The notes below the pieces were generated by a model. It saw only the letters and a list, made by a program, of their open reading frames with translations. It was not told where the DNA came from and did not search any database. A DNA stretch of 42,273 bases, taken from the IMG/VR virus record IMGVR_UViG_2908959467_000004. The stretch is one strand, 5' to 3'. The DNA comes from a virus. Taxonomy: Duplodnaviria; Heunggongvirae; Uroviricota; Caudoviricetes. This document shows, in pieces, positions 1 to 42,273 of the stretch (positions are counted from its first letter, which is position 1; the number at the start of each line of letters is the position of its first letter). The translations under genes were made by a program, and so were the position numbers.

Positions 1-267
1 ATGCGCAGAAAAGAGTCAAACGTTAGCAGTTTGCCGGAACTCACCAATTTTGAGGTAAGCTATTCTCTGGTTACCAATGAAGTTTACTTGTCTGCATCCT
101 TCACTGATAACATGGTCTGTATACCAAACTGGCCCTTACAAGAATTTCCGGATCAACTAATATGCATTTCTCGAGCAAAAGCTGTTGCCCTAATCGAAGA
201 GCTCCAGAAGACCATCAACTATATGGATGCAGGAATAGATCGAAGTTCAGGTAGCCTTCTCCAGTAG
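1..267 (+). CDS. hypothetical protein (low-GC cargo gene beyond the tail module)
   Basis: 88-aa ORF starting at window position 1; AT-rich; no recognisable motif. Confidence 0.3.
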   Translation: MRRKESNVSSLPELTNFEVSYSLVTNEVYLSASFTDNMVCIPNWPLQEFPDQLICISRAKAVALIEELQKTINYMDAGIDRSSGSLLQ

Positions 268-327
268 CTGACGAGTTTTATAATAATTTGATATATATAT
301 ATCGTTCAATATTAGCGAGTACTTATA

Positions 328-975
328 ATGAGTGAATTTAGTAATTTTTTAAATAGCATTCCTGGATGGTTATCCTCCTCCCTCACAGCTCTAGTTGGTA
401 CTCTTATTGGCGGATGGTTTACCCTAAAAGGAGTTACCCAACAAGCTAAGCTGTCTAAAGTAGAGACAGAAAGAGAATCCCTTGAATTGCAACTTTCAGT
501 ATTAAAAGGTGTTAAGGGAGAAATTTTCACCCTAATCAATTTATATAATAAAAGGATGAAAACACACATTGATAGTATCAAACCCGGACAGATGTTAATT
601 CTCACTTTCCCTGTAGGGGATGATAATTTCACATTCTATGAGCAAAATGCGAATGTCATTGCAAAACTAAATGATTCTGCCAGAGACTCAATAATTAATA
701 TCTACACATATTCACGGTCATTAATACAATCATTTAAAGGAAACAACAAACTCATTGAGGATTATGAAAAAATCCTTATTGGTATGGCTGACAATAACAA
801 AGATAAAACCATGTATAAGAGATTACATGATGAAAAAATAGATGTAATGGTAGATTATGCTCAAGGGATAAAAAATATTGATGAAGAACTAAGAGATGCA
901 GTCAATAAGGGATTCAACATTATCGACCAAGAAGTAAAGTCGCTACAAATGAAATTAAACAAATTAGCTTCATAG
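328..975 (+). CDS. hypothetical membrane-anchored protein (one N-terminal hydrophobic helix, then a Lys/Asp/Glu-rich soluble domain)
   Basis: 215-aa ORF; N-terminal segment WLSSSLTALVGTLIGGWF looks transmembrane; AT-rich codon usage unlike the flanking tail genes. Confidence 0.45.
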   Translation: MSEFSNFLNSIPGWLSSSLTALVGTLIGGWFTLKGVTQQAKLSKVETERESLELQLSVLKGVKGEIFTLINLYNKRMKTHIDSIKPGQMLILTFPVGDDNFTFYEQNANVIAKLNDSARDSIINIYTYSRSLIQSFKGNNKLIEDYEKILIGMADNNKDKTMYKRLHDEKIDVMVDYAQGIKNIDEELRDAVNKGFNIIDQEVKSLQMKLNKLAS

Positions 976-1059
976 AAATGCTCCACTCCCTGTTCAAGAT
1001 TTTTACAAGCTTATCAGCCAGCCGTGGCACGTTCTTGCATACGACGTGCCACGGTTTCA

Positions 1060-1188
1060 TTCATCTCCGACCGGAAACTTCTTATACAAAGTCGATACGC
1101 CAACATCATAGATGATCGCCATTTTCTGGCGAGAAACTCCTGATGCAATTTGTCGTCCAGCCTGCGCCCATTGCTCCGGCGTGAGAGT
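1060..1188 (-). pseudogene. remnant of a Gin/Pin/Hin-family DNA invertase (C-terminal HTH only)
   Basis: Minus-strand translation LTPEQWAQAGRQIASGVSRQKMAIIYDVGVSTLYKKFPVGDE-stop resembles the C-terminal DNA-binding domain of Gin/Hin invertases as I recall them; no start codon and no catalytic N-terminal domain. Confidence 0.6.
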
Positions 1189-1269
1189 AAGACAGTAAAC
1201 TGTAGAAAAATCTCATTAAACTTAATATAATAATAAGTTACAGAATTATCTTTACTGAATAATAGACAT

Positions 1270-1815
1270 ATGAATATTAGTGAACTTAAAAACTGTATAC
1301 ACTATGAAGTAATAGGTTATAAACGCCCTTTCTCCTGGCGAAAAGCAATTGTTCGCGCAATAAAACACAGAAGATTACGTTATTTATTTTGGTGGCGCGT
1401 AGCAAAATATCTTTTTGATAAAGGAGGATACCGGCGAAAGATTGCAGGAAAAATAGAACGCTTCATTCTTGATAAATACAATGTAACCGTTCCCTTAACT
1501 GTAAATATTGGTAAAGGGTTCGACATATCTTATCTTAATGGCGTTGTTATCGGTCACAAAGTTACAATAGGTGAAAATTGTTCAATTAAGCCTGGGGTAA
1601 CTATTGGACTTCGCGGTGAATTTAATGATATGGATATTGTCATAGGAAATAATGTAACCATTGGCTGTAACGCCACCATCCTTGGTGGCAAAGTGCATAT
1701 AGGGAATAATGTAAAAATAGGAGCTCATGCATTGGTACTGCATGACATTCCTGATGACTCCACATTCATTACTAAATTTCACTCTGAAATTATTTATAAC
1801 TCATCTCACACATAA
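1270..1815 (+). CDS. hexapeptide-repeat (left-handed beta-helix) O-acetyltransferase, CysE/WcaB-like
   Basis: 181 aa; imperfect hexapeptide repeats IGKGFDISYLNGVVIGHKVTIGENCSIKPGVTIG...IGNNVTIGCNATILGGKVHIGNNVKIGAHALV; low GC; convergent with the tail fiber assembly gene. Confidence 0.7.
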   Translation: MNISELKNCIHYEVIGYKRPFSWRKAIVRAIKHRRLRYLFWWRVAKYLFDKGGYRRKIAGKIERFILDKYNVTVPLTVNIGKGFDISYLNGVVIGHKVTIGENCSIKPGVTIGLRGEFNDMDIVIGNNVTIGCNATILGGKVHIGNNVKIGAHALVLHDIPDDSTFITKFHSEIIYNSSHT

Positions 1816-1825
1816 TTCCGTTTAA

Positions 1826-2404
1826 TCACAGCTCTGGCCATACGATATCCGGGGCTGTATTTATATCAATCCGACTCACTAATACCCGGTATTTTTTCCA
1901 GGAAGATAGCATCGAGATTTCCTCATCAGTTGCCATTTCAAAATTAACAGCATCCTGCAGAATTGTTATGTTATCAGTCGCTTCCTGGATTAATCTTGCC
2001 TTTTTCTCTTCCGCCTCCCGGATCCGGAACAGTTTTTCTGCTTCTGCATCTTTCACCCAAGCTGTGCCGTTCCACTTCTGAAACTCCCCATCCGGCGACA
2101 ACCAGGTGACATTTTCCGGTAATGGGCCAAGTTCAGAAATAAATAACGCGTCCCCTGATGCCACGTCATAAACTGTTTTACCCCGATGGTCTTCAACAAG
2201 ATGCCACGATGCCTCATCACTGTTGAAAACAGCCACGAAGCCAGCCGGAATATCTGGCGGTGCAATATCGGTACTGTTTGCTGGCAGACCTGTATGAGGC
2301 GGAATGTATGCGTCACCTTCACCAACAAATTCATTAGTTCCGGCCAGCAGATTATAAATTGTTATGGTCCGTGGTTGTTCACTCATTCTGAAATCCATGT
2401 TCAC
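1826..2404 (-). CDS. tail fiber assembly protein (Tfa/Mu U-like chaperone)
   Basis: 192 aa; sits at the end of the tail fiber region where a Tfa is expected; composition typical of Tfa proteins. Confidence 0.7.
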
Positions 2405-2406
2405 CT

Positions 2407-3309
2407 CTACTTAATATCAGAGACAGAATATTGTTTATTGAGCGTATGGGTGTGAGCACCAATAACGATGCTACTTCCGTGGCTATGTGCGCCAGAGATG
2501 ACATTACCTACGGGATTTTCTGGATTAATCCGGTGTATATGCGAACCAGGGCGAAACCGGTTATTAGCCTGATGTTGTATCAGTACATCATCAGCCTGAT
2601 GTTCAGGGTTAATACAGACCTGCCCGGAACGTGAGCAATACGTCCGATAATCGCCGCATCCAATATATTTAGTATCCGCATAACGGCAAACAGAATTACC
2701 CGGACAGTATGCATATGTGCCAAATACTGCCGACTGGCGGGATTGTGCGTATTCCCAGTTAATTGATTCTGTTTTTTTATTAAAGTTATCCCATGCCTGC
2801 TTCATCTGCCGGGCAACACTTTCAAACGGCACCTGACCACATCCGGCTCCCATTGCAGGGAATACCACCGTTTTTATTTTCCTGTCTGTCGTTGCGTGTT
2901 TATTGTGCTGAAAGATGGCAAGCAGAGCGGCCCAGGTTGCATTATATACAGCGTCTGTTCCGGCAATTGTCAGCGGAACACGCATTGTTGGCGCATGTAC
3001 CAGCCAGGGGTGATGATTATGCCCCGTTTCAATTACAAATGCAGAACCTACAGGCTGTTCGCCTAGATATTCACGAAGAATATGATTCTGAACGCGGGAC
3101 TGTAACTGAGTACCGAAGAATGCGGTAATGGCGGCATCAACGCCGCCATCCATCAGGCCGAAACTATTTGCCGCACTTACCATGCAGTCAAATTCTCTGA
3201 TTGTTTCAAATGGCTTTCCGACAATATTCACATTATCTGCGGTTGCAAATACCCGCTTAAATGCTTCAGCCATTTCTGTTACTGGTGCAGAAAGAATGAG
3301 CGTAATCAT
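2407..3309 (-). CDS. macro-domain protein with tail-fiber-like His-x-His C-terminal region
   Basis: 300 aa; N-terminal ~190 aa carry macro-domain signatures ([18 protein letters not shown]; [17 protein letters not shown]; [21 protein letters not shown]); C-terminus is Cys-rich and ends [19 protein letters not shown]; start overlaps the tail fiber stop (ATGA). Confidence 0.7.
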
Positions 3310-4421
3310 GCAAGCCTCACAATATAGTTAAATGCGATGTTTTTGACGGTGTTTTCCGCGTTACCAGCAGCGTTAACGGTGATGGTGTGTCCATGTGAGC
3401 CAATCGCAACCGAGTGCGTATGAGCACCAATACCCACAGTATGTGTATGCGCCCCAGCACTTGCTGCAGTACCTGATACTGAGTGGGTATGCGCGCCCGC
3501 AGAATTCGTTGCACCTAAGTGAGTTTGAGCAGAGTTCGACGAAGCTATTCTACCGGACCTAACGTTAGCATTATCCCCCTGAGATATCGGATGCGTATGT
3601 GCGCCTGCTGAATCTGCTGTTCCACTAACGCTATGGGTATGCGCACCAGTGTTATTCGTAGATTTAGTTCCATAATCAAACGATGATGTGGTTTTCGTAC
3701 CCAAATCCGTATTGGATGCGCTGGCGCTGTGGGTGTGCGATTTAATGCCATCCTGTTCCTGAGACAATACGGCTCGACCACTGGCTGGCTTGCCCTTAAT
3801 CGTCCAGCCACGCATATCAGGGATCACGCCTGACGGATAAGCAACTGCAAGTTTCGGGTATGCAGATTTGTCAAAAGTCTGCCCCTGCATCAGGGCATAG
3901 CCAGACGGAACGGTATCTGATGGCCACGGGATCGGGGCACCTACAGGAAAGGTCGAATTATTTTCCAAACCAAGATATTTAAGGACATCAGCAACAGAGC
4001 TTTTTGCCAAAATATCTCGTCCAACCTGTGTCAGGTCAGCCAAATTAGCGGTATCTTGATTGGTAAAATACGGTAATTTGTTTTCGGATGCTGAAAGATT
4101 AGCAAGTGCGGTAAGTATGGTATTAATTCTCTGATAGTTCTTATCTAATGCAGACGACATTTTTGCGATAAAGCCGGCCTGATCGCCATCGTCCTGTACA
4201 TCCAGTCCACTTTCATTTGCTGTATATTGTGCCATTGCAGATGCAATAAAGCTGGCCTGCCGAATAACCTTATTGACTTGCGCACTGGATGCTTTCCCTG
4301 CTGTAAATCCGGATAAAAGCGCAGGCAACGCTTCCCATTCCTCCTGCGACATAACATTGGCATTTTTACCCGTTGCGAATGCTTTAAAGTCATTTTTTGC
4401 CATCAGAGTAATACTCCCCAT
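3306..4421 (-). CDS. tail fiber protein (T4 gp37/Mu S-like tip with His-x-His repeats)
   Basis: 371 aa; C-terminal repeats [56 protein letters not shown]; last gene of the baseplate module. Confidence 0.8.
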
Positions 4422-5083
4422 GCACCTACATCAAAACCACTGATGAATTCGTTATCCATATCAAAACCAAAAAATTTTGAGCCTTCCGATGGGGCTTCCA
4501 CCGAAGGTGTTTCAATGCCACCCGCCCATACCCCGGCGGCTTTTACTGTGAGATACCCCTGTTTAATTGCCGCAATTAACTCACGCGATACATCTGAAAT
4601 ATCAGTATCAGGAAAGACCCAGACCGATATCGTCATGTCCTGGTTATCGACTATCTGCATTCGCAGCCCGGCTCCTGCTGTTGCCGCGTCAAGAATTGCC
4701 GGAAGCGAATCATTCCGTCCGTCCCAGTTATTAATCGCAGTCTTCGCTTTAAGAATGACACGATAAGTTTCATCGCTGAGATACATGTATCCTGAATCAG
4801 GATCGTATGGTCCCTGCCATACCCCCTGATCATACCCAAGCCCGTCGGTATCCCAGCTGAAATAGACACCTGAGATAGGCTGGCTGACAACACGGCTACG
4901 TCCGATCCACAATCCCAGAATGTCAAGTTGCACACCAACCGCAGAGTCAATATCAAATGCAGTAATCAGCCCTCTGGTGGCAGCCGCAACATCAATAAGC
5001 GGCCGGGTCATCAGATCAACATGTGCAAGAAATTTAGGTTTGGTGGCGTGGTAGTTCGTGATCAGTTCGGTGTATTTGCTCAT
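4403..5083 (-). CDS. baseplate/tail protein (Mu gp48 or P2 gpI-like)
   Basis: 226 aa; between baseplate J-like gene and tail fiber; overlapping stop/start coupling. Confidence 0.55.
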
Positions 5084-6279
5084 GACTCCACCGTTATAAC
5101 GATATTTTCCGGTGTACAGGACGCAGATTCGTTGTATCTGATATCAATGTTTGATGACGACAAAGCCCCCGGGGATTTCCCAATCGTCAGTTCCTGAATA
5201 TCGTAATAGCGTGCATTCCCGCCACTCACCACGCCAAGATTCGCCGGTGAGTAAATGCGACTTAAAAGGACCGAATCACCAATCATCAGACTATTGATAT
5301 AGTCGGAAATAGCCTGCTGGATCTGCTGCCCTATCTGTGAGGTATAACCCGTAAAAACTTTTAATTTAATCCGGGCATAAACAGGTACATCACTGGAACG
5401 CGAGAATTTGATTACATGGGGATTGCCGTATTTATCCGGAACCGTAACGGATGTTGTACCGTGAGTAGCTGTCCCCTGGCCTTTATTCCCTCTGATAGCC
5501 TGAGCAATATCCGTCACATCACCGCCATCCACAATTACAGCAACAGAGTGTGGCGGTAACCCGTTACCGTCCTCCGAACCAGTATCGTTTTCATAGAGTT
5601 TGTGGCGGGTTACACCGGTAACATTAGAAACAGCACCATCCAGTGCTTCAAATGGGGTAATTGATGGCAATGCAACACTTTGCGACTGGCGGATACGTAA
5701 CTCAGCATCAGTTTCTGCCGGAGAGCCAACAGTAGCCGCAGCAGGATTAGTTACCGAAACCCAGCCACGGGTTGGCGTATTAATTTCAGTGATAGTTCCA
5801 GCCAGCGCCGCCACTGCACCACTGACGGAACATGTTGCGGTCGCCATCACTGTACCATCCACGCCGACCACCACTGAAGCAGGCAAACGCCATATCACAT
5901 TATTACTGTCTTTCACGCTGCCATTAATGATGGTTGTTCCGGCAGTTCCTGTAAGAAGCAAATCAACCGTAGAGTTCGTCGCGCCTTTACGTGAAATACC
6001 ATTTATTTTCACGTTACAGGTCAGTGCAGCCCCATAGCCGGTTGCCGGTGAAAAACAGTTGTAGACAGTTATCGCCATATTATTGGCATCATGAATCGCC
6101 AGCGCCATCAGAGCCACCATCTGGCCGTCTTTGCTGTCCGGTTCGAGGTAGGCATCACTGCCATAAATCTGCTGAAAATAGCTAATCAGGGTGCTGAGTA
6201 TCGTCTGATAATCAGGCGCACTGATCCCCTCCGCGGTTACCTTTGCAGATAAACCGAGAGAATCAAGGTTCAGAGCCAT
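5080..6279 (-). CDS. baseplate J-like protein
   Basis: 399 aa; position and size match the baseplate J family in Mu/P2-like tail clusters. Confidence 0.65.
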   Translation of the reverse strand: MALNLDSLGLSAKVTAEGISAPDYQTILSTLISYFQQIYGSDAYLEPDSKDGQMVALMALAIHDANNMAITVYNCFSPATGYGAALTCNVKINGISRKGATNSTVDLLLTGTAGTTIINGSVKDSNNVIWRLPASVVVGVDGTVMATATCSVSGAVAALAGTITEINTPTRGWVSVTNPAAATVGSPAETDAELRIRQSQSVALPSITPFEALDGAVSNVTGVTRHKLYENDTGSEDGNGLPPHSVAVIVDGGDVTDIAQAIRGNKGQGTATHGTTSVTVPDKYGNPHVIKFSRSSDVPVYARIKLKVFTGYTSQIGQQIQQAISDYINSLMIGDSVLLSRIYSPANLGVVSGGNARYYDIQELTIGKSPGALSSSNIDIRYNESASCTPENIVITVES

Positions 6280-6632
6280 TACGCCTCCGATGTAACAGTC
6301 GTTATTCCATAGAGAGTGTCGATTTCAGCGGAAAACATGACACGTCGGGTCGTGGTATCCACCGTCGTATTGAAAGAGAGGATTGATTTAACGCCCCGCG
6401 TTTCCAGAATGCGTTTTCTGATCGCCAGGTTGTAAGTTTCCGGTTTTTGCCTGCCCAGCACGGACTGGATCCACGGAGTCCCCTCGGTGGTGTCGAGAAA
6501 CCATTGCCCATACCACAATTCGAATCGCGTTTTTACCGCCTGCGCCACGGCCTCCGGTGAGTTAATCAGCCAGGTGTCATCACCGCTGCCAAAGGTGTAA
6601 TCGCCATCGGCGTCTTCACGTCTGTATCGCAT
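6279..6632 (-). CDS. baseplate wedge protein (gpW/gp25-like)
   Basis: 117 aa; small baseplate protein immediately upstream of the J-like gene. Confidence 0.55.
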   Translation of the reverse strand: MRYRREDADGDYTFGSGDDTWLINSPEAVAQAVKTRFELWYGQWFLDTTEGTPWIQSVLGRQKPETYNLAIRKRILETRGVKSILSFNTTVDTTTRRVMFSAEIDTLYGITTVTSEA

Positions 6633-7384
6633 CAGTTTACCCCGTCGGTACTGCTTCCACCGCGCTGAACACCACCATGAGTGTGCGTATCATCGATTGG
6701 CTTGCCGTTAGCCTTCACGCTCCCCAAGAACTCAACAGCACCAGTGATTTTTGAAGCCACACCAGAAACCACAGACCCCACCATGCCCCCCATCCAGGTT
6801 AACAGGCCATGAATGGTTACTTTCTCAGAAAAATCAGCCAGAGGGGCAACCACATCAAGACCACCCGGAGCGACAATTTTAATTTTCCTGGTATCAGGAT
6901 TAAGCTCAAAATAGGTGCTGCCGTCGTCACTACGCAACTGTGTGGCACTGGTATTAATACCGCTAATCTTCCTCGCCTGCGACTGGGGACCGACAATACA
7001 AAACGCATCCGATAAATCATGCATTCTGTCATCGACCGGCTCCTGTATCCCACCGCTCTGCCACCAGAAATCAATACAACGATCGGCAAAAACGACAAGA
7101 CACTCATCCCCGGCTTTAACCGGAAAAGTCAACGTACAGCCTCCGCCGCGCGGAAATACCACTGGCACATCCACCAGCAACGGGTAATTTTTGGTAATGC
7201 GGTTACCGTCGTTATCCTTTTCAACCGAACGGATAGCTGGCTGCACAACCGCCGTCACCGCGTCGGGATCGAATGACTGAACAATGCCAGGCAAGGCGAC
7301 ACGGATCTGGTTCTTTGTTGTTTCCCGTTCAGATTTGAATGTTTCGGCAAGGTCGCCGCTGCGGGTCTGGTCAGATACTGCCAT
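6632..7384 (-). CDS. baseplate spike/assembly protein (gpV or Mu gp45-like)
   Basis: 250 aa; conserved order spike-W-J in the baseplate module. Confidence 0.5.
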   Translation of the reverse strand: MAVSDQTRSGDLAETFKSERETTKNQIRVALPGIVQSFDPDAVTAVVQPAIRSVEKDNDGNRITKNYPLLVDVPVVFPRGGGCTLTFPVKAGDECLVVFADRCIDFWWQSGGIQEPVDDRMHDLSDAFCIVGPQSQARKISGINTSATQLRSDDGSTYFELNPDTRKIKIVAPGGLDVVAPLADFSEKVTIHGLLTWMGGMVGSVVSGVASKITGAVEFLGSVKANGKPIDDTHTHGGVQRGGSSTDGVN

Positions 7385-7403
7385 TTAGTAGGCTCCAGAA
7401 AGC

Positions 7404-7425
7404 AAAAAACCCGCCGGGTGGCGGG
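7404..7425 (-). terminator. putative Rho-independent terminator
   Basis: Minus strand reads CCCGCC-ACCC-GGCGGG followed by TTTTTT, just downstream of the 79-aa gene. Confidence 0.5.
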
Positions 7426-7443
7426 TTCATTATTGAAGTTTCA

Positions 7444-7683
7444 TTACTGCTTGTTTGCTTCTAACGCTTCAGCTATTCGGCGAAGATACTCATTGTTTTT
7501 AAATGAAACCATGATGCACTCAAAGAATATTCGGCAAAATACAGCACATAACAAAAGCACTAAAGCGCCAGCAGCCTTCCCATTAACAAACGTTATAATG
7601 GCGGCAACAACCAGAAGTAACATTGTGATGCCATACAGAACGTTGATGATTTTTGGAGTTATTAATTTATCAAATCCGAACAT
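7444..7683 (-). CDS. small inner-membrane protein (two predicted TM helices), moron-like
   Basis: 79 aa; hydrophobic stretches ITMLLLVVAAIITFV and ALVLLLCAVFCRIFF; inserted between baseplate genes and followed by a terminator. Confidence 0.5.
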   Translation of the reverse strand: MFGFDKLITPKIINVLYGITMLLLVVAAIITFVNGKAAGALVLLLCAVFCRIFFECIMVSFKNNEYLRRIAEALEANKQ

Positions 7684-7736
7684 GCGACAAATTCCTTATC
7701 GTGAAAGTAGAAGTATCACATTATAATTACGAGTGA

Positions 7737-8078
7737 TTAATCAACAATCTTTTTGCATGGAAAGGAACCGATGATTTTCGGCGCATCCATGCTGTTCTGC
7801 AGCAGTTGGACATTCAGGAATCGCGTTTCGGTACCAGGGCGACGAATGTATTCAAAGCCGTAGTTGTTACCGTCTTTGGCAGGCATAAGCCCCATGTCTA
7901 CTTTCAAACCATTGGTACCCAGTTCGGTGATTTTTTGAGAGGTAACTCTTTCACCGTTGATTGTCGATAACTCGCCCTGGTTTGCAACCATAGTGTAGCC
8001 ACCGCATTTAACCGTGAAGCCATCCGCCCACGCGCTGCACGCAGAAAAGACAGCTAACAGAAAAATAATACCCCTCAT
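7737..8078 (-). CDS. secreted/periplasmic small protein with signal peptide, moron-like
   Basis: 113 aa; N-terminal MRGIIFLLAVFSACSAWA resembles a cleavable signal peptide; two Cys residues; SD AAGGGG upstream; start 3 nt after the upstream tail gene stop. Confidence 0.5.
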   Translation of the reverse strand: MRGIIFLLAVFSACSAWADGFTVKCGGYTMVANQGELSTINGERVTSQKITELGTNGLKVDMGLMPAKDGNNYGFEYIRRPGTETRFLNVQLLQNSMDAPKIIGSFPCKKIVD

Positions 8079-8081
8079 TGC

Positions 8082-9143
8082 TCATCCCCTTTGCAAAGCC
8101 GATTGCGTATACAGATCCGCCGCGCCACGCGCTTCGCACATCATATCCATGTACCACGCCTGGCCCCTTGTATCGCCACTGTACATAATCCCGCGCACAA
8201 TATAAACGCCATCCGTTGCGATGCTGGCAGGCTGCGATGTGGTGCCGCTGAGCGTGATATTTCCGTCCGTGTTCTGGTCGGTGATCTGCCCGCCGGCCAT
8301 CGCGATATCGTTGTTCGACAGCGCGGTGCGGAATACTGAAGCCTGATCCAGCTGAATGAGCCCGTTAACCCGGATGTTCGGGTTAATCAGCGCGCGGACG
8401 TTTACGCCGTTGCCGATAGTCTGCTGTGGCATACCGATAAGCCCCGTGGCACTGTTGAGCACAATCGCGTCGTGAACATATTCGTTATTCGCCACCATCT
8501 GGCGCTGACCATCCACGAACTGCCATGTTGCGCCACATTGTCCGGCCACGTTATCCATAAGATGACGTGTCATGCCGAATAGCACCCGGCCCCGGGGGAA
8601 AACGGTAGCAGGCATTTCAGGCGTCAGACCTTCAGTCGCGCCTTTGGCCTCGAAGTCTTTCATCAGCGCGCGATTCACGTCTGCGACCGTATAACCGGCC
8701 GCCAGCGTCTGCGAAGTTATGCTGGTGGCAAAAGCCAGATCCGTATCGGCTGCCTGAATCAGAACGTAAGAATCAATGGGGCTGTCTTTTCCTGTTACCG
8801 AGTAACGAATTTCGCCGCTGAAAATCATCCCATAGTTGCGGCCATCACTCTGGCCCACATCCGCCGCGTCGACTTCCCGCACGGTCCCGACGTCGCTGGC
8901 CGATACCTCCGGCGCGATACCGTCGTAACCCGCAATCAGACGCACTTTCGAAAACTCCTGCCCGGTAATTCGGTTCACAGTATCTGCCGAAAGGTTATAA
9001 ATTTTGATAGTCCCTACCCGGGACGCGCTGCTGATGTTGAACCAGTCGATCGTAAAGGTGACTTTGAAATCACTTAGCTCAATTCCCTGACCGTTCCCGT
9101 CCACAAGCTGCAGCTCGAAATGTCTCATCCAGTTCTGTGACAT
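8082..9143 (-). CDS. tail/baseplate hub protein (Mu gpP or late-control-D-like)
   Basis: 353 aa; downstream of the tape measure and two small tail genes, as in Mu-like tail clusters. Confidence 0.55.
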   Translation of the reverse strand: MSQNWMRHFELQLVDGNGQGIELSDFKVTFTIDWFNISSASRVGTIKIYNLSADTVNRITGQEFSKVRLIAGYDGIAPEVSASDVGTVREVDAADVGQSDGRNYGMIFSGEIRYSVTGKDSPIDSYVLIQAADTDLAFATSITSQTLAAGYTVADVNRALMKDFEAKGATEGLTPEMPATVFPRGRVLFGMTRHLMDNVAGQCGATWQFVDGQRQMVANNEYVHDAIVLNSATGLIGMPQQTIGNGVNVRALINPNIRVNGLIQLDQASVFRTALSNNDIAMAGGQITDQNTDGNITLSGTTSQPASIATDGVYIVRGIMYSGDTRGQAWYMDMMCEARGAADLYTQSALQRG

Positions 9144-9145
9144 GC

Positions 9146-9448
9146 TTACTCCGTTGATACCAGTAAATGACTGCGCCCGCCCAGGTCAGTTTTCGTGGGA
9201 TAATCCTGTGTGTTGTCATCGCAGACCACCAACAGCTTAAAACCAAGTCCCATACAGGCGTACTGCGCCAGCAGATCAGCGCCAGTGACGAGAGGAATAC
9301 CGGAGATTACCGGCTCCCCTCTGTCATTCAGCAGGTCCATAATCCAGTAAAGATCGCGCCATATGATGCTAATCCGCCAGGTGACACCACCCAGGACGAT
9401 GCTGAACTGCTGGTTGTCCGCTGTCAGCGGAATTTCCTGAATTGTCAT
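9146..9448 (-). CDS. tail-associated protein
   Basis: 100 aa; stop/start coupled within the tail operon. Confidence 0.4.
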   Translation of the reverse strand: MTIQEIPLTADNQQFSIVLGGVTWRISIIWRDLYWIMDLLNDRGEPVISGIPLVTGADLLAQYACMGLGFKLLVVCDDNTQDYPTKTDLGGRSHLLVSTE

Positions 9449-10035
9449 TAGCCGCCCCCCAGTAATGACGCCACGTTACCCGTGATGCTTTTCAGCAGTG
9501 AATTATCTGGAGGCTTTATGGTTTTGTTGCCGCTATTCTGTACCGCCGACGTGCTGGCCCCTTCCTTCATGTTGGTTTTATCCGCGACGGTAATCTGCTG
9601 TGTCCGGGAGATAAGGACCTCCCTCAGGGTGAGGACGGCGGACAGGACGTTTTCGGTTGTCTTGTCCGTCGTCACTTCCAGCGCCCGGATCAACATGTTG
9701 CTGTACAGTCGTTTACCGGTTACCACATCGAAGGGGATACGGCTTTCCTGCAGATCCAGTAGCTCCTGATACGTCTGCTGAGGACTCAGGCCGAGCAGGC
9801 TGGTAGCCGTCAGATTACTGGCAAAATCCAGCAATGCGCCGCCACCGGCGAAACCAACCTCCATCACCACTTCTGACGGTTTTTTATAGGCATGATCAGC
9901 GACAGCGGCCCCGACTTCTACCGGATGCTCGGTTATTTCAAGCATATCTGTATGCTTCTCTGAAATAACAACACTGGGAACAATCATTCCTATTTTTCTG
10001 CTCTGCTGATGAAAAAGTGTAGAGAGAATATCCAC
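9448..10035 (-). CDS. tail-associated protein immediately downstream of the tape measure
   Basis: 195 aa; start overlaps the tape measure stop. Confidence 0.4.
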   Translation of the reverse strand: MDILSTLFHQQSRKIGMIVPSVVISEKHTDMLEITEHPVEVGAAVADHAYKKPSEVVMEVGFAGGGALLDFASNLTATSLLGLSPQQTYQELLDLQESRIPFDVVTGKRLYSNMLIRALEVTTDKTTENVLSAVLTLREVLISRTQQITVADKTNMKEGASTSAVQNSGNKTIKPPDNSLLKSITGNVASLLGGG

Positions 10036-12023
10036 TAACTCACCCTCACCTGATTACTTCGCATGACCTGAGCATTTGCAGACTGTTGCCGACGTGCAAC
10101 TTCATTACCGACAACGTGCGGATCTCCGCCACCGTAAATGTGGTAGGTATTTTGCTGGTTAACCTCTGTCACTTTGCCACTAATTCCCGCCACGGCAGCC
10201 TTATTAATCAGCTCTTGAGAATAGATATTTCTTCCATTTTCATGCTGGATAATGCTGCTCATCAATGCTGACATGGTTTGCGGATCGCTCATATTCAGGG
10301 CAGCCCGGGGATCCACTCCCAGTCGTTGCGATACAGCCCTGATATACGCAGTTGTGTTGTTATTATCAGACGCAGGCGCCCAGGTAGAGATAATTTTCTC
10401 CACGCTGTTTATTCCACGTCCGGCGTACAACATTAACTGACGAGCAAGAGCCCGTAATCCATCAAAGGCAGTTTCGAATCTGGCAAATCGCCCGCCCGGG
10501 CGTTCAAGAGAAGCCCCCGCCTGACCAGCAAAATTAAGGTTTCCCGGATTGTTATTCCGTTCTCCTCGTTTCGTAGCCTGTGCATGTTGTTCCGGCTCAT
10601 CATCACCAAACCAGCCGCGTACCGTCCGGCCCACACTGCGGGGATCGAATCCCCAGTGCTCTTTAATCCAGTCGGCAGTACTGTTAGCGCTGTCTGTAAC
10701 CATCGGCATCGCTGACGGATTTTCGCTGCCCTGATTAAGTATCTGTTTGCCGATGCTGACGGCATCAGCCCAGCGGCCATCTTTGATAGCGTTGAGCAGG
10801 TCGGCGATCATGTTCAGCATTTTGCTGAATTCGCCCATCTGGTCGATGAAGTTGCTGAAATCCCACTTCAGGGACCATGATTTGGGGTCAATATTGAGTA
10901 GTTTCGCCAGCGCTTTCGCCAGGTCGTTAACGGTCGTTTTAAGGTCACGAACCATCTTCAGCGCGGCATCGACCTCCGGTTTCCACTTGCCCCAGTCAAT
11001 CAGGCTGTCGCCGCCTTCCTTCCAGGTCTGATAGTCCTCCCACAGGAGGGCAATACCCGCCGCCAGCGCGGTAATGAGGCCAATCGGCGACATCCAGAAC
11101 GTACTGTTCAGAATGCGCAGCGCAATCGTCAGTGCGCCAAACAGCGAGATCAACTCCCGCGTTTGCTTATCCAGCGATTGCCACCAGGTGATGAGGCTTG
11201 ATGTTCCTTCAATCAGTCTGAAGAACAGCCGCCCGATAATATCCCCGAGCGCCAGAATGCCTTTTATGGCTTTCGTCAGGGTCTGCTCGATACGAGGGAA
11301 GTTGTCCAGGATATGGCGGCGCAGGGTGTCCAGCGAACCCGCAAGCCCACCCGCAAGATTAGAGCCGATTTTGTCACGGGCCATGCCTGCCATCGCGCCA
11401 AACTCACGCAGGGAGGTCATAAATTTGTTGGAGCTTCTGGCCGCCTCGTCAGCATTGAAGCCGATAGCTTTCGCCATTGCGCTGTACTGCCCGGAGAAGC
11501 CACCCACACCCCGGCGCATCGCCATAAGGGTATTTTCGTCAATGCCCAGCATCTGCGCATACTGGTTAGCCCGGTAATACGGCATGCCGCTGAGCTTCTG
11601 GCCTACACTTGTAAAAATAGCGGCCATGTCACGCATGTTACCGCTGGCATCCCGTGTCTGTACCCCCAGGCGATTCAGAAATCCCTCTGCCCCGGGATTG
11701 TTACGAATAAACCGGGAGAGGCTTTCCAGAGAAGATCGCGCAGCGTCCACGCTGCCGCCAACCTGTGAAACCGCATAGCCAATAGACTGAATTCCCTGGA
11801 CTGTCGCGCCAGTGCGCTGTGACGCCCAGTAAAGATTATCCAGGCCGGAGGCAATCTTAGCCGTAAAGGCCACCACGGACAGTGCAGCTCCTTCAACGGC
11901 CAACCCCATTTTGATGACATTTGCAGTTGTCCCGGCGAGGACAGAACCGAATTTTTTTGCTCCAGCATCATCCACACTGAAGCCAAGCGAGACGAGGAAA
12001 TCTTTAATAGTTTCAGCGTTCAT
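10035..12023 (-). CDS. tail tape measure protein
   Basis: ~660 aa; long Ala/Gly-rich helical protein between tail chaperone and baseplate genes; ATG at 12023 has a strong SD (GGAGAGAGG); an in-frame ATG at 12044 is an alternative start. Confidence 0.8.
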   Translation of the reverse strand: MNAETIKDFLVSLGFSVDDAGAKKFGSVLAGTTANVIKMGLAVEGAALSVVAFTAKIASGLDNLYWASQRTGATVQGIQSIGYAVSQVGGSVDAARSSLESLSRFIRNNPGAEGFLNRLGVQTRDASGNMRDMAAIFTSVGQKLSGMPYYRANQYAQMLGIDENTLMAMRRGVGGFSGQYSAMAKAIGFNADEAARSSNKFMTSLREFGAMAGMARDKIGSNLAGGLAGSLDTLRRHILDNFPRIEQTLTKAIKGILALGDIIGRLFFRLIEGTSSLITWWQSLDKQTRELISLFGALTIALRILNSTFWMSPIGLITALAAGIALLWEDYQTWKEGGDSLIDWGKWKPEVDAALKMVRDLKTTVNDLAKALAKLLNIDPKSWSLKWDFSNFIDQMGEFSKMLNMIADLLNAIKDGRWADAVSIGKQILNQGSENPSAMPMVTDSANSTADWIKEHWGFDPRSVGRTVRGWFGDDEPEQHAQATKRGERNNNPGNLNFAGQAGASLERPGGRFARFETAFDGLRALARQLMLYAGRGINSVEKIISTWAPASDNNNTTAYIRAVSQRLGVDPRAALNMSDPQTMSALMSSIIQHENGRNIYSQELINKAAVAGISGKVTEVNQQNTYHIYGGGDPHVVGNEVARRQQSANAQVMRSNQVRVS

Positions 12024-12200
12024 TATCCTCTCTCCATTTCTCAATGCGCCGCTGGTTATCCGCTTTTACCGCCAGATGGTCATTCAAGAGAGCAATATCG
12101 TACAAATCGACAGAGCCATCTTTAAGTGCTGTATAAGGAATTAACCCGGCGTCAACCGGATTGAGAAGGTAGGACAGCCCGTCCGGCAGGCTGTTAAACG

Positions 12201-12653
12201 TCAGCCCTGTTGCAGGCTCTGCGTCGTGCTGGTAAGGGATGTAGGCAAAAAATTTCCCAGCGAATTGGCGACCACCCGCGCCACCAGCTGCAGCATGACC
12301 AGCAAGTCAATATCATCAAACATCAGTTCGCCCTGGGTAAATACCGGCACCCATCCGTCCATATGACGCCGCGATACCACCGCAAGACAGGGATGAATAA
12401 TCGCATCGGTGTCATCTTCGGTCAGGGAAGACAATTCCTCAGCGATACGCGGGAGCATGGTTTCAAACACCGGTTTTAACTGCTCGAATTTCACGGTGTC
12501 GATTTTGCCGTCAGCAGGCAAACGGGAGCGAATGCTCCCGAAATCTGACATCATTCCTGCCAGCACCGGCAGAAGTTTGCGGGTCACTTTCAGCTGGTCA
12601 AAAACGCTGAGTTTTGCCGCGCGATATTTCACGCCTTTGATTTCGAATTCCAT
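12201..12653 (-). CDS. tail assembly chaperone
   Basis: 150 aa; acidic protein between tail tube and tape measure genes. Confidence 0.55.
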   Translation of the reverse strand: MEFEIKGVKYRAAKLSVFDQLKVTRKLLPVLAGMMSDFGSIRSRLPADGKIDTVKFEQLKPVFETMLPRIAEELSSLTEDDTDAIIHPCLAVVSRRHMDGWVPVFTQGELMFDDIDLLVMLQLVARVVANSLGNFLPTSLTSTTQSLQQG

Positions 12654-12656
12654 GTA

Positions 12657-13097
12657 TTAAAACTCCCCGAGAACCTGGTCAATCTTGCCGCAGTCAAACA
12701 CCCACGGCATCGTATTACCGGTTTTAGCGTTGGCATTATCCGGTTGTTTCTGGAACGCAACACTACGTGCCGTGATGATGTCGCCGCTGACCTTGTTTCG
12801 GATCACAATAACGTTATTCCCCCATGTGGCAGAAGACTGGCTCTGTGCGTTATACGCCAGCGACAATTTTTTATTTGTCGGTGATGTCTTCAGAAGGTTA
12901 ACGGTAATCGTCCCGCTTTTATCTGCATGGAGACTGTGCATCACTTCGCCATCAGCACCGATGGTCATGGTGTTTTTAGGACCGCCCATCGCAACCACAA
13001 TCCCCTCTTCAGAACTTGCCGAACCGTACCCGAGGTCAATCGAACCGGTCGGCCCGGTCAGCGTCGCAGTGACATCCATAAAAGAATAGGTAGACAT
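12657..13097 (-). CDS. tail tube protein
   Basis: 146 aa; directly downstream of the sheath-like gene. Confidence 0.6.
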   Translation of the reverse strand: MSTYSFMDVTATLTGPTGSIDLGYGSASSEEGIVVAMGGPKNTMTIGADGEVMHSLHADKSGTITVNLLKTSPTNKKLSLAYNAQSQSSATWGNNVIVIRNKVSGDIITARSVAFQKQPDNANAKTGNTMPWVFDCGKIDQVLGEF

Positions 13098-13107
13098 TCA
13101 CTTCCCC

Positions 13108-14253
13108 TTAGCGAACAACGTTAATCTGTACGTCAGCGTAATGAACCGCGCCTGCAAGTTTTATTGCAGCCTGAATCACCGGAGCCTTACGGGCTTCACG
13201 TTCTGATTGTGCCTGTTCATTCAGCGGCTGGGCATATACGTAATAACCTTTGGGCAGTGTGTCACCTGATGACAGCTGACCAAGGTCGCCCCCGTTCCAT
13301 ACGCCCGGAGCAATCAGTCCATTCTGAACGGCCTGATCCAGTGATTTTTCAACATTTGATAACAGTCGGGTAATACCGGCTTCAGTCTGGGGAACTTTCG
13401 TGGTGCTGGTATAAAGCAGGTTATAGAGGTTGGTCTGCACATAATTCTGTAACCAGTCCAGGCCGTGGCGTTCATCAAAGAAATCGCCGTTAGCCATCAC
13501 TCCCTGCTGGAGGATAGCTGTATCATTCTGGTAGTACACGAACACATTGCAGTTTTTTGCATCAAGTGCCGATGCCTGGCTGACTGTCAGTGTTTCATAC
13601 CCGACACCCGGCTCCTGCTTAAACTTGAGCGTAATCGCGGTATTACTGCCATTGAAATTAACCGTGAATGCCCGGCCAAATGCAGATAACGCAGCGTATT
13701 TATTACCCGATGAATACTGAATAAAACTGCGTGAATATCCGGCGGTTTTCAGTTTTGATGCCAAATCATCGCTGGATGCAGTCTGCAGGCATTTCTCATC
13801 GCTTGTCGTAATCGCCAGAATACGGCTTACAGAAGAGGATTCGATCGCCGCAGCCACTTTCAGCCAGTCTGCATCCGGAATATCTTCATCGTCTGCAATC
13901 CCCAGCCCATACCATGAAGTATAATCGAGCATGGCATTCACAGCCTGCTCCAGCGTCTCAGGCGTGGCCTGTTCGCTGTCTCCCTTCGTTTTCACCCAAC
14001 GACCAACAAAAACCTCCTGAGGTTTCGGTGATTGTGAGAAAAACACCTGCGCAGCCTTATATTCTGGTGATTCCACGCCAAAATCTTTTCCAATATCTTC
14101 CGCGGCAGAATAACGGCGAATGCGCTCACTTACCGGAATGATTGTGGACGGGCCGAGAATGAGTAATGCACCAAAATTTCGCCCTGATGCTGCACGCGGC
14201 GACATGATCACATCAACATTAACAACGTTTGATACAGGCAAGCCCTGTGCCAT
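13108..14253 (-). CDS. tail sheath-like protein
   Basis: 381 aa; precedes tube and chaperone, the conserved sheath-tube-chaperone-tape measure order of contractile tails. Confidence 0.55.
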
Positions 14254-14256
14254 AGC

Positions 14257-14865
14257 TTAATCTCCGAAAAAGATGACTGGTGCTTCCACCAGCGATTTAA
14301 TACCGTACTCGCGCACAACCTTCCGGCGCAGACGCACCGTCATATCGTAGCGGCGGACCCATTGCTGATTAATAAGTTCAGGGAAGGGAGTCAGACCTGT
14401 GTAATCGCCAAGAGACAGCCCCAGCGCATTCAGTGCTGCGTTGTTCTGCGGTACAGATATACCGTCACGAAACCGGGACGCATACACCATCCCCGCCGGA
14501 CCATAAAACGAAGCCATACACTCAATCGTTTCATGCCGCCAGAGCTGAGAGCCATCATCGGTCTGTCTGGTGAATGCCGGACTGTCATCACCTGACCATC
14601 CGATAACCCCAAACGCACACCAGTTCGTTTCAGCCGGTAGCAGTGGCGGTTGCTCTTTCTGCCAGCGCGGACGAACCATCCCGGCAGACAGACCGGAAAC
14701 GTTACGCATCCACTGGCTTAACAGCCTGTCGAGCGCTTCGTCATAATCCGGATCGCCACTGGTTGGTATCAGCCATCCGCGCTCTGTGCTGGTGTTATTG
14801 CTCAACCGGAATTCCCCCATCAAACGGCAGCAACTCACAATGCGCCTGAACGAATCCGGCACCAT
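14257..14865 (-). CDS. virion structural protein (start uncertain)
   Basis: 202-aa ORF overlapping the upstream gene by ~70 nt; internal ATG at 14820 is an alternative start. Confidence 0.4.
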   Translation of the reverse strand: MVPDSFRRIVSCCRLMGEFRLSNNTSTERGWLIPTSGDPDYDEALDRLLSQWMRNVSGLSAGMVRPRWQKEQPPLLPAETNWCAFGVIGWSGDDSPAFTRQTDDGSQLWRHETIECMASFYGPAGMVYASRFRDGISVPQNNAALNALGLSLGDYTGLTPFPELINQQWVRRYDMTVRLRRKVVREYGIKSLVEAPVIFFGD

Positions 14866-15184
14866 ACGCTGTATACGGGTCGACGAAAGTCACACGATAA
14901 TCACGGCCCTGATACGTCACGATATCGGCATCACGGCCAGTCTGTCCCTGCGTCAGTCGCTCAGTCGTCACAATCAGAATTGCACCACTGATTACCTGCC
15001 CGGCCTGCATACGACGGTTTTCCAGAGAGCGATCAACAGTTACGACTCCGGCAAACTGCTTTTTAACTTCGCTGTCGCTGCCGATCCCGTCCTCATCCAC
15101 CGTTTGCACACGGCGTGTTACCCACAAATTGAAGTCGCAAAAATCGGGGTCAAAAAGCACATCTGTTACATCAAGAGTCGGCAT
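14795..15184 (-). CDS. virion structural protein (head-tail connector region)
   Basis: 129 aa; in the operon between head and tail genes. Confidence 0.4.
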   Translation of the reverse strand: MPTLDVTDVLFDPDFCDFNLWVTRRVQTVDEDGIGSDSEVKKQFAGVVTVDRSLENRRMQAGQVISGAILIVTTERLTQGQTGRDADIVTYQGRDYRVTFVDPYTAYGAGFVQAHCELLPFDGGIPVEQ

Positions 15185-15725
15185 TTTTATCCCTCACAAC
15201 ATGGGTAATCGCTCTGCGATATTGCCCGGTGTCAATTAATGGTTTCGCCAGTTCGGTTCCCGGGGATTCGCCAGCAGCACGCCGGGCAAGTTCCAGTGTT
15301 GCCCCCTTGCGCCCCCGACGAGCCCGGGCTTCAACAGTACTGTCAGCAAGCGGCGTAAAGCCGGTAATGGTCATGTAACGCCTGACGCCATTAGCGGCCA
15401 GTGTTCCGGCACGGTTGAGTGCGCGTTCTGCTCCCGCAGCATTACCATCAAGTGCAGCCTGCGCCGCGGCTTTGAGCTGCGGCACCGTCTGCTCTTCTGC
15501 CGATTTAACGCCGGGGACCAGGTGAGGTCGTGGCGGGATGTTCTGCTCTGGTGAGCCGTATTCGTTGAGGTAACCGATGCCCGCATTACCAAACGGAACA
15601 TCATCCCGCCCGCTGTCTTCCGAAGGGATGCCGACCAGCACATCTTTTTTGGTTAACGACCTGAGCGCATCCAGAATGGCCTTAGTGTTATCCACCCTCG
15701 TTGTTACACCGCTTTTGAAACTCAT
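15171..15725 (-). CDS. virion morphogenesis protein (possibly Mu G-like)
   Basis: 184 aa; position between capsid and tail genes. Confidence 0.4.
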
Positions 15726-16129
15726 AGCTGGCGACCGCCTGCACCGAACATCGTGATCAACTGATAAAATTCAGCGCCATATCGGGTGTTATTCCAGAAA
15801 CCTGCATCAGGATTCAGCGTCGCGCTGGTGTCATAGCTGACGCTTACCTTGTCAACGGACTTTGAGGACTGAACACCATTGGTTGAACCGCCCGGACCAC
15901 CAGCCAGAATAGCCCGGCTGTCTGCCGCCCAGAGCGTCATGTAATGCGCAACGAACAACCCGGCAAAGTACGGAAACAACTTTTTGCCGGTGACATTTTC
16001 GCTCAGCAGTTCATCGGCCAGATTCAGACGGAACCCGATTTGGGCGTCGGGATATTTTGCCGGGTCAGCAAACTGCGGGAAGTCGCGGCGAAAATCACTT
16101 ACCGCTGGCAGACTTTGATTCTTTGGCAT
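15722..16129 (-). CDS. virion structural protein
   Basis: ATG at 16129 chosen over the ORF-track start at 16213 because the latter overlaps the upstream gene extensively. Confidence 0.4.
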
Positions 16130-16463
16130 CTTTAGCCCCATTACCGCCAGTCCGGGCGGCAGTAATCTGCGCCTGCAGGCTATCGTTCTGCTCCTGCAGT
16201 TTGAGCAATGCATCTTTCAGATCGGCAATCAGCTTATCTTTGTCGGCAATCTGCGCTTGCAGGCCGTCGATAATGGGTTGCAGATCATCGGTGTCGCTAA
16301 TCACGCTTTCGGAAATTTCAGAGTGCGCCTGGGTGAACCAGTGCGACGCGACCTCTTCCGGTACGTTATGTCGTCCCCGGCCAAACTCCTGTTTTGACTG
16401 ATCGCCGAGCGTCAGCGTAAACGGGGTGTGAACATGGATGGTAACCAGTTTTTCTTTCGCCAT
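16095..16463 (-). CDS. small coiled-coil head-associated protein
   Basis: 122 aa from ATG at 16463 with SD AAGGAAA; C-terminal heptad-like region [33 protein letters not shown]. Confidence 0.45.
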
Positions 16464-16503
16464 TTCAGTTTCCTTCAGGCCCCTTTCGGGGCCATTCTGG
16501 TTA

Positions 16504-17445
16504 TCAGATACCGTCCACATAGGACAGAGTTTCTTTATACACTGGCTCGACTGCACCCAGCTTGCCGTAGTAAGTGACGATCTGATACAGACCGCGATAC
16601 TGCACCGGCACGCTCTGAAGCGGAACCAGCGGGTAACGGACGTATTTTTTATCGTTGGTGTACGCAATCATGCGATCCTTATTCCCCACACCACGGCCTT
16701 TCAGCCATTTAACCGCGCGGATATTCAGCGGAACACCGTTCTGGTGATAGCTGATGGTGTTGGTCTGAAGGTACGTCAACAGGGACTGGTTACCCGCAGA
16801 TGAAACGATGATGCTGGACAACAGAGCAAACTGCTCAGGCGGGATCAGCAAATCACGCGGAACCACAGAGTAACCAGAAGCGGCCCACGCATCAGACAGC
16901 ACCTGGTTAATACTTGCGCGGATTTCGTCCGGTGTTGAGGTTGCCCACGTTTTGGCAGCGTTGTTGACAGGCACGCCGTCCAGGGTAACAAGGCCTTTCA
17001 GGTTTAATGCGGAATCGCCAACATATACCTGTTCATCGTTATCCATCTGCCATTTCAGTTGCATCCCGTCATACTTCTGCGTATCAATCGGGCGGCCGAC
17101 CTGCTGAGCAGCCTGCAATTCTATGACCGTCCAGCCAAGTTCCATCCCCCACAGGTTCAGCGGGTTACCGGATTTGCCGGTATCCACGTTCACGCCAGCA
17201 ATAGCGGTTGAGTCTTTGCCTACCCAGTTTTTGCCATTCGGATTTGCACCAGTACCCGCAGCGGCGAAGCTGGTATTCGTCCAGCTGGAAATGTCATCTG
17301 CGATGGAGACATCTTCACGCAGTTGAATATCGCGGGTCCAGGTGTACCCCACCAGTGGCAGGTTCAGCGTCTGGTCGAGTCGCTCCAGCTCCCCGATGAG
17401 AAAGGCACCAGAGCTGTCAACGGTTGCCTGATCAAAAGTAATCAT
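16504..17445 (-). CDS. major capsid protein (Mu gpT-like)
   Basis: 313 aa; follows the scaffold/protease-like gene; size and position match a major head subunit. Confidence 0.65.
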   Translation of the reverse strand: MITFDQATVDSSGAFLIGELERLDQTLNLPLVGYTWTRDIQLREDVSIADDISSWTNTSFAAAGTGANPNGKNWVGKDSTAIAGVNVDTGKSGNPLNLWGMELGWTVIELQAAQQVGRPIDTQKYDGMQLKWQMDNDEQVYVGDSALNLKGLVTLDGVPVNNAAKTWATSTPDEIRASINQVLSDAWAASGYSVVPRDLLIPPEQFALLSSIIVSSAGNQSLLTYLQTNTISYHQNGVPLNIRAVKWLKGRGVGNKDRMIAYTNDKKYVRYPLVPLQSVPVQYRGLYQIVTYYGKLGAVEPVYKETLSYVDGI

Positions 17446-17456
17446 TCGTCTGTTCC

Positions 17457-17963
17457 TTAAATCTTCCAGGAAATTTCTGCATTGCCGTTAGCATCACCGG
17501 CACCTGTGAATTCAGCGTTGGTCAGCACCACGTTTTTGCCACTGACTGACGTGGACATGAATCCACCCAGCGGCACTTTGATGGATTCATCAGTGGAGAC
17601 GACAACGTATACCGGGTCGCCTTTTTTGATGGTGCTGGCATCAAAATCAGAACCGAGATTAACGGTCACGTAGCCACGCTTCATGGCGTCGCCCGGGAAG
17701 TTCTTGCCACTCCCCACCTGGCGAACCATGTCCGGCTGCGAAGTGGTCGGATAAGGGCGCACGTAGATCCCCTTCACCTTGTCTGCGGTATCACCATCTG
17801 CCAGCGGCACGAAAAAACCGTCATCATCGTATTTACCAGCCAGCCCATAGGCAGCGAAGGCGTTATCGGATTTAAGGACCACCGGTTCGACGGTTAAGTC
17901 CTGTGGGCGAGAGACAGCCCCGGCAATGCCAACAGGCATCCGGTACAGAAATACATTATTCAT
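17457..17963 (-). CDS. capsid-associated protein (possible decoration/scaffold)
   Basis: 168 aa; directly upstream of the major capsid gene. Confidence 0.4.
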   Translation of the reverse strand: MNNVFLYRMPVGIAGAVSRPQDLTVEPVVLKSDNAFAAYGLAGKYDDDGFFVPLADGDTADKVKGIYVRPYPTTSQPDMVRQVGSGKNFPGDAMKRGYVTVNLGSDFDASTIKKGDPVYVVVSTDESIKVPLGGFMSTSVSGKNVVLTNAEFTGAGDANGNAEISWKI

Positions 17964-17966
17964 TTT

Positions 17967-19187
17967 TTACCCTTTACGGTTTGCCCAGAATTCAGCGTTT
18001 TGTTTGTTCAGGGAAGCGATACTGGTCATGCCCATGTTTGGACGCTGTGCATCGCCGGTGGTGGCGCGGGTGTTTCGCCCTTTGGCAATTTCAGACACGG
18101 CATTAAACGCCATGTCGACCGATTGTTTCGGTAATTTGCGGATATCCGCATCACCGACTATCTGGCGAACCAGCGTTTTGTCAGCAGAAGCCAGAACCTC
18201 GCGTTTGAACGCGGTCGGTTTCATCTTACGGCTCAGATCAATACCAGGAACGATAACTTCGGCACGCCAGGCTGAGTCACCAGTAATCGTGGTTTCCTCT
18301 TCATCGTCCTCGCCGTCACCGGTCGGATTATCGTCAGGCTTATTGTCGTTATCGCCCGTCGCATTTCCTTCCAGCTTAGCCAGCAGGGCTTTCAGTAATG
18401 TTTTGAGGTCATCATCACTGTCGCCGGTTGGACCTCCGCCCATCTCTGGTGCTTTGTCCGGTAGCGGTTGCTGCGGGGACAGGTTGATGTTGAGATTAAC
18501 GCCCTGCGGCAAATCCCCCTCATCTCCTGTAACCGATGCGGGAGCCGACTCCACCAGTTCGTTCATGGTGTCAGCGTCACCCGTTTTGATGGCCGTGCGC
18601 ATGCGGGTCCACCAGCTTTTCTTTTGATTTGCCATTGTGTCTCTGTCTCCAATTGCACAACGATTTCCGGCTCTGCCTTTAGGGACAAGAGCCACATGGT
18701 TTCCGGTAATATCGACCTGCTCGGCTTTACCTGGCTCGGTCTGCTCATACTCCGCGTCATAGCCGCACGACACTTCGCGCAGGCCATCTTCGATAAGCTG
18801 AATGGCGCTTTCGTCTTTGACGATAAGGTCAGCCAGCATCAAATCAGACTGCTCCCCCGTCCCGCGCCGGACATTCTGGAGGTGCCCGACAGCAAGCTCT
18901 TTCCAGTTCTCGGGATTTACCAGCCGCACATTCCCGTTTTCATCTTCAGGATGCAGGATCGTGATGCTCATCCCTTCGAATGAGGCAAGCGTGGCCGGAT
19001 GGAATACCTGCTCAGGAGAACGCGTGACGACTATTTCACCGAACTTATCGGGTTTCAGTTTTGGCAGGTCATCAGCACCATAGAGCTGCTTACCTGTTCG
19101 TCCTATCGGCACGTCTTTGCACAGCAACGAGCCGTCAGCCAGCTGATAGCGGGTTTCCCCCAGCCGGGTATTGAAAAAATATTTCAT
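17967..19187 (-). CDS. prohead protease/scaffold-like protein
   Basis: 406 aa; acidic low-complexity central region (GDSDDDL..DNDNKPDDNPTGDGEDDEEE) typical of scaffold; between Mu-F-like and capsid genes. Confidence 0.5.
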   Translation of the reverse strand: MKYFFNTRLGETRYQLADGSLLCKDVPIGRTGKQLYGADDLPKLKPDKFGEIVVTRSPEQVFHPATLASFEGMSITILHPEDENGNVRLVNPENWKELAVGHLQNVRRGTGEQSDLMLADLIVKDESAIQLIEDGLREVSCGYDAEYEQTEPGKAEQVDITGNHVALVPKGRAGNRCAIGDRDTMANQKKSWWTRMRTAIKTGDADTMNELVESAPASVTGDEGDLPQGVNLNINLSPQQPLPDKAPEMGGGPTGDSDDDLKTLLKALLAKLEGNATGDNDNKPDDNPTGDGEDDEEETTITGDSAWRAEVIVPGIDLSRKMKPTAFKREVLASADKTLVRQIVGDADIRKLPKQSVDMAFNAVSEIAKGRNTRATTGDAQRPNMGMTSIASLNKQNAEFWANRKG

Positions 19188-19201
19188 GTGTTACCTGCGA
19201 T

Positions 19202-19975
19202 TCAGGCGGGATAAGAATGGGAGGTGGGAAAAACGATTTCTTTATAACAGCGACAATTCGGGAACTCGCCAGCGTGACCTGCCATGCCGTCAAGCGTTGG
19301 AGGTTTGCCCCATTCGACAAATTTACCTTCCATTTCCCGATGAGAATGCCTGACGTCACCATCTTCGGCTGTACGCCAGATATAACCATTCGAACCAATT
19401 GACAGCGCACGTGCCTGATCCAGCGCGCCGGTTGCACGTCCAAGTTCAGTACGGGCAATCAGGTCAGCTCTGGACTTTGCTATATCACCCGATGCTGCAA
19501 TTTCTTTAGCAAAATGTTCTGCTCTCCCACCGGTCACAACAGCTTCTATCGCCCGATTCTGGATGTTGTACACCCTGTCAGCCGCCTCGAGGGGGAGCGA
19601 TTTGATGTACTTGACCTGTTCGGCGATGATGGATTGCATCACCTGGCCCACAGGAGCGCTTTCCACAAGATTGCGGAGCTCGCGACTGATGTTCTTGCTG
19701 TGTTGCCGCCAAACTTTCTCGTTCTGCCGGGTCAGGTCCGCAGTAAAGTTTTCCGCGACCTTTGTCGCCCAGGGGGTGATGATTTCACTGTAGCGTTCCA
19801 GCGCCTCAATAATTTCCGTGATACTGTCATTTGAACCATCGTAGCGACCATTTACGATGTCTCCGACCGCCCGCGCTATCCTGCGTAGGCTGGTTCGATA
19901 GCGGATTTCCGCCTGACGGTTCCTGCGGTTCGTCATCAGGTTCGCCGATGCCGGGCGGCGCTTCATCTTCGGCAT
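19202..19975 (-). CDS. head morphogenesis protein (Mu gpF/SPP1 gp7 family)
   Basis: 257 aa; downstream of portal; ORF-track start overlaps the portal 3' end by ~150 nt, so the true start may be internal. Confidence 0.6.
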   Translation of the reverse strand: MPKMKRRPASANLMTNRRNRQAEIRYRTSLRRIARAVGDIVNGRYDGSNDSITEIIEALERYSEIITPWATKVAENFTADLTRQNEKVWRQHSKNISRELRNLVESAPVGQVMQSIIAEQVKYIKSLPLEAADRVYNIQNRAIEAVVTGGRAEHFAKEIAASGDIAKSRADLIARTELGRATGALDQARALSIGSNGYIWRTAEDGDVRHSHREMEGKFVEWGKPPTLDGMAGHAGEFPNCRCYKEIVFPTSHSYPA

Positions 19976-21293
19976 TCTCGATGTCCTCGTCGGTAATGGA
20001 TGCCCCGATGCCGGTTACGTCAGAATTTTCGCGCAAATCAGTCATAGCGGCTTTCAGTGTCATCAGACCATCACCCAGCGCTGTACTGATTGCGTTGGTG
20101 GTATTTAACGCCACCGTTGAACGATCGACATCAGACATTTGCCAGAGCGGGTTAAACTCAAACGTGAAATCATCCGGGAGCGGCTTGCCAAGTTCCGAAC
20201 GATGCATGATGTCCAGTATCCGCCGTACCGGAAGACGTAAACGCCTCTCCTGCAACGAGCTTACCCGGTCGTAATAGTTGGCAAGGTCTGCATCGCCGGT
20301 AGAAAATCCCTTCGGGGACTGTCCGAACAACCGCACCAGTGGGATACCAACAGCGCCACTAATCTGTTCTGCAAACTGTGAAAGGATGTCATCCAGACCA
20401 CTGAAGCTGTACTGATGGGTTTCAAACTTATCCCGCGAGTCCATGAGCGTCATGCCTTCATTGCTCTGGAACTGTCGAATCAGGTCGATATTCTTCAGCA
20501 ACGCTTCATACGCAGGACCACCAAGTGCGATAAGCTCACGTAGCTTCTCCACGCTGTAGGTACGCAGATGCGCCTTGTAGACCAGCTGCGCCGCACCGAC
20601 AGTAGCGCTGTCGAACGCGGTAAGACGATCCCAGATACGCTCTACAACCGACATTCCCCATTCGTTCTCGGTCATCTTCTGCTGAAATGGCAGCGTGACG
20701 CCATCAAAGCGAATCAGGCGACTGTGATGAATGCGCCAGGCAGGAATTCCCGTTGCTGTGGTCACCACATCGTAAAACTCAGGTTTACCCAGGTCCGGCC
20801 CCATATCTTTAATGCGGCGGGTCAGTACCGGGTCAATCATCCAGCGGTCGAGCGGGAGAATCCCCTTAAACTTGCCCTTACCGATGGTTTCGGGTCGCAG
20901 CGGGGTCATTGGTGCCTGCCCCTCAATCATGATGAAACCCACCGCGCCGCCGTAGAGGCGCGACCATTTCAGCACGTCATTCAGCGCATCCCAGATTTGC
21001 AACTCATCCAGTTGTGATTCGAGAATGCCACGATCTTTTGCATCAATTTCCGAAGTGATGCGAATGCCTTTGCGGGTCATATCATCCGGGATAGCATCGA
21101 CTGCTTCGCCGATGATCCAGGATGAACGATAGGACCATTCCACCAGCATGCGGTTACGACTGGTGAAATTAGCCCGGTAGGTGGATGCTGAGTGCTGGTT
21201 AGGTGTCTGCATCCCTACGCGGGCGATAAAATTCTCATAACCATCAGCTGTGGCCTGCGCAGTTCGCCGCAGGGCTTGTTTGTTTCGTGCCAT
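19827..21293 (-). CDS. portal protein
   Basis: 488 aa; immediately downstream of terminase large subunit (start overlaps its stop); acidic C-terminal tail. Confidence 0.75.
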   Translation of the reverse strand: MARNKQALRRTAQATADGYENFIARVGMQTPNQHSASTYRANFTSRNRMLVEWSYRSSWIIGEAVDAIPDDMTRKGIRITSEIDAKDRGILESQLDELQIWDALNDVLKWSRLYGGAVGFIMIEGQAPMTPLRPETIGKGKFKGILPLDRWMIDPVLTRRIKDMGPDLGKPEFYDVVTTATGIPAWRIHHSRLIRFDGVTLPFQQKMTENEWGMSVVERIWDRLTAFDSATVGAAQLVYKAHLRTYSVEKLRELIALGGPAYEALLKNIDLIRQFQSNEGMTLMDSRDKFETHQYSFSGLDDILSQFAEQISGAVGIPLVRLFGQSPKGFSTGDADLANYYDRVSSLQERRLRLPVRRILDIMHRSELGKPLPDDFTFEFNPLWQMSDVDRSTVALNTTNAISTALGDGLMTLKAAMTDLRENSDVTGIGASITDEDIENAEDEAPPGIGEPDDEPQEPSGGNPLSNQPTQDSAGGRRHRKWSLRWFK

Positions 21294-22915
21294 CAGGCCT
21301 GTCTCCCTAGCAACTCCCAGATGTTCAGGGCTGAATTCATTGGGGCATAGTTGATCATCACCGAGTCGGCAATATTTGGCGACCGGGTCCCATCAGGCTG
21401 TTTATCAATAACGATTTTCCCCACACCATTAATGGAATAGGTCGGCTGCGAAAGCTCGATGATGAGTTTATCTTTGAGTGCCATGCTACTGCTGATTGAG
21501 ATGATCTCGTCCGGGTTGTAAGCCATACCTTCAACCACGGCGCGCCAGGTATTCTGAAAAAGTTTACGTAACCGCCACCAGCTCTGGGCTTTGGCGTTAG
21601 CGAAGAAGTCCTTGTTCAGACGTGCGGCTTGCCCGTTGTCCCCGCGAACAGCTTCATCATCCGGATCAAATACCGCGCCACTACCTCGAAACGGTGTGGC
21701 GAGTATTGACGGTCGACGCGCAGCGTTACGCAGTTCGTTGATAGCGCGCGCATCGCCGCGAACGCCAGCGCCCAGCCCGTCCTCGTCAAAGCGAAACTCG
21801 TCGAGGTTGTCCTGTTCGCAAAAACCGAAAACCTTCTCAACTGACTGATAAATGTCGCTGCCCACACCGGACCATTCCCGCACATTTTCCAGGAGGAAGC
21901 CATGACGGGTGGAAAAGGCATTTTTGTCCCTGCCTTCGTCGGCGACATCCATCGCGCCAAGTCGTTTGCCTGTTGGCTGGATACCCAGTTTGATATGTGC
22001 ATCAACGGCAGCCTGTACCCATTCGGATGGAATCAGGACGCCTTCCGCTGATGCGCTGTAGTTCAGATCAAGTTCCTGTGCCACCACCACCGGATTATCG
22101 ATTTTCTCGCATTCCCTGCGATACCACTCTTCATCCTTGCGAGGATCATCCCGCCAGTGGAATGTGAATACCGGTATCTTTCCGCCATGACGCTTCTGAG
22201 CGAACGGGTTAGCCATGCCGTTAACTGAACTCAGGTCGATACGGCAACGCGTCGTTTGTGACAACGCCGCATCAATCAGCAGAGGACGCTGAAGGAATGC
22301 AGCCTCATCAACCAGATAAAGCGTGGTACGGTCACCACGACCAATATTATCGCCAGCCTCGCCTTTGATAACGGCACCAGTTTCAGGAAACTCAACACGC
22401 ATATATGGCGCGTGCTTCTTCTCGCTCCACGAACCGCGAAACTCTACAGGTAGCGTTTCCACGAACTTGCGCGCCTTCCAGAACAATGCTTTCGGGTCAC
22501 CAGTGCTGTCGACGTATTCCTCTTTACGGGAGCCGAAACCGATAACCATTTCTTTGTTGAAGAGACAAAGCGAGCAGGCCAGTCCGATCGCGGTCCAACT
22601 GAGCCCCATTTCACGGGATTTTTCGGTAATACCATTCTCCCGATTGCTCCAGCGTTCCATAATCCAGTGGATCCACTCCTCCTGCTTAGGGAAGAGTAAA
22701 AACGGAATGGTCACCGGCAGGCCATAATCAATATTACGCGGGTCCGTTGTCATGCCCCAGTCGATGATGAACTGAGCCGGATTAGTTCGGTAAAACTGTT
22801 TTAGTGCAGGCAATATTTCAGGATTCTGGCGAATGCGCTGTAGGCGTTCCATCCGCCATTCAAAAACCATCTGGTAATCAGGATGTTTAAAATCGAAGGG
22901 GAATGGTAACGGCAT
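21293..22915 (-). CDS. terminase large subunit
   Basis: 540 aa; ATPase-like N-terminal region and nuclease-like C-terminal region; follows the small subunit gene. Confidence 0.85.
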
Positions 22916-22917
22916 AC

Positions 22918-23490
22918 TTAGCCCATTATTTTTCTATACGCCTCTGCAGCCTGCTCCGGCGTTAAGTTGGTAATTTCTGTTCTGACTGGTCCTCCATCAG
23001 CGCCAGTCACTTCATTTTTGACGTTGTCTTTAAACGCCTGAACAGAAACATGACGCCCAAGCAACTCAAGGTTTTTAACCTTATCAGGCCACTTAATCTT
23101 TTTAAGGATCCCGACCATTTCTCTGTCATCTCCTCGCCCCTCAAACATTTCCGCGAGGTTAAATCCACTCAGGTACCGACGCCACGATTCCGGCCACGCA
23201 GACAGAGGCTTAATACTTAAATCGTCCTCCAGGATGTCAGCCACATCGAGCCTGTCGATCTCAACCAGTCGCATCAGCACATAATTCGCATCAATGCCCA
23301 GTTGATCAATACGCTCCTGCTTTAGCTCGTTGATGCGGGCGCGTATCTCAGGTTTACCGTATAGTTCAGCCCCCGTAACATGTGCTCGCCTGGAGGCGTA
23401 GCCTGCGCGAATAGCTGCTTGTGTAGCATTAAGATCGACAAGAAACTCGCGACAAAACACCTCGTGTTTTGCTTTCAGCTTCTTAGTCAT
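22918..23490 (-). CDS. terminase small subunit
   Basis: 190 aa; N-terminus [32 protein letters not shown] is a typical small-terminase DNA-binding motif. Confidence 0.8.
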
Positions 23491-23551
23491 TTTATTTTCC
23501 AGTTATCAGGTCATTATCGAAGCCCCTCCAAGAAGAGCTTCTGTAATGCTA

Positions 23552-24076
23552 TTACCGGGATTGTTCTATTTGTCGGACACCAGCCAACTGGTTATTCGCC
23601 TTCTCGATGGCTGCCAACAATGGGTTAATCCACAGAACAGCCTGGCAATATGTCAACGTTCTGGTGGTAGTGGCACGATCACCGGCTGGGTCAATGTACC
23701 CGGAATCGGCGTGCACTGAGCTGGCGCGTAAACGGTTCGCGTAGTTGAGCAACCCGACAGCAATATCAGCAGGAACAGGGAAATCACAGTTCTTTTCACG
23801 GAGCAGAACCTCACGGTATTTGATGACTGTCTTCTCGTGACCGATGTCGACCAGAGAATTTAATCGGCTTGCGTTTTCTGCTATCTGGTTAAAACGATTG
23901 AAGTTGAATGCCTGATTAGCTATCACTTTCCCTTGATATTCAGCTTCACCTTCCGCTTTATCAGCCCGCAACTTTTCTGCCTGATACTTGCTATGGTAAT
24001 GGTTTGCAAGCCAGACGAGCGCCCCAAAGGCAGTGAAGAAAAATGCCGCGATGACAATCTTATAAGTCAGCTTCAT
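23552..24076 (-). CDS. Rz-like inner-membrane spanin
   Basis: 174 aa; N-terminal TM ending WLANHY (lambda Rz has WAVNHY) then coiled-coil; start overlaps the endolysin stop. Confidence 0.55.
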   Translation of the reverse strand: MKLTYKIVIAAFFFTAFGALVWLANHYHSKYQAEKLRADKAEGEAEYQGKVIANQAFNFNRFNQIAENASRLNSLVDIGHEKTVIKYREVLLREKNCDFPVPADIAVGLLNYANRLRASSVHADSGYIDPAGDRATTTRTLTYCQAVLWINPLLAAIEKANNQLAGVRQIEQSR

Positions 24077-24536
24077 TTACCACCCCACCAGCATCTTTAA
24101 ACCTGGAAATCAGGTCACCGATTTTATGTTCATACTGACCGTAACCTGCACCAGGTAACGACGCCCAGATATTGCTGCAACGGTCGATTGCCTGACGAAT
24201 ATCGCCGCAGTCAATCATCGGTAAAGCGCCACGCTCTTTAATCTGCTGCAGCGCCACAGAGTCCTGACTTTCTGGCGAAAAATCTTTCAGGCCAAGCTGC
24301 TTGCGGTAGGCATCCCACCAACGGGAAAGAATCTGGTAACGTCCGGCGGCTGTTGATTTGAGTTTAGAGTTTAGCGTGACAAGTTTGCGAGGGTGATCGG
24401 AGTAATCAGTGAACAGTTCGCCACCAACAATAACATCATAACCGTGGTTACGTGTCGGTTGTCGCCCGTTATCCGTTCCTTCTGACCATGCCACCATATC
24501 AAGGAAAGCTTTACGCTGGGGATTTAGTACCTGCAT
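24060..24536 (-). CDS. R: endolysin, lytic transglycosylase (lambda R-like)
   Basis: 158 aa; closely matches lambda R as I recall it (QRKAFLDM.AWSEGTDNGRQ.TRNHGYDVIVGGELFTDYSDHPRKLVTLN...). Confidence 0.9.
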   Translation of the reverse strand: MQVLNPQRKAFLDMVAWSEGTDNGRQPTRNHGYDVIVGGELFTDYSDHPRKLVTLNSKLKSTAAGRYQILSRWWDAYRKQLGLKDFSPESQDSVALQQIKERGALPMIDCGDIRQAIDRCSNIWASLPGAGYGQYEHKIGDLISRFKDAGGVVNEADL

Positions 24537-24539
24537 AAA

Positions 24540-24899
24540 TTACTCCTTCGAGCTACCAAATTTGTTACCGATTACTCGCATTGCAGCCCCACGAATAGCA
24601 TCGACACCGATCAGCCCCACGCCACCACCAATGGCAACAGAAAGCGATTTAGGCCATCCGACATACTCAAGAGCGGATGCAAAGGTCAGCGTCAGTGCGC
24701 CGCAGAGCAAAATCTCAAGCGTTTTTCGTTTCCAGCCGCCGCCACCGCCAAAATAGGCAATGCGCAAACCAGCCATAACAATCGACATAACCACTGCGCC
24801 CAACGGCGTATCTCCACGCCACCAACTTTGTAAGAGTTCCAGTAAGTCAGGCCAGGAATGAGGAGCATTGTGCATTTTCATACTTCCCACCTCCGCCAT
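24540..24899 (-). CDS. holin
   Basis: 119 aa; hydrophobic helices; nested start codons (MAEVGSMKM) typical of holin/antiholin; immediately upstream of the endolysin. Confidence 0.65.
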   Translation of the reverse strand: MAEVGSMKMHNAPHSWPDLLELLQSWWRGDTPLGAVVMSIVMAGLRIAYFGGGGGWKRKTLEILLCGALTLTFASALEYVGWPKSLSVAIGGGVGLIGVDAIRGAAMRVIGNKFGSSKE

Positions 24900-24982
24900 T
24901 ACGGGGTGTTGTTGAAAGGCGGGCCCTGCGTATACGCCCGTAGGATTGGGTTATGAGCCGTCCTTCGGTGGGCCCTGAATAC

Positions 24983-25005
24983 AAAAAAAGTTCGCCATAG
25001 CGAAC
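24983..25005 (-). terminator. putative intrinsic terminator in the late leader (tR'-like)
   Basis: Minus strand GTTCGC-TATG-GCGAAC followed by TTTTTTT. Confidence 0.45.
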
Positions 25006-25236
25006 CTTGTTAAATTTGTTAAAAAAGAAGGTTGTTTAACATAATGTACGTTATAGGAACCACACGATCCCCGCTCGCAATAGATTTGCGATGAAAGGCC
25101 TATTTAATCAACTTAAGTGGTCCAGAATGGCGAAATTCGAGTGAATAAAAGGTGCATAAAAAAGGGCAAAAACTGCATAGCGTTTTTTTCGCGACGAAAA
25201 CCCTGTTTTATTAACTTTTACTGAGAATAGAGCATT

Positions 25237-25258
25237 AAAAAAGCCCCCTTGCGGGAGC
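25237..25258 (-). terminator. putative intrinsic terminator after the Q operon
   Basis: Minus strand GCTCCC-GCAA-GGGGGC (GNRA loop, one G-U pair) followed by TTTTTT. Confidence 0.4.
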
Positions 25259-25326
25259 CTATTCGTGATGAACTGTTTTCAACAGATATCAGGCTAATCG
25301 GCTTTTTGGAATTCCACAACTATTTT

Positions 25327-25668
25327 TTATCTTACCTTGATGCCTGATGCCGTCAGATGTTTACGACAGTCCTGAATACCTTCGTTATAACCCGCATCGT
25401 AGAAGCTATCCGGCTTTGCCTTCAGCGCAGGAAGCGTAACGCTGGTAGCTCTTCGTTCGGCCAGAACACCTGCCTGAAAGAGTGTCCACATCAACTGAAC
25501 TGCTGAATCACAATAAGTAACATCTTCACTGTACAATTCTCGTTCAATCCTGATGCCAAGTTGAGCCTTCATTGATGCGCCAATATTACCTTTGACCTGC
25601 AACGACAAGTCTGGATACCTCTGTTCCATGAAGCTTTCAAATCTGTTGCGAACGCTGATCAGAGCCAT
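25327..25668 (-). CDS. hypothetical protein co-transcribed with the Q-like gene
   Basis: 113 aa; SD AAGGGA 5 nt upstream of ATG; 31 nt downstream of the Q-like stop. Confidence 0.45.
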   Translation of the reverse strand: MALISVRNRFESFMEQRYPDLSLQVKGNIGASMKAQLGIRIERELYSEDVTYCDSAVQLMWTLFQAGVLAERRATSVTLPALKAKPDSFYDAGYNEGIQDCRKHLTASGIKVR

Positions 25669-25699
25669 CTGGTTCCCTTACGTGATTGATTGCTGGATA

Positions 25700-26122
25700 T
25701 TATGCCGCCGAGCAGCTCCTACGCAATGTCCTGATAGCCTGAGGCTTTGACTGAACCGACTGATCCATTTCGAGCACCACATCCAGCATGGCTAAGCAAC
25801 CGTCAATAAATCCCTCTGCCGCCTGAAGCCTCTTCAGAACGTGGGTGTGAGATACGCCGAGCTTCTCACCCATCGTCCGCACGGGCATGGCCTGGACGTA
25901 ATGCCACTCAAGGAGCGTGCACAGATACGGATCTTTTTTCTTCAGGCAGCTCATAGCGGAGTTGATGATAAGACCGTCATTGTCACTGCATTTCAGCCTT
26001 CCAGAGTGCGTCGCGGGTAGCAGATTCTTAAACCCAGCTGCAACAGGAGGAAAGTAGACGCTACCACCTTCACTCGCTGCCCAGCCACCCCAGCGCTCTA
26101 AAACCTGTTGAATATTACGCAT
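25700..26122 (-). CDS. late-gene antiterminator (Q-like)
   Basis: 140 aa; between replication genes and the lysis cassette, followed by a regulatory region with terminators; HTH-like segment MGEKLGVSHTHVLKRLQ. Confidence 0.5.
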   Translation of the reverse strand: MRNIQQVLERWGGWAASEGGSVYFPPVAAGFKNLLPATHSGRLKCSDNDGLIINSAMSCLKKKDPYLCTLLEWHYVQAMPVRTMGEKLGVSHTHVLKRLQAAEGFIDGCLAMLDVVLEMDQSVQSKPQAIRTLRRSCSAA

Positions 26123-26239
26123 AGCTCTGACCTCTACGTTTTGCTACGAAAAAATTTTCTGAGAACTACGTCTGTTTATCCGTGGGTGTGGATAACGCAG
26201 TTTCGATTCGCTTATTACACGCTGTTATGTGCAAAAAAT

Positions 26240-26440
26240 TCCTTGTTCGGCCTGTACCAGCCTGTACCCACCTGTACCAGCTCTTTTCAAACCTTTTCCC
26301 CAAGCGACTTATATATATATATGGGGTTCTTAGTAATTAGGTTGGTACAGTTGGTACAGTTGGTACTGGCCTTTAAATTCAATTAGTTAAATGTACCAAC
26401 CTCTATTTTGAGGCTGGTACAGGTTGGGACACCGCCTCAA
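26240..26440. repeat. putative replication origin: TGTACCA iterons in both orientations flanking an alternating AT tract
   Basis: CCTGTACC(A/C)(G/A) x3 at 26251-26280; (TA)n tract ~26308-26325; GTTGGTACA x3 at 26339-26367; TGTACCAAC at 26392-26400; CCTGTACCAGCC (minus) at 26417-26428 inside the primase 3' end. Confidence 0.6.
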
Positions 26441-28595
26441 AAATTCGAGTCATTTTTCCGTCAACACGACGTTGAACACGCTTATACCCGCAATTTTGCA
26501 AAACATTACTAATTCGCATTTCTTCGCGTTTTCCGATGCGGTCAGGATTTAGCCCAATCGCATCACGCAAAACATCACTTGCGCGTAAAAATTCGCAATT
26601 TCGCGGAAGTTCATTAGTCATCAGGTCGGGCGTGTCGAGCCATTTCTCTACCGTTTCAAGCCAAGCATCCTTGATGGTGTACTGTTCATGGACACTCGCT
26701 GCCAGTTGTTCAGCCTCACGGAACTGGATACCCCCCAGACGCTGAAACACCTCACGAGCCTCAGCCCAAAGTAAAAGGAGATCTCTTTTTATCGCTTTCA
26801 CGTCGACTTTCGACACTTCCACGGGGAGCCAGCGACGGTTACCAGTCTTGTCCGCAAGGAATTCGTCCTCATTGGTGGTACCAACGAACACCAGGCGACG
26901 AGGAAACTGGGTGGCGAACTCCCGGTATTTCGGGATCCAGTTTTCGTGAGTACGCGTCACAAACGCTTTGATTGACTCCAGCTCTTTGGTATTAAGTCCG
27001 CGCAGTTCACCAATCTCTGCCACCAGCCGACCACGCATTTTTCGAGCGAGATCATCGTCTTTTTCGGCAAAAGAGATTTCAGTAAAAAACGCAGGATCAG
27101 GGCTCAGTGCCTCCACTCCGGAAGACTTACCGCAGCCCTGCGGACCAACGAGGATCGGCACCATATCCGCTTTGATGCCTGGCTCCAGTACTCGCCCCGC
27201 CAACGCGGTCCACATGTACATAGACACCGCACGGGTATAAGGCGTGTCGGCGGTACCGAAGTGCGTATGGTAGAAACATTCGATGCGCGGCACGCCATCC
27301 CACTCCAGTCCGTTCAGCCAGGTGATCGCTGAATCGAATGGTTGTTCATCGGCTGCAAGTAACACCACATCGCGAATAAGTTCACGACCAACAGGTTTAA
27401 ATCCCCGCTTTTCCATCGTGATGCGCAGGCGCGCATAATCCGCATCGGTGAATGCCCGCCATTGTCCGGATCCTGCAGGGGCAAACATGATTTCGTCGCG
27501 GAACTGGTCAAAGCGAATATCGATGTCCACAAAATCAGGGCGTACTACTGCTTTGGCTGCGTTGCTGATGGTTGCCTCGATACGCCCCCATTTATCACGC
27601 TCGAAAGCAGGCAGCGGTAAAGGTTCCGCCACTTCGGTGCTGGTCAGATCTTCGAAATCGTCGTTGCGGATCCCGATGGCATTAAGGAAATCTCCGTCAT
27701 CACGATGCGCACAACTGGCATGCAGGCATTTAAAATGCCCCTGCTCAAAGCCCGCGGTTCCCGCAGGAAAATAAACTGTGCTTGTTGGATCGCCCCCGCT
27801 ACTGTGGCCGTCTTCAAACGGACAGCGGATATATCGTTCACCATTTGCGCCATCCAGCAGCGTCCAGCCATTGGCATCAAGATATTCAGCTGTATCATCC
27901 GTCGCGCCGGGCGTGAATGCTGATCGGTCGCGCATCTTCGTGTTGCCCGCTTCGGTGGTTACCGACACAGGGAGTTGTTCAGCCAGGCGCTGCCACAGCG
28001 TTTCAAGCTGCTCACCAGTAATAGCCGGAGGTTCATCCGGCAAACCGCCGTCCCATTCAATACGCGCGCCGCTGCTGTGCGTACCGCAGGCAACGAACTG
28101 CTGCCCGTTCGCCAGCAACTCGATAATGCCCATATCCCCCGCCAGGCGATGGATACGCTTACGGAAATCACCATCAACGGCCAGCAGATACAGACACTTA
28201 TTACTGTTTGCTCGCCAGCGTCGCGGCGGCAACTCCCCCAGAAGTTGCACAAGCGTTTTGCGAATATCTGCCTGAATGTCTTCATCTTCGCTATCGCAGT
28301 CCAGCGCCAGCCAGCCATGGCCTGTACGCACGCAGATGCCATAATCCGGTTCATTCGACCAGCGGGCAAAATCATGCTCAGTAACAACATGCCCAGTCCA
28401 TTGAGCAATACCGGTGACCTGGCGGTCCCGGTTATAGCGACTCGGCGTCTTACCCAACGCTTTCAGTTTACTATCAGGGGATATGGTCGCACTGGGGTTA
28501 CATACAACTGGGAGAAGATGATCAGTTCTCCCCAATACCAGGTCGAAATGAAACCACTCATCAGGCGTAGCTCCCCATGGTTTGCTATCGGACAT
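26403..28595 (-). CDS. replicative primase-helicase (P4 alpha/D5-like, with primase-polymerase-like N-terminus)
   Basis: 730 aa; Walker A LVGPQGCGKSS in the C-terminal half; Cys/His cluster CPFEDGHSSGG...HFKCLHASCAH; first large gene of the Cro-side operon. Confidence 0.8.
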   Translation of the reverse strand: MSDSKPWGATPDEWFHFDLVLGRTDHLLPVVCNPSATISPDSKLKALGKTPSRYNRDRQVTGIAQWTGHVVTEHDFARWSNEPDYGICVRTGHGWLALDCDSEDEDIQADIRKTLVQLLGELPPRRWRANSNKCLYLLAVDGDFRKRIHRLAGDMGIIELLANGQQFVACGTHSSGARIEWDGGLPDEPPAITGEQLETLWQRLAEQLPVSVTTEAGNTKMRDRSAFTPGATDDTAEYLDANGWTLLDGANGERYIRCPFEDGHSSGGDPTSTVYFPAGTAGFEQGHFKCLHASCAHRDDGDFLNAIGIRNDDFEDLTSTEVAEPLPLPAFERDKWGRIEATISNAAKAVVRPDFVDIDIRFDQFRDEIMFAPAGSGQWRAFTDADYARLRITMEKRGFKPVGRELIRDVVLLAADEQPFDSAITWLNGLEWDGVPRIECFYHTHFGTADTPYTRAVSMYMWTALAGRVLEPGIKADMVPILVGPQGCGKSSGVEALSPDPAFFTEISFAEKDDDLARKMRGRLVAEIGELRGLNTKELESIKAFVTRTHENWIPKYREFATQFPRRLVFVGTTNEDEFLADKTGNRRWLPVEVSKVDVKAIKRDLLLLWAEAREVFQRLGGIQFREAEQLAASVHEQYTIKDAWLETVEKWLDTPDLMTNELPRNCEFLRASDVLRDAIGLNPDRIGKREEMRISNVLQNCGYKRVQRRVDGKMTRIFEAVSQPVPASK

Positions 28596-28598
28596 GGG

Positions 28599-28811
28599 TT
28601 AAGCCTTTTTATCGTTTTGTGAGCCATACAACAGCCAATTAGGGTCGCAATCCAATGCTATAGACATTTCAAGAAGATAACGTGGCCGAGCAATAACACC
28701 ACTTTCAATTCTGTTTATTGCCTGCTGGCTCACTCCTGTGAGCTCAGCCAACGTAACTTGCGTCATTTTGAGTTCTTTACGTCGTTCTTTTACTCGGGTC
28801 GCTAAGGTCAT
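28599..28811 (-). CDS. Cro-like HTH repressor (XRE family)
   Basis: 70 aa from ATG at 28811 (SD GAGGTG); HTH MTQVTLAELTGVSQQAINRIESG; divergent from the CI-like gene and first in the lytic operon. Confidence 0.7.
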   Translation of the reverse strand: MTLATRVKERRKELKMTQVTLAELTGVSQQAINRIESGVIARPRYLLEMSIALDCDPNWLLYGSQNDKKA

Positions 28812-28838
28812 TGCTTTCACCTCATACAATTTTAGTGG

Positions 28839-28868
28839 TATTTAGCAACAACAAACGAGGTTTGTCAA
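28839..28868 (-). promoter_or_regulatory. pR-like promoter with overlapping operator
   Basis: Minus strand -35 TTGACA (28868-28863), 18-bp spacer, -10 TAAATA (28844-28839); inverted repeat GTATTTAGCAA/TTGTCAAATAC (28838-28872) overlaps both hexamers. Confidence 0.5.
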
Positions 28869-28880
28869 ATACAACAAAAA

Positions 28881-28909
28881 TTGTTTTTAATGTGGGGATA
28901 CACATTAAT
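28881..28909 (+). promoter_or_regulatory. pRM-like promoter with operator palindrome
   Basis: -35 TTGTTT (28881-28886), 17-bp spacer, -10 ATTAAT (28904-28909); perfect palindrome TTAATGTG-N6-CACATTAA at 28887-28908; ATACAA-N6-TTGTTT at 28869-28886. Confidence 0.4.
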
Positions 28910-28931
28910 ACAACCCAGAAGGACTAATCCC

Positions 28932-29555
28932 ATGTCTCTCGCAGCCCGTTTTAAAGCACGTCGTTTGGAATTAGGAATGACTCAAGTGGAAGTAGCGAAT
29001 TCTGCAGGGGTTAGCCAACAATCCATAGAATCCATCGAAAGTGGACGAACCAGAAAGCCACGCAATCTTCTGGATCTGGCTAAGGCCTTGAAATGTAGCC
29101 CAGACTGGCTACTGAACGGTAAAAATATTATGCCTCTCGCGGAGATAAGTACCAGACGCATACCTATATTAAGTTACGTTCAGGCAGGAGAGCTTACAGA
29201 AGCAAGAGACATAACAGATCTGACAGGGGAATTTGAATATATTTTGGCAGACTCTGACATTCCAGAAACATGCTTCGCATTACGTATCGATGGCGACAGC
29301 ATGCAACCAGAGTTTAAAGAAGGAGACATTGTTATCATCGATCCTGATCTATGTCCTGCACCAGGGGAGTTTGTTGTCGCCAAAAACGACGGTCACGAAG
29401 CTACATTTAAAAAATACCGTCCATTAGGAATCGGCATCGACGACTTTGAATTAATCCCCCTAAATCCTGATTACCCTATTTTTCGTAGTGCAGATATGAA
29501 CTTACAGATCATAGGTGTAATGATCGAACACCGTATTTACCGCCGTAAACGTTAG
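28932..29555 (+). CDS. CI-like repressor (HTH plus LexA/S24 peptidase domain)
   Basis: 207 aa from ATG at 28932 (SD AAGGA); HTH MTQVEVANSAGVSQQSIESIESG; S24 motifs GDSMQP and FKKY (Ser/Lys dyad). Confidence 0.8.
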   Translation: MSLAARFKARRLELGMTQVEVANSAGVSQQSIESIESGRTRKPRNLLDLAKALKCSPDWLLNGKNIMPLAEISTRRIPILSYVQAGELTEARDITDLTGEFEYILADSDIPETCFALRIDGDSMQPEFKEGDIVIIDPDLCPAPGEFVVAKNDGHEATFKKYRPLGIGIDDFELIPLNPDYPIFRSADMNLQIIGVMIEHRIYRRKR

Positions 29556-29574
29556 TATTCCCACCGTAAATATC

Positions 29575-29594
29575 GGGAGGCGTAACAGCCTCCC
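29575..29594 (+). terminator. GC-rich hairpin downstream of the CI-like gene (weak terminator candidate)
   Basis: GGGAGGC-GTAACA-GCCTCCC; the following tract is not strongly U-rich. Confidence 0.3.
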
Positions 29595-29682
29595 TTACCC
29601 CATTTGTAAAGTCTTACAAATTAAATTCACTTAAATATCAATAAAGTAGTATTCACACCCCCACAAAATACCACATCTGTGG

Positions 29683-29711
29683 TTTACACAATACAACTCA
29701 AATTGTATCTT
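29683..29711 (+). promoter_or_regulatory. pL-like early promoter with operator
   Basis: -35 TTTACA, 17-bp spacer, -10 TATCTT; palindrome ATACAA-N6-TTGTAT (29691-29708) overlaps it and matches the motif in the Cro/CI intergenic region; further palindrome TTTGTAA-N4-TTACAAA at 29603-29620. Confidence 0.45.
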
Positions 29712-29878
29712 TAGCCACAAGTCGAACGGCGCGACTCTAAACCATGCGTCGGGACCGTGGCGGGACAGGATGTCGGCAATACGGGTCAGTAAGTTCCCTT
29801 TGGGGTGCGGCGAAGCACTGTCTACTGATACAAGTCGAAGCCGCCGAACCACCAAAGTGAACTGAATGAGGAAACGGC

Positions 29879-30073
29879 GTGAAAACGTATAAACCGCTCA
29901 AAGGTGAATGCCCTGCTTGCCAAACACAGCTTCTGACACCAAAGCCAAAACGATACCAAATCAACGAATGTTATGAGCACTGCCCTGGATGTGGTGCTTT
30001 CCTGCATACCATTGCAACGCACTGGCGTGTCCGCTTCAACCTTGTGGTACCACGTACGCACAATACCAACTGA
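29879..30073 (+). CDS. small zinc-ribbon protein (possible regulator)
   Basis: 64 aa; GTG start with SD GAGGAA; two CxxC pairs (CPAC ... CPGC); followed by an intrinsic terminator. Confidence 0.5.
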   Translation: MKTYKPLKGECPACQTQLLTPKPKRYQINECYEHCPGCGAFLHTIATHWRVRFNLVVPRTHNTN

Positions 30074-30104
30074 ATCATCCATGTAATTGCTGTGTGTAGT
30101 CTTT

Positions 30105-30130
30105 GCCCGCCTCAAGTGACGGGCTTTTTT
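30105..30130 (+). terminator. Rho-independent terminator (tL1-like position)
   Basis: GCCCG-loop-CGGGC followed by TTTTTT. Confidence 0.55.
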
Positions 30131-30189
30131 ATGTCTGAAAGCGCACTCGCAACAGCGTGCTCCCCGATATGAAAAAAGGAATACAACCG

Positions 30190-30339
30190 ATGAAACCTGA
30201 ACACATCCATCGACTGACGGGGCGCGATGTTCTCCGTTATCGCCGTAAAAACTTCGATTTGATGACCGGTCTGGCCGTTGCCACTGCGCTCGGTCTGATC
30301 ATCACTTTCATTCTCCTTGTAGCGAGGACCACAGTATGA
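30190..30339 (+). CDS. small membrane protein
   Basis: 49 aa from ATG at 30190 (SD AAGGA); C-terminal hydrophobic helix LAVATALGLIITFILLV; stop overlaps the next start. Confidence 0.4.
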   Translation: MKPEHIHRLTGRDVLRYRRKNFDLMTGLAVATALGLIITFILLVARTTV

Positions 30340-31244
30340 GTTTAGAAACCAGTCTAGAACTTAATAATCAACTTCTGGCACAACATAATGCGCTGCTTGA
30401 ACGTCTTATCCGCACAATGGCATCAGGCATTGTTATGCATCCTGACACGATTTCACGAGTGCAGGAATGTCGGGATACAGCAACTGAAACTGAAACTGAA
30501 AATATGTCAGCGGCAATGACACTGGATGATCTGGAGTTCAGCGACGTTATCGCACTGGCTGGTTTCTACCCGGTAGCCACCCCTATCACAGAAGACATGC
30601 TGCAACGTGCTGTTGCCTACCGTGATGCTGAAGGCGATAAACGAGTAGTTCAGATTGATGCTCTCGACAGCGCATTGCAGGGCGTCAAACGAGCCAGGGC
30701 GCTGCTTAAACCTGCTCTCCTGGACCTGTCCCGTAACATCCTTAAGTTCTGGGACGACCTGCCAACCATCGGCGAGCGACGTGCTTTTGCCGAGCAGCTA
30801 CTTGATGCACCTGCGGATGGGCGTGATGAAGTTAAGCCGAAAAAGGCCAGTAACAAAGATGGAGAACGCACGGGGCCGTTTTACGTCAAAAATGTATCCG
30901 GCACAGCAGCCAGTGAACTCCACACCTTACGCAAGTTGAACGAGATGCTGAAAAAAGGCCATATCGAGATCAACCGTGTTGAGTACCTTCAGCTGCAGGA
31001 AGAATTTGCACGCAGAGACGCAGCAAATTCCAGCCAGAATAATGACGCAAAAGATGACCATACAATTGATTTCGCGGCACTACGCAAACAAGCTGAAGGG
31101 TTGATCCTCCAGTTAGCAAAAGGGGGCTACCGGGCAGAAGCTATTGCAATTCTGGAAAAACAGGGAGCCAGGAAACTTGGTGAAGTAACGGATGAAAATC
31201 TCGCTGAAGTAATCACCCTAGCTGAAAAAGCACTGGAGGGTTAA
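30336..31244 (+). CDS. hypothetical early protein
   Basis: 302 aa; acidic, helical; first large gene of the early operon. Confidence 0.45.
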
Positions 31245-31246
31245 TC

Positions 31247-32548
31247 ATGCCAGACGTTCACGCACAACTTTCTCCATCATCAGCGCATCGATGGATGCGC
31301 TGCCCAGGAAGTCTGGCGCTGGAGGCCACACAACCGGATAAAGAAACAACTTTTGCAATCGAGGGCACTGCAGCGCACGCGCTTGCTGAAAAAGTTCTAC
31401 GAAACAGGCAAAGCCACCCGGAACACTACGCCGGATGCAATGTTTCTATGTTTCTCGGCTCATACCCCCTTCGCGAAAATCCTGATGATACATCTGGCCC
31501 ACAGGTGGATGATGAAATGGTCGAAGCCGTCGGCCGGTATGTTGATACGGTCTGGACTCTTGCAAAGAATAATGAACTATTGGTTGAACAACGTGTTGAT
31601 TTCTCACATATAACGGGTGTGGAAGAATCTTTCGGAACTGCCGACGGCATAATCATCGCGGGTAACGAATTACAAATCCACGACCTGAAATATGGCAAAG
31701 GCGTCCGCATTGATGCAGAACAAAATGAGCAACTACAACTGTATGCTCTGGGTGCGCTCGAACAATTCAGCATGCTGTATGACTTTGAGACTGTAAGATT
31801 ATTTATTCACCAGCCAAGGCTCAACCACGTTTCAGAATGGTCGTTAACCGTGCAGGAACTTCAGTCTTTCGGTGAACGAGCACAGGAGGCCGCAACCAGT
31901 GCGATCCTTGTTCTCAATATTGCTGAATGCGAAAGCATTGAGACACTACCGCTGGAAAACTTCATACCTGGAGAAAAACAGTGCCGCTTCTGTAAAGCAA
32001 AAGCTATTTGCACTGCCCAGAAAATGCAGCATTTACAAACAGCGGCCAGCGACTTTGAAGATCTGACAAAGCCTGTCAGCGAAATAATCACCAATGCCAG
32101 CGCACGTGTACCTCTGTTAACCACTGAGCAGCTTGCGGAGATCTATAGCCAGGCCGACTTTATTGAATCCTGGCTAAAGGCAGTACGGGACCGGGTTCAC
32201 AATGAACTCAATGCCGGACATCCGGTACCGGGGTTTAAACTGGTAACAGGAAAACAAGGTAACCGGGCCTGGAGTGATGAAGAGGCAGCTCGCGCACTTC
32301 TGAAGGACCAGTTCAGGTACAAAACTGAAGAAGTATTCGACTTTAAACTTATTAGTCCCACAAAAGCCGAAAAACTTATCAAAAAGGCCAGTCCGCGCCG
32401 TTGGTCAAAAGTCGAGGCACTGATAACACGAGCTGATGGTAAACCCACCGTCGTTCCCGAGTCAGACCCACGCCCCGCACTCGATATCAACCCTGTAAAT
32501 GATTTCGACGACGTATCCGACGATACGCTAACCGCAGACCTCATCTGA
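31247..32548 (+). CDS. PD-(D/E)XK nuclease, DUF2800/Cas4-like
   Basis: 433 aa; N-terminal [14 protein letters not shown] motif; downstream Cys cluster [10 protein letters not shown]. Confidence 0.7.
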
Positions 32549-32563
32549 TTTAAGGAAATACCC

Positions 32564-33112
32564 ATGAAACTGAAGTTGAACAATGTTCGTCTGGCCTTCC
32601 CGTCTCTGTTTGAAGCTAAAACTGTAAACGGCGAAGGCGATCCGCGTTTCTCCGCAGTATTTTTAATGTCACCCAAACACCCACAACTGGAAGAAATCCG
32701 TAAAGCTATGAAGCAGGTAGCGAAGGAAAAATGGGGGGAGAAGTGGGAGTCCATTTATAACCAGCTGGAGAAAAAACTCAATCTGTGCCTGCATGATGGT
32801 GATGAAAAAGCAGAGTATGAAGGCTTTCCCGGCAATTTCTTCCTGAACGCTGCTAACAAAGCGCGCCCAGCTGTTCTTGATCGCGATCGTTCGCCACTAA
32901 TTCAGGCTGATGGACGTCCCTATGCAGGGTGCTATGTAAACGCCGTTATCGATATCTGGGCACAGGACAATAATTTCGGTAAACGCATTAATGCCTCACT
33001 CGGCGGAGTCCAGTTCCTGCGAGACGGCGATGCATTCGCTGGCGGCGGAGTGGCAAGCGCTGACGATTTCGACGATATCAGCGAAGGTGCTGATGCTGAA
33101 GCACTAATTTAA
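32564..33112 (+). CDS. ssDNA-binding-like protein, DUF2815 family
   Basis: 182 aa; N-terminus MKLKLNNVRLAFPSLFEAK; paired with the DUF2800-like nuclease and DNA polymerase. Confidence 0.6.
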   Translation: MKLKLNNVRLAFPSLFEAKTVNGEGDPRFSAVFLMSPKHPQLEEIRKAMKQVAKEKWGEKWESIYNQLEKKLNLCLHDGDEKAEYEGFPGNFFLNAANKARPAVLDRDRSPLIQADGRPYAGCYVNAVIDIWAQDNNFGKRINASLGGVQFLRDGDAFAGGGVASADDFDDISEGADAEALI

Positions 33113-33133
33113 AAATATTCATCCCCCAGCTAC

Positions 33134-33802
33134 GTGCTGGGGGATCTCATGAGGGAAAGAATAATGTCACAGCCCGTATTAACTAATTACCTTAAAACTC
33201 AAATCATCAATAACGCACTTGAGAAAGCGGGTATCCCCAAACGTAAATCAGCACTACGAGCTGCTCGTGTTGAATGGGCCGAACGTGTTCGGCTTGCAGC
33301 TATCGGGGGCGTAGAGAAAGAAGCTGAAATATTAAAAAATATAAAAAAAATAGAAACACTGGTATCAAAATTCCCCGAAGCATTAAAAACCGCCAATAAC
33401 ATTATCAGGGAAGAGTGTTACATGTGTCTGAATCTGGCAGGTTCTCGGGTTACCGTCTATTTCAACGGTAACTACCGAGGATATGAATCAGGGTCACCAG
33501 ACCATATTCACAAAATCGCGCCGGGGGAATTTACCCTTCTGGCAAATGACCCTCTAGTTACAGAGTTTTACGGGTTTGATACACTTTATGAGCAGATACA
33601 GAGCGATGAGTCAGACATTCGACAGAATGTCAGCGCTGCACTCAGTAAAGTGCGCACAGTTAAGCGCCTGCTGGAAGAGTGGCCTGAAGCTAAAGAACTT
33701 CTGCCAGCCGATGCACCATCTGCTCCGCTTCCGCCAGCTATACGACGCGAAACTCTCAACGAAATGATCGGCCTCCCTTCTGACGAAGGGGTAGATGCTT
33801 AA
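33134..33802 (+). CDS. hypothetical protein
   Basis: 222-aa ORF; internal ATG at 33164 is an alternative start. Confidence 0.4.
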   Translation: MLGDLMRERIMSQPVLTNYLKTQIINNALEKAGIPKRKSALRAARVEWAERVRLAAIGGVEKEAEILKNIKKIETLVSKFPEALKTANNIIREECYMCLNLAGSRVTVYFNGNYRGYESGSPDHIHKIAPGEFTLLANDPLVTEFYGFDTLYEQIQSDESDIRQNVSAALSKVRTVKRLLEEWPEAKELLPADAPSAPLPPAIRRETLNEMIGLPSDEGVDA

Positions 33803-33869
33803 TATTTCTTATAACAAAGGCTGGCTTAAGAAAATAGTTATCCAAACCAGCCTACCGCAATACTAAAAA

Positions 33870-34139
33870 TTAAAATTCATTGAATTTAAAAAGACATTTC
33901 CCTATTGGATTGCCATAGTCTCTACATACCGAAATGCTGTCCCATACAGGCTGAGCCAAACACCCAAGAAAGAACCCAATAAGCGCAAAAATTATAATTT
34001 TGGGAAGAACACGATCCTTAGGACCTTCTTCACGTTCGAGCCATGCGCCACCAGCCCGAACTATTCTCCCTAAAATATAAAGAATGGGGAAAGCAATAAT
34101 ACCTATCAATGAAAGTATTCCGATACCAAAGCTAAACAC
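33870..34139 (-). CDS. small integral membrane protein, oppositely oriented moron
   Basis: 89 aa; hydrophobic helices ILSLIGIIAFPILYIL and IIIFALIGFFLGCLA; AT-rich; antisense to the replication operon. Confidence 0.5.
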   Translation of the reverse strand: MFSFGIGILSLIGIIAFPILYILGRIVRAGGAWLEREEGPKDRVLPKIIIFALIGFFLGCLAQPVWDSISVCRDYGNPIGKCLFKFNEF

Positions 34140-34195
34140 CGCCGTCTCCTTGTTTATTTACACCTACATAACCATATATCACACAAGGTTATTTT

Positions 34196-36259
34196 ATGTC
34201 CAATATACTATGGGGTGACCTAGAAACCTATTGCGAAATCCCTATTACGAACGGTACCCATGCGTATGCCGAAGGCGTTGAAGTGATGCTGTTCGCATGG
34301 GCTATCAACGACGAGCCCGTAAACGTGTGGGATATCACTGCCGGTGGTGGTATTCCACACGGCTTATACGAAGCAATCGCAGCCCCTGAAACCCTGCTTT
34401 ATTTTCATAACTCTCACTTCGACCGCACCGTCCTGCGTTATGCAATGCCGCGCCTGGCACCGCCAGTCGAACGTTGGCGCGACACAATGGTGCAGGCGCT
34501 GGCGCACGGTCTCCCGGGGTCTCTGGGGGAACTCTGCGAAGTACTAGGCGTCCCGCAAGACAAAGCGAAGGACAAAGAAGGTAAAGCGCTGATCCAGCTG
34601 TTCTGTAAGCCACGCCCGAAAAACAGCAAACTGCGCCGGGCCACCAGCAAAACCCACCCGGAAGAATGGCGGCGCTTTGTTGCTTACGCCGGACTGGATA
34701 TCGAGGCAATGCGCGAAGTCTATAAACGTCTGCCGAAGTGGAATTATCAGGGGACAGAACTGGCGCTCTGGCATCGTGATCAGCAGATCAACGACCGGGG
34801 CGTCTGCATGGACATTCAACTCGCGCGCGCTGCGATCGAAGCGGTAGACCAGGAGCAAAAGCGCCTGGCAAAGCGTACACAGGAAATGACTGATGGCGAA
34901 GTGCAGGCAGCAACACAACGGGACGCGTTGATTAAGCACATCGTTGAATCCTACGGTGTGGAGCTACCAGACATGCAACGCAGTACTCTGGAACGTCGTA
35001 TAGCCGACCCCGATTTACCATCTGCCGTGAAAGAACTGCTGGCTATCCGCCTGCAGGCCAGTACTACCAGCACCAGTAAATACAAGGCACTGATGAAAGG
35101 CGTAAGCCACGACGGGCGCTTACGCGGTACGCTACAGTTCTGCGGGGCGTCACGTACCGGTCGTTGGGCCGGACGGCTATTCCAGCCCCAGAACCTTCCC
35201 CGCCCTTCACTAAAACAGGAACAAATAGACGAAGGCATCGAAGCACTGAAAGCCGGATGTGCAGACCTGCTGTTTGACAATATCATGGAACTAACCAGTT
35301 CAGCGTTACGTGGCTGCATTATCGCGCCAACAGGCAAAAAACTGGTGGTAAGTGACTTGTCGAACATTGAAGGCCGTATGCTGGCATGGCTGGCGGGAGA
35401 AGAATGGAAACTGAATGCATTCAGAGAGTACGACGCCGGAACGGGTCCGGACTTATATAAACTGGCGTATGCAAAAGCTTTCGATATTGCACCAGATGAT
35501 GTTGATAAACACATGCGTCAGATCGGTAAAGTCATGGAACTCGGTCTGGGTTATGGCGGTGGTGTATCGGCTTTCATCACTTTTGCTCTGGTTTACGGTC
35601 TCGATCTCGACGAGCTGGCGAACGCCGCACTGCCAAACATTCCCCGCGATGTTATCCGCGAGGCGAAAAGCTGGTACAACGAATCGGTTAAACGTAAGTC
35701 GACCTTTGGCCTGTCCGAGCGTGTATTCATCGCATGTGACTCGCTCAAGCGCCTGTGGCGCAGGGCGCACCCGGCGACCTGCGATTTCTGGTACGAACTG
35801 GAGCGCACCGTCCGCACTGCAATCGCCACACCGCAAAAAACATTGTATTGCGGTTATCTTAAAATCCGCCGCGATGGCGCGTGGCTGCGCATACAGCTAC
35901 CATCCGGACGCGCTGTATGCTACCCCTCTCCGGTTATCGAAAAAGGGAATATCACCTATATGGGTGTTAACTCTTATTCGCGTAAATGGCAACGACTCAA
36001 AACCTACGGCGGAAAGCTGGTAGAGAACGTCACCCAGGCGGCCGCCCGCGACGTTCTGGCCGGAAACATGCCGCTTATCGAAGATGCCGGTTACAGCATT
36101 GTGCTGACGGTACACGACGAGGTGATCACCGAAGCACCTGACACAGAAGATTTCAACGATAAAGAGCTTTCCGCGCTTCTCTCCAATAACCCCGAATGGG
36201 CGCCCGATATCCCACTGAACGCTGGCGGTTTTGAGGCGTACCACTACCGTAAGGATTAA
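34196..36259 (+). CDS. DNA polymerase, family A (PolA-like)
   Basis: 687 aa; motif B-like [16 protein letters not shown] and motif C-like VHDEV; N-terminal exonuclease-like region. Confidence 0.85.
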
Positions 36260-36264
36260 TCGCT

Positions 36265-36468
36265 ATGACTGTAATCAAAACGCATACCGGAACGGTTATT
36301 ACCCGCACCGGTGAAAAGCAGGTGCAATTGCATCAAAACGCGACAACGTGGGTGGCTGGCCCAAAAGAGTATTACTACAAAGACACTGGCCGCCGCGGTG
36401 GTGCTGTCGGTGTCCGCACTCGTCTGGTGCTGAGCAGCATCCGCCCAATCGAAGCAAAGCAGGAGTAA
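36265..36468 (+). CDS. hypothetical small protein
   Basis: 67-aa ORF directly after the polymerase gene. Confidence 0.35.
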   Translation: MTVIKTHTGTVITRTGEKQVQLHQNATTWVAGPKEYYYKDTGRRGGAVGVRTRLVLSSIRPIEAKQE

Positions 36469-36473
36469 CCCCT

Positions 36474-36695
36474 ATGTCATTTAAATATCGGGACAGTCCG
36501 CTTTATTACCGGGCTGCGAGGGAGGCCTTGCGCCTTGAGCAGTCCGGCGAATATGACCGGGCAGCGAAGGTCTGGGCCAAGGCTAACCGCCAGTCACGTA
36601 ACGAACTGAATCAGGACTGGAGCGAACGCCGGTCTGATTTTTGTCTGATGCAGAACATGCGCGAAAAGCGTAAGGCGGTGAGCGATGACTTGTGA
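36474..36695 (+). CDS. small regulator-like protein (possibly ANR-family-like)
   Basis: 73 aa from ATG at 36474 (SD AGGAG); basic helical protein with C-terminal FC motif. Confidence 0.35.
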   Translation: MSFKYRDSPLYYRAAREALRLEQSGEYDRAAKVWAKANRQSRNELNQDWSERRSDFCLMQNMREKRKAVSDDL

Positions 36696-37167
36696 GCAGA
36701 CCATTCTTGACATGTGCTGCGGCTCTCGTATGTTTTGGTTCGACAAGGAGGACAAGCGCGCCGTGTTCAGTGATATCCGCGCCGAGCAGCATGAGCTTTG
36801 CGACGGTCGCCAGTTGGTTATAAGTCCGGACCTTATAGCTGATTTCCGCGCCCTTCCCTTTGCCGATAACACTTTCCCTGTCGTCGTTTTCGATCCGCCG
36901 CACCTCGAGCGCGTCGGCGATAACGCGTGGATGAGGAAAAAGTACGGGCGGCTCAACAAAGAAACATGGCGCGATGATCTTCGCGACGGCTTCGCCGAAG
37001 CATTCAGGGTATTGCGGACCCACGGTGTACTCATATTCAAATGGAACGAAACGCAGATCCCGGTAAGCAATATCTTGGCGCTGACCGACGAGAAGCCGGC
37101 CATATGGCAACGAACCGTAAAAGCCGACAAAACCCACTGGGTTATTTTCGTCAAAGGTGTGGAATGA
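36685..37167 (+). CDS. small SAM-dependent methyltransferase-like protein
   Basis: 160 aa; N-terminal ILDMCCGS (motif I-like) and VVFDPPH (DPPY-like motif IV). Confidence 0.5.
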   Translation: MTCEQTILDMCCGSRMFWFDKEDKRAVFSDIRAEQHELCDGRQLVISPDLIADFRALPFADNTFPVVVFDPPHLERVGDNAWMRKKYGRLNKETWRDDLRDGFAEAFRVLRTHGVLIFKWNETQIPVSNILALTDEKPAIWQRTVKADKTHWVIFVKGVE

Positions 37168-37460
37168 TGGCCTACGAACGTGAAAGCCTTATCGAAAAGC
37201 ACCTCGTCGCCGAAGTGAAAAAGGCTGGCGGGGTCGCCTTTAAGTTCGTGTCACCCGGTCGCCGCTCGGTACCGGATCGCATTGTCCTGCTACCCGGCGG
37301 TCGCATCGTCTTTGTCGAATGCAAAGCGCCAGGCAAACCACCACGGCCTGACCAGTTACGCGAGCACGAACGGCTGCGCGCGTTGGGCTTTACCGTGGTG
37401 GTATTAGATAGCAAAAATCTGGAGGGGATATTGTGCGGGGAGCCTATTACAACGAAATAG
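37164..37460 (+). CDS. VRR-NUC domain nuclease
   Basis: 98 aa from ATGATG at 37164 overlapping the upstream stop; PD-(D/E)XK-like core DRIVLL...VFVECK. Confidence 0.7.
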   Translation: MMAYERESLIEKHLVAEVKKAGGVAFKFVSPGRRSVPDRIVLLPGGRIVFVECKAPGKPPRPDQLREHERLRALGFTVVVLDSKNLEGILCGEPITTK

Positions 37461-38461
37461 ACCCTAACGCAGCACAATGGCTGCGTAACCTTATTGCTGC
37501 AGGTCATATCGCCCCGGGTGAAGTTGATGAAAGGAGTATCGAAGATGTCGCACCAGACGACTTGCGCGGATTCACACAGTGCCATTTCTTCGCCGGGATC
37601 GGCGTCTGGTCTTATGCTCTGCGTCTGGCCGGATGGCCGGATAACAAACCGGTCTGGACAGGAAGTTGCCCGTGCCAGCCTTTCAGCTCGGCTGGTAAAG
37701 GCGCTGGGTTTGATGACGAGCGGCACCTATGGCCAGCACTATTCCACCTCATCAGCGAGCGACGCCCTAAGCTGGTATTTGGCGAACAGGTTGCGGGAGT
37801 CAATGCCTGGTTCGATCTTGTACAAACTGACGTGGAAGCAGTGGACTACGCCTTTGGGCTTGTCCCGTTTCCGGCTGCGGGCGTCGGTGCCCCGCATATC
37901 CGAGATAGAGCGTATTGGGTGGCCGACGCCAGCGGCGAGCGATCACAGCGGTGGCGAAAGCGCCTCAATAGCATTGAGGAAGATGTCTGGAGATCGTCGA
38001 CCGTCCGGCAACACGCTACACAGCTCCCTGCGGAATTTTGCTCACCTAGCGGGGTGGTACACCCCAACCTGCAACACAAACCCACAGCCGGAGACAAAAC
38101 GCGGTCTAGAAACCTTAGCGGGACTATCCAGATTAGCGGGATGGCCGACAGTGACGACGATCGACAACAACCAAGTTCGTGCCGAGGGCGCAGCGGCCAA
38201 TCATACCGAACGGGGAACGACCCTCGGCGGCGCTGCGAGAATCTGCGGCCCAATACGATTAACGGCTGCTGGGATGGTGCTGACTGGCTCCTCTGCCGGG
38301 ATGGTCGCTGGCGGCCAGTTGAATCCGGCACATGCCCGTTGGCTAATGGGATTACCTCCAGAGTGGGACGACTGCGCGCCTACGGCAACGCGATAGTCGC
38401 ACCAGCTGCCGCAACATTCATCCGCTCGTTTATGGAATGCGCAGGATACGACCTTATTTAA
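37433..38461 (+). CDS. DNA (cytosine-5) methyltransferase, Dcm-like
   Basis: 342 aa; motif I FFAGIGV, motif [15 protein letters not shown], motif VIII-like [10 protein letters not shown], motif X-like YGNAIVAP; a second long ORF (37494..38396, +1 frame) with MTase-like motifs overlaps it. Confidence 0.7.
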
Positions 38462-38778
38462 TGCCACTCACATCTGGCATGATACCGTCCAGAAGGTAAT
38501 TGCTTATATACAACGGAGCCGCCCATGGCATAAGTATAAGCATGAAGTTTTGTCCAGAAGTCCCCATAAACTAGTATTGGGGCTAAAAATTTTGGATCGC
38601 TAACCATAGATGTAGCAGGAAGCTCGAAACCTTTAGAAAGAATGTTTACCAGTGAAGGGTAATTTTCAAAATCAGTGCTATTCCCGCCCACCTCTAAAGC
38701 ATCCAGTTCAAAGTCGAGCACTCCACCATTTTTGTAATACTCCGGAACAGTTAACCCTGATGTTAACAAAGTAGCCAT
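38458..38778 (-). CDS. hypothetical protein, oppositely oriented moron
   Basis: 106 aa; strong SD AGGAGG 8 nt upstream; lower GC; divergent from the helicase gene. Confidence 0.5.
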   Translation of the reverse strand: MATLLTSGLTVPEYYKNGGVLDFELDALEVGGNSTDFENYPSLVNILSKGFELPATSMVSDPKFLAPILVYGDFWTKLHAYTYAMGGSVVYKQLPSGRYHARCEWH

Positions 38779-38812
38779 TAAACAATCCTCCTGAATTTTA
38801 AAGGGTTACATT

Positions 38813-40207
38813 ATGCCCAAAGTTTTCACGCCTCGCCCCTACCAAGATCTAATTATCAACCACGAAATCGACATTCACCGCTGCAACATCTGGGCAGGGA
38901 TGGGGATGGGTAAAACCGTAGCGACACTCACCACGCTGGAAGATCTTTTCATGGCGGGCTCAGAGACACAGCCCGCGCTGGTCCTCGCGCCCCTACGCGT
39001 TGCAGCAAGCACATGGCCGGATGAAGCGCTGAAATGGGGGCATCTGCGCAATATCGAGGTGCAGCCGATTGTTGGTAACGCCAAAGCGCGCTCTGCAGCG
39101 CTGGCGAACAGCAACGCGAGCGTGTTCACCATCAACTACGATAACCTTGTCTGGCTGGTTGAGGAATTGGGAGAACGATGGCCGTTCGGTACTGTCATTC
39201 CAGATGAAAGCACCCGGCTAAAATCCTTCCGGCTGCGAGGTGGTGGTAAGCGCGCGGCGGCGCTGGGCAAAGTGGCGCATAAGTATGTCCAGCGCTGGAT
39301 AAATCTCACCGGTACGCCAGCACCGAACGGCCTGGTAGATTTGTGGGGACAATTGTGGTTTGTGGACCAGGGGCAACGTCTCGGGCGCACTTACGGCGCG
39401 TTTACCTCACGCTGGTTCAACTCGATACAGTTTCCGGGGCAGAGCTGGACCAAACTGGAGCCGTTTGCTCACTCACAGGCTGAAATACAGCGAGCGTTAG
39501 CCGATGTGACCCTCTCGCTGGATGCGGCCGACTGGTTCGATATCAAAGACCCCATCCATAACGTAATCCGCGTGGATATGCCGCCGAAGGCCCGTCAGCA
39601 GTATCGTGAAATGGAAAAGGAAATGTTCCTCGAGCTGAATGGCGAAGGCATCGAAGCACCGAACGCCGCGGCAAAGACACTGAAATGTCTGCAAATCGCC
39701 AGTGGCGCAGTATACACAGACGACACCGGAAGTTGGTCAGAACTGCATGACACCAAACTACAAGCGCTGGACAGCATACTGACCGAAGCAGCTGGCGCAC
39801 CTGTGCTGGTTGCTTATCACTGGAAACACGATCTTGAACGCTTGCTTAAAGCATTCCCTCGCGGTCGTCACCTCGACCAGGATCCACAGACACTGCGCGA
39901 CTGGAATTCCGGAAAGATTCCTGTTCTCTTTGCACACCCAGCCAGCGCGGGCCACGGCCTGAACATGCAGGACGGCGGAAACATACTGGTGTTTTTCTCG
40001 CACTGGTGGGATCTGGAGCAGTACCAACAAATTATCGAACGCATCGGGCCAACCCGGCAGATTCAGGCCGGACACAACCGCCCGGTGTTCATTCACCACA
40101 TTATCGCCGCCGACACTATGGACGAAATGGTGATGGAGCGGCGCAACTCAAAACGAACAGTGCAGGACATCCTGCTCGATGCCATGAAAAAGAGAGGTAT
40201 AGCATGA
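38813..40207 (+). CDS. SNF2/DEAD-like helicase
   Basis: 464 aa; PYQ motif, Walker A GMGKT, DExx box IPDEST; C-terminal helicase domain. Confidence 0.8.
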   Translation: MPKVFTPRPYQDLIINHEIDIHRCNIWAGMGMGKTVATLTTLEDLFMAGSETQPALVLAPLRVAASTWPDEALKWGHLRNIEVQPIVGNAKARSAALANSNASVFTINYDNLVWLVEELGERWPFGTVIPDESTRLKSFRLRGGGKRAAALGKVAHKYVQRWINLTGTPAPNGLVDLWGQLWFVDQGQRLGRTYGAFTSRWFNSIQFPGQSWTKLEPFAHSQAEIQRALADVTLSLDAADWFDIKDPIHNVIRVDMPPKARQQYREMEKEMFLELNGEGIEAPNAAAKTLKCLQIASGAVYTDDTGSWSELHDTKLQALDSILTEAAGAPVLVAYHWKHDLERLLKAFPRGRHLDQDPQTLRDWNSGKIPVLFAHPASAGHGLNMQDGGNILVFFSHWWDLEQYQQIIERIGPTRQIQAGHNRPVFIHHIIAADTMDEMVMERRNSKRTVQDILLDAMKKRGIA

Positions 40208-40404
40208 GCGAGAAACCCGACGATTTACTCACCCCGGATGAAGTATGCCAAAAGTTAGGTATTACACAGAAAACGCTATGTGAGTGGAATATTAAGCATC
40301 GTCATCGGGCTATCCTGGCACCAATTCGTTTCAGTGCAAAAGTAGTTCGTTATGAGCGCCGCAATGTCGACGCTTTTATTCAAAAGTGTCGCAGCCGGTA
40401 TTAA
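40204..40404 (+). CDS. excisionase/AlpA-like HTH protein
   Basis: 66 aa from ATG overlapping the helicase stop (ATGA); HTH LTPDEVCQKLGITQKTLCEW; convergent with and adjacent to integrase. Confidence 0.65.
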   Translation: MSEKPDDLLTPDEVCQKLGITQKTLCEWNIKHRHRAILAPIRFSAKVVRYERRNVDAFIQKCRSRY

Positions 40405-41804
40405 CCTCGCCGCCGTAGCAATGCCACCTGCGCAAGTATGCTCCGCTCGTGAGCCTCGAAAGCTTCGCGCTTTAACGCAATCTCTTCCTGTAAAATCTCA
40501 TCAGAAAAGTCGTAATGTTCTGCCATCGGGTCATCTGACTTACTGGAGTGGTGAAGGCAAAGGAGGCTGATTTCCCTTCGGTCTGATCGGGAATAGCCTC
40601 TTTCCTTCATCAAGGCAATAACATTGCTCTTAAGGAATTTACGGCACATCGTATTAAATGCACCGTCTTTCCCTTTAACAGTCCCATCATGTTTTATTCC
40701 TTTTACAGCCCCGTCCGGGCTGTATGTTTTCACCAGCTTATCCAGTGATCGTTTTGAAAATGGCTGCATTGGATCACGTGGCTGCAAAAATACATAATCC
40801 CTGTTGCACTCAGGAACTGAATCACGCCATGCTTTCTGCTCGTCGATAATCCGCCGGATCTCCGGCGTTATTGGCAGGCGGAAAGCCTTTTGTGTTTTCA
40901 TAGCCCCTCGCATGCCGATAACCCCTTCAGGATAAACAATTTCGCCAGTCTCCTCGTGAACGTAGTCCCAGCGCAGGTTATGGACATTAATCGGACGAAC
41001 GCCGGTGATGATCATGAAGCGAACAGCATTCTTCTGGTGTACAGAGGTGCAGGCTGCAACATTGAGCCAGAGCCGGGCGATTGACTCAATATCGGTAAAA
41101 AGCCGTGTGGGGGTGGGTTTCTGTACGCGGGAGGAAACATAATCATCTGGCAGACTGGCGGCAACATTGCGGCCATTGCAAAGAGTAGGTGCGCAGAACT
41201 TCCAGAACCGACGGAGCTCGGCAAACAACTCCAGGGCGTTATTGTTCGAGCGAGTGGCGATCCACTCGTCCAGCACTTCCACCAGCCGATTGTATGTTAC
41301 GTCGCTGAACACCTCGCGCTCGCCGAACGTGGCTTTAATCCGGTCGATACGCACCCCGTAGGTTGTGAAACTGTCCGGGCTCAGCTTCTGCCGGGCGACT
41401 TTGGCTTTGAGGTCATCCCGGTACATTTCCAGCGCTGCATGTACGGACTCTGCCCGCAGGCCACCGTCAGCCATACCTAGCGCTTTTTCGCGCGCCAGCT
41501 GGATAGCGAGCTCCGGCCACTCGCCGAGCTTTTTACCTTTGAGGCCCATCTTTTTTGGAAACTCGGCGTAAAATGTAACCTTACCGGCTTTGCTGAAATC
41601 GATACGGAGATAGTTCTCTTTTTCGTATTTGGAACGGCGAGCCACGCCGGAAGCAGCGAGGATGATTTTGGCGGCAGCAACACAGATTTTCATGTGTGCG
41701 CTGGTATAGGGGGGTTTACAGGCGTCCCATTTTTCAGATGCGGCTAAAACATCGTCATTATTGGGGCTATCCGGATTATGTGTTACAGTTCGCGGCATTC
41801 TCAA
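40401..41804 (-). CDS. tyrosine integrase
   Basis: 467 aa; C-terminal catalytic region with conserved Arg (ITGVRPINV), His (LCLHHS) and Tyr (AEHYDF); terminal gene next to host DNA. Confidence 0.85.
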   Translation of the reverse strand: MRMPRTVTHNPDSPNNDDVLAASEKWDACKPPYTSAHMKICVAAAKIILAASGVARRSKYEKENYLRIDFSKAGKVTFYAEFPKKMGLKGKKLGEWPELAIQLAREKALGMADGGLRAESVHAALEMYRDDLKAKVARQKLSPDSFTTYGVRIDRIKATFGEREVFSDVTYNRLVEVLDEWIATRSNNNALELFAELRRFWKFCAPTLCNGRNVAASLPDDYVSSRVQKPTPTRLFTDIESIARLWLNVAACTSVHQKNAVRFMIITGVRPINVHNLRWDYVHEETGEIVYPEGVIGMRGAMKTQKAFRLPITPEIRRIIDEQKAWRDSVPECNRDYVFLQPRDPMQPFSKRSLDKLVKTYSPDGAVKGIKHDGTVKGKDGAFNTMCRKFLKSNVIALMKERGYSRSDRREISLLCLHHSSKSDDPMAEHYDFSDEILQEEIALKREAFEAHERSILAQVALLRRRG

Positions 41805-42003
41805 TCCTTATCTGCGTAGGCGCAGAAAACAAGCTCACACATACAAGTCTTTTCTACGGGACAAAATGCAATGTGTTGCGGTTTTGTGTTGCTGGACTGA
41901 GTTTATCAAGGTTAAATACACTGGATCAACATACAGTAAGTTAATGACAGTAAAGCATACAAGCTCGATACAACTTACTGATTTTAAAATGATTTAACGG
42001 TAA

Positions 42004-42273
<270 letters not shown>

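Follow-up and report, generated by a model that had tools for sequence, protein, structure and literature searches.

A homologue of the HK022 putL antiterminator RNA at the head of the left operon of an Escherichia coli prophage, with an exchangeable first-gene slot and a partial RprA homologue downstream

The early-left operon of the prophage studied here opens with a long GC-rich leader, a small zinc-ribbon gene and an intrinsic terminator, which raises the question of how RNA polymerase reaches the genes beyond. A first-pass annotation of the region 29712-30130 had likened it to an N/nut/tL1-type antitermination checkpoint and had left the role of antiterminator to the small CxxC...CxxC protein, to another regulator or to a structured RNA. 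The window, i.e. the whole stretch of 42,273 nucleotides that was analysed, is by its sequence an Escherichia coli prophage (features lie on the plus strand unless otherwise indicated). The leader was 100% identical in, for example, E. coli strain 97-3250, and a match to it was present in 106 of 5,426 complete genomes, with about 1% of complete E. coli genomes carrying it.

The immunity region was arranged like that of lambda read in reverse, with a Cro-like HTH gene on the minus strand (28599-28829), followed after a gap of 3 nt by the gene for a VapE primase and, further along the right arm, by that for a Q-family antiterminator, and with a cI-like HTH/S24 repressor gene on the plus strand (28881-29555). 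Just past the repressor gene, a hairpin with a weak U-tract (GGGAGGC-GUAACA-GCCUCCC; 29575-29594; -16.1 kcal/mol, z = -4.7) probably marks the end of the repressor transcript. The sigma-70 promoter upstream of the leader (TTTACA-17-TATCTT; 29683-29711), recognized by promoter scan and by alignment to the annotated HK022 PL, possessed a -35 hexamer identical to that of HK022 PL and, in the alignment, an equal distance to the RNA that follows it. Two 18-bp operator palindromes (ATACMA-N6-TKGTWT; 29668-29685 and 29691-29708) overlapped its -35 hexamer and spacer, and the same motif occurred twice more in the cro/cI intergenic region (28824-28841 and 28869-28886); the promoter is therefore repressor-controlled and, as the first-pass annotation had proposed, PL-like. 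Of the nine matches to the motif in the window, counted on both strands, eight coincided with these four sites, where chance would give 1.25. The four operator-like palindromes sit at the two divergent early promoters. The leader had also been rightly described as GC-rich, with a G+C content of 54-60% in 29712-29878 compared to 31-43% immediately upstream.

Within the leader, the 72 nt from 29718 to 29789 form a clear homologue, by alignment, covariance model and pairing counts, of the put-type (polymerase-utilization) antiterminator RNA putL of phage HK022. In a sensitive blastn search against phage records, 29707-29791 matched HK022 at 79-83%, and the matches included loci annotated as 'putL antiterminator RNA' in HK75 and O276, as well as phiEt88 and several P22-like phages. 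From the -35 hexamer as far as stem II, the alignment with HK022 had no gap, so that promoter and RNA start are spaced as they are for HK022 putL.

The cryo-EM structure of HK022 putL (PDB 7XUE; Hwang et al. 2022, PMC9378689) and its numbering served as reference, HK022 position n corresponding to window position 29717+n up to n = 47, and C72 to 29787. In this numbering, put comprises helix 1 (3-7/15-19), helix 2 (10-14/30-34) and stem II (36-72). All pairs of the cryo-EM structure, and with them the two-armed fold, were kept in the window RNA. HK022 putL is inactivated by mutation of A9, U28, G35, G45, A64 or the G43-G47 block, the latter being the put-minus mutant (PMC9378689), and all of these nucleotides were identical in the window (29726, 29745, 29752, 29760-29764 and 29779 for A9, U28, G35, G43-G47 and A64, respectively). 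Three pairs differed from HK022 putL in a compensatory manner (A5-U17 to U-A, G38-C70 to C-G, and C41-G66 to U-A). The apical helix of stem II was one base pair shorter, with one deletion per strand, and retained its AGGAU loop. This short-stem form recurred in other contigs, where the variable apical pair was A-U, G-C or U-G, and it is therefore regarded as a selected variant and not as a decayed copy.

The put RNAs are an already known family, to which the window RNA adds a member, and King et al. 2011 (J Bacteriol 193:5784) is said to list the known put-like RNAs. Further put sequences were gathered by a pattern scan of viral contigs. Among 15 distinct putL-like sequences, 96.4% of the cells were paired on the cryo-EM pairing (pseudoknot included), compared to at most 46.5% in slid controls, and 7 of the 23 pairs had changed on both sides. 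A covariance model built from this alignment (R1) gave the window put a score of 90.9 bits (E about 1e-19), the next-best match in the window scoring 11 bits, and it detected the divergent HK022-type putR, used as a positive control, at 42-48 bits. The Rfam search suggested in the first-pass annotation found no family at gathering thresholds anywhere in the window, and left the leader without a match even at E up to 10. When putR and sequences from species-representative genomes (Morganella, Providencia, Gilliamella, Pantoea, Kluyvera and Siccibacter) were added, 97% of the cells were paired and 10 of 18 pairs were compensatory among 26 distinct sequences, in an alignment fitted to the model, which favours structure. 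RNAalifold independently recovered helix 2 and the lower part of stem II. With its filters off, the covariance model found no second put site in the whole 42-kb window, and the right operon leaves no room for a putR because cro and the primase gene are so closely spaced.

The comparisons above establish which RNA this is and where it lies; its activity is judged from that of HK022. By this analogy, the leader probably acts as a put-type antiterminator RNA that carries polymerase through the terminator into the left operon without a phage protein. The HK022 put works without any phage protein, and its putL RNA binds the zinc-binding domain of the RNA polymerase beta' subunit (PMC9378689). With the two operators vacated by the cI-like repressor, RNA polymerase would initiate at about 29718, and the first 72 nt of the transcript would fold into the two-armed put structure, which would bind the beta' zinc-binding domain and the flap tip of the polymerase that is transcribing it. 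The put-bound polymerase would then resist pausing and termination, pass the intrinsic terminator at 30105-30130 as well as any later ones, and reach the replication, recombination and DNA-modification genes of the left operon, no phage protein being needed for this read-through. The short-stem put is assumed to be active on the E. coli polymerase, an assumption because its apical stem II is 1 bp shorter than that of HK022.

The operon thus placed under put extends over ~10 kb on the plus strand, 3' of the leader. Its first conserved gene past the terminator (30190-30339) encodes a 49-aa protein of phrog_11981 with a hydrophobic C-terminal segment, and is followed by genes for a 302-aa protein, a DUF2800 PD-(D/E)XK nuclease, an Enc34-type ssDNA-binding protein and, at 33134-40207 (plus strand), Nmad5 (nucleotide-modification-associated domain), a family A DNA polymerase, a C5 cytosine methylase and an SNF2 helicase. 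The combination of these last four suggests a DNA-modification module in the put-controlled operon.

Past put and before the first-gene ribosome-binding site, the leader also encoded a long imperfect helix, about 19-22 bp in length and apically variable (29792-29863; MFE -29.9 kcal/mol, z = -4.75), which in an Enterobacter relative (L009) reached z = -5.8. Folding of the whole leader, as advised in the first-pass annotation, gave a z of only -1.1, and the signal emerged when put and the long helix were folded separately. Across 11 variants of the helix, 95.9% of the cells were paired, with one compensatory pair (C-G/U-A/U-G), so that its support is thermodynamic and positional and does not come from covariation. 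Its apical part tolerated indels from about 12 to more than 100 nt among relatives. The helix is most likely a processing or insulating element. In the lambda N leader, studied in the Court laboratory, an RNase III site reportedly follows the antitermination signal and precedes the ribosome-binding site of the first gene, and our preferred reading, drawn from this analogy, is that the long helix may be an RNase III site at which the mRNA is cut loose from the put RNA bound to polymerase.

The long helix resembles the acceptor end of a tRNA in the sequence of its arms (GGUGCGG...CCGCACC-NCCA), and in one relative (L134 1520-1680, minus strand) the loop carried an insertion of ~100 nt with a perfect T-arm (CGCGGGUUCGAAUCCCGC). 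A tRNA or tmRNA reading was nevertheless rejected, as ARAGORN made no call and Rfam matched just the 18-nt T-arm. The 10-bp direct repeat ACAAGTCGAA pointed out in the first-pass annotation was exact at both of its positions (29717-29726 and 29830-29839), but such a repeat is expected in about 2% of random 167-mers and was found in 18 of 508 tiles of the window. Its first copy is the 5' strand of put helix 1, and its second copy, in the apical loop of the long helix, was missing or mutated in relatives. The repeat was accordingly discarded as a feature, being neither beyond chance nor conserved in its second copy.

The intrinsic terminator, already noticed in the first-pass annotation, consists of a hairpin at 30105-30124 and a tract of six U at 30125-30130 (GCCCG(CC)-UCAAGU-(GA)CGGGC + U6), and is modest in strength (-9.8 kcal/mol). 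It was absent from the list of a simple terminator scan with a stated loop limit of 3-8 nt, probably because an internal mismatch leaves a 10-nt loop. It was conserved in relatives, with compensatory changes in the stem.

In a permissive Rfam search, 30025-30134 matched the small RNA RprA (RF00034) at 49.7 bits (E = 3e-5; range 46-53 bits), below the gathering score of 70. Aligned to the K-12 rprA gene, the RprA-like module (30066-30130) comprised a degenerate seed-like stretch CCAACUGAAU overlapping the stop codon of the small ORF (30066-30075), a core AAUUGCUGUGUGUAGUCUUUG (30085-30105), and the terminator. The stretch AAUUGCUGUGUGUAGUCUUUGCCC was identical to the chromosomal K-12 rprA, and the terminator had the same architecture with a different loop. 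Only the last ~47 nt of RprA could be aligned confidently. The module lacked the RprA 5' stem-loop, and with it the three-stem-loop arrangement of RF00034. On these alignments it is a partial RprA homologue and, by the Rfam criterion, not a member of the RprA family.

The RprA-like core was nearly invariant in 17 distinct phage-borne variants, whichever ORF precedes it, and better conserved than the flanking coding DNA. Many of the phage variants had AUCCCCUGA(A/G)U, matching the seed region of RprA, where the window copy is degenerate. Core and terminator were identical at 44 of 48 positions to those of an E. bugandensis prophage, all four differences lying between the terminator stems, and a phage-type copy was present in about 178 of 5,426 E. 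coli genomes. A more distant relative had a terminator at the same position without similarity to RprA. The promoter scan found no sigma-70-like site for the module on the plus strand of 29712-30130, and no site complementary to the core was found within the window. The AACGAAUU block of RprA pairs with rpoS, and this block is missing from the module of the window. No report of a phage RprA-like RNA was found in the literature searched.

Termination or processing could release a small RNA from the module. An alternative to an antitermination checkpoint, compatible with the put model, is that 30066-30130 chiefly makes a small RNA mimicking the processed 3' form of RprA, released from the early transcript by termination or RNase E cleavage. 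In its favour, a processed 3' form of RprA of ~47 nt coexists with full-length RprA and is active (PMC9262595; PMC6202311), and the module spans this form; the identity of the core to chromosomal rprA, the seed-region match in many relatives and the conservation of the core beyond that of the flanking coding DNA point the same way. The score below the gathering threshold, the missing 5' stem-loop, promoter and rpoS-pairing block, the degenerate seed-like part in the window and the terminator of the distant relative argue against it, and we regard this alternative as possible but doubtful. A somewhat more tentative proposal, which we would put at rather unlikely, gives the first early-operon terminator a second role as a phage-encoded mimic of host RprA, an Hfq-binding small RNA released on induction. 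If it were true, the RprA-like RNA could act on RprA targets or titrate its partners, e.g. in envelope-stress, biofilm or RpoS circuits, and its amount would depend on how much of the polymerase is put-modified and how much is not; if expressed, the terminator would be a case in which a phage has copied a core small RNA of its host.

The likeness to put might also reflect nothing but a shared ancestry of promoter and operators, the leader being an ordinary 5' UTR without effect on elongation, given that mosaic phage genomes have many short segments in common. This is highly improbable: the operators and the rest of the promoter differed from HK022 whereas the RNA was conserved, the changes in put were compensatory in both alignments, and put was fully conserved where its flanks were not (72/72 positions identical between the window and an Enterobacter bugandensis prophage, compared to only 71-89% identity in the neighbouring segments). 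Antitermination by the put RNA remains the preferred reading.

In relatives with other immunity regions, the place of put was taken by another conserved and structured leader, about 165 nt in length and with a near-consensus boxA at its start (GCTCTTTAACAA; L006 2736-2950, L196 1594-1790, L141 2340-2520 and L167 1561-1740). This leader, which had no match in Rfam, was followed by the same long helix or by the same downstream modules, and it may be a different processive-antitermination RNA. Such an exchange of put supports this position as the antitermination slot of the operon. Near the leader of the window, no boxA was found within 2 mismatches. In the leaders of L006 (about 2935-2946) and L134 (about 1911-1922, minus strand), but not in the window, a strong Shine-Dalgarno sequence accompanied a mini-ORF of three codons (ATG CAC AAG TAA).

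The small ORF encodes a 64-aa zinc-ribbon protein (29879-30073) with the motif C11xxC14...C35xxC38 and, as described in the first-pass annotation, a GTG start, located 5 nt past the Shine-Dalgarno sequence GAGGAA (29868-29873). Its frame was open in three variants (100%, 88% and 75% identical) with dN/dS values of 0.16-0.44, a substitution pattern that marks it as a real gene under purifying selection. RefSeq (PGAP) leaves the gene unannotated, both in the window (29879-30073) and in L005 (4180-4374). An exhaustive HMMER search of 1.84 billion representative proteins yielded two further relatives (60% and 49% identity), bringing their number to about five over these and 5.8 billion clusters, and the four cysteines were invariant among them. 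The AlphaFold2 model was an all-beta zinc ribbon (pLDDT 83.8). No significant match to the protein was found in Pfam, PHROGs, PDB sequences or Foldseek. The profile search against Ogr/Delta-like regulators suggested in the first-pass annotation was unsuccessful, Ogr_Delta not being among the Pfam hits at E up to 1, which were generic zinc-ribbon families, all below cut-off; lambda N did not match either, in line with the earlier impression that the protein is unlike N.

The gene lies in a slot bounded by the conserved AACTGAATGAGGAA on the left, which includes the Shine-Dalgarno sequence, and by the conserved CTGAAT...ATTGCTGTGTGTAG on the right. Both slot flanks (window 29859-29873 and 30066-30079) contain AACTGAAT. 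In relatives with the same put, the slot was occupied by unrelated small ORFs, most of which use the same Shine-Dalgarno sequence, including a ~31-33-aa acidic peptide starting (V/M)DDYEAYFDSL, an ORF starting MPKYKLVNDL, and others. Conversely, the zinc-ribbon ORF (88% identical) was found behind a put-less boxA-type leader in L006 (E. coli AP024130). The zinc-ribbon gene is thus a passenger in an exchangeable first-gene slot, and a part for it in antitermination is very unlikely, because ORFs are swapped in the slot and this one also occurs behind a put-less leader. The suggestion that the protein itself brings about antitermination, or is indispensable for it, by acting on leader RNA or polymerase as an analogue of N or Ogr/Delta, can draw on its place as first gene past the early promoter (as N in lambda), on its purifying selection and on a fold common among nucleic-acid and polymerase binders, but it has scarcely any probability left given that HK022 put needs no phage protein (PMC9378689), that prophages with an identical or near-identical put carry unrelated ORFs in the slot, that the ORF also follows the boxA-type leader of L006, and that the protein had no N, Ogr/Delta or Pfam family match at cut-off and no significant structural neighbour.

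With antitermination assigned to the put RNA, the leader would explain how the left operon is switched on without an N protein in this group of E. coli and Enterobacter prophages, which bears out the structured-RNA option of the first-pass annotation. It extends put RNAs to a phage type with its own DNA polymerase and a single put site, and offers a natural short-stem variant for structure-function work on the control of RNA polymerase by RNA. The swap between put and boxA-type leaders at the same position is a natural experiment in the exchange of antitermination modules. Beside the put homologue, the RprA-like module is a novel side observation.

Among known systems, RprA of E. coli and Salmonella (RF00034) shares about 24 consecutive identical nt and the terminator architecture with the module of the window, and relatives of the window share the seed-like stretch AUCCCCUGAGU with it. 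The phage module differs from RprA in lacking the 5' stem-loop, in its shortened linker, in apparently lacking an Rcs/Cpx-type promoter, in its place within the 3' end of a phage ORF and in its score below the Rfam threshold. The RNase III site of the lambda N leader is likewise a long imperfect helix between antitermination signal and first-gene ribosome-binding site; it has no sequence similarity to the helix of the window, and the likeness is one of analogy.

The closest counterpart of the leader itself is HK022 putL, which also lies directly past a repressor-controlled early-left promoter, measures about 72-74 nt and has a terminator downstream. Helix 1, helix 2, stem II and the functionally critical nucleotides are common to both, at about 80% identity, with three base pairs flipped and the apical stem II 1 bp shorter in the window. 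HK022 possesses a putR in its right operon, whereas putL has no such partner in the window, and its first gene is nun, whereas that of the window is the zinc-ribbon ORF. Unlike HK022, the phage of the window is not a classical lambdoid phage, and encodes its own family A DNA polymerase, a VapE primase and an Enc34-type SSB. Compared with lambda PL-nutL-N-tL1, the window has neither boxA/boxB nor an arginine-rich N, and its signal would act as RNA alone; the N/nut-like mechanism of the first-pass annotation is not supported and gives way to an HK022-type put, and its position of the checkpoint was right, as the window keeps the lambda order of repressor gene, early-left promoter, leader signal, small first gene, terminator, and recombination and replication genes.

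Follow-up and report, generated by a model that had tools for sequence, protein, structure and literature searches.

A probable lambda pL-type early operon with part of a split replisome and two cargo methyltransferases in an Escherichia coli prophage

The genes that follow the repressor gene in the window, a 42,273-nucleotide stretch of caudoviral DNA (IMG/VR record IMGVR_UViG_2908959467_000004), are most probably the early-left operon of a prophage, laid out like that of lambda pL, with one replisome split over two operons and with methyltransferase genes carried as cargo. The host element is an SOS-inducible temperate E. coli prophage of the myovirus type, integrated beside yfhL. The stretch matched 167 of 5426 complete E. 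coli genomes, with a chromosomal location in every one, and its core was shared at 97% with the induced phages vB_EcoM-606R2, 611R5 and 689R2. Its context comprises yfhL and an integrase gene, with the Q antiterminator and the lysis and structural genes on the other (cro-side) arm. The biology is well catalogued and not a new system: the prophage is of a kind common in E. coli, and its early operon, of the usual type, encodes most of the phage's own replication machinery. In E. coli genomes 98.6–98.8% identical over the whole stretch, RefSeq gives identical names to the same genes.

A first-pass annotation of the sequence had listed most genes of the operon. The ORFs it named all proved to be real and on the + strand, 30336 and 40207 being true ORF boundaries, and its gene identifications were upheld by profile matches (Pfam, phrog, NCBIfam and PADLOC). 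The first ORF (30190..30339, +) encodes a 49-aa protein with a hydrophobic C-terminus (phrog_11981; a RefSeq CDS, present in 64 of the 72 IMG/VR relatives in which presence was counted), and is followed by the gene of a 302-aa core protein of unknown function (30336..31244, +; phrog_6784, 5e-179; 68/72), which had no match in Pfam or NCBIfam. The next two genes encode a DUF2800 PD-(D/E)XK exonuclease (31247..32548, +; PF10926, 1.6e-110; phrog_69, exonuclease, 2.1e-136) with the Cas4-like cysteines C19, C246, C249 and C255, and a DUF2815/Enc34-type (gp2.5-like) ssDNA-binding and annealing protein (32564..33112, +; PF10991, 2.4e-44; phrog_112, 2.4e-56). The family A DNA polymerase (34196..36259, +; phrog_17, 6.9e-126; PF00476, 3.8e-14) carries a 3'-5' exonuclease domain and has intact Exo I–III and Pol A/B/C motifs, namely DLET (8–11), HNSHFD (71–76), YAGLD (164–168), DLSNIEGR (387–394), RQIGKV...GLGYG (441–454) and VHDE (639–642). 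Downstream of it lie the genes of a variable 67-aa protein (36265..36468, +; phrog_1226; 20/72) and of a core small regulator of the ANR family (36474..36695, +; NF033650, 72.5 bits with a cutoff of 32; 70/72) with weak similarity to PerC. The core VRR-NUC nuclease (37167..37460, +; phrog_93, 5.6e-32; 72/72), probably a junction-resolving enzyme, gave a sub-threshold Pfam match (18 bits vs 23.8), with the motif D38...E52-x-K54 present. The core SNF2-family helicase (38813..40207, +; phrog_62, 4.3e-159; PF00176) has GMGKT and DEST motifs, and the distal end of the operon is formed by the gene of an excisionase-like HTH protein (40204..40404, +; phrog_4745, 4e-27; phrog_66, excisionase, 9.8e-6; HTH_17 sub-threshold at 1.3e-5).

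Between these genes the cassette has three intergenic slots with interchangeable cargo. Slot 1 separates the SSB gene from the polymerase gene and holds the gene of an Nmad5-family protein (33164..33802, +; PF18757, 3.6e-56), present in 18 of the 72 relatives and in 57 of the 5426 E. coli genomes; a 160-aa SAM-dependent DNA methyltransferase (36685..37167, +) occupies slot 2 and a C5 cytosine DNA methyltransferase (37433..38461, +) slot 3. The cargo also includes the AT-rich gene of an 89-aa hydrophobic, probably membrane protein (33870..34139, −), which had no family match and was found in six of the 72 relatives, always with Nmad5. A 106-aa protein of unknown function (38458..38778, −; phrog_28127; 9/72) is encoded convergently with the C5 methyltransferase, which is present in just three of those nine relatives. 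In other relatives the slots contain a TIR-like protein, DUF4406, DUF7446 or Arc, or are empty. While the gene list and coordinates of the first-pass annotation stood, VRR-NUC and SNF2 had been misplaced in the order, which runs PolA, 67-aa ORF, ANR, small methyltransferase, VRR-NUC, C5 methyltransferase, SNF2; the Nmad5 gene, the two minus-strand cargo ORFs and the excisionase-like ORF had been overlooked.

The same annotation regarded the operon as a second module for replication and recombination, apart from the arm with the primase-helicase, and its regulation, with the polymerase on the repressor side, as unusual. On this view the module would be independent and would share a transcript with the repressor gene. 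Such a reading draws on the common strand of the operon and cI, with only ~600 bp between them, and on the opposite strand of the primase-helicase gene; nevertheless, we consider it unlikely. Neither a primase nor a replicative helicase is encoded in the operon; for these functions the window has just the VapE-type primase-helicase of the cro arm (26403..28595, −; PF05272, 2.3e-60; phrog_256, helicase, 7.7e-147; phrog_1156, primase, 2.6e-40). In 58 close relatives the upstream sequence was long enough for comparison, and 53 of these had the VapE gene in the same divergent position, on the − strand 1.6–3.2 kb upstream of the operon. Relatives of DUF2800 were found in 1763 phage records. In the Jerseyvirus FSL SP-101 a primase-helicase gene lies directly upstream of a colinear cassette (primase-helicase, HTH, DUF2800, DUF2815, PolA, VRR-NUC, methyltransferase, SNF2), and in the Xanthomonas phage phiXaf18 a VapE primase shares one module with an SNF2 helicase and a polymerase. 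DUF2800-DUF2815-PolA-VRR-NUC-SNF2 is thus a widespread phage cassette with the primase-helicase as its habitual neighbour, and the two divergent early operons together encode a single replisome, that is, one replication module.

The regulatory region likewise speaks against co-transcription with cI. The gene of a 70-aa Cro-like HTH protein (28599..28811, −, from the RefSeq start; HTH_3, 2.1e-14; a RefSeq CDS in L001) is separated by an OR-like region (28824..28886) from that of a CI-like LexA-family repressor (28932..29555, +; Peptidase_S24, 1.8e-21, and HTH_3) with a QAG cleavage-site motif and GDSM and FKK motifs. The OR-like region contains two copies of the 18-bp operator ATACAAn6TTGTAT (28824–28841 and 28869–28886), each with one mismatch, and is linked to the OL site by a 37-nt direct repeat. 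Reading on from the cI stop codon, a hairpin GGGAGGC-n-GCCTCCC (29574..29596, +) comes directly 3' of it; it has no clear U-tract, and its role is presumptive. This is followed by the candidate pL-like promoter TTTACA-17-TATCTT (29683..29711, +), the one promoter-like site in the gap from cI to the operon, inside which a perfect operator (29691–29708) spans the spacer and the −10 element, and by a conserved strong terminator. By itself the promoter match was at chance level (3 found vs 3.4 expected), and the candidate is supported by the operator that coincides with it: operator sites with at most one mismatch numbered three in the window vs 0.10 expected, a count reached in 0 of 100 shuffles, and all three lay within the two regulatory gaps, two between cro and cI and one after cI. 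In the heteroimmune phage 606R2 the architecture is repeated with a different operator word, ATAACGCATA, which has only two exact copies genome-wide, one in the cro/cI gap and one just after cI, inside TTGACG-17-TATAAA. In lambda, too, the early operon transcribed from pL lies on the repressor side, and in the Proteus lambdoid prophage L007 recombination and methyltransferase genes are likewise found on the cI side. The position of a polymerase operon next to the repressor, which had been called unusual, is therefore that of the lambda pL layout. The leader also contains an ORF for a 64-aa CxxC...CxxC zinc-ribbon protein (29879..30073, +), variable cargo with weak zinc-ribbon matches that is found in some relatives only and is without RefSeq annotation.

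The presence of two methyltransferases in the operon, as first annotated, was borne out by profile matches. The small enzyme (PADLOC MTase_II, 8.9e-72, and oMTase, 2.8e-48; phrog_954, 4.4e-84) has motif I (LDMCCGS) followed by DPPH; it shows no obvious target-recognition domain, and none of its relatives has a solved structure. The C5 enzyme (PF00145, 1.5e-12; phrog_363, 3.1e-90) aligns to residues 74–171 of M.HhaI and has the motifs PCQ (80–82), EQV (118–120), RDR (157–159) and GNA (318–320), motif I being absent at the usual N-terminal position and the middle part hypervariable and of low complexity; AlphaFold models of both enzymes were of too low quality for use. Each was present in eight of the 72 relatives, and both together in three, so that both are optional cargo. 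The small enzyme matches PADLOC models of type II as well as orphan methyltransferases, and by their profiles both are predicted orphan-type DNA methyltransferases; with Pfam, phrog or PADLOC profiles, no neighbouring gene was recognised as restriction-enzyme-like. The VRR-NUC gene between the two methyltransferase genes, the PD-(D/E)XK superfamily that VRR-NUC shares with most type II restriction enzymes and the PADLOC type II match could suggest that the prophage carries a compact system for restriction-modification or defence, but such a system is extremely improbable. VRR-NUC was present in all 72 relatives vs eight for each methyltransferase, its Jerseyvirus counterpart in the same position is annotated as a Holliday-junction resolvase, and PADLOC nuclease and defence-effector models gave zero matches among the ORFs tested. 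As VRR-NUC (72/72) and ANR (70/72) belong to the core, neither is a restriction partner or the third member of a modification trio, and the earlier grouping of ANR with the methyltransferases (8/72 each) did not hold.

A single pathway, in which Nmad5, the two methyltransferases and a dedicated polymerase make a complex (hypermodified) DNA base, also appears very doubtful. Nmad5 owes its name to an association with nucleotide modification, its gene adjoins thymidine-hypermodification genes, upstream of the polymerase, in M6-like phages (PMC9476957), and both Nmad5 and the small methyltransferase also occur in the Proteus prophage L007. An nmad5 mutation allowed a Dhillonvirus to escape Tmn immunity, whereas nmad5 deletion left Tmn sensitivity unchanged (PMC11846954). 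Cargo genes showed weak positive associations (Fisher p = 0.02–0.04, uncorrected for shared ancestry), among them Nmad5 at five of the eight small-methyltransferase loci (p = 0.02). However, the genes vary independently (Nmad5 18/72 vs 8/72 for each methyltransferase), ETEC H10407 having the C5 enzyme without Nmad5 and UPEC 26-1 Nmad5 without either methyltransferase; more distant Nmad5 homologues occur in phages that lack the PolA cassette, and profile searches detected no hydroxymethylase, kinase, glycosyltransferase or radical-SAM gene.

With a single replisome under lambda-like control, the LexA-family CI of a lysogen would bind the 18-bp operators at two places, in the cro-cI gap and at the promoter just 3' of cI. 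SOS induction would lead to CI self-cleavage, upon which both arms would fire, the leftward arm giving Cro, the VapE primase-helicase and Q, and the rightward arm the rest of the replisome and recombination helpers (the Cas4-like DUF2800 exonuclease, the gp2.5-like SSB/annealing protein, the proofreading family A polymerase, the VRR-NUC junction nuclease and the SNF2 helicase), with the excisionase-like protein as its last product. The slots of this copy would add the Nmad5 protein, the 160-aa DPPH (amino-type) DNA methyltransferase and the C5 cytosine methyltransferase. Because their expression would coincide with replication, the two orphan methyltransferases, whose activity is predicted, most likely methylate phage DNA soon after its synthesis and before it is packaged, which may shield it from restriction when the next host is infected; restriction evasion, as proposed in the first-pass annotation, is a reasonable guess.

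The 5' boundary of the operon is a module resembling the 3' part of RprA and ending in an intrinsic terminator (30071..30134, +; RF00034, 49.7 bits with a gathering score of 70, E 1.4e-5), of which 30085–30130 matches the annotated host rprA. It was found in the window and in 64 of the 81 related sequences examined, with compensating pair changes in the stems (G:C to C:G and C:G to T:A). In the lysogen this terminator, which stands downstream of the promoter and ahead of the first gene, probably prevents read-through from cI from entering the operon. After induction, transcription would need to pass or override it; no antiterminator of the N-like or put-like kind was identified. The RprA-like terminator at its head is the only unexpected feature of the operon.

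All the genes that the first-pass annotation had named on the cI side of this E. coli prophage were present, and positions 30336 and 40207 proved to be true ORF boundaries; its list was incomplete in that it had missed Nmad5, two minus-strand ORFs, and the 49-aa, 67-aa and excisionase-like ORFs. A cro-like HTH gene (28599-28811, minus strand) is divergent from a LexA-family cI-like gene (28932-29555, plus strand; Peptidase_S24, 1.8e-21; QAG, GDSM and FKK motifs), and a gap of ∼600 bp separates cI from the plus-strand operon to its right. The operon opens with a 49-aa ORF (30190-30339) and a 302-aa protein with no assigned role (30336-31244; phrog_6784), followed by a DUF2800 PD-(D/E)XK nuclease (31247-32548; PF10926, 1.6e-110) with Cas4-like cysteines C19, C246, C249 and C255, and by the adjacent gene of a DUF2815/Enc34-type ssDNA-binding protein (SSB; 32564-33112; PF10991, 2.4e-44). 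Next come Nmad5 (33164-33802; PF18757, 3.6e-56, 190.9 bits against a gathering score of 27), an AT-rich minus-strand gene for an 89-aa hydrophobic protein (33870-34139), a family A polymerase (PolA; 34196-36259; phrog_17, 6.9e-126) with intact Exo I-III and Pol A, B and C motifs, a 67-aa ORF (36265-36468) and an ANR-family (AraC negative regulator) gene (36474-36695; NF033650, 72.5 bits against a cutoff of 32). The distal part carries a 160-aa DPPH methyltransferase (36685-37167; PADLOC MTase_II, 8.9e-72; phrog_954), a VRR-NUC protein (37167-37460; phrog_93, 5.6e-32; D38...E52-x-K54) whose Pfam VRR_NUC match alone is sub-threshold, a C5 methyltransferase (37433-38461; PF00145; phrog_363, 3.1e-90; aligning to M.HhaI 74-171), a 106-aa protein on the minus strand (38458-38778; phrog_28127) and a SNF2 helicase (38813-40207; phrog_62, 4.3e-159). 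A 66-aa excisionase-like HTH protein (40204-40404; phrog_4745, 4e-27; excisionase phrog_66, 9.8e-6) abuts the tyrosine integrase gene (40401-41804, minus strand), beyond which yfhL begins at 42013. Structural, lysis and Q antiterminator genes occupy about 2.4 to 26.1 kb on the minus strand. PADLOC returned no defence-system match for the small uncharacterised ORFs, the 302-aa protein or Nmad5. Promoter and terminator scans within the operon gave no excess over chance, and no internal transcription units are therefore claimed. The two minus-strand ORFs (33870-34139 and 38458-38778) lie inside the plus-strand operon.

From IMG/VR, 80 close relatives (PolA 87-100% identical) were taken and every window protein was mapped onto them. 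The operon had been described as a second replication module, separate from the primase-helicase arm, and this description did not hold. The VapE-type primase-helicase (26403-28595, minus strand; PF05272, 2.3e-60; PHROG primase and helicase families) is located left of cro, 1.7 kb upstream of the cassette and on the opposite strand, and the same divergent placement, 1.6-3.2 kb from the operon, was observed in 53 of the 58 loci having at least 5 kb of upstream sequence, the two parts being separated in the relatives by a cro/cI-type switch of varying immunity. As neither a primase nor a replicative helicase is encoded in the operon, both arms together constitute one replisome split across the immunity region, and the primase-helicase and the polymerase operon are best annotated as such.

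The cassette is a familiar one. It combines the DUF2800-DUF2815 pair, a PolA with intact motifs, VRR-NUC and SNF2 with an adjoining primase-helicase, and the order of DUF2800, DUF2815, PolA, VRR-NUC and SNF2 is colinear with that of the Salmonella phage FSL SP-101, a Jerseyvirus, whose proteins belong to the same families (amino-acid identities of 32%, 24%, 44%, 42% and 51%, respectively). FSL SP-101 likewise has a primase-helicase directly upstream of the cassette and a methyltransferase between VRR-NUC and SNF2. These positions match but the genes differ, and neither was accepted as a homologue of the window's: the VapE-type protein has no detectable sequence similarity to the Jerseyvirus primase-helicase and is divergently transcribed across the cro/cI switch, the methyltransferases are of other families, and ANR and the 302-aa protein form a lineage-specific part of the core. 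Enc34-type, Triavirus and Carmenvirus phages have this cassette too, variants on its theme occurring in Triavirus, Carmenvirus and Xanthomonas phiXaf18, and DUF2800 relatives were present in 1763 of 50,697 phage records. Closer at hand, the yfhL prophages of strains such as UPEC F11, BH100 and SMBL are 98.6-98.8% identical across the window, and RefSeq gives them the same genes and gene names. The induced E. coli phages vB_EcoM-606R2, 611R5 and 689R2 (ON470579, ON470588 and ON470582) share a 97% identical core over 66% of the window, and differ in lacking Nmad5 and both methyltransferases, in a partial ANR gene and in another immunity region. Literature searches on these three phages, the RefSeq protein accessions and Nmad2-4 yielded nothing useful, and those on yfhL only general prophage and Stx-phage papers. 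Records of the system already exist in RefSeq, for isolated phages and across more than 1700 phage genomes; with the prophage and both methyltransferase families likewise on record and a textbook lambdoid layout, the locus has little discovery value as a whole.

The placement of a polymerase operon on the repressor side had been considered unusual. A segment of 37 nt in the cro/cI gap (28848-28884) recurs past cI at 29670-29706 with 70% identity, and the element common to both repeats is an 18-bp palindrome, ATACAAn6TTGTAT, a putative operator. With at most one mismatch, this palindrome occurs at three sites in the 42 kb (starting at 28824, 28869 and 29691) against 0.10 expected, and none of 100 shuffled sequences reached three. 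The copy at 29691 is perfect and spans the spacer and −10 of TTTACA-17-TATCTT (29683-29711), the sole promoter-like site between cI and the operon, located beyond a hairpin that follows cI (29574-29596). As the promoter sequence by itself matches no better than chance, it is the coincidence with the operator that provides the evidence for a promoter here.

The same arrangement was encountered in vB_EcoM-606R2, a heteroimmune relative whose cI is only 26% identical to that of the window and which carries none of the window's operators. Its own putative operator word, ATAACGCATA, has two exact copies genome-wide, one in the cro/cI gap and one just past cI, the latter inside TTGACG-17-TATAAA, a strong promoter candidate (sites noted at 31212-31221, 32031-32040 and 32049-32058). 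This promoter candidate overlaps an annotated minus-strand 'hypothetical' CDS. A Proteus lambdoid prophage (L007), reached by way of its Nmad5 gene, shares the logic, with ERF, SSB, an ExoX-like nuclease, a Dam methylase and a copy of the small methyltransferase on the cI side, and O and DnaB on the cro side. Judged from the sequence, the putative operators are placed as in the lambda OR/OL arrangement, and the cI side would be a separately repressed early operon; the supposedly unusual logic is thus the usual one.

Set against the early-left map of lambda, the locus resembles the pL operon in its position on the cI side, in a candidate repressor-controlled promoter whose operator is also found in the cro/cI gap, in carrying an exonuclease and an annealing protein, in the excisionase at the far end, and in a terminator between promoter and genes. 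It differs in that a full set of polymerase, junction nuclease and helicase replaces exo/bet/gam, in a convergent integrase gene on the opposite strand, and in that no analogue of N or nut was found: there was no N-like family match, Rfam showed no RNA other than RprA, and no put-like RNA was detected in the window. The sole antiterminator found was Q, on the other arm.

The terminator of this operon is part of an RprA-like leader, the only element of the locus that could repay experiment. A strong intrinsic terminator at 30096-30134 separates the promoter-like site from the first ORF and closes, on the 3' side, a match to RprA (RF00034; 30025-30134, core 30071-30134) of 49.7 bits (E 1.4e-5), which is below the Rfam gathering score of 70 and in which only the 3' half is conserved; at gathering thresholds, Rfam found nothing in the window. 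The core word AATTGCTGTGTGTAGTCTTTGCCC agrees with the Rfam RprA consensus, and in essentially every E. coli genome the annotated host rprA is 84.8% identical to the 3' 46 nt (30085-30130). Copies of these 46 nt with at least 90% identity were present in about 150 genomes, close to the number with the prophage. The leader departs from RprA in an unrelated 5' half and in having UGUAAUU where RprA has its rpoS-pairing ACGAAUU. The module takes the form CUGAAUCAUCC...AUUGCUGUGUGUAGUCUUUGCCC followed by a hairpin and a U-tract, and the word ATTGCTGTGTGTAGTCTTTGCCC with hairpin and U-tract was observed in the window and in 64 of 81 related sequences examined. It has been kept across dozens of heteroimmune relatives, with compensating stem pairs (GCCCGTC/GACGGGC, GCCCCTC/GAGGGGC, GCCTGTC/GACAGGC and GCCCGC/GCGGGC), and the sequences upstream of it are of many unrelated types.

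The simplest role of the leader terminator would be to block read-through from cI in the lysogen. That the module is more than such an insulating terminator, namely a phage sRNA or a regulated terminator, appears rather unlikely to us. As an sRNA, it may borrow the Hfq-binding 3' end of host RprA, and induction may then yield a terminated leader RNA acting in trans on host targets, by analogy with StxS of Shiga-toxin phages, whose leader is likewise short, terminated and placed before a phage operon and is a precedent for such a leader working as an sRNA (PMC7547250). Alternatively, read-through into the replication operon may be decided at the module. The leader also contains an unannotated 64-aa ORF (29879-30073) with CxxC...CxxC, a good Shine-Dalgarno sequence and weak zinc-ribbon matches; the RprA-like match begins within the 3' end of this ORF, which is present in only some relatives.

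Core genes and cargo were distinguished using the 72 loci spanning DUF2815 to SNF2. VRR-NUC was present in all 72, ANR in 70, the 302-aa protein in 68, DUF2800 in 65 and the 49-aa ORF in 64. The remaining genes were far less frequent, namely the 67-aa ORF (20/72), Nmad5 (18/72), the 106-aa ORF (9/72), each of the two methyltransferases (8/72) and the 89-aa ORF (6/72), and both methyltransferases occurred together in three loci only. Length varies in three intergenic slots, between SSB and PolA (33113-34195 in the window; 0.1-1.9 kb among the relatives), between ANR and VRR-NUC (36696-37166; 0-0.8 kb) and between VRR-NUC and SNF2 (37461-38812; 0-2.0 kb). In complete E. coli genomes the slots contain DUF4406, DUF7446 or an Arc-family gene, or are empty, and in vB_EcoM-606R2, 611R5 and 689R2 they contain a minus-strand gene and a TIR-like protein. 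DUF4406 is presumably nucleoside deoxyribosyltransferase-like. The regions of alternative cargo in vB_EcoM-606R2 are 36070-36699 and 38874-41286, and IS elements are also among the slot cargo of relatives. ETEC H10407 carries the C5 methyltransferase and lacks Nmad5, and UPEC 26-1 carries Nmad5 and lacks both methyltransferases. The cargo genes were weakly positively associated (Fisher p = 0.02-0.04, uncorrected for shared descent) in a set of loci several of which are near-identical; the 89-aa gene was found exclusively together with Nmad5 (6/6 loci, p = 1e-4). As methyltransferases, TIR-like protein, DUF4406, DUF7446 and Nmad5 come and go in these slots, the slots are a handy place to seek anti-defence and defence genes.

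It follows from this distribution that the two methyltransferases are independent, optional cargo, that VRR-NUC is a core recombination nuclease and that ANR belongs to the core and has no particular tie to the methyltransferases. The first-pass annotation had linked ANR to the methyltransferases in a DNA modification function; membership of such a trio was rejected, given its presence in 70 of 72 loci against eight for each methyltransferase. This core membership, together with an ANR gene in Klebsiella phage LASTA, hints at a phage-related role for the ANR family. A restriction role for VRR-NUC, the only nuclease near the methyltransferases, was dismissed likewise, since it occurs in 72/72 relatives and each methyltransferase in 8/72, and a type II restriction-modification system is not supported, no cognate endonuclease travelling with either enzyme. 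Hence, of the earlier interpretation, the genes and the orphan methyltransferases held, and the second module, the unusual regulation and the link to ANR did not.

Both methyltransferases gave strong profile matches to REBASE-type type II/orphan families (PADLOC) and to PHROGs 954 and 363, and no restriction-enzyme-like gene was recognised near either of them. Like other orphan phage methyltransferases, they belong to large families (7339 homologues of ∼160 aa for the small enzyme and more than 8000 for the C5 enzyme) common in phages and enterobacterial genomes; unlike others, the one consists of only 160 aa and the other has its motifs in an odd order and a hypervariable middle. Most likely, they would be expressed along with replication and methylate progeny DNA before packaging. 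In the small methyltransferase, LDMCCGS (residues 8-14, motif I) is followed by DPPH (70-73), both invariant in 24 homologues and conforming to the amino-type pattern of motif I and (D/N)PP(Y/F/W/H). In amino-methyltransferases this order predicts N6-adenine or N4-cytosine methylation, and either modification is thus predicted for this enzyme. Sequence and profile searches against the PDB gave spurious metallo-beta-lactamase matches only and no solved relative, and a literature search on it found no paper. For the small and the C5 methyltransferase, AlphaFold2 gave models too poor to use (pLDDT 53 and 40, respectively), because the alignments were shallow and of close homologues.

The C5 methyltransferase possesses motifs IV, VI, VIII and X (PCQ 80-82, EQV 118-120, RDR 157-159 and GNA 318-320), all invariant in 22 homologues. 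Across this set, hardly any variation is seen in residues 1-165 and in the last ∼65 residues, and the middle is hypervariable, of low complexity and variable in length. Recurring (L/M)A(D/N)xxxxRQQ-like stretches occupy this middle, the place expected for a structured target-recognition domain. Motif II is the first motif of the protein, residue 7 being aligned by TIGR00675 to profile position 27, and FFAGIG (52-57), within a motif I-like FFAGIG...ALRLAG (52-68), lies between motifs III and IV. The motif order is apparently II-III-I-IV, with the SAM-binding motif I moved. Short-segment PDB searches and BLASTP against an approximate M.HhaI N-terminus gave no alignment bearing on this order, and so the permutation is read from the sequence and the profile start points.

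Nmad5 was also considered as a partner of these enzymes. In M6-like phages, Nmad5 has thymidine-hypermodification genes as neighbours and lies upstream of the polymerase (PMC9476957). No base-modification enzymes were found alongside the window copy or alongside Nmad5 homologues of 31-35% identity, two of which are in phages without the PolA cassette. The more distant homologues examined were in the Proteus prophage (L007, 8001-11299) and in a second locus (L006, 8001-8612); in the former, Nmad5 and a 71%-identical small methyltransferase are both part of the cI-side operon with ERF, SSB, ExoX and Dam. The absence of base-modification enzymes here and in the distant relatives weakens the assumption in its name, and the locus lends no support to a connection between Nmad5 and base modification. 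A joint action of Nmad5 and the two methyltransferases in some non-canonical DNA modification is the less likely proposal, ranking below an active role for the RprA-like leader. The only experimental record found for Nmad5 is an escape mutation, a point mutation in nmad5 of a Dhillonvirus allowing escape from Tmn, where deletion of nmad5 was without effect on Tmn sensitivity (PMC11846954). The slot that holds Nmad5 has at its left edge a GC-rich inverted repeat with perfect arms of 10 bp, ATCCCCCAGC...GCTGGGGGAT (33121-33145), which reads as a terminator of leftward transcription.

Follow-up and report, generated by a model that had tools for sequence, protein, structure and literature searches.

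A small gene for a predicted inner-membrane hairpin protein in a swap-prone slot beside the DNA polymerase gene of an Escherichia coli prophage

Many bacterial small membrane proteins modulate membrane machines of their host, and the known microcin and colicin immunity proteins are also small proteins of the inner membrane. Phages encode proteins of comparable size: T4 Imm is some 83 residues long, with two helices predicted to lie in the membrane, and gp15 of phage HK97, the subject of work by Cumby et al. in 2012, is said to be YebO-like, with one predicted transmembrane segment, and to be encoded in the tail operon. In prophages such small membrane proteins are a known and thinly sampled source of resistance for the lysogen, and for very few families has a mechanism been described.

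The closest described systems all act at the envelope. T4 Imm is an immunity protein that blocks DNA injection (Lu and Henning 1989, cited in PMC11436027), P22 SieA is an inner-membrane protein expressed from the prophage that alone stops the entry of superinfecting DNA (PMC10883804), and HK97 gp15 is a small inner-membrane moron for which superinfection exclusion was demonstrated (PMC3594210). The same review, in which small envelope proteins are noted as well, defines a moron by its own promoter and terminator, a deviant GC content and expression from the prophage (PMC3594210).

Here we analyze a stretch of viral DNA of 42,273 nucleotides (IMG/VR virus record IMGVR_UViG_2908959467_000004, hereafter the window) in which a single small gene lies against the direction of a replication operon. 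We are highly confident that this gene is real, that it is an accessory gene organised as a unit of its own, and that it encodes a hairpin protein of the inner membrane. The best reading of our results is that it represents a moron with its own transcription unit, encoding a protective inner-membrane protein that would serve either superinfection exclusion or toxin immunity. The features used below are the following (coordinates are those of the window):

33113 to 34195: whole variable slot, from the SSB stop codon to the polymerase ATG (blastn against five prophage variants)
33779 to 34168: cassette proper, replaced with respect to the prophage variant L004 (local blastn breakpoints)
33814 to 33858, minus strand: terminator-like hairpin just 3' of the stop codon of the small gene (RNA folding)
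33870 to 34139, minus strand: gene of the 89-aa protein, with a GTG start and a TAA stop (ORF list)
34146 to 34151, minus strand: Shine-Dalgarno motif AAGGAG of the small gene (read from the sequence)
34191 to 34219, minus strand: weak candidate promoter of the small gene (hexamer scan, 8/12, prediction only)

The window is a temperate E. coli prophage of the myovirus type, integrated next to yfhL, between this gene and yfhH. The minus strand carries the late genes, the lysis genes, a Q antiterminator, a VapE-type primase and a small HTH gene, with the integrase gene on the same strand at the far end of the prophage. On the plus strand, the gene of a LexA/S24-type repressor is followed by the early operon, which encodes a DUF2800 nuclease, a DUF2815/Enc34-type SSB, Nmad5, the polymerase, methyltransferases, a VRR-NUC protein and an SNF2 protein. 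The small ORF runs antisense to this operon and is not co-oriented with the repressor gene. A preliminary description of the locus had taken the orientation as a pointer to expression from the lysogen. This argument is not supported: the repressor gene is on the plus strand, like the replication operon, so that the orientation of the small ORF separates it from early transcription but gives no connection with the lysogeny genes.

The remaining elements of the description of the gene itself are borne out. It had placed a small membrane-protein gene of 89 aa on the strand opposite the replication operon, in an AT-rich pocket between a 222-aa gene and the DNA polymerase gene. The ORF is present and a RefSeq CDS of identical sequence exists (WP_000490741.1, hypothetical protein). 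Its flanks, both on the plus strand, are indeed the gene of a 222-aa Nmad5-family protein (PF18757, E = 4e-56) and that of a 687-aa family A DNA polymerase. The GC content of the small ORF is 39.3%, against 54.4% for the polymerase gene, 49.0% for the SSB gene and 50.4% for the window. The AAGGAG motif is spaced 6 nt from the GTG, and the N-termini of homologues align in register with that of the 89-aa protein, which shows that the GTG start is right. Of six homologues whose upstream regions were examined, five have a purine-rich motif resembling a Shine-Dalgarno sequence (AGGAG, AAGGAG, GGGAG, TGGAG) ahead of the start; the Roseateles region has no obvious motif of this kind.

With the single sequence, a word-based protein search returns only E. 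coli copies of 98-99% identity, to which a profile adds little, and IMG/VR holds only near-identical copies from E. coli prophages. An exhaustive HMMER search of 1.84 billion representatives reaches 118 clusters with a cut-off of E <= 1e-3, of which 36 remain at E <= 1e-10; nearly all the proteins are 80-100 aa long and aligned end to end. In addition, a degenerate DNA pattern that was assembled by hand and first checked against loci already in the set recovers 16 true family members and one false positive from species-representative genomes. Proteins of 114-201 aa in which the domain is C-terminal resemble over-extended start calls with low-complexity N-termini rather than domain fusions. An alignment of 69 members (A1) gives the consensus MxxFSxGxxSxxxAxxFxxLYL...R...AW..R...PKxRV....GFxxGSxxQPxWD....C...G.....C, in which Gly58 and Cys71 are invariant and Gly6, Gly54, Gln62 and Cys81 are each conserved in more than 90% of members. 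Homologue pairs with unsaturated dS have dN/dS values of 0.07, 0.16 and 0.22, as obtained under purifying selection. Family conservation, dN/dS and the translation signals rule out a chance ORF, and the gene is genuine.

Searches of Pfam, PHROGs and PADLOC with the window protein are empty; NCBIfam gives a single hit, which is below threshold and ascribed to chance (E = 0.028, 13.8 bits against a cut-off of 246 bits), and a scan of PADLOC-DB 2.0 finds 0 families at E <= 0.1. Pfam hits of the 69 aligned members are scattered and ascribed to chance, while among PHROGs the unannotated phrog_8574 is matched by two members (the window protein not included), with a best E of 3e-6. A sequence profile search of the PDB returns no match. 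With Foldseek, all hits in PDB and BFVD have E values of 0.5 or more, as is usual for a helical hairpin. A tblastn search of 50,697 sequenced phage records finds no homologue of the small protein, and literature searches with the accession of the protein and with the name of the related phage give no match. The gene was already annotated as hypothetical, and elements of this type are well known. New are an unnamed family of 118 clusters without an entry in Pfam or NCBIfam or in a PHROG of known function, its predicted architecture and its distribution, and the identification of the junction of SSB and polymerase as a site of exchange.

The two hydrophobic helices noticed in the preliminary description withstand a check of the membrane segments. 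Kyte-Doolittle peaks cover residues 1-30 and 42-67, and AlphaFold with the family alignment (mean pLDDT 89.6) models helices at 7-33 and 43-73 with a loop of nine residues between them, and a short helix at 78-87; hydropathy and model agree on a helical hairpin. The predicted layout of the protein is:

residues ~3-25: TM1
residues 25-47: basic cytoplasmic loop
residues ~47-66: TM2
C-terminal tail: periplasmic, with Cys72 and Cys82

Segments rich in Lys and Arg stay in the cytoplasm according to the positive-inside rule. Over 87 members, Lys and Arg residues average 4.9 in the loop between the helices and 1.9 in the C-terminal tail; in 82 of these members the loop has more of them than the tail. 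From this charge difference and the rule we infer a cytoplasmic loop, with both the N- and the C-terminus in the periplasm. The Cys-x9-Cys pair (Cys72 and Cys82 in the full protein) would then also be periplasmic and, since the periplasm is oxidising, a disulfide between helix 2 and helix 3 through these two residues is plausible. In such an arrangement the tail QPxWD....C...G.....C would probably be stapled by the disulfide, with the conserved basic loop AW..R...PK[D/E]RV facing the cytoplasm.

Motifs that are conserved on both membrane faces (AW..R...PK[D/E]RV on one side, QPxWD and the Cys pair on the other) suggest specific protein partners. It might therefore be argued that the gene is a lysogenic-conversion factor which tunes a host inner-membrane machine (a transporter, sensor kinase, protease or redox enzyme) and has no role in defence. 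The gene is always solitary and is also found in non-phage chromosomal contexts, both in line with such a modulator. Nonetheless, the slot and the positions next to it hold defence-type genes and rapidly swapped alternatives, which is more typical of conflict genes, and the small protein diverges much faster than the flanking polymerase (identities of 34-50% and 73-75%, respectively). Overall, we consider host modulation without defence quite unlikely.

The slot becomes apparent when the window is aligned with five other prophage variants. Homology ends at 33112/33113 and resumes at 34196 (at 34202 in L007), and the window has Nmad5 (plus strand) and the small gene (minus strand) in between. 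One variant (L004) keeps Nmad5 together with an unrelated antisense gene for a soluble protein of 229 aa. Antisense genes directly before the polymerase are also found in L005 and phage vB_EcoM-606R2 (a 209-aa protein) and in L006 and L008 (199-aa proteins), and one prophage variant has a BRO-N gene alone in the slot, on the plus strand. In the proteins of 199 and 209 aa, one hydrophobic helix lies at the N-terminus and two more lie at the C-terminus (3-TM); these proteins belong to, or weakly match, phrog_10579, a family without known function. The presence of different antisense genes at the same place, most of them for membrane proteins, indicates that the junction of SSB and polymerase is prone to swapping. 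At the polymerase's other side, a TIR/PDC-S35 gene follows in vB_EcoM-606R2 and in a Serratia prophage (L011).

The 199-, 209- and 229-aa proteins share no Pfam or PHROG family with the small protein, nor is any resemblance seen on reading the sequences. The possibility that the small gene is a truncated remnant of these longer antisense genes was rejected on these grounds and because full-length homologues of 80-100 aa are the rule. In numbers, a related prophage is present in about 158 of 5426 complete E. coli genomes; only 31 have the small-gene cassette, scored as the 393-bp segment 33803-34195 and always with at least 99.5% identity. At least three variants that do not have the small gene have been deposited in GenBank as complete phage genomes.

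The preliminary description also reported an inverted repeat that would bound the AT-rich pocket. The repeat exists (AGGCTGG at 33818-33824 and CCAGCCT at 33847-33853), but it lies on the 3' side of the ORF only and so forms no pair of boundaries around the pocket; instead, it is part of the terminator-like hairpin at 33814-33858. In the minus-strand RNA this hairpin has a dG of -23.2 kcal/mol (z = -3.5; one of 200 shuffles is as stable) and is followed by the U-rich tail UUUGUUAU, whereas the same hairpin read on the plus strand has no U tract. Its loop of 9 nt, longer than the limit of 8 nt, and its interrupted U tract keep it out of a strict terminator scan. Strong hairpins are also found 3' of the Serratia, Providencia and Pseudomonas homologues and of the homologue at L032. 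To judge by fold and U tract, the hairpin resembles a terminator that works in one direction only, on the small gene, and that would not stop the early operon, since the plus strand has no U tract.

Replaceability with respect to the sister prophages (31 of 158) and a deviant GC content are both as expected for a moron. More broadly, the descriptive criteria appear to fit: the gene is an add-on of deviant composition, has translation signals of its own, is followed by a terminator-like hairpin and runs separately from the operon on its flanks.

A strict scan finds no sigma-70-like promoter site in 33600-34500, and a convincing sigma-70 promoter for the small gene was not found with a looser scan, whose best candidate has a poor -35. 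This candidate consists of a -35 GTCACC (34219-34214), a 17-nt spacer and a -10 TAAAAT (34196-34191) that overlaps the ATG start codon of the polymerase. A transcript from such a position would be antisense to the ribosome-binding site of the polymerase, and the overlap speaks for a role in the lytic cycle, either as membrane anchor or regulator of replication or through control of the polymerase by transcription interference or antisense RNA. In four genera the gene is immediately divergent from the polymerase (20-56 nt) while its other side varies (Nmad5, nothing, SIR2), which points in the same direction. However, most related E. coli prophages do without the gene and have unrelated genes or BRO-N at its place, and the homologues in other phages are far from replication genes, and many members of the family are outside phages altogether. 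A function in the lytic cycle is therefore improbable in our view.

Similar arrangements are observed beyond E. coli. Divergent from the polymerase gene, homologues are found in degraded prophages of Serratia nevei (50% identity, 54 nt from the polymerase start), in a prophage of Providencia stuartii at the equivalent yfhL-acpS-pdxJ-recO site (34% identity, 21 nt) and in Morganella morganii (20 nt). In Providencia a SIR2_2 gene lies between the small gene and the SSB gene. Among the hosts with this divergent arrangement, pairwise identities are 71-75% for the polymerases against 33-50% for the small proteins; this gap may reflect either faster evolution or refilling of the slot from other branches of the family.

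A homologue in a lambdoid prophage of Pantoea lies between lysis and terminase genes on the opposite strand, and another lies beside a tape-measure gene, again on the opposite strand. Four Pseudomonas loci, of which three are clear prophages (L036, L041, L042) and one is a possible remnant (L033), have the gene divergent from a metallopeptidase-DUF2280-terminase-portal module. On a lambda-like contig the homologue is located between the terminase and portal genes, on the same strand and inside the head operon. In most but not all of the phage contexts found, the homologue opposes the flanking phage operon. Further copies are carried by an integrase element of Roseateles (with AbiTii adjacent), by a primase-integrase element with Tox-SHH cargo alongside and by a plasmid of Sulfuricurvum. 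Homologues are always solitary, with no recurring partner gene among the contexts examined. Going by these neighbourhoods, the family is single-gene cargo of prophages, integrative elements and a plasmid in Gamma-, Beta- and Epsilonproteobacteria.

Three homologues are situated 15-33 nt downstream, on the same strand, of genes related to type I secretion (T1SS). The first (L024/L025) follows a C39-peptidase ABC exporter at 28 nt, with an HlyD-type gene nearby; another, in Polaromonas (L026/L043), lies downstream of the gene of a 1281-aa RTX protein; and the third (L014/L015) is found at an RTX/T1SS/HlyC cluster, after which genes of an ABC-3C conflict system follow. About ten further contexts are not clearly phage and are uninformative. 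Together, the T1SS-linked and the non-phage contexts indicate that the function of the family is not specific to phages.

These loci suggest that the protein might be an orphan immunity protein against a membrane-targeting toxin or bacteriocin exported by a T1SS, in which case the prophage copy would confer resistance to toxins of competitors. Three independent members with such a neighbour (C39-ABC, RTX and RTX/T1SS/HlyC) and another copy beside the Tox-SHH toxin cargo are in favour of this explanation. However, a toxin or exporter gene was not found near the window copy or the other prophage copies, and no cognate small toxin gene was identified beside the T1SS-linked copies. The link moreover concerns only three of about 28 contexts, which is a raw count, and no known immunity family in Pfam or NCBIfam is matched. 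We regard an orphan immunity function as rather unlikely, even though immunity to a type I-secreted, membrane-active toxin is the main rival of exclusion, ahead of the host modulator, the phage-cycle role and the membrane toxin in falling order.

With respect to the last of these, the preliminary description considered exclusion, membrane toxin and immunity proteins alike. Exclusion or immunity is still the most plausible class, whereas the membrane toxin is disfavoured by the conserved motifs, the Cys pair and the lack of a partner gene and of an Rfam RNA. As a toxin, the protein could be of type I and be controlled by a plus-strand antisense RNA, or a pore former triggered by infection as an abortive-infection effector. 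It is indeed small and hydrophobic, read-through RNA of the plus-strand operon would be fully complementary to its mRNA, and AbiTii and toxin-antitoxin genes adjoin some of the homologues. Nevertheless, it is larger than typical type I toxins, and it has conserved motifs on its soluble faces together with the periplasmic Cys pair. No partner gene is conserved, and an Rfam scan of 33000-35000 finds no adjacent RNA. The protein matches no toxin family, and no holin family in Pfam or PHROGs; the prophage has its own lambda-family holin and endolysin on the late strand, about 9 kb away. In addition, the plus-strand operon is repressed in the lysogen, so that the antitoxin RNA would be missing exactly when the cell must survive, which counts against a toxin. 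We therefore give the membrane toxin a very slim chance.

This leaves the protection of the lysogen by superinfection exclusion, which we propose tentatively and at somewhat less than even probability. Carriage on mobile elements, defence-type neighbours (SIR2, TIR/PDC-S35, AbiTii), fast divergence and replacement by other membrane proteins fit a gene involved in conflicts at the envelope. More specifically, SIR2_2 in Providencia, the TIR/PDC-S35 gene, AbiTii in Roseateles and Tox-SHH are defence-type neighbours that count in favour of exclusion. On the other hand, the protein has no similarity in sequence or fold to a known exclusion protein or defence system; homology to characterised exclusion proteins (T4 Imm, HK97 gp15/YebO, P22 SieA/SieB, Cor, Llp) was detected neither in sequence nor in fold by the family, tblastn and fold searches described above. 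One member is co-oriented inside a head-gene operon, the adjacency to the polymerase in four genera could point to a role in the phage cycle, and the three T1SS/RTX-linked members and about ten contexts that are not clearly phage also weigh against exclusion.

According to the exclusion model, the gene would form its own transcription unit upstream of the polymerase gene, running against the early replication and recombination operon. The small protein would be made from the repressed prophage and sit in the inner membrane, where it might bind a conserved envelope component or the injection apparatus of the incoming phage. Binding would block genome entry of superinfecting phages, in the manner of T4 Imm, HK97 gp15 and P22 SieA. 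After induction, since the hairpin would not terminate transcription on the plus strand, the early operon would be read across the small gene from the opposite side. This would oppose transcription of the small gene and could switch it off during lytic growth.

A broader version of exclusion combines it with the T1SS-linked loci. Here the family would be an unnamed mobile shield that blocks both the entry of phage genomes and type I-secreted, membrane-active toxins, by binding a conserved envelope machine through the cytoplasmic loop and the disulfide-stapled periplasmic tail. The site upstream of the polymerase would then be a dedicated exchange hotspot for envelope-defence genes. We consider this version unlikely.

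Should a block of DNA entry or of toxins turn out to be true, the family would constitute a new single-gene envelope defence, and the junction of SSB and polymerase would be a place to find more of them; with no measurable effect, it would be an ordinary hypothetical prophage gene. The association with T1SS loci provides a specific alternative. The family itself is a resource of about 120 sequence clusters with clear motifs and a confident model. Moreover, the E. coli genomes offer a natural experiment, with 31 prophages that carry the gene against about 127 near-identical ones with other slot genes, and the hosts of the cassette include sequenced uropathogenic strains; among the lysogens are UPEC F11, BH100 and NCTC9022.

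Among known systems, the nearest functional precedents are the small inner-membrane exclusion proteins HK97 gp15, T4 Imm and P22 SieA, although the present protein belongs to none of their families. Type I toxins are usually shorter than 60 aa, with a single helix and an antisense or divergent sRNA, whereas the present protein has 89 aa and two helices; unlike a holin or pinholin, it has no holin match and is encoded outside the lysis cassette. The immunity proteins of colicin V and microcins are similar in being small inner-membrane proteins, and one member of the present family lies by a C39-ABC exporter, but they show no sequence match and the window copy has neither toxin nor exporter nearby. 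P22 SieA is larger and unrelated in sequence. T4 Imm, which a virulent phage produces at an early stage of infection and not from a prophage, has no detectable homology to the present protein, yet it is of a similar size class and is likewise a small inner-membrane protein that acts alone. HK97 gp15, finally, differs in that no sequence similarity is found (no PHROG or Pfam hit) and in that the present protein has two helices, a Cys-x9-Cys tail and a gene antisense within a replication operon. What the two have in common is a single small add-on gene of deviant composition with a terminator-like signal, a predicted location in the inner membrane and homologues outside prophages.

Across approximately 158 E. 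coli prophages, the stretch from the stop codon of the SSB gene to the ATG of the DNA polymerase gene (window 33113-34195) is an exchange site, as seen with the phage vB_EcoM-606R2 locus (L002) and the E. coli variants L004-L008. At least five alternative contents occupy this slot in these prophages, and most of them place an antisense gene immediately 5' of the polymerase gene. Two alternatives, of 199 and 209 aa, are three-helix membrane proteins that belong to or weakly match phrog_10579 (function unknown). In the window one further gene is found here:

33134-33802, + strand, Nmad5-family protein gene, adjoining the small antisense gene

The presence of Nmad5 in the slot varies among prophages. 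According to a 2025 conference report (PMC12908700), the mutations by which phages evade Tmn, a defence system of E. coli, map to Nmad5.

The small protein and the polymerase show different patterns of divergence. The E. coli small protein is 46-48% identical to the copy in a Pantoea lambdoid prophage and about as close (50%) to the Serratia copy, which is also located in the polymerase slot; those that occupy it in Providencia and Morganella are much more distant (34%). Nonetheless, the polymerases of these slot hosts remain 71-75% identical throughout. Family members may have entered the polymerase slot more than once, or the pattern may be due to unequal rates.

Defence-type genes are located near the polymerase gene in related prophages (phage vB_EcoM-606R2, Serratia and Providencia). 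They include a TIR protein gene directly 3' of the polymerase gene, with a PADLOC match to PDC-S35 (E = 1e-108):

L002:6129-6890, TIR/PDC-S35 gene, phage vB_EcoM-606R2
L011:5052-5813, TIR/PDC-S35 gene, Serratia
L030:8293-9795, SIR2_2 protein gene (500 aa), Providencia, within the SSB-polymerase slot
L030:11958-13016, RelA_SpoT-domain gene, Providencia, farther upstream than the SIR2_2 gene

Some prophages of this lineage carry polymerase genes far longer than that of the window (687 aa):

L040:3756-6671, polymerase of 971 aa, Morganella
L007:2075 onward, polymerase of about 944 aa, E. coli O121

The Morganella polymerase has about 275 extra residues, inserted around position 454; such an insertion points to an intein or a homing endonuclease. 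The E. coli variants L007 and L008 also carry endonuclease genes of the HNH and NUMOD4 types, 5' of DUF2800 and SSB.

A second antisense gene lies within the + strand early operon (window 38458-38778, - strand), flanked by cytosine methyltransferase and SNF2 genes, and encodes a 106-aa soluble protein without annotation. Serratia prophage remnants contain a gene of equal size and orientation (L010 4330-4650; L012 4785-5105).

The prophages of E. coli BH100N (L003) and Providencia stuartii (L030/L031) share a chromosomal neighbourhood (yfhL ferredoxin, acpS, pdxJ, recO, era and rnc), and the attachment site thus appears to be kept across families of Enterobacterales.

Three members of the small-protein family are located 15-33 nt 3' of genes related to type I secretion and share their strand:

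L014/L015 8001-8336, downstream of an RTX/T1SS/HlyC cluster
L024 8001-8276 and L025 2123-2398, downstream of a C39-peptidase ABC exporter
L026 8001-8258 (= L043), downstream of the gene for a 1281-aa RTX protein

These three members hint at a possible connection between the family's role and secreted toxins.

Follow-up and report, generated by a model that had tools for sequence, protein, structure and literature searches.

The locus studied here raises the question of what two small neighbouring genes, one for a 73-aa basic protein and the other for a 160-aa protein with methyltransferase-like motifs, do for the prophage that carries them, and whether they act together. The first-pass annotation, made from the sequence alone, had described the first protein as regulator-like and the second as a minimal methyltransferase-like protein, shorter than canonical DNA methyltransferases, and had proposed that together with a downstream C5-cytosine DNA methyltransferase (C5-MTase) they could form an anti-restriction or epigenetic module. 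In this study, the two genes were followed up by family searches, structure prediction and comparison of gene neighbourhoods. Throughout, "the window" denotes the whole stretch of DNA that was analysed (42,273 nt; IMG/VR record IMGVR_UViG_2908959467_000004).

Prophage Setting and Gene Models

The whole window is a myovirus-type prophage of Escherichia coli of about 42 kb, integrated beside yfhL. The stretch under study was 99.7% identical to prophages of 13 complete E. coli genomes, for example that of the uropathogenic strain F11. In the F11 annotation, the operon holding both genes diverges from a LexA-family repressor gene. It begins with two hypothetical genes, followed by DUF2800, DUF2815, Nmad5, DNA polymerase and a 67-aa hypothetical gene, and continues with the 73-aa gene (ANR, see below), the 160-aa gene (small MTase), VRR-NUC and C5-MTase. 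Beyond the C5-MTase, an oppositely oriented hypothetical gene (106 aa) precedes SNF2, and the integrase comes last. The operon is the early one (replication/recombination) of this integrated prophage.

Both plus-strand ORFs were present in 36474-37167 exactly as the first-pass annotation had described them (Table 1). According to the ORF list and the raw sequence, they have 11 nt in common; the VRR-NUC/PDDEXK gene has its start overlapping the stop codon of the 160-aa ORF and in turn overlaps the C5-MTase gene by 28 nt. Because of these overlaps, the ANR, small MTase, VRR-NUC and C5-MTase genes look translationally coupled within one operon. The VRR-NUC gene, which is also annotated by RefSeq, matched the Pfam VRR_NUC model weakly (18 bits), and the C5-MTase aligned to residues 74-171 of M.HhaI, corresponding to motifs IV-VIII. 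A scan for promoters and terminators gave nothing above shuffled expectation, with a single sigma-70-like site, located inside the small MTase gene at 36707-36734, against 4.0 expected from shuffled sequence.

Table 1. Coordinates of the two genes under study, their motifs and the adjoining context genes in the window.
Feature	Position	Strand	Basis
73-aa ANR gene	36474..36695	+	ATG ORF; MSFKYRDSPLYY...; pI 9.5, 8.8 kDa
160-aa small MTase gene	36685..37167	+	ATG ORF; pI 6.1
Motif I (SAM-binding loop), ILDMCCGS, residues 7-14	36703..36726	+	strand beta-1 and following loop of the model
Motif IV (catalytic, predicted), VVFDPPH, residues 67-73	36883..36903	+	directly after strand beta-4 (residues 64-69)
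VRR-NUC / PDDEXK nuclease, context gene	37167..37460 (alternative ATG 37164)	+	phrog_93 endonuclease, E 5.6e-32
C5-cytosine DNA methyltransferase, 342 aa, context gene	37433..38461	+	PF00145, E 1.5e-12; phrog_363, E 3e-90

Both ORFs are real genes and not chance ORFs. The 73-aa protein matched phrog_2227 (E 3e-25) and the 160-aa protein matched phrog_954, "DNA methyltransferase" (E 4.4e-84). Comparison with diverged prophage copies gave dN/dS values of 0.06 for the small MTase gene and 0.10-0.12 for the 73-aa gene, and both are under strong purifying selection. Long antisense ORFs lie over the same stretch, two of them across the small MTase gene; they had no PHROG family match and were rejected as genes. 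A GTG-extended form of the first ORF (115 aa) was likewise rejected: its family match begins only at residue 42, which supports the ATG at 36474 as the start.

The 73-aa Protein Belongs to the ANR Family

The 73-aa protein scored 72.5 bits (E 1.8e-20) against the NCBIfam model NF033650 (ANR_neg_reg), whose cutoff is 32 bits, with residues 11-63 aligned to positions 2-54 of the 54-position profile. The ANR signature is given in the family description of PMC4983702 as A10, E14, A22, W26, A29, W43 and R47. All seven residues are present in the 73-aa protein, as A18, E22, A30, W34, A37, W49 and R53, and the loop leading from the W34/A37 block to W49 has two residues fewer than in the published signature. 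Because the curated NCBIfam model and the published signature both fit the protein, we assign it to the ANR family; an identical sequence is entered in RefSeq as WP_000008824.1 under the name "ANR family transcriptional regulator." The earlier description of a regulator-like basic protein is borne out by this model score, at more than twice the cutoff, and by the pI of 9.5.

Membership in the PerC family was also considered. The Pfam PerC model (PF06069) gave 19.8 bits (E 9e-4), below its gathering threshold of 22.6, against the score of more than twice the cutoff for the ANR model, and PerC membership was rejected. The PerC/Pch activators are likewise small helical proteins carried on prophages and phage-inducible islands, with a match to the 73-aa protein that is weak and sub-threshold. 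For one PerC-annotated protein of a phage-inducible island, PMC11773190 showed repression rather than activation, and the protein was proposed there as an ANR.

ANRs such as Aar are proteins of less than 10 kDa, with three alpha-helices, which, according to the accounts in PMC4983702, PMC5570504 and PMC10148876, bind AraC/XylS activators and H-NS and alter transcription without binding DNA themselves. With Aar and the ANRs of Santiago et al., the 73-aa protein has in common that it is basic, smaller than 10 kDa, above the model cutoff and in possession of all signature residues. Unlike them, it is encoded in a phage replication operon, and the element holds no AraC/XylS gene: the F11 prophage has 57 annotated features, none of them of the AraC family. 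A cognate AraC/XylS gene nearby is typical of the ANR family, not strictly defining. The lack of an AraC-family partner for ANR in the prophage was counted against the main explanation given in the Discussion.

Close ANR relatives were found in the E. coli phages vB_EcoM-606R2, 611R5 and 689R2, in the Yersinia phages YeP4-6 and in APSE phages; among solved structures, no relative of the 73-aa protein was found. By analogy with Aar, the protein would act through protein-protein binding to host activators of the AraC/XylS type and/or to H-NS, and, judging from its family, it would not act by binding DNA.

The 160-aa Protein Is a Stand-Alone Class I Methyltransferase

The 160-aa protein was matched by two PADLOC models derived from REBASE, MTase_II PDLC03288 (E 8.9e-72, residues 6-158 on positions 3-162 of 169) and oMTase PDLC03730 (E 2.8e-48); these two models and phrog_954 cover the protein almost end to end. 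Pfam returned borderline generic matches only (Methyltransf_11, 21.6 bits), and the RefSeq name of the corresponding protein, WP_000128190.1, is "class I SAM-dependent methyltransferase." A full-text literature search for the RefSeq accessions, phrog_954 and the DPPH motif returned nothing.

Across 61 diverse homologues (42-64% identity), D70-P71-P72-H73 was invariant in every sequence. Further invariant residues in this set were D9, D30, R32, P48, E105, R108, L110 and K119, so that motif I contains one invariant position, D9, and three (L8, C12 and G13) conserved in at least 90% of the homologues. Motif I precedes motif IV, and the conserved core spans the whole protein, with no separate target-recognition domain. 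The motif I/IV assignment made in the first-pass annotation is upheld by the invariant DPPH, by the REBASE-derived models and by the modelled fold described below. We also considered a beta-class N6/N4 DNA methylase (PF01555) and rejected it: the beta order is motif IV before motif I, and the 160-aa protein had no match to PF01555, which matched 19 of the 61 homologues weakly (best E 9.7e-4).

The family is large, with 7,339 clusters of homologues at 90% identity and 1,931 representatives at 50% identity. Nearly all members are 150-170 aa long; a subset with a length of about 248 aa ends in a helical tail, and some members are extended at the N-terminus by 50-80 residues. Homologues with identities of 39-63% occur in phages of Streptococcus, Listeria, Staphylococcus, Enterococcus, Lactobacillus, Gordonia, Corynebacterium, Vibrio, Acinetobacter, Bacteroides and Porphyromonas, and in a Halorubrum virus.

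The shortness that had been held against the protein in comparison with canonical DNA methyltransferases is no objection. The argument that it is too short to be a DNA methyltransferase fails because the whole family is 150-170 aa long and in all probability includes a characterised N4-cytosine DNA methyltransferase, M.NgoMXV/M.NgoDCXV. Another phage protein of this size class is orf13 of Haemophilus phage HP1, which has 173 residues, carries an NPPY motif and is annotated "DNA methyltransferase"; it is an active GATC methylase lacking most DNA-recognition loops. The HP1 Dam shows that a phage DNA methylase can be this small and still function; it differs from the 160-aa protein in family, motif order and target base. 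An identity of the 160-aa protein with an HP1-type mini-Dam was rejected, as no similarity was detectable (BLASTP E 0.76).

Predicted Structure and the Question of the Substrate

An AlphaFold2 model of the 160-aa protein built from a diverse alignment reached pLDDT 94.9 and pTM 0.89; it replaced a model based on 44 close homologues, for which pLDDT was 62.6. The model shows the seven-stranded core of a class I (Rossmann) methyltransferase. DSSP assigned no helices between beta-1 and beta-4, the usual place of helices A and B, and the core is therefore unusually pared down; a beta-hairpin (residues 34-46) takes the place of helix B in the model. In a Foldseek search, 159 PDB entries matched at E <= 1e-3, and the best 50 of the 159 were class I methyltransferases with probability 1.00. 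A methyltransferase fold, which the first-pass annotation had left to prediction, is accordingly supported by both model confidence and structural neighbours.

Sequence searches of the PDB were not significant, and the small MTase family is one without a solved structure. The single 160-aa protein gave chance matches to metallo-beta-lactamase only, and a profile of the 61 homologues gave generic weak matches, with 1ve3 at E 4.6e-5 and RsmD-like and Trm-G10 proteins at E > 0.1. The best Foldseek neighbours were Trm11 (m2G10 tRNA), Bud23, nucleomethylin and PH0226, with TM scores of about 0.5-0.6 and none of them close; further matches were the archaeal rRNA m4(2)C synthase, TrmM, M.TaqI and the rotifer N4-cytosine DNA methylase (N4CMT). 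The neighbours that share a (D/N)PP(Y/F) motif, namely Trm11, TrmM, M.TaqI, rotifer N4CMT and the archaeal m4(2)C synthase, are nucleic-acid amino-methyltransferases. Two observations on the protein were counted against the main explanation: the closest solved structures are RNA methyltransferases (TM about 0.6), and the protein is mildly acidic (pI 6.1).

These neighbours raise the alternative that the enzyme acts on a conserved host RNA such as a tRNA or rRNA, on a nucleotide or on a protein amide, and serves host takeover or counter-defence. Trm11, Bud23, TrmM and the archaeal rRNA m4(2)C synthase all act on RNA, and the protein has no separate DNA-recognition domain. A universal substrate would also fit the unusually high identities (40-63%) among phages of Proteobacteria, Firmicutes, Actinobacteria and Bacteroidota and a haloarchaeal virus. 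No methylation was seen in one lysogen carrying a homologue, as discussed below. Against this stand the end-to-end matches to REBASE-derived DNA methyltransferase models and the position of the gene among replication and recombination genes, the usual place of phage DNA methylases. A characterised relative, M.NgoMXV/M.NgoDCXV, is moreover recorded as an active DNA m4C methylase, and streptococcal homologues share about 95% identity with it. Taking both sides together, we consider a non-DNA substrate unlikely, and the 160-aa protein is probably a DNA amino-methyltransferase.

Relationship to M.NgoMXV

M.NgoMXV (REBASE M.NgoDCXV, GenBank AJ004687) is introduced in 10.1101/2019.12.17.880476 as an orphan gamma-class N4-cytosine DNA methyltransferase with the target GCCHR. 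For the Streptococcus iniae prophage methyltransferase QMA0248_1949, the same paper gives 95% identity to M.NgoDCXV (AJ004687.2) and notes that GCCHR methylation went undetected in the lysogen (10.1101/2019.12.17.880476). A catalytic aspartate of M.NgoMXV is reported in the title of a mutagenesis paper cited as reference 206 of PMC3874165.

The 160-aa protein was 49% identical over 151 residues (E 1e-53) to the 153-aa methyltransferase of S. iniae prophage Javan275. In the 5.4 kb of Javan275 that were inspected, no other methylase is annotated. The blocks CCGSRMFWFDK and FDPPHL are common to both proteins, and in the 160-aa protein, as a member of the enterobacterial clade, the beta-6/beta-7 loop is three residues longer. 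Several sources (NCBI, UniRef and JGI) name streptococcal homologues "DNA N-4 cytosine methyltransferase M.NgoMXV"; the names obtained from sequence clusters were transferred ones. Homology of the 160-aa protein to M.NgoMXV is thus indicated indirectly, through the S. iniae enzyme and the database names. The likeness extends to size class (the near-identical streptococcal copies have 153 aa), to motif I before motif IV with no inserted recognition domain, to a DPPH motif IV with its aspartate, and to the occurrence of both as stand-alone (orphan) genes on mobile DNA. We conclude that the 160-aa protein is a stand-alone class I SAM-dependent methyltransferase, very probably of the M.NgoMXV family (gamma-like). 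Judging from 49% identity to the S. iniae enzyme, the target base and motif of the E. coli clade could differ.

The copy in the window differs from WP_000128190.1 by P112T, G145V and one synonymous difference, and it might be argued that it is a decaying, inactive allele with no current function in the strain. The excess of non-synonymous over synonymous differences (two to one) and the conservation of G145 in at least 90% of 44 close relatives would agree with decay. The frame is uninterrupted and none of the invariant residues is altered, T112 is found in other full-length homologues (e.g., P0116), and residue 145 lies in the beta-6/beta-7 loop, which is variable in sequence and three residues shorter in streptococcal enzymes. 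Since T112 occurs elsewhere and residue 145 is in a variable loop, inactivation is possible, not likely, and we regard a decayed allele as distinctly improbable.

Do the Genes Form a Module?

The first-pass annotation had joined the ANR, the small MTase and the C5-MTase into one co-functional anti-restriction or epigenetic module, and such a module could take the form of a regulator controlling the methylases or of a small MTase assisting the C5-MTase. Several features speak for it: the four adjoining genes overlap at their starts and stops, 13 complete E. coli genomes have the same arrangement at 99.7% conservation, and the two methylases, each a DNA-modification gene, lie in one operon. The wider distribution of the genes argues against it. 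Among 80 viral loci with the small MTase, a C5-MTase homologue lay within 5 kb in two, and ANR together with VRR-NUC was present in one (L032), itself without a C5-methylase. The three genes on each side of the small MTase form no dominant cluster in these 80 loci, the largest neighbour clusters being those of an integrase, in 9 loci, and of a small zinc-finger protein, in 7. Its neighbours vary among phages and are usually replication/recombination genes or an integrase, and in Gram-positive phages the small MTase stands alone among replication genes.

The same prophage lineage was found in 167 E. coli genomes, 30 of which were sampled for slot content. The slot between ANR and VRR-NUC is occupied by the small MTase in 13 genomes, by a DUF4406 protein in most of the sampled 30, or by another small ORF; in the slot from VRR-NUC to SNF2, the C5-methylase, Arc/Rha regulators, DUF6338 or other cargo are found; and a third slot, after the polymerase, may hold a TIR-domain protein. 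Both methylases occur together in the prophage of the 13-genome set (e.g., F11). In arrangement L032, ANR, small MTase and VRR-NUC are present and the C5-MTase is absent, L089 has ANR, DUF4406, VRR-NUC and C5-MTase and no small MTase, and L002 has neither methylase; L090 carries TIR and a frameshifted ANR. Because all four combinations of methylase presence and absence occur, the methylases are best described as cargo that assorts independently and occupies variable slots within a conserved replication operon.

The backbone of that operon is formed in part by the genes that flank the cargo. ANR is a backbone gene in the E. coli prophage lineage, kept while the adjoining methylases are swapped, and VRR-NUC is a backbone gene too, kept in relatives without either methylase. 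The C5-MTase is independently assorting cargo and not a partner of the small MTase. The linkage on which the proposed module depended is not conserved within this one lineage, and independent assortment largely refutes the module, which we now consider very unlikely. The ANR and small MTase genes are two independent accessory genes that form no fixed unit with each other or with the C5-MTase.

Discussion

In this study, we concluded that the two genes at this locus are ordinary genes, already annotated in RefSeq and belonging to described families. Considering all the above results, the explanation that we favour, with a probability of roughly 0.7, is that the 160-aa protein is an orphan amino-methyltransferase of the M.NgoMXV family that methylates phage DNA during lytic growth as protection against restriction, and that the 73-aa protein is a separate ANR mini-regulator. 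An anti-restriction or epigenetic role appears the most plausible for the small MTase.

A plausible model of how the enzyme works can be proposed from the predicted structure. The pared-down Rossmann core would bind SAM through the D9-x-C-C-G13 loop, D30 and D53, and the D70-P-P-H73 loop after beta-4 would position the exocyclic amino group of a flipped base. The target would be read by short conserved loops, namely residues 74-94 (rich in K, R, W and Y) and the beta-6/beta-7 hairpin, and would be short and degenerate. By analogy with M.NgoMXV/M.NgoDCXV, the product in the E. coli clade would be N4-methylcytosine in a GCCHR-like motif.

Timing is suggested by the genetic setting. Prophage orphan methyltransferases are barely transcribed in group A streptococcal lysogens, and the small MTase gene lies in a repressor-controlled early operon; because of these two facts, action on phage DNA after induction is the expected course. 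The gene would stay off in the lysogen and be switched on by induction, whereupon the enzyme would methylate replicating phage DNA, and the progeny would resist restriction in the next host. The missing methylation signal in lysogens, which was brought forward above in support of a non-DNA substrate (10.1101/2019.12.17.880476, in its account of S. iniae), may likewise be explained by repression of the prophage.

A further possibility, to which we give little weight, is that the enzymes of the enterobacterial clade depart from the GCCHR m4C specificity of M.NgoMXV and are near-nonspecific writers or act on ssDNA or RNA, and that the phage-borne ANR is a host-takeover factor directed against H-NS silencing at induction. 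Near-nonspecific or ssDNA/RNA action would explain why about 155 residues remain 40-60% identical across phages of at least five phyla. If the clade does consist of near-nonspecific writers, the family would represent a minimal broad-spectrum counter-restriction enzyme.

The phage-DNA methylase and separate regulator that we favour lead to a more precise labelling of the locus, with the 160-aa gene as an M.NgoMXV-family orphan DNA methyltransferase and the 73-aa gene as an ANR. We found a relative of the small MTase in ~18% of complete E. coli genomes (959 of 5,426), and the family extends to phages of several phyla; it is thus far commoner than was assumed in one paper, which called it "remarkably rare." ANRs are known as virulence anti-activators, and here one forms part of the backbone of an operon for phage replication that has no AraC partner gene close to it, which raises the question of how the phage benefits from it.

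Variation of the Small Methylase and Its Homologues

Comparison of the small methylase of the window, a 160-aa class I SAM-dependent methyltransferase of the M.NgoMXV family, with RefSeq WP_000128190.1 revealed two non-synonymous differences, at window positions 37018 and 37118, which give T112 and V145 where the RefSeq protein has P and G, respectively. Of 44 close relatives, at least 90% retain G145. As the gene's best match among E. coli genomes was 99.8% identical, at least one of these two changes is private to this strain. The homologues also vary in length: some enterobacterial ones (~248 aa; P0011, P0031, P0040) carry a conserved helical C-terminal extension of ~88 aa ('...LPAHHQRRLKHHINRMWLEKMP...'), and others in the family are 50-80 aa longer at the N-terminus, some of them with Cys-rich zinc-ribbon-like segments (P0129).

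The source given for M.NgoMXV/M.NgoDCXV is Neisseria gonorrhoeae, but a prophage protein of Streptococcus iniae reportedly shares 95% identity with it (10.1101/2019.12.17.880476). The S. iniae prophage methylase (L087:2486-2947) itself shares 95% identity with a large cluster of pneumococcal and S. suis prophage proteins (P0314). It is odd for a Neisseria gene to be nearly identical to genes of streptococcal prophages; recent transfer may explain it, or the origin of the clone may be in question. The S. iniae study called homologues of the methylase "remarkably rare" (10.1101/2019.12.17.880476), which does not hold at the level of the whole small-methylase family.

Motif Layout of the C5-Cytosine Methylase

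The C5-methylase of the window could be aligned with M.HhaI over motifs IV-VIII only (residues 74-165 vs. 74-171). Its first 73 residues hold a motif II-like segment of 12 residues followed by a motif I-like segment of 12 residues, the latter immediately preceding PCQPFS, and no in-frame upstream extension of the ORF is possible. The usual I-II-III motif order appears to be rearranged; because PHROG 363 matches the protein over its full length, this layout looks common to the whole family.

A 106-aa minus-strand ORF was observed together with the C5-methylase both in the window and in L089, a locus of the same prophage lineage, and was missing from the related loci L032 and L002.

Variable Slots of the Replication Operon

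Features of the replication operon and its cargo slots
Feature	Position	Strand	Match or contents
"Nmad5 family putative nucleotide modification protein"	33134-33802	+	RefSeq annotation
67-aa ORF	36265-36468	+	phrog_1226, E 4.5e-32
C5-cytosine methylase	37433-38461	+	alignment with M.HhaI; PHROG 363, full length
106-aa ORF	38458-38778	-	phrog_28127, E 1.7e-59
Slot 1	3' of polymerase gene		67-aa ORF, TIR-domain protein or nothing
Slot 2	ANR to VRR-NUC		small methylase, DUF4406 or small ORF
Slot 3	VRR-NUC to SNF2		C5-methylase, Arc/Rha, DUF6338, PI-PLC, YfbU or ATP-binding protein

The Nmad5 gene lies in the same operon as the small methylase, flanked by DUF2815 and the DNA polymerase, and no PADLOC match was found for its product. 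The 67-aa ORF, which is missing from some related prophages (L089), also matches C-terminal portions of longer PHROG families, such as phrog_5148 (positions 74-134 of 136). Across the prophage lineage (167 E. coli genomes), the replication operon is conserved, with three variable cargo slots (window 36260-38800; loci L002, L032, L089 and L090). Together, the slots appear to form a hotspot of defence and counter-defence genes.

Follow-up and report, generated by a model that had tools for sequence, protein, structure and literature searches.

Does the cytosine methyltransferase gene of this E. coli prophage encode one protein or two? The gene is an orphan, with no adjacent endonuclease, and lies in the 42,273-nucleotide stretch of DNA analysed here (the window), where a preliminary description had reported two long overlapping reading frames over the same DNA. 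Both frames are present, and all features described below lie on the + strand. ORF A (alpha-like; 37433..38461, 342 aa, GTG start) is the annotated DNA cytosine methyltransferase, RefSeq WP_001213772.1. ORF B (beta-like) runs in the +1 frame relative to A. As originally listed it spans 37494..38396 (300 aa from the first TTG, the stop-to-stop frame beginning at 37461), and its start is probably the ATG at 37545, judging from the sequence around it, which would define a nested gene of 283 aa (37545..38396) ending in a TAG stop. From that start B is contained wholly within A (852 nt) and covers 83% of it. The RefSeq annotation of this region gives A alone, and B is missing. At least 10 complete E. 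coli genomes contain the gene sequence with 100% identity, and 34 contain it at 95% identity or more. An allele from O103 is 97% identical to the window, with 15 substitutions and one internal indel in the overlap, which at 18 nt preserves both frames; over the middle and C-terminal part, about 12 of the changes alter A and about 6 alter B, from translations compared by eye and in numbers too small for a formal test.

Protein A carries the catalytic motifs of a C5 cytosine DNA methyltransferase, for which the consensus forms are FxGxG (I), PCQ (IV), ENV (VI), QxRxR (VIII) and GNxV/I (X). Specifically, we located motif I as FFAGIG (37586-37603), motif IV as CPCQPF (37667-37684), a motif VI-like FGEQV that is a variant of ENV (37778-37792), a motif VIII-like segment with HIRDR, a variant of QxRxR (37895-37924), and motif X as YGNAIV (within 38360-38398), including all four motifs (I, IV, VIII and X) that had been assigned to this frame beforehand. 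A matches phrog_363 over its full length (3e-90) and M.HhaI in a phmmer search (1.5e-6), and Foldseek matches its core to M.HhaI (8.8e-6), indicating that the predicted core has an HhaI-like fold. The Pfam profile DNA_methylase (PF00145) matches residues 76-172 only, at 48.1 bits (cut-off 22), and this match covers positions 66-168 of the 324 in the profile. The catalytic core with motifs I-VIII (37433..37924) is followed by a read-through linker, residues 165-276 (37925..38260), which is stop-free, unconserved as protein and predicted to be disordered. This linker aligns poorly among homologs, has no coding periodicity of its own and reaches a pLDDT of 28-45 (about 30); the periodicity here follows B, so the earlier impression that the middle of A reads like an out-of-frame translation proved accurate. 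By periodicity, alignment, pLDDT and Pfam, we found no folded target-recognition domain (TRD) together with motif IX in residues 165-276, the interval between motifs VIII and X of this polypeptide. Conservation and structure prediction define a C-terminal segment (38261..38458) that consists of a PLA-containing stretch, motif X and a terminal helix (residues 323-337, pLDDT above 80). Frame A also carries its own conserved 'RPVE..PLAxG' segment just upstream of motif X, which might serve as motif IX and leave B another role.

Our comparison covered 83 related loci of alpha-, beta-, gamma- and delta-proteobacterial origin, with 50-57% protein identity to A of the window. In all 83, as in the window itself, 82-100% of A is open in the +1 frame, and the +2 frame contains 5-27 stops. 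Using synonymous-codon permutation, in which the protein and codon usage of one frame are fixed and stops are counted in the other, we found only 6 frame-B stops over A codons 31-165 when about 114 were expected with the A protein fixed, and no frame-A stops in the middle of the gene when about 181 were expected with the B protein fixed; these are sums over 57 non-redundant homologous loci that share ancestry, and are to be read as non-independent probabilities. The +2 frame, used as a control, has 352 stops observed against 320 expected and thus shows no avoidance. The double openness of the locus is far beyond chance. The preliminary description had stated that its proposal would be refuted if homologs aligned continuously to frame A over the whole length and frame B gave no significant matches. 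The first half of this holds, as the alignment of homologs to frame A is unbroken over residues 4-335, but the second does not, with thousands of highly significant matches to frame B.

The position within the codon that varies most reveals which frame is under constraint along the gene. In codons 1-75 of A, within the catalytic core, the third position (A3) varies far more than A1 and A2 do, indicating that A alone is constrained. Both frames are constrained in codons 76-165, where A3 diversity drops from about 0.5 to about 0.3 and the identity of B is 0.62, compared with 0.31-0.34 expected from the constraint on A alone. In the middle of the gene, B3 (which is A1) is the most variable position, indicating that B alone is constrained and A is merely kept open. 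Constraint in the C-terminal region is dual, then B-dominant, then A-dominant, and a stretch in which both frames are constrained (38256..38394) is 82-87% identical at the DNA level to Burkholderia and Erwinia phages. The frame under dominant constraint switches at about 37922 and about 38352, close to the switch points that had been predicted near 37915 and 38380. These results together show a clear case of a same-strand overlap with dual purifying selection. Long same-strand overprinted viral genes likewise show simultaneous purifying selection and suppressed synonymous variation in the older frame, but compared with other such genes the overlap in the window, whose 852 nt comprise all of B, is unusually long.

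Frame B is preceded by a start signal of its own. A Shine-Dalgarno sequence, AGGAG (37532..37536), is located 8 nt upstream of the ATG at 37545 and is built from the Arg-Ser codons AGG AGT of A. Among the 57 loci, 27 use Arg AGG, which makes up about 10% of Arg codons overall, to form (A/C)GGAG together with Ser AGY, and the ATG of B is formed by Asp GAT in 52 of the 57, although GAT makes up 41% of Asp codons overall. This conserved (A/C)GGAG-N8-ATG, composed of non-preferred synonymous codons of A, has the form of an independent start for a nested chain. Most of the best matches listed for the B profile begin at the position of ATG 37545, and the database protein cluster P0001 is 283 aa long with the same start as B.

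Protein B begins with about 40 poorly conserved residues, which form a tail. Next comes an N-terminal domain (residues 44-124, starting ASLSAR; 37674..37916), which is dual-coded with motifs IV-VIII of A and is predicted to consist of a helix and a beta-hairpin, the only part of B with a pLDDT of 75-81. The modular region (37917..38273), in which B3 is the most variable position, contains three GW(P/Y)T(P/V) modules at 37917, 38052 and 38139, and the number of copies differs among relatives; a tandem-repeat search found no DNA-level repeat underlying these WPTP modules. A motif IX-like segment (38316..38366) is the most strongly constrained stretch of B. In its 'HxRWLMGLP', diversity at A3 (which is B2) is 0.09, and the encoded amino acids have a diversity of 0.11 in B versus 0.33 in A. 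Both the recognition-type modules and the motif IX-like segment had been anticipated in frame B, and both are there. A link of this segment to motif IX is suggested by its position and by a modest HMM match (1.5e-4, Z = 1e5) of the B profile to the region of mycobacteriophage Badger ORF2 that precedes an in-frame motif X, while its alignment to residues 248-286 of HhaI is without significance. Pfam and NCBIfam scans of B returned no family match and recognised neither motif IX nor a TRD. B nevertheless belongs to a very large family, with matches to phrog_1008 (1e-26) and phrog_31772 (2e-29), more than 4,666 matches in one search, and 17,939 clusters at 50% identity with E<=1e-3. Structure prediction of B alone is of low confidence (mean pLDDT 55, pTM 0.25), and a Foldseek search of the predicted B against the PDB gave no meaningful structural match.

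The closest counterpart is M.EcoHK31I of E. coli HK31 (Lee, Kam & Shaw 1995), a C5 cytosine methyltransferase of two polypeptides which, in the accounts given in PMC2836561 and PMC3404938, needs both an alpha chain with motifs I-VIII plus X and a beta chain with motif IX. According to the same accounts, beta is encoded entirely inside alpha in a different frame and has internal start codons of its own, and truncating beta at the N-terminus makes its association with alpha weaker (PMC2836561, PMC3404938). By this description, M.EcoHK31I and the window share a nested ORF on the same strand in another frame and a large chain with motifs I-VIII and X. The two differ in their setting, as M.EcoHK31I is part of a restriction-modification system that recognises YGGCCR, whereas the gene in the window is a prophage orphan. 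They also differ in the size of the nested chain: beta of M.EcoHK31I, reportedly 176 aa, is shorter than B. Furthermore, the TRD of M.EcoHK31I is assigned to alpha, whereas the variable region of A in the window is unconstrained and disordered, which is why we would place recognition in B. M.AquI of Agmenellum quadruplicatum (Karreman & de Waard 1990) is, as described in PMC3404938, a C5 methyltransferase that is split in nature and requires its two subunits to associate. Its split is sequential with motif X on beta, in contrast to the nested pair of the window, where motif X is on A; the M.AquI-type layout, with a first ORF ending after motif VIII or within the variable region and motifs IX and X on the second, was not found in the window, where A extends over the full length. 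The core of A, with its catalytic motifs and predicted HhaI-like fold, resembles M.HhaI and M.HaeIII, which are monomeric enzymes (PF00145). In those enzymes a single frame carries both the TRD and motif IX, placed between motifs VIII and X, whereas the conserved protein of that interval in the window is in the +1 frame.

We conclude that the locus is probably a same-strand nested gene pair which most likely encodes a two-subunit methylase of the M.EcoHK31I type, and a nested gene is also the option that the evidence favours among those put forward in the preliminary description. The heterodimer model is patterned on M.EcoHK31I, whose alpha gene encloses the whole of the beta chain in a different frame. 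Translation from GTG 37433 would produce protein A, comprising the catalytic core with motifs I-VIII, a disordered read-through linker whose sole requirement would be freedom from stop codons, and the C-terminal segment with motif X. Independently, ribosomes starting at the internal AGGAG-N8-ATG at 37545 would produce protein B in the +1 frame, with its tail of about 40 residues, the helix/beta-hairpin domain, three WPTP modules and the motif IX-like segment. We infer that B is translated and that A and B form a single heterodimeric cytosine-5 methyltransferase, in which B would provide in trans the small target-recognition domain missing from A and its N-terminal domain would act as a docking element. 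As a phage orphan methylase, the enzyme would shield phage DNA from host restriction. The locus is an additional example of a nested-methylase arrangement that is already known but rarely recognised.

Could the two frames instead be joined into one chain? Programmed recoding, in which ribosomes shift by +1 near 37915 and by -1 near 38350-38390, would yield a single A-B-A polypeptide with motifs I-VIII from A, the modules and motif IX from B, and motif X from A. The dominant constraint indeed runs A-B-A, database chimeras such as P0018 are long ORFs created by A-to-B fusion, and in Badger one +1 junction would link motifs I-VIII to the TRD, IX and X. The signals expected of the programmed frameshifting that had been suggested are absent, however: homopolymers of at least 5 nt are missing from the gene, and only 1 of the 57 loci contains a canonical -1 slippery heptamer. 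In every locus A stays open through the whole middle and B stays open for about 370 nt upstream of the first junction, neither of which a frameshift product needs. The conserved N-terminal domain of B overlaps motifs IV-VIII of A, so that one chain cannot hold both, B has its own conserved Shine-Dalgarno sequence and ATG, and an A-B-A composite brings no gain over A by itself in Pfam and NCBIfam scans, with a lower Pfam score (40.8 versus 48.1 bits). Recoding is therefore improbable. The chance that the layout reflects sequencing errors, or a pseudogene with two compensating indels in which frame B is the ghost of the original frame, is negligible: the middle of A is rich in Arg, Ser, Gly and Asp and does resemble out-of-frame translation, but the sequence recurs without change in the independent complete E. 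coli genomes, the double-open layout is found in all 83 related loci and in Firmicutes phages, and a decayed frame would gain stops where none is seen against the 181 expected. The compensating indels or sequencing errors raised at the outset are thereby excluded, with the same layout in every relative examined.

A non-coding shadow ORF, kept open by the codon and composition bias of a GC-rich methylase gene, is very improbable as an account of frame B. It would suit a Burkholderia locus of 65% GC, where an absence of B stops has a high probability (P0 = 0.48). For loci at 52-58% GC, however, the per-locus probability falls to 0.03-0.08, stops abound in the +2 frame of these genes, and B displays coding periodicity in the middle, a protein identity about twice that expected and the conserved start signal. 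The remaining alternative accepts B as a true nested protein but gives it a function of its own, as a methylase regulator, an anti-restriction factor or another DNA-binding protein, with A alone a complete methylase that uses 'RPVE..PLAxG' as motif IX and has little or no TRD. The ORF of A is complete, has motifs I, IV, VI, VIII and X, and includes a conserved pre-X segment near the usual IX-X spacing, and B has neither a Pfam or NCBIfam match nor a confident fold, all of which agrees with this idea. Yet the modules and the motif IX-like part of B align to the segment of Badger ORF2 that continues in-frame into motif X, the modules of MidnightRain and IrishSherpFalk lie in other frames relative to IX and X, which fits parts of one enzyme better, and in the sole biochemically studied nested case, M.EcoHK31I, the nested chain is an obligatory methylase subunit. 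We regard an own function of B as rather unlikely.

Whichever function B has, the prophage annotation omits a conserved 283-aa protein, and the overlap of about 850 nt is an unusually long and ancient one on the same strand, in which the frame that holds the conserved protein information changes back and forth along the gene. Such loci provide a well-populated natural test case for two proteins sharing one sequence. If B is the recognition subunit, specificity prediction, cloning and expression of this large class of phage orphan methylases would fail or mislead unless both frames are kept, with relevance for phage engineering and for studies of methylomes and of restriction evasion.

The same nested +1 ORF is present in phages N15, K1ind2, RcIroh, Paenibacillus Tadhana and Lacticaseibacillus R23.9. 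Other phages divide the enzyme differently. In mycobacteriophage Badger, the ORF with motifs I-VIII ends right after motif VIII and the modules continue in-frame to motif X in ORF2, an arrangement closer to M.AquI than that of the window. Modules of the same kinds occur in Arthrobacter phage MidnightRain and mycobacteriophage IrishSherpFalk, where their frame relative to motifs IX and X differs. The proteobacterial and Firmicutes phages, MidnightRain, Badger and IrishSherpFalk each have a different layout of the modules and motifs IX and X. Given the 17,939 clusters that match the B profile, with no Pfam entry and no RefSeq annotation here, we tentatively consider that a nested +1 gene may be what is generally found across a very large clade of C5 methylases from phages and prophages. 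The recognition module would be a separate alternative-frame subunit in this clade, lineages would differ in the frame of the WPTP/LLPTP modules and of motifs IX and X, and single indels would re-partition the enzyme between chains without killing it. If true, having two frames that are permanently open would give these enzymes a built-in means of diversifying their specificity. Literature searches on phage methylases yielded no specific description of the nested gene, and M.EcoHK31I was the sole precedent to emerge.

Four chimeric database clusters, P0014, P0015, P0017 and P0018, were considered as natural A-B fusions. They have four different junctions, three of which a one-G deletion can reproduce, and each cluster was seen on a single contig; with no conserved junction, they are taken as indel mutants or assembly errors. 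Both ORFs are listed as DNA methyltransferase in the annotation of K1ind2 and Tadhana. Database naming is otherwise inconsistent, giving A only, or B as 'hypothetical' or 'putative metabolic enzyme', and rarely both.

The putative C5-methyltransferase locus carries two long overlapping ORFs. ORF A (37433..38461, plus strand; 342 aa, GTG start) contains motifs I (FFAGIG), IV (CPCQPF), and X (YGNAIV), a motif VI-like FGEQV, and a 10-residue motif VIII-like segment, and its Pfam DNA_methylase match is confined to residues 76-172. ORF B (37494..38396, +1 frame relative to A; 300 aa counted from the first TTG) contains three GW(P/Y)T(P/V) modules (WPTP modules) and a 17-residue segment. Coordinates and a motif scan show that the preliminary description of both ORFs and their motifs was accurate. 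RefSeq annotates A alone, as DNA cytosine methyltransferase WP_001213772.1; nested gene B is absent. The RefSeq neighbors of A (DNA polymerase, ANR-family regulator, class I SAM methyltransferase, VRR-NUC nuclease, and SNF2 protein) look like a prophage replication module. The first 28 nt of A (37433-37460) are shared with the 3' terminus of the VRR-NUC gene preceding it (RefSeq 37167..37460), and the last 4 nt of A (38458-38461) with that of a convergent hypothetical gene on the minus strand (38458..38778; 106 aa, weak DUF5848 match, E 0.22). A small second class I SAM-dependent methyltransferase (36685-37167; 160 aa, weak Methyltransf_11/25 matches) sits two genes upstream of the C5 methylase, and the prophage module therefore holds two methyltransferases.

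The 1029-nt sequence of A is present in 35 of 5,426 genomes, and no fewer than 10 complete E. coli chromosomes, e.g. BH100 and F11, carry it with 100% identity. This identity excludes sequencing error, which had been offered as a source of the two frames, and the two-frame finding is real rather than an artefact.

We scanned GTDB with one genome for each species, found 474 loci, and retrieved 80 for analysis; these come from alpha-, beta-, gamma-, and delta-proteobacteria, and all align in a single frame to A residues ~4-335. At the protein level, related loci are only ~50-57% identical to the window's A. In the window and in 83/83 related loci, the +1 frame is open across 82-100% of A; among the 83, its open length is 195-394 codons (241-394 without one locus with a shortened A), and the +2 frame has 5-27 stops per locus. 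Both frames are open in Erwinia phage Eho59, Burkholderia phage PhiBt-E264.1, and a Klebsiella phage-collection record, which are distant relatives by DNA similarity; the annotated CDS of PhiBt-E264.1 is the B frame, named 'putative metabolic enzyme'. We then permuted synonymous codons within each gene in 57 non-redundant loci, keeping protein and codon usage. Frame B has 6 stops in A codons 31-165 versus ~114 expected, frame A has none in the middle (the linker between motif VIII and the C-terminal segment) versus ~181 expected with the B protein held fixed, and the +2 control frame has 352 versus 320 expected, showing no avoidance; since loci share descent, these summed counts are not independent probabilities. 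These comparisons indicate that the two-frame layout is a trait of the family.

Selection was measured as mean pairwise diversity at each codon position among homologous loci (A1-A3 and B1-B3 in the respective frames). In A codons 1-75, A3 diversity (0.45-0.63) is far above that of A1 and A2, and this part is constrained in A alone, because B protein identity does not exceed the +2-frame level. Across codons 76-165, A3 diversity drops to 0.27-0.37 and B is at least as conserved as A. With A synonymous codons resampled, B identity is 0.62 versus 0.31-0.34 expected in codons 77-165, and 0.38-0.44 versus 0.34-0.36, a small excess, in codons 1-76. In the middle, B3 is the most variable position whether loci are aligned by B or by A, and A residues are hardly alignable among homologs. 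The C-terminal region starts with 20 codons under tight constraint in both frames, followed by ten codons (B 'HxRWLMGLP') where B is dominant and A3 (= B2) diversity is 0.09, beyond which, from a 12-residue segment onward, A dominates. This dual constraint accounts for the 82-87% DNA identity of the C-terminal stretch between E. coli and the Burkholderia and Erwinia phages. Dominant constraint switches at ~37922 and ~38352, near the points where a frame switch had been predicted. In Sphingomonas sp. RB3P16 (locus L077), the read-through linker of frame A has HHHHHHH and DDDDDD runs, which fits an amino-acid sequence set by the other frame.

The last upstream frame-B stop never lies past A codon index 37 (counted from the aligned A start), and at index 36 (window 37545) most loci have an ATG, which arises from Asp GAT and a codon beginning with G. 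This Asp codon is GAT in 52 of 57 loci, versus 41% of Asp codons overall. Located 8 nt upstream of the ATG, (A/C)GGAG is spelled by Arg AGG and Ser AGY, with AGG used in 27/57 loci versus ~10% overall. Gene callers pick the start equivalent to ATG 37545 (283 aa in protein P0001), and most of the best matches listed for the B profile start at the same profile position. Together, these features indicate that B has its own translation start. Conserved open frames, frame-specific constraint, and this start favor a nested gene, another option of the preliminary description.

Programmed frameshifting, also proposed there, would join A, B, and A segments in one chain, and we rejected it as not supported. 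Every homopolymer in the gene is shorter than 5 nt, and a canonical -1 slippery heptamer occurs in the second junction region of only 1/57 loci. A frameshift product needs neither an open frame A through the middle nor a frame B open for ~370 nt before the first junction, yet both are strictly conserved, and both frames stay open beyond the junctions. The conserved N-terminal domain of B lies on the same DNA as A motifs IV-VIII, making it impossible for one chain to contain both, and the A-B-A composite has a lower Pfam score (40.8 bits) than pure A (48.1). Databases do hold A-to-B and B-to-A chimeras (clusters P0014, P0015, P0017, and P0018; close relatives of 37433-38461 from public assemblies), some named DNA (cytosine-5-)-methyltransferase, but their junctions fall at four different sites. 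Each cluster is known from a single contig, and 3 of the 4 junctions are reproduced by a single-G deletion (in CCTGGTTC, GTGGAC, and AGAGCG). With both frames open, any indel still leaves a long ORF, and gene callers accept it.

The locus shares its architecture with M.EcoHK31I, a C5 methyltransferase requiring two polypeptides: alpha, with motifs I-VIII, X, and the predicted target-recognition domain, and beta, with motif IX. The coding region of beta is nested entirely in the alpha gene in a different reading frame; beta is translated from internal methionine codons and associates progressively more weakly with alpha upon N-terminal truncation (PMC2836561, PMC3404938). Fragments of C5 methyltransferases are well known to complement one another (PMC3404938). 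From this shared architecture, a likeness drawn from the published description, we read A as alpha-like and B as beta-like. A would be the catalytic chain, and B would supply small-domain elements in trans (the WPTP modules and motif IX), its conserved N-terminal domain acting as a docking element. Thus, the locus is most likely a prophage orphan methylase encoded as a conserved nested gene pair, of the same kind as M.EcoHK31I, and we infer that B is translated, interacts with A, and recognizes the target. In the searchable literature, we found no account of the prevalence of the nested gene. AlphaFold2, run on A with an alignment of 77 sequences, predicts an HhaI-like core at moderate confidence (Foldseek match to M.HhaI, 8.8e-6) and, with confidence, a C-terminal helix; residues 184-289 have pLDDT 28-45. 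The B prediction is poor overall (mean pLDDT 55) and matches no structure in the PDB; its residues 70-115, coinciding with the dual-coded region, form a helix and beta-hairpin (pLDDT 75-81). Frame A retains a conserved 'RPVE..PLAxG' segment directly before motif X, which could act as motif IX and leave B with a function of its own, although we consider this unlikely.

Actinophage relatives support the assignment of B to the methylase. Mycobacteriophage Badger (L090, KX550442; 876-1971) has two sequential overlapping ORFs: the motif I-VIII ORF ends directly after motif VIII, and the +1 ORF, to which the B profile aligns (1.5e-4), holds LLPTP modules, 'RLNAAFSEWMMGWEEGWVTD', and motif X 'IGNGVV' in one frame. 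In Arthrobacter phage MidnightRain (L092; 741-2195), a nested +1 ORF holds the modules, and motifs IX and X belong to frame A. Mycobacteriophage IrishSherpFalk (L094; 820-1995) keeps almost all blocks in one frame: frame A holds most modules together with motifs IX and X, and the +1 frame has a 177-codon ORF with only the N-terminal (hairpin) domain and first module. Since these layouts differ, the same blocks (catalytic core, N-terminal hairpin domain, LLPTP modules, motif IX, and motif X) are split differently between frames by lineage, which is consistent with parts of one enzyme tolerant of splitting and suggests that frame re-partitioning occurred repeatedly in evolution. Babsiella (L096; 325-2172) is also listed among the actinophage relatives with re-distributed blocks.

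A B protein search gave >4,666 matches, without a Pfam domain save for a few chimeras, and a B profile search covering 1.84 billion cluster representatives gave 17,939 matches at E<=1e-3, of which 7,736 reach E<=1e-30. In PHROGs, A corresponds to phrog_363 and B to phrog_1008 and phrog_31772, all named 'DNA methyltransferase'. tblastn with B matched 235 phage records, including N15 (inside gp58), epsilon15-like, K1ind/Kagunavirus, and Rhodobacter phages. Both nested ORFs are annotated DNA methyltransferase in E. coli phage K1ind2 (L084; ORF29 and ORF28, 1287-2216 and 1375-2172) and Paenibacillus phage Tadhana (L091, NC_048691; gp54 and gp55, 906-1976 and 1108-1812), a double annotation for which we found no discussion in the searchable literature. 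The arrangement is found in Firmicutes phages as well: the B profile matches +1 nested ORFs in Lacticaseibacillus phage R23.9 (7e-16) and Tadhana (7e-11). In Ralstonia solanacearum megaplasmids (H167-H170, ~1.88 Mb position), a tblastn match limited to B residues 150-282, with no annotated feature beneath, could represent either a truncated remnant or an independent copy of the C-terminal half of B.

Follow-up and report, generated by a model that had tools for sequence, protein, structure and literature searches.

BstA is an experimentally validated abortive-infection defence encoded by prophages (Owen et al. 2021, PMC8585504), and integron cassettes with no function previously assigned have proved to code for defence against phages (10.1101/2024.07.02.601719). 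The locus described here has features in common with both. It belongs to an Escherichia coli prophage of ~41 kb, flanked by yfhH on one side and yfhL on the other, and contained in the window (the whole stretch of DNA analysed, 42,273 nucleotides). Between the genes for a DNA cytosine-5 methyltransferase (Dcm) and an SNF2-family helicase (SNF2), this prophage carries a gene for a protein of 106 amino acids (aa). The reading favoured here, at a probability of about 0.45, is that this gene is the payload of a compact antisense module in a hypervariable slot 5' of SNF2 in enterobacterial temperate phages, that it is expressed in lysogeny, and that its product is probably anti-phage, by binding rather than by catalysis. 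No earlier description of an SNF2-proximal hotspot was found in the literature; the 106-aa proteins are an uncharacterised family, carried as cargo in an apparently undescribed prophage hotspot.

The gene and its protein product

The initial annotation had noted a 106-aa gene lying antisense between the methyltransferase and the helicase, with a near-consensus Shine–Dalgarno sequence and a GC content below that of its neighbours, and each of these features is borne out (Table 1). The same coding sequence is annotated in RefSeq as a hypothetical protein (WP_000212683.1, E. coli BH100N). Its GC content is 0.42 overall and 0.40–0.44 across its length, against 0.56–0.62 for the flanking methyltransferase and helicase genes. 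Over a 601-nt query that includes the gene, the window is 100% identical to E. coli BH100N and 13 other complete genomes. The gene is rare, being present in 19 of 5426 complete E. coli genomes, with a 108-aa subfamily member in one more; related flanks occur in ~145 genomes.

Table 1. Features of the 106-aa locus, with positions and strands given for the window.
Feature	Position	Strand	Remarks
106-aa gene, CDS	38458..38778	-	ATG start; product acidic, pI 5.15; PHROG 28127
Shine–Dalgarno sequence AGGAGG	38787..38792	-	8 nt 5' of the ATG of the 106-aa gene; read directly from the sequence
DNA cytosine-5 methyltransferase (Dcm)	37433..38461	+	left flank; itself an optional sense-strand cargo, present in 8/80 relatives
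SNF2-family helicase	38813..40207	+	right flank; conserved anchor of the hotspot
Divergent spacer, 34 nt	38779..38812		between the ATG of the 106-aa gene and the ATG of SNF2; contains both ribosome-binding sites
Inserted cargo module, ~360 nt	38462..~38821		antisense gene, spacer and replacement SNF2 start/first codons ATGCCCAAA; extent approximate
Relic of the ancestral junction, GGATACGACCTTATTTAA	38444..38461	+	kept in the window; old ATG now ACG

In principle, a reading frame of this kind could be spurious, a chance product antisense to an AT-rich spacer, and the empty promoter and terminator scan described below would agree with this. The probability is vanishingly small; the conservation data already refute it. 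Homologues have lengths of 104–112 aa at identities of 25–97%, and their length is conserved across Gamma-, Beta- and Alphaproteobacteria. Twelve close homologues (64–97% identity), 11 of them exactly 106 aa long, come from Salmonella, Klebsiella, Enterobacter, Pectobacterium and Buttiauxella. An exhaustive profile search yields 55 cluster representatives, mostly of 103–119 aa, and named members include those of Providencia, Proteus, Vibrio, Xenorhabdus, Burkholderia, Paraburkholderia, Rhizobium and Dyella. All family members are acidic (pI 4.3–5.7). In comparisons with homologues of 58–71% identity, pN is 0.18–0.26 and pS 0.69–0.82, with synonymous sites near saturation; that pN is far below pS indicates, at the level of codon comparison, strong purifying selection. 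The strong Shine–Dalgarno sequence and the confident structural model (see below) also speak against a chance frame. The 106-aa gene is a real protein-coding gene. Searched with tblastn, its product has no match in isolate phage genomes, and among plasmids it matches two Burkholderia megaplasmids only.

The AlphaFold2 model, computed from a 46-sequence alignment, has a pLDDT of 95 and a pTM of 0.85. It consists of an alpha/beta domain, in the order beta-alpha-beta, three short helices, a short strand, three helices and a beta hairpin. Neither a signal peptide nor a transmembrane segment is predicted, and according to the model the protein is a soluble, acidic, single-domain alpha/beta protein. 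Near-invariant positions in the family alignment are G18, G19, E38, G50, F51, W75, G87, Y91 and A101, and the most conserved motif is GFELPP[TS]. The alignment contains no conserved Cys/His cluster, no nucleophile pattern and no catalytic-looking motif.

The one full-length match is to the profile of PHROG 28127 (E = 1.7e-59, residues 1–106 against profile positions 1–106), a family with no assigned function. Scans of the protein and 46 homologues against Pfam, NCBIfam and PADLOC gave nothing meaningful; for the 106-aa protein itself there is no PADLOC match at E <= 1, the BstA profile included, and membership of the BstA family is rejected on this basis. PDB sequence and profile searches returned chance-level matches only, a Foldseek search of the model against BFVD gave no match, and no similarity was found to any solved structure, anti-defence folds included. 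Homologues are named 'hypothetical' in every source, and literature searches on the accession WP_000212683.1 and on PDC-S42 (see below) found no papers. Among characterised proteins, then, the 106-aa protein has no relative that comparison of sequence or fold can detect. The profile and structure-prediction searches that the initial annotation had proposed as a check likewise found no homology to any housekeeping phage protein.

Some further candidates were considered and rejected. Longer family members offer no domain-fusion clue; two metagenome members (P0057 and P0031) comprise a tandem domain duplication (208 aa) and a protein with a C-terminal CxxC...CxxxxC zinc-ribbon tail (147 aa), and neither adds an informative domain. 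A DNA mimic is not supported by a net charge of merely about -4. For a type II toxin–antitoxin system, an adjacent co-oriented partner gene is absent: the gene stands alone in the slot, and a Vibrio homologue forms a single-gene integron cassette.

A variable cargo slot upstream of SNF2

The prophage has a lambda-like layout, with a LexA/CI-type repressor followed by an early replication operon on the + strand, and the integrase on the - strand. The operon comprises DUF2800, DUF2815, Nmad5, DNA polymerase A, ANR, a methyltransferase, VRR-NUC, Dcm, SNF2 and a Xis-like HTH gene; the 106-aa gene lies within it on the - strand, which agrees with its earlier description as antisense to the early operon. 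The HTH gene is a short Xis/AlpA-like open reading frame between SNF2 and the integrase (40204–40404, +), annotated in the O55:H7 relative and not in BH100N. At the right end of the window, the host ferredoxin gene yfhL (42013–42273, +) marks the attachment-site side of the prophage.

The contents of the slot were surveyed in 80 IMG/VR prophage contigs with SNF2 at least 94% identical. Antisense cargo is found at 37 loci and no cargo at 16, where VRR-NUC abuts SNF2; the rest carry sense-strand genes. The antisense genes fall into at least six unrelated families: multi-pass membrane proteins of 214–265 aa (13 loci), the 106-aa family (six), PDC-S42 (six; PADLOC E = 6e-40), DUF6338 membrane proteins (five), BstA (four; PADLOC E = 2.5e-110) and a family of 164–171 aa (three). 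The BstA cargo is 99% identical to the slot gene of the E. coli O55:H7 prophage. Members of the 106-aa family in the slot form three deeply diverged subfamilies (106, 108 and 104 aa), with mutual identities of 35–45%. At least seven types of sense-strand cargo occur: Rha-like (11 loci), Dcm alone (five, with three more in which Dcm accompanies the 106-aa family), TIR-like (four), Dam or other methyltransferases (four), HNH-like (two) and PAPS-reductase-like (one). Known defence systems among these alternatives are thus BstA, PDC-S42 and, with a PADLOC E-value of 1e-6, the TIR-like effector.

Cargo type and orientation are related. Genes for the lytic cycle or DNA modification lie in sense orientation, whereas cargo with a validated or candidate role in protecting the lysogen is antisense. 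There is one exception: the TIR-like candidate defence gene is in sense orientation, so the rule is not absolute. In one example (L067 3021–3938, +), this 305-aa cargo with its weak TIR-effector match is followed by a hairpin with a T-run. The uncharacterised antisense cargos (L056, L079, L036, L102, L037 and L073) comprise the multi-pass membrane proteins, the DUF6338 proteins of 200–206 aa and the 164–171-aa proteins, which have an N-terminal hydrophobic segment. None of these three groups has a PADLOC match; superinfection exclusion and abortive infection are candidate functions for them.

The window contains a second antisense gene of low GC content (0.34–0.44), at 33870–34139 (-) between the Nmad5 gene and the DNA polymerase gene. 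Its 89-aa product is predicted to have two transmembrane helices and is matched by neither Pfam nor PADLOC. At the same position, the O55:H7 prophage has a larger antisense gene (at least 209 aa, truncated by the edge of the locus), and in Providencia and several E. coli prophages the gene found there is a PDC-S25 SIR2 gene on the sense strand. Relatives thus vary at this second slot as well, which brings the cargo hotspots of the prophage family to at least two. In the E. coli prophages, PDC-S25 in the second hotspot is paired with several different SNF2-slot cargos, i.e. the two assort independently.

The anatomy of the insertion can be read by comparison with the cargo-less relatives. In these (L052, about 3975–4002), the sequence GGATATGACCTCATCTAA contains both the stop of the upstream gene and the overlapping start of SNF2 (MTSSKIF); judged by this overlap, SNF2 is translationally coupled to the upstream gene. 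The final codons of the upstream gene in the cargo-less relatives read ...D-L-I-stop, and all sense-strand genes 5' of SNF2 in relatives end in this way, an ending imposed by the overlap of their stop with the ancestral start of SNF2 (ATGACCTCATCTAA). The tail survives as a relic in the Dcm gene of the window, whose stop is convergent with that of the 106-aa gene, with an overlap of 4 nt. Homology to cargo-less relatives restarts at ~38819–38822, at about the K-I/V-F-T-P-R-P codons of SNF2. Taking the restart at ~38821 together with the relic, the module extends to ~360 nt. It supplies the helicase with a new ribosome-binding site and a new start, ATGCCCAAAG (MPKVF), and each type of cargo brings its own version of the first SNF2 codons. 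Spacer lengths to SNF2 are similar elsewhere, with 34 nt in Klebsiella and 32 nt in both Providencia and the second E. coli subfamily.

A consensus scan of 37900–39400 found neither a sigma-70-like promoter nor an intrinsic terminator, and scans around the 106-aa gene and in the integrase and early regions gave nothing above shuffled expectation. CATAAT, a -10-like hexamer on the minus strand, overlaps the SNF2 start and has no -35 partner. Nor does the 5' end of SNF2 show any sign of an embedded conserved promoter, as its synonymous diversity is not reduced; third-position diversity is 0.33 there and 0.27 for the whole gene. The initial annotation had the 106-aa gene diverging from a 'helicase promoter region'; with a gap of 34 nt, an empty scan and a helicase that appears to be coupled in cargo-less relatives, this description is not confirmed.

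The position beside SNF2 is maintained over considerable divergence. The same SNF2-divergent slot holds homologues in Klebsiella (71% identity), in Providencia (43%) and in the second E. coli subfamily (35%), all of them without Dcm. A role as a Dcm partner, whether Vsr-like or controller-like, is rejected on the grounds of these same-slot homologues. That homologues down to 35–43% identity sit 32–34 nt divergent from SNF2 would be in keeping with a core phage function, in which the protein serves the replication module as an accessory factor of the SNF2 helicase or of Dcm. Against this, the family is missing from 74 of the 80 contigs with near-identical SNF2, the Klebsiella and Providencia versions have no Dcm neighbour, and the gene is antisense to the very operon it would serve; members with neither SNF2 nor Dcm nearby also occur in Vibrio cassettes, Dyella, Rhizobium and other contexts (see below). 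Such a function is highly improbable.

The data support the view that the 106-aa gene is moron-like accessory cargo and not a core phage gene. It is inserted between genes that are directly adjacent in relatives (the 16 cargo-less loci), and its base composition is unlike that of the surrounding phage genes. The initial annotation had proposed a lysogeny-expressed accessory factor, from the position of the gene next to the methyltransferase and helicase. The accessory part stands, given the presence of the family in only six of the 80 contigs and of BstA, PDC-S42 and membrane proteins in the same slot; a functional link to the methyltransferase is not supported, given the same-slot homologues that lack Dcm.

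Other genomic contexts and possible functions

Outside the slot, members of the family are found in a range of settings. One member, from Vibrio vulnificus and 35% identical, forms a cassette of its own in a chromosomal superintegron, with attC-like repeats of ~130 nt on either side (gene at L020 1862–2191, repeats at 1665–1797 and 2183–2315). The two arrays (L019 1–11111 and L020 1–9191) look like superintegron segments, with 9–12 repeat copies per locus separating small same-strand cassettes; other cassettes include PhD/ParE, GNAT acetyltransferases, a GyrI-like gene, Tae4 with a partner, and an ankyrin gene. In Dyella sp. (L124 1467–12557), an integrase-bounded island has a family member between a complete Lamassu system (LmuA E = 8e-34, LmuC E = 6.5e-6, LmuB E = 4e-114) and PDC-S06 (E = 3e-161). 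The Dyella island also has two unannotated genes (262 and 454 aa), which are possible additional candidates for defence.

A Rhizobium prophage region and one phage contig each have a family member packed beside a SIR2 gene matching PDC-S25 (E ~1e-76). The SIR2 genes of these two loci are 75% identical and the family members 40%; gene order differs, and the third genes are unrelated. An obligate partnership with the PDC-S25 SIR2 gene is rejected: a 90%-identical SIR2 locus (L110) has no family member, and only two of 13 viral SIR2 loci have one in their 4–6 kb flanks, in both cases in the separate SNF2 slot. A metagenome contig that is Burkholderiales-like by the names of its homologues has a family member near a lambda Ea47-like gene, a serine recombinase and nSTAND3-Mrr. 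On a Burkholderia megaplasmid, the family member lies in a run of small same-strand genes, near MazE/ChpB. Further contexts are an antisense singleton in another prophage, a position beside HEPN/MNT and antitoxin genes, and one beside a DUF4365/PDC-M02A-like gene. Family members are antisense to the surrounding phage genes in unrelated prophages as well.

Among ~10 contexts sampled, the defence-gene neighbours of homologues include Lamassu with PDC-S06, the PDC-S25 SIR2 gene twice, and nSTAND3-Mrr. The distribution shows a mobile accessory gene that stands alone and is carried, in the company of anti-phage genes, as cargo of hotspots, islands or cassettes. The Vibrio cassette, the Dyella island and the SIR2 and nSTAND3-Mrr neighbours favour a function that depends on neither SNF2 nor Dcm.

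Small anti-defence binders and sponges of the Tad, Acb and Ocr type resemble the 106-aa protein in being ~100 aa, soluble, acidic, non-enzymatic and phage-borne. In a counter-defence role, the protein would be a small phage-made binder that neutralises a host immune system (e.g. a SIR2/NADase-type or other effector) or sequesters an immune signal. It resembles many anti-defence proteins in its small size, its acidity, its single domain and its lack of a catalytic motif; its gene lies in the early region amid DNA-modification genes, family members are tight against PDC-S25 SIR2 genes in two contexts, and the run of small genes on the Burkholderia megaplasmid points the same way. However, the 106-aa gene is antisense to the early operon, whereas clear lytic-cycle or anti-restriction cargo is sense and the validated defence BstA is antisense. 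Moreover, what a bacterium would gain from a counter-defence gene in a Vibrio chromosomal integron cassette, or in the Dyella island between Lamassu and PDC-S06, is not obvious, and the SIR2 association is not obligate. On balance, counter-defence is unlikely.

Alternatively, the protein could be an orphan immunity or antitoxin-like protein, or another lysogenic-conversion factor, which guards the lysogen from a toxin (an interbacterial effector or a bacteriocin) or alters host physiology. Its size, acidity and strong diversification resemble those of immunity proteins, toxin and immunity cassettes are nearby in the Vibrio superintegron arrays (ParE/PhD; Tae4 with its partner), and a toxin–antitoxin pair lies 1 kb from the family member on the Burkholderia plasmid. 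Yet a cognate toxin gene is adjacent in none of about 10 independent contexts, no Pfam immunity family is matched, and the recurrent neighbours are anti-phage genes. The probability of this role is low.

The initial annotation had named immunity, anti-restriction and toxin as possible roles. Of these, immunity or defence is the role most in line with context and orientation. Since DNA-modification cargo in the slot is on the sense strand, anti-restriction is less likely, and a toxin role is unsupported because there is no partner gene.

In the favoured reading, of a lysogeny-expressed anti-phage payload, the 106-aa gene would be transcribed in the lysogen while the sense-strand early operon is repressed. 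Its product would benefit the lysogen, most probably by blocking superinfecting phages, and would act stoichiometrically, binding a phage or host component and degrading nothing. Stoichiometric binding is the most likely mode because there is no catalytic-looking motif, nor are there membrane features. On induction, read-through from the early operon across the antisense gene might turn the 106-aa gene down and so spare the phage's own lytic cycle. Both the expression during repression of the early operon and its dampening on induction are suggested by the antisense placement. The precise insertion between genes that overlap in relatives also favours the defence reading.

Several observations weigh on the other side. 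The protein has no PADLOC match, and its gene has no sigma-70-like promoter or terminator nearby (37900–39400). At 106 aa and with no enzymatic or membrane domain, it is very small for a stand-alone defence; in size and acidity it is closer to what is typical of anti-defence proteins. The argument is also one of guilt by association, and the same slot carries counter-defence-type cargo such as methyltransferases.

A more ambitious form of the defence reading is possible but doubtful. Here, a soluble protein of new fold would by itself constitute a complete anti-phage defence, among the smallest known, by binding a component of the invading phage; it would be delivered by a compact antisense module that rewrites the helicase start, with self-immunity provided by early-operon read-through, and the slot would be a new and rich defence hotspot of a widespread family of enterobacterial prophages.

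Comparison with known systems

If the 106-aa protein is anti-phage, it would represent a very small defence with a new fold, in a family with members in the prophages, integron cassettes and defence islands of diverse Proteobacteria. The SNF2-upstream slot would then be a useful hunting ground for more defence genes, with its uncharacterised cargos sharing a slot with BstA and PDC-S42. If the protein is ordinary or inactive, the locus is still a cleanly delimited moron with no function assigned. The anatomy of the insertion, with its coupled junction, new helicase start and sense/antisense rule, illustrates how temperate phages may add lysogen-protecting genes inside an essential operon while leaving the operon intact.

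Like BstA (PMC8585504), the 106-aa protein is the product of a single prophage-encoded gene, and sister E. coli prophages, that of O55:H7 among them, carry a BstA homologue in exactly this slot, likewise antisense. The two proteins have no sequence or fold relationship. BstA has 309 aa, DNA-binding-type domains and a cognate DNA self-immunity element (aba), whereas the window protein has 106 aa, one domain and no recognised self-immunity element.

Temperate-phage morons (reviewed by Cumby et al. 2012, as cited in PMC8585504) resemble the 106-aa gene in being extra genes between genes that are neighbours in related phages, with atypical composition and opposite orientation. Classical morons carry their own promoter and terminator; neither is recognisable at the 106-aa gene, where the flanks are tight (4-nt overlap and 34-nt gap).

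Phage-defence integron cassettes (10.1101/2024.07.02.601719; 10.64898/2026.03.17.712381) are paralleled by the 35%-identical homologue, an attC-bounded cassette in the V. vulnificus chromosomal integron, although the window copy resides in a prophage and not in an integron.

The slot itself can be compared with the hotspots for defence genes in P2-like phages and P4-like satellites (Rousset et al. 2022, PMC9122126). In both cases, a fixed position with conserved phage-gene flanks holds diverse cargo of low GC content, including known defence systems. The phage family of the window differs in its replication module, consisting of DNA polymerase A, DUF2800, DUF2815, VRR-NUC and SNF2. It also differs in the placement of its cargo, which lies antisense inside an operon at a translationally coupled junction, in modules that give the helicase a new start.
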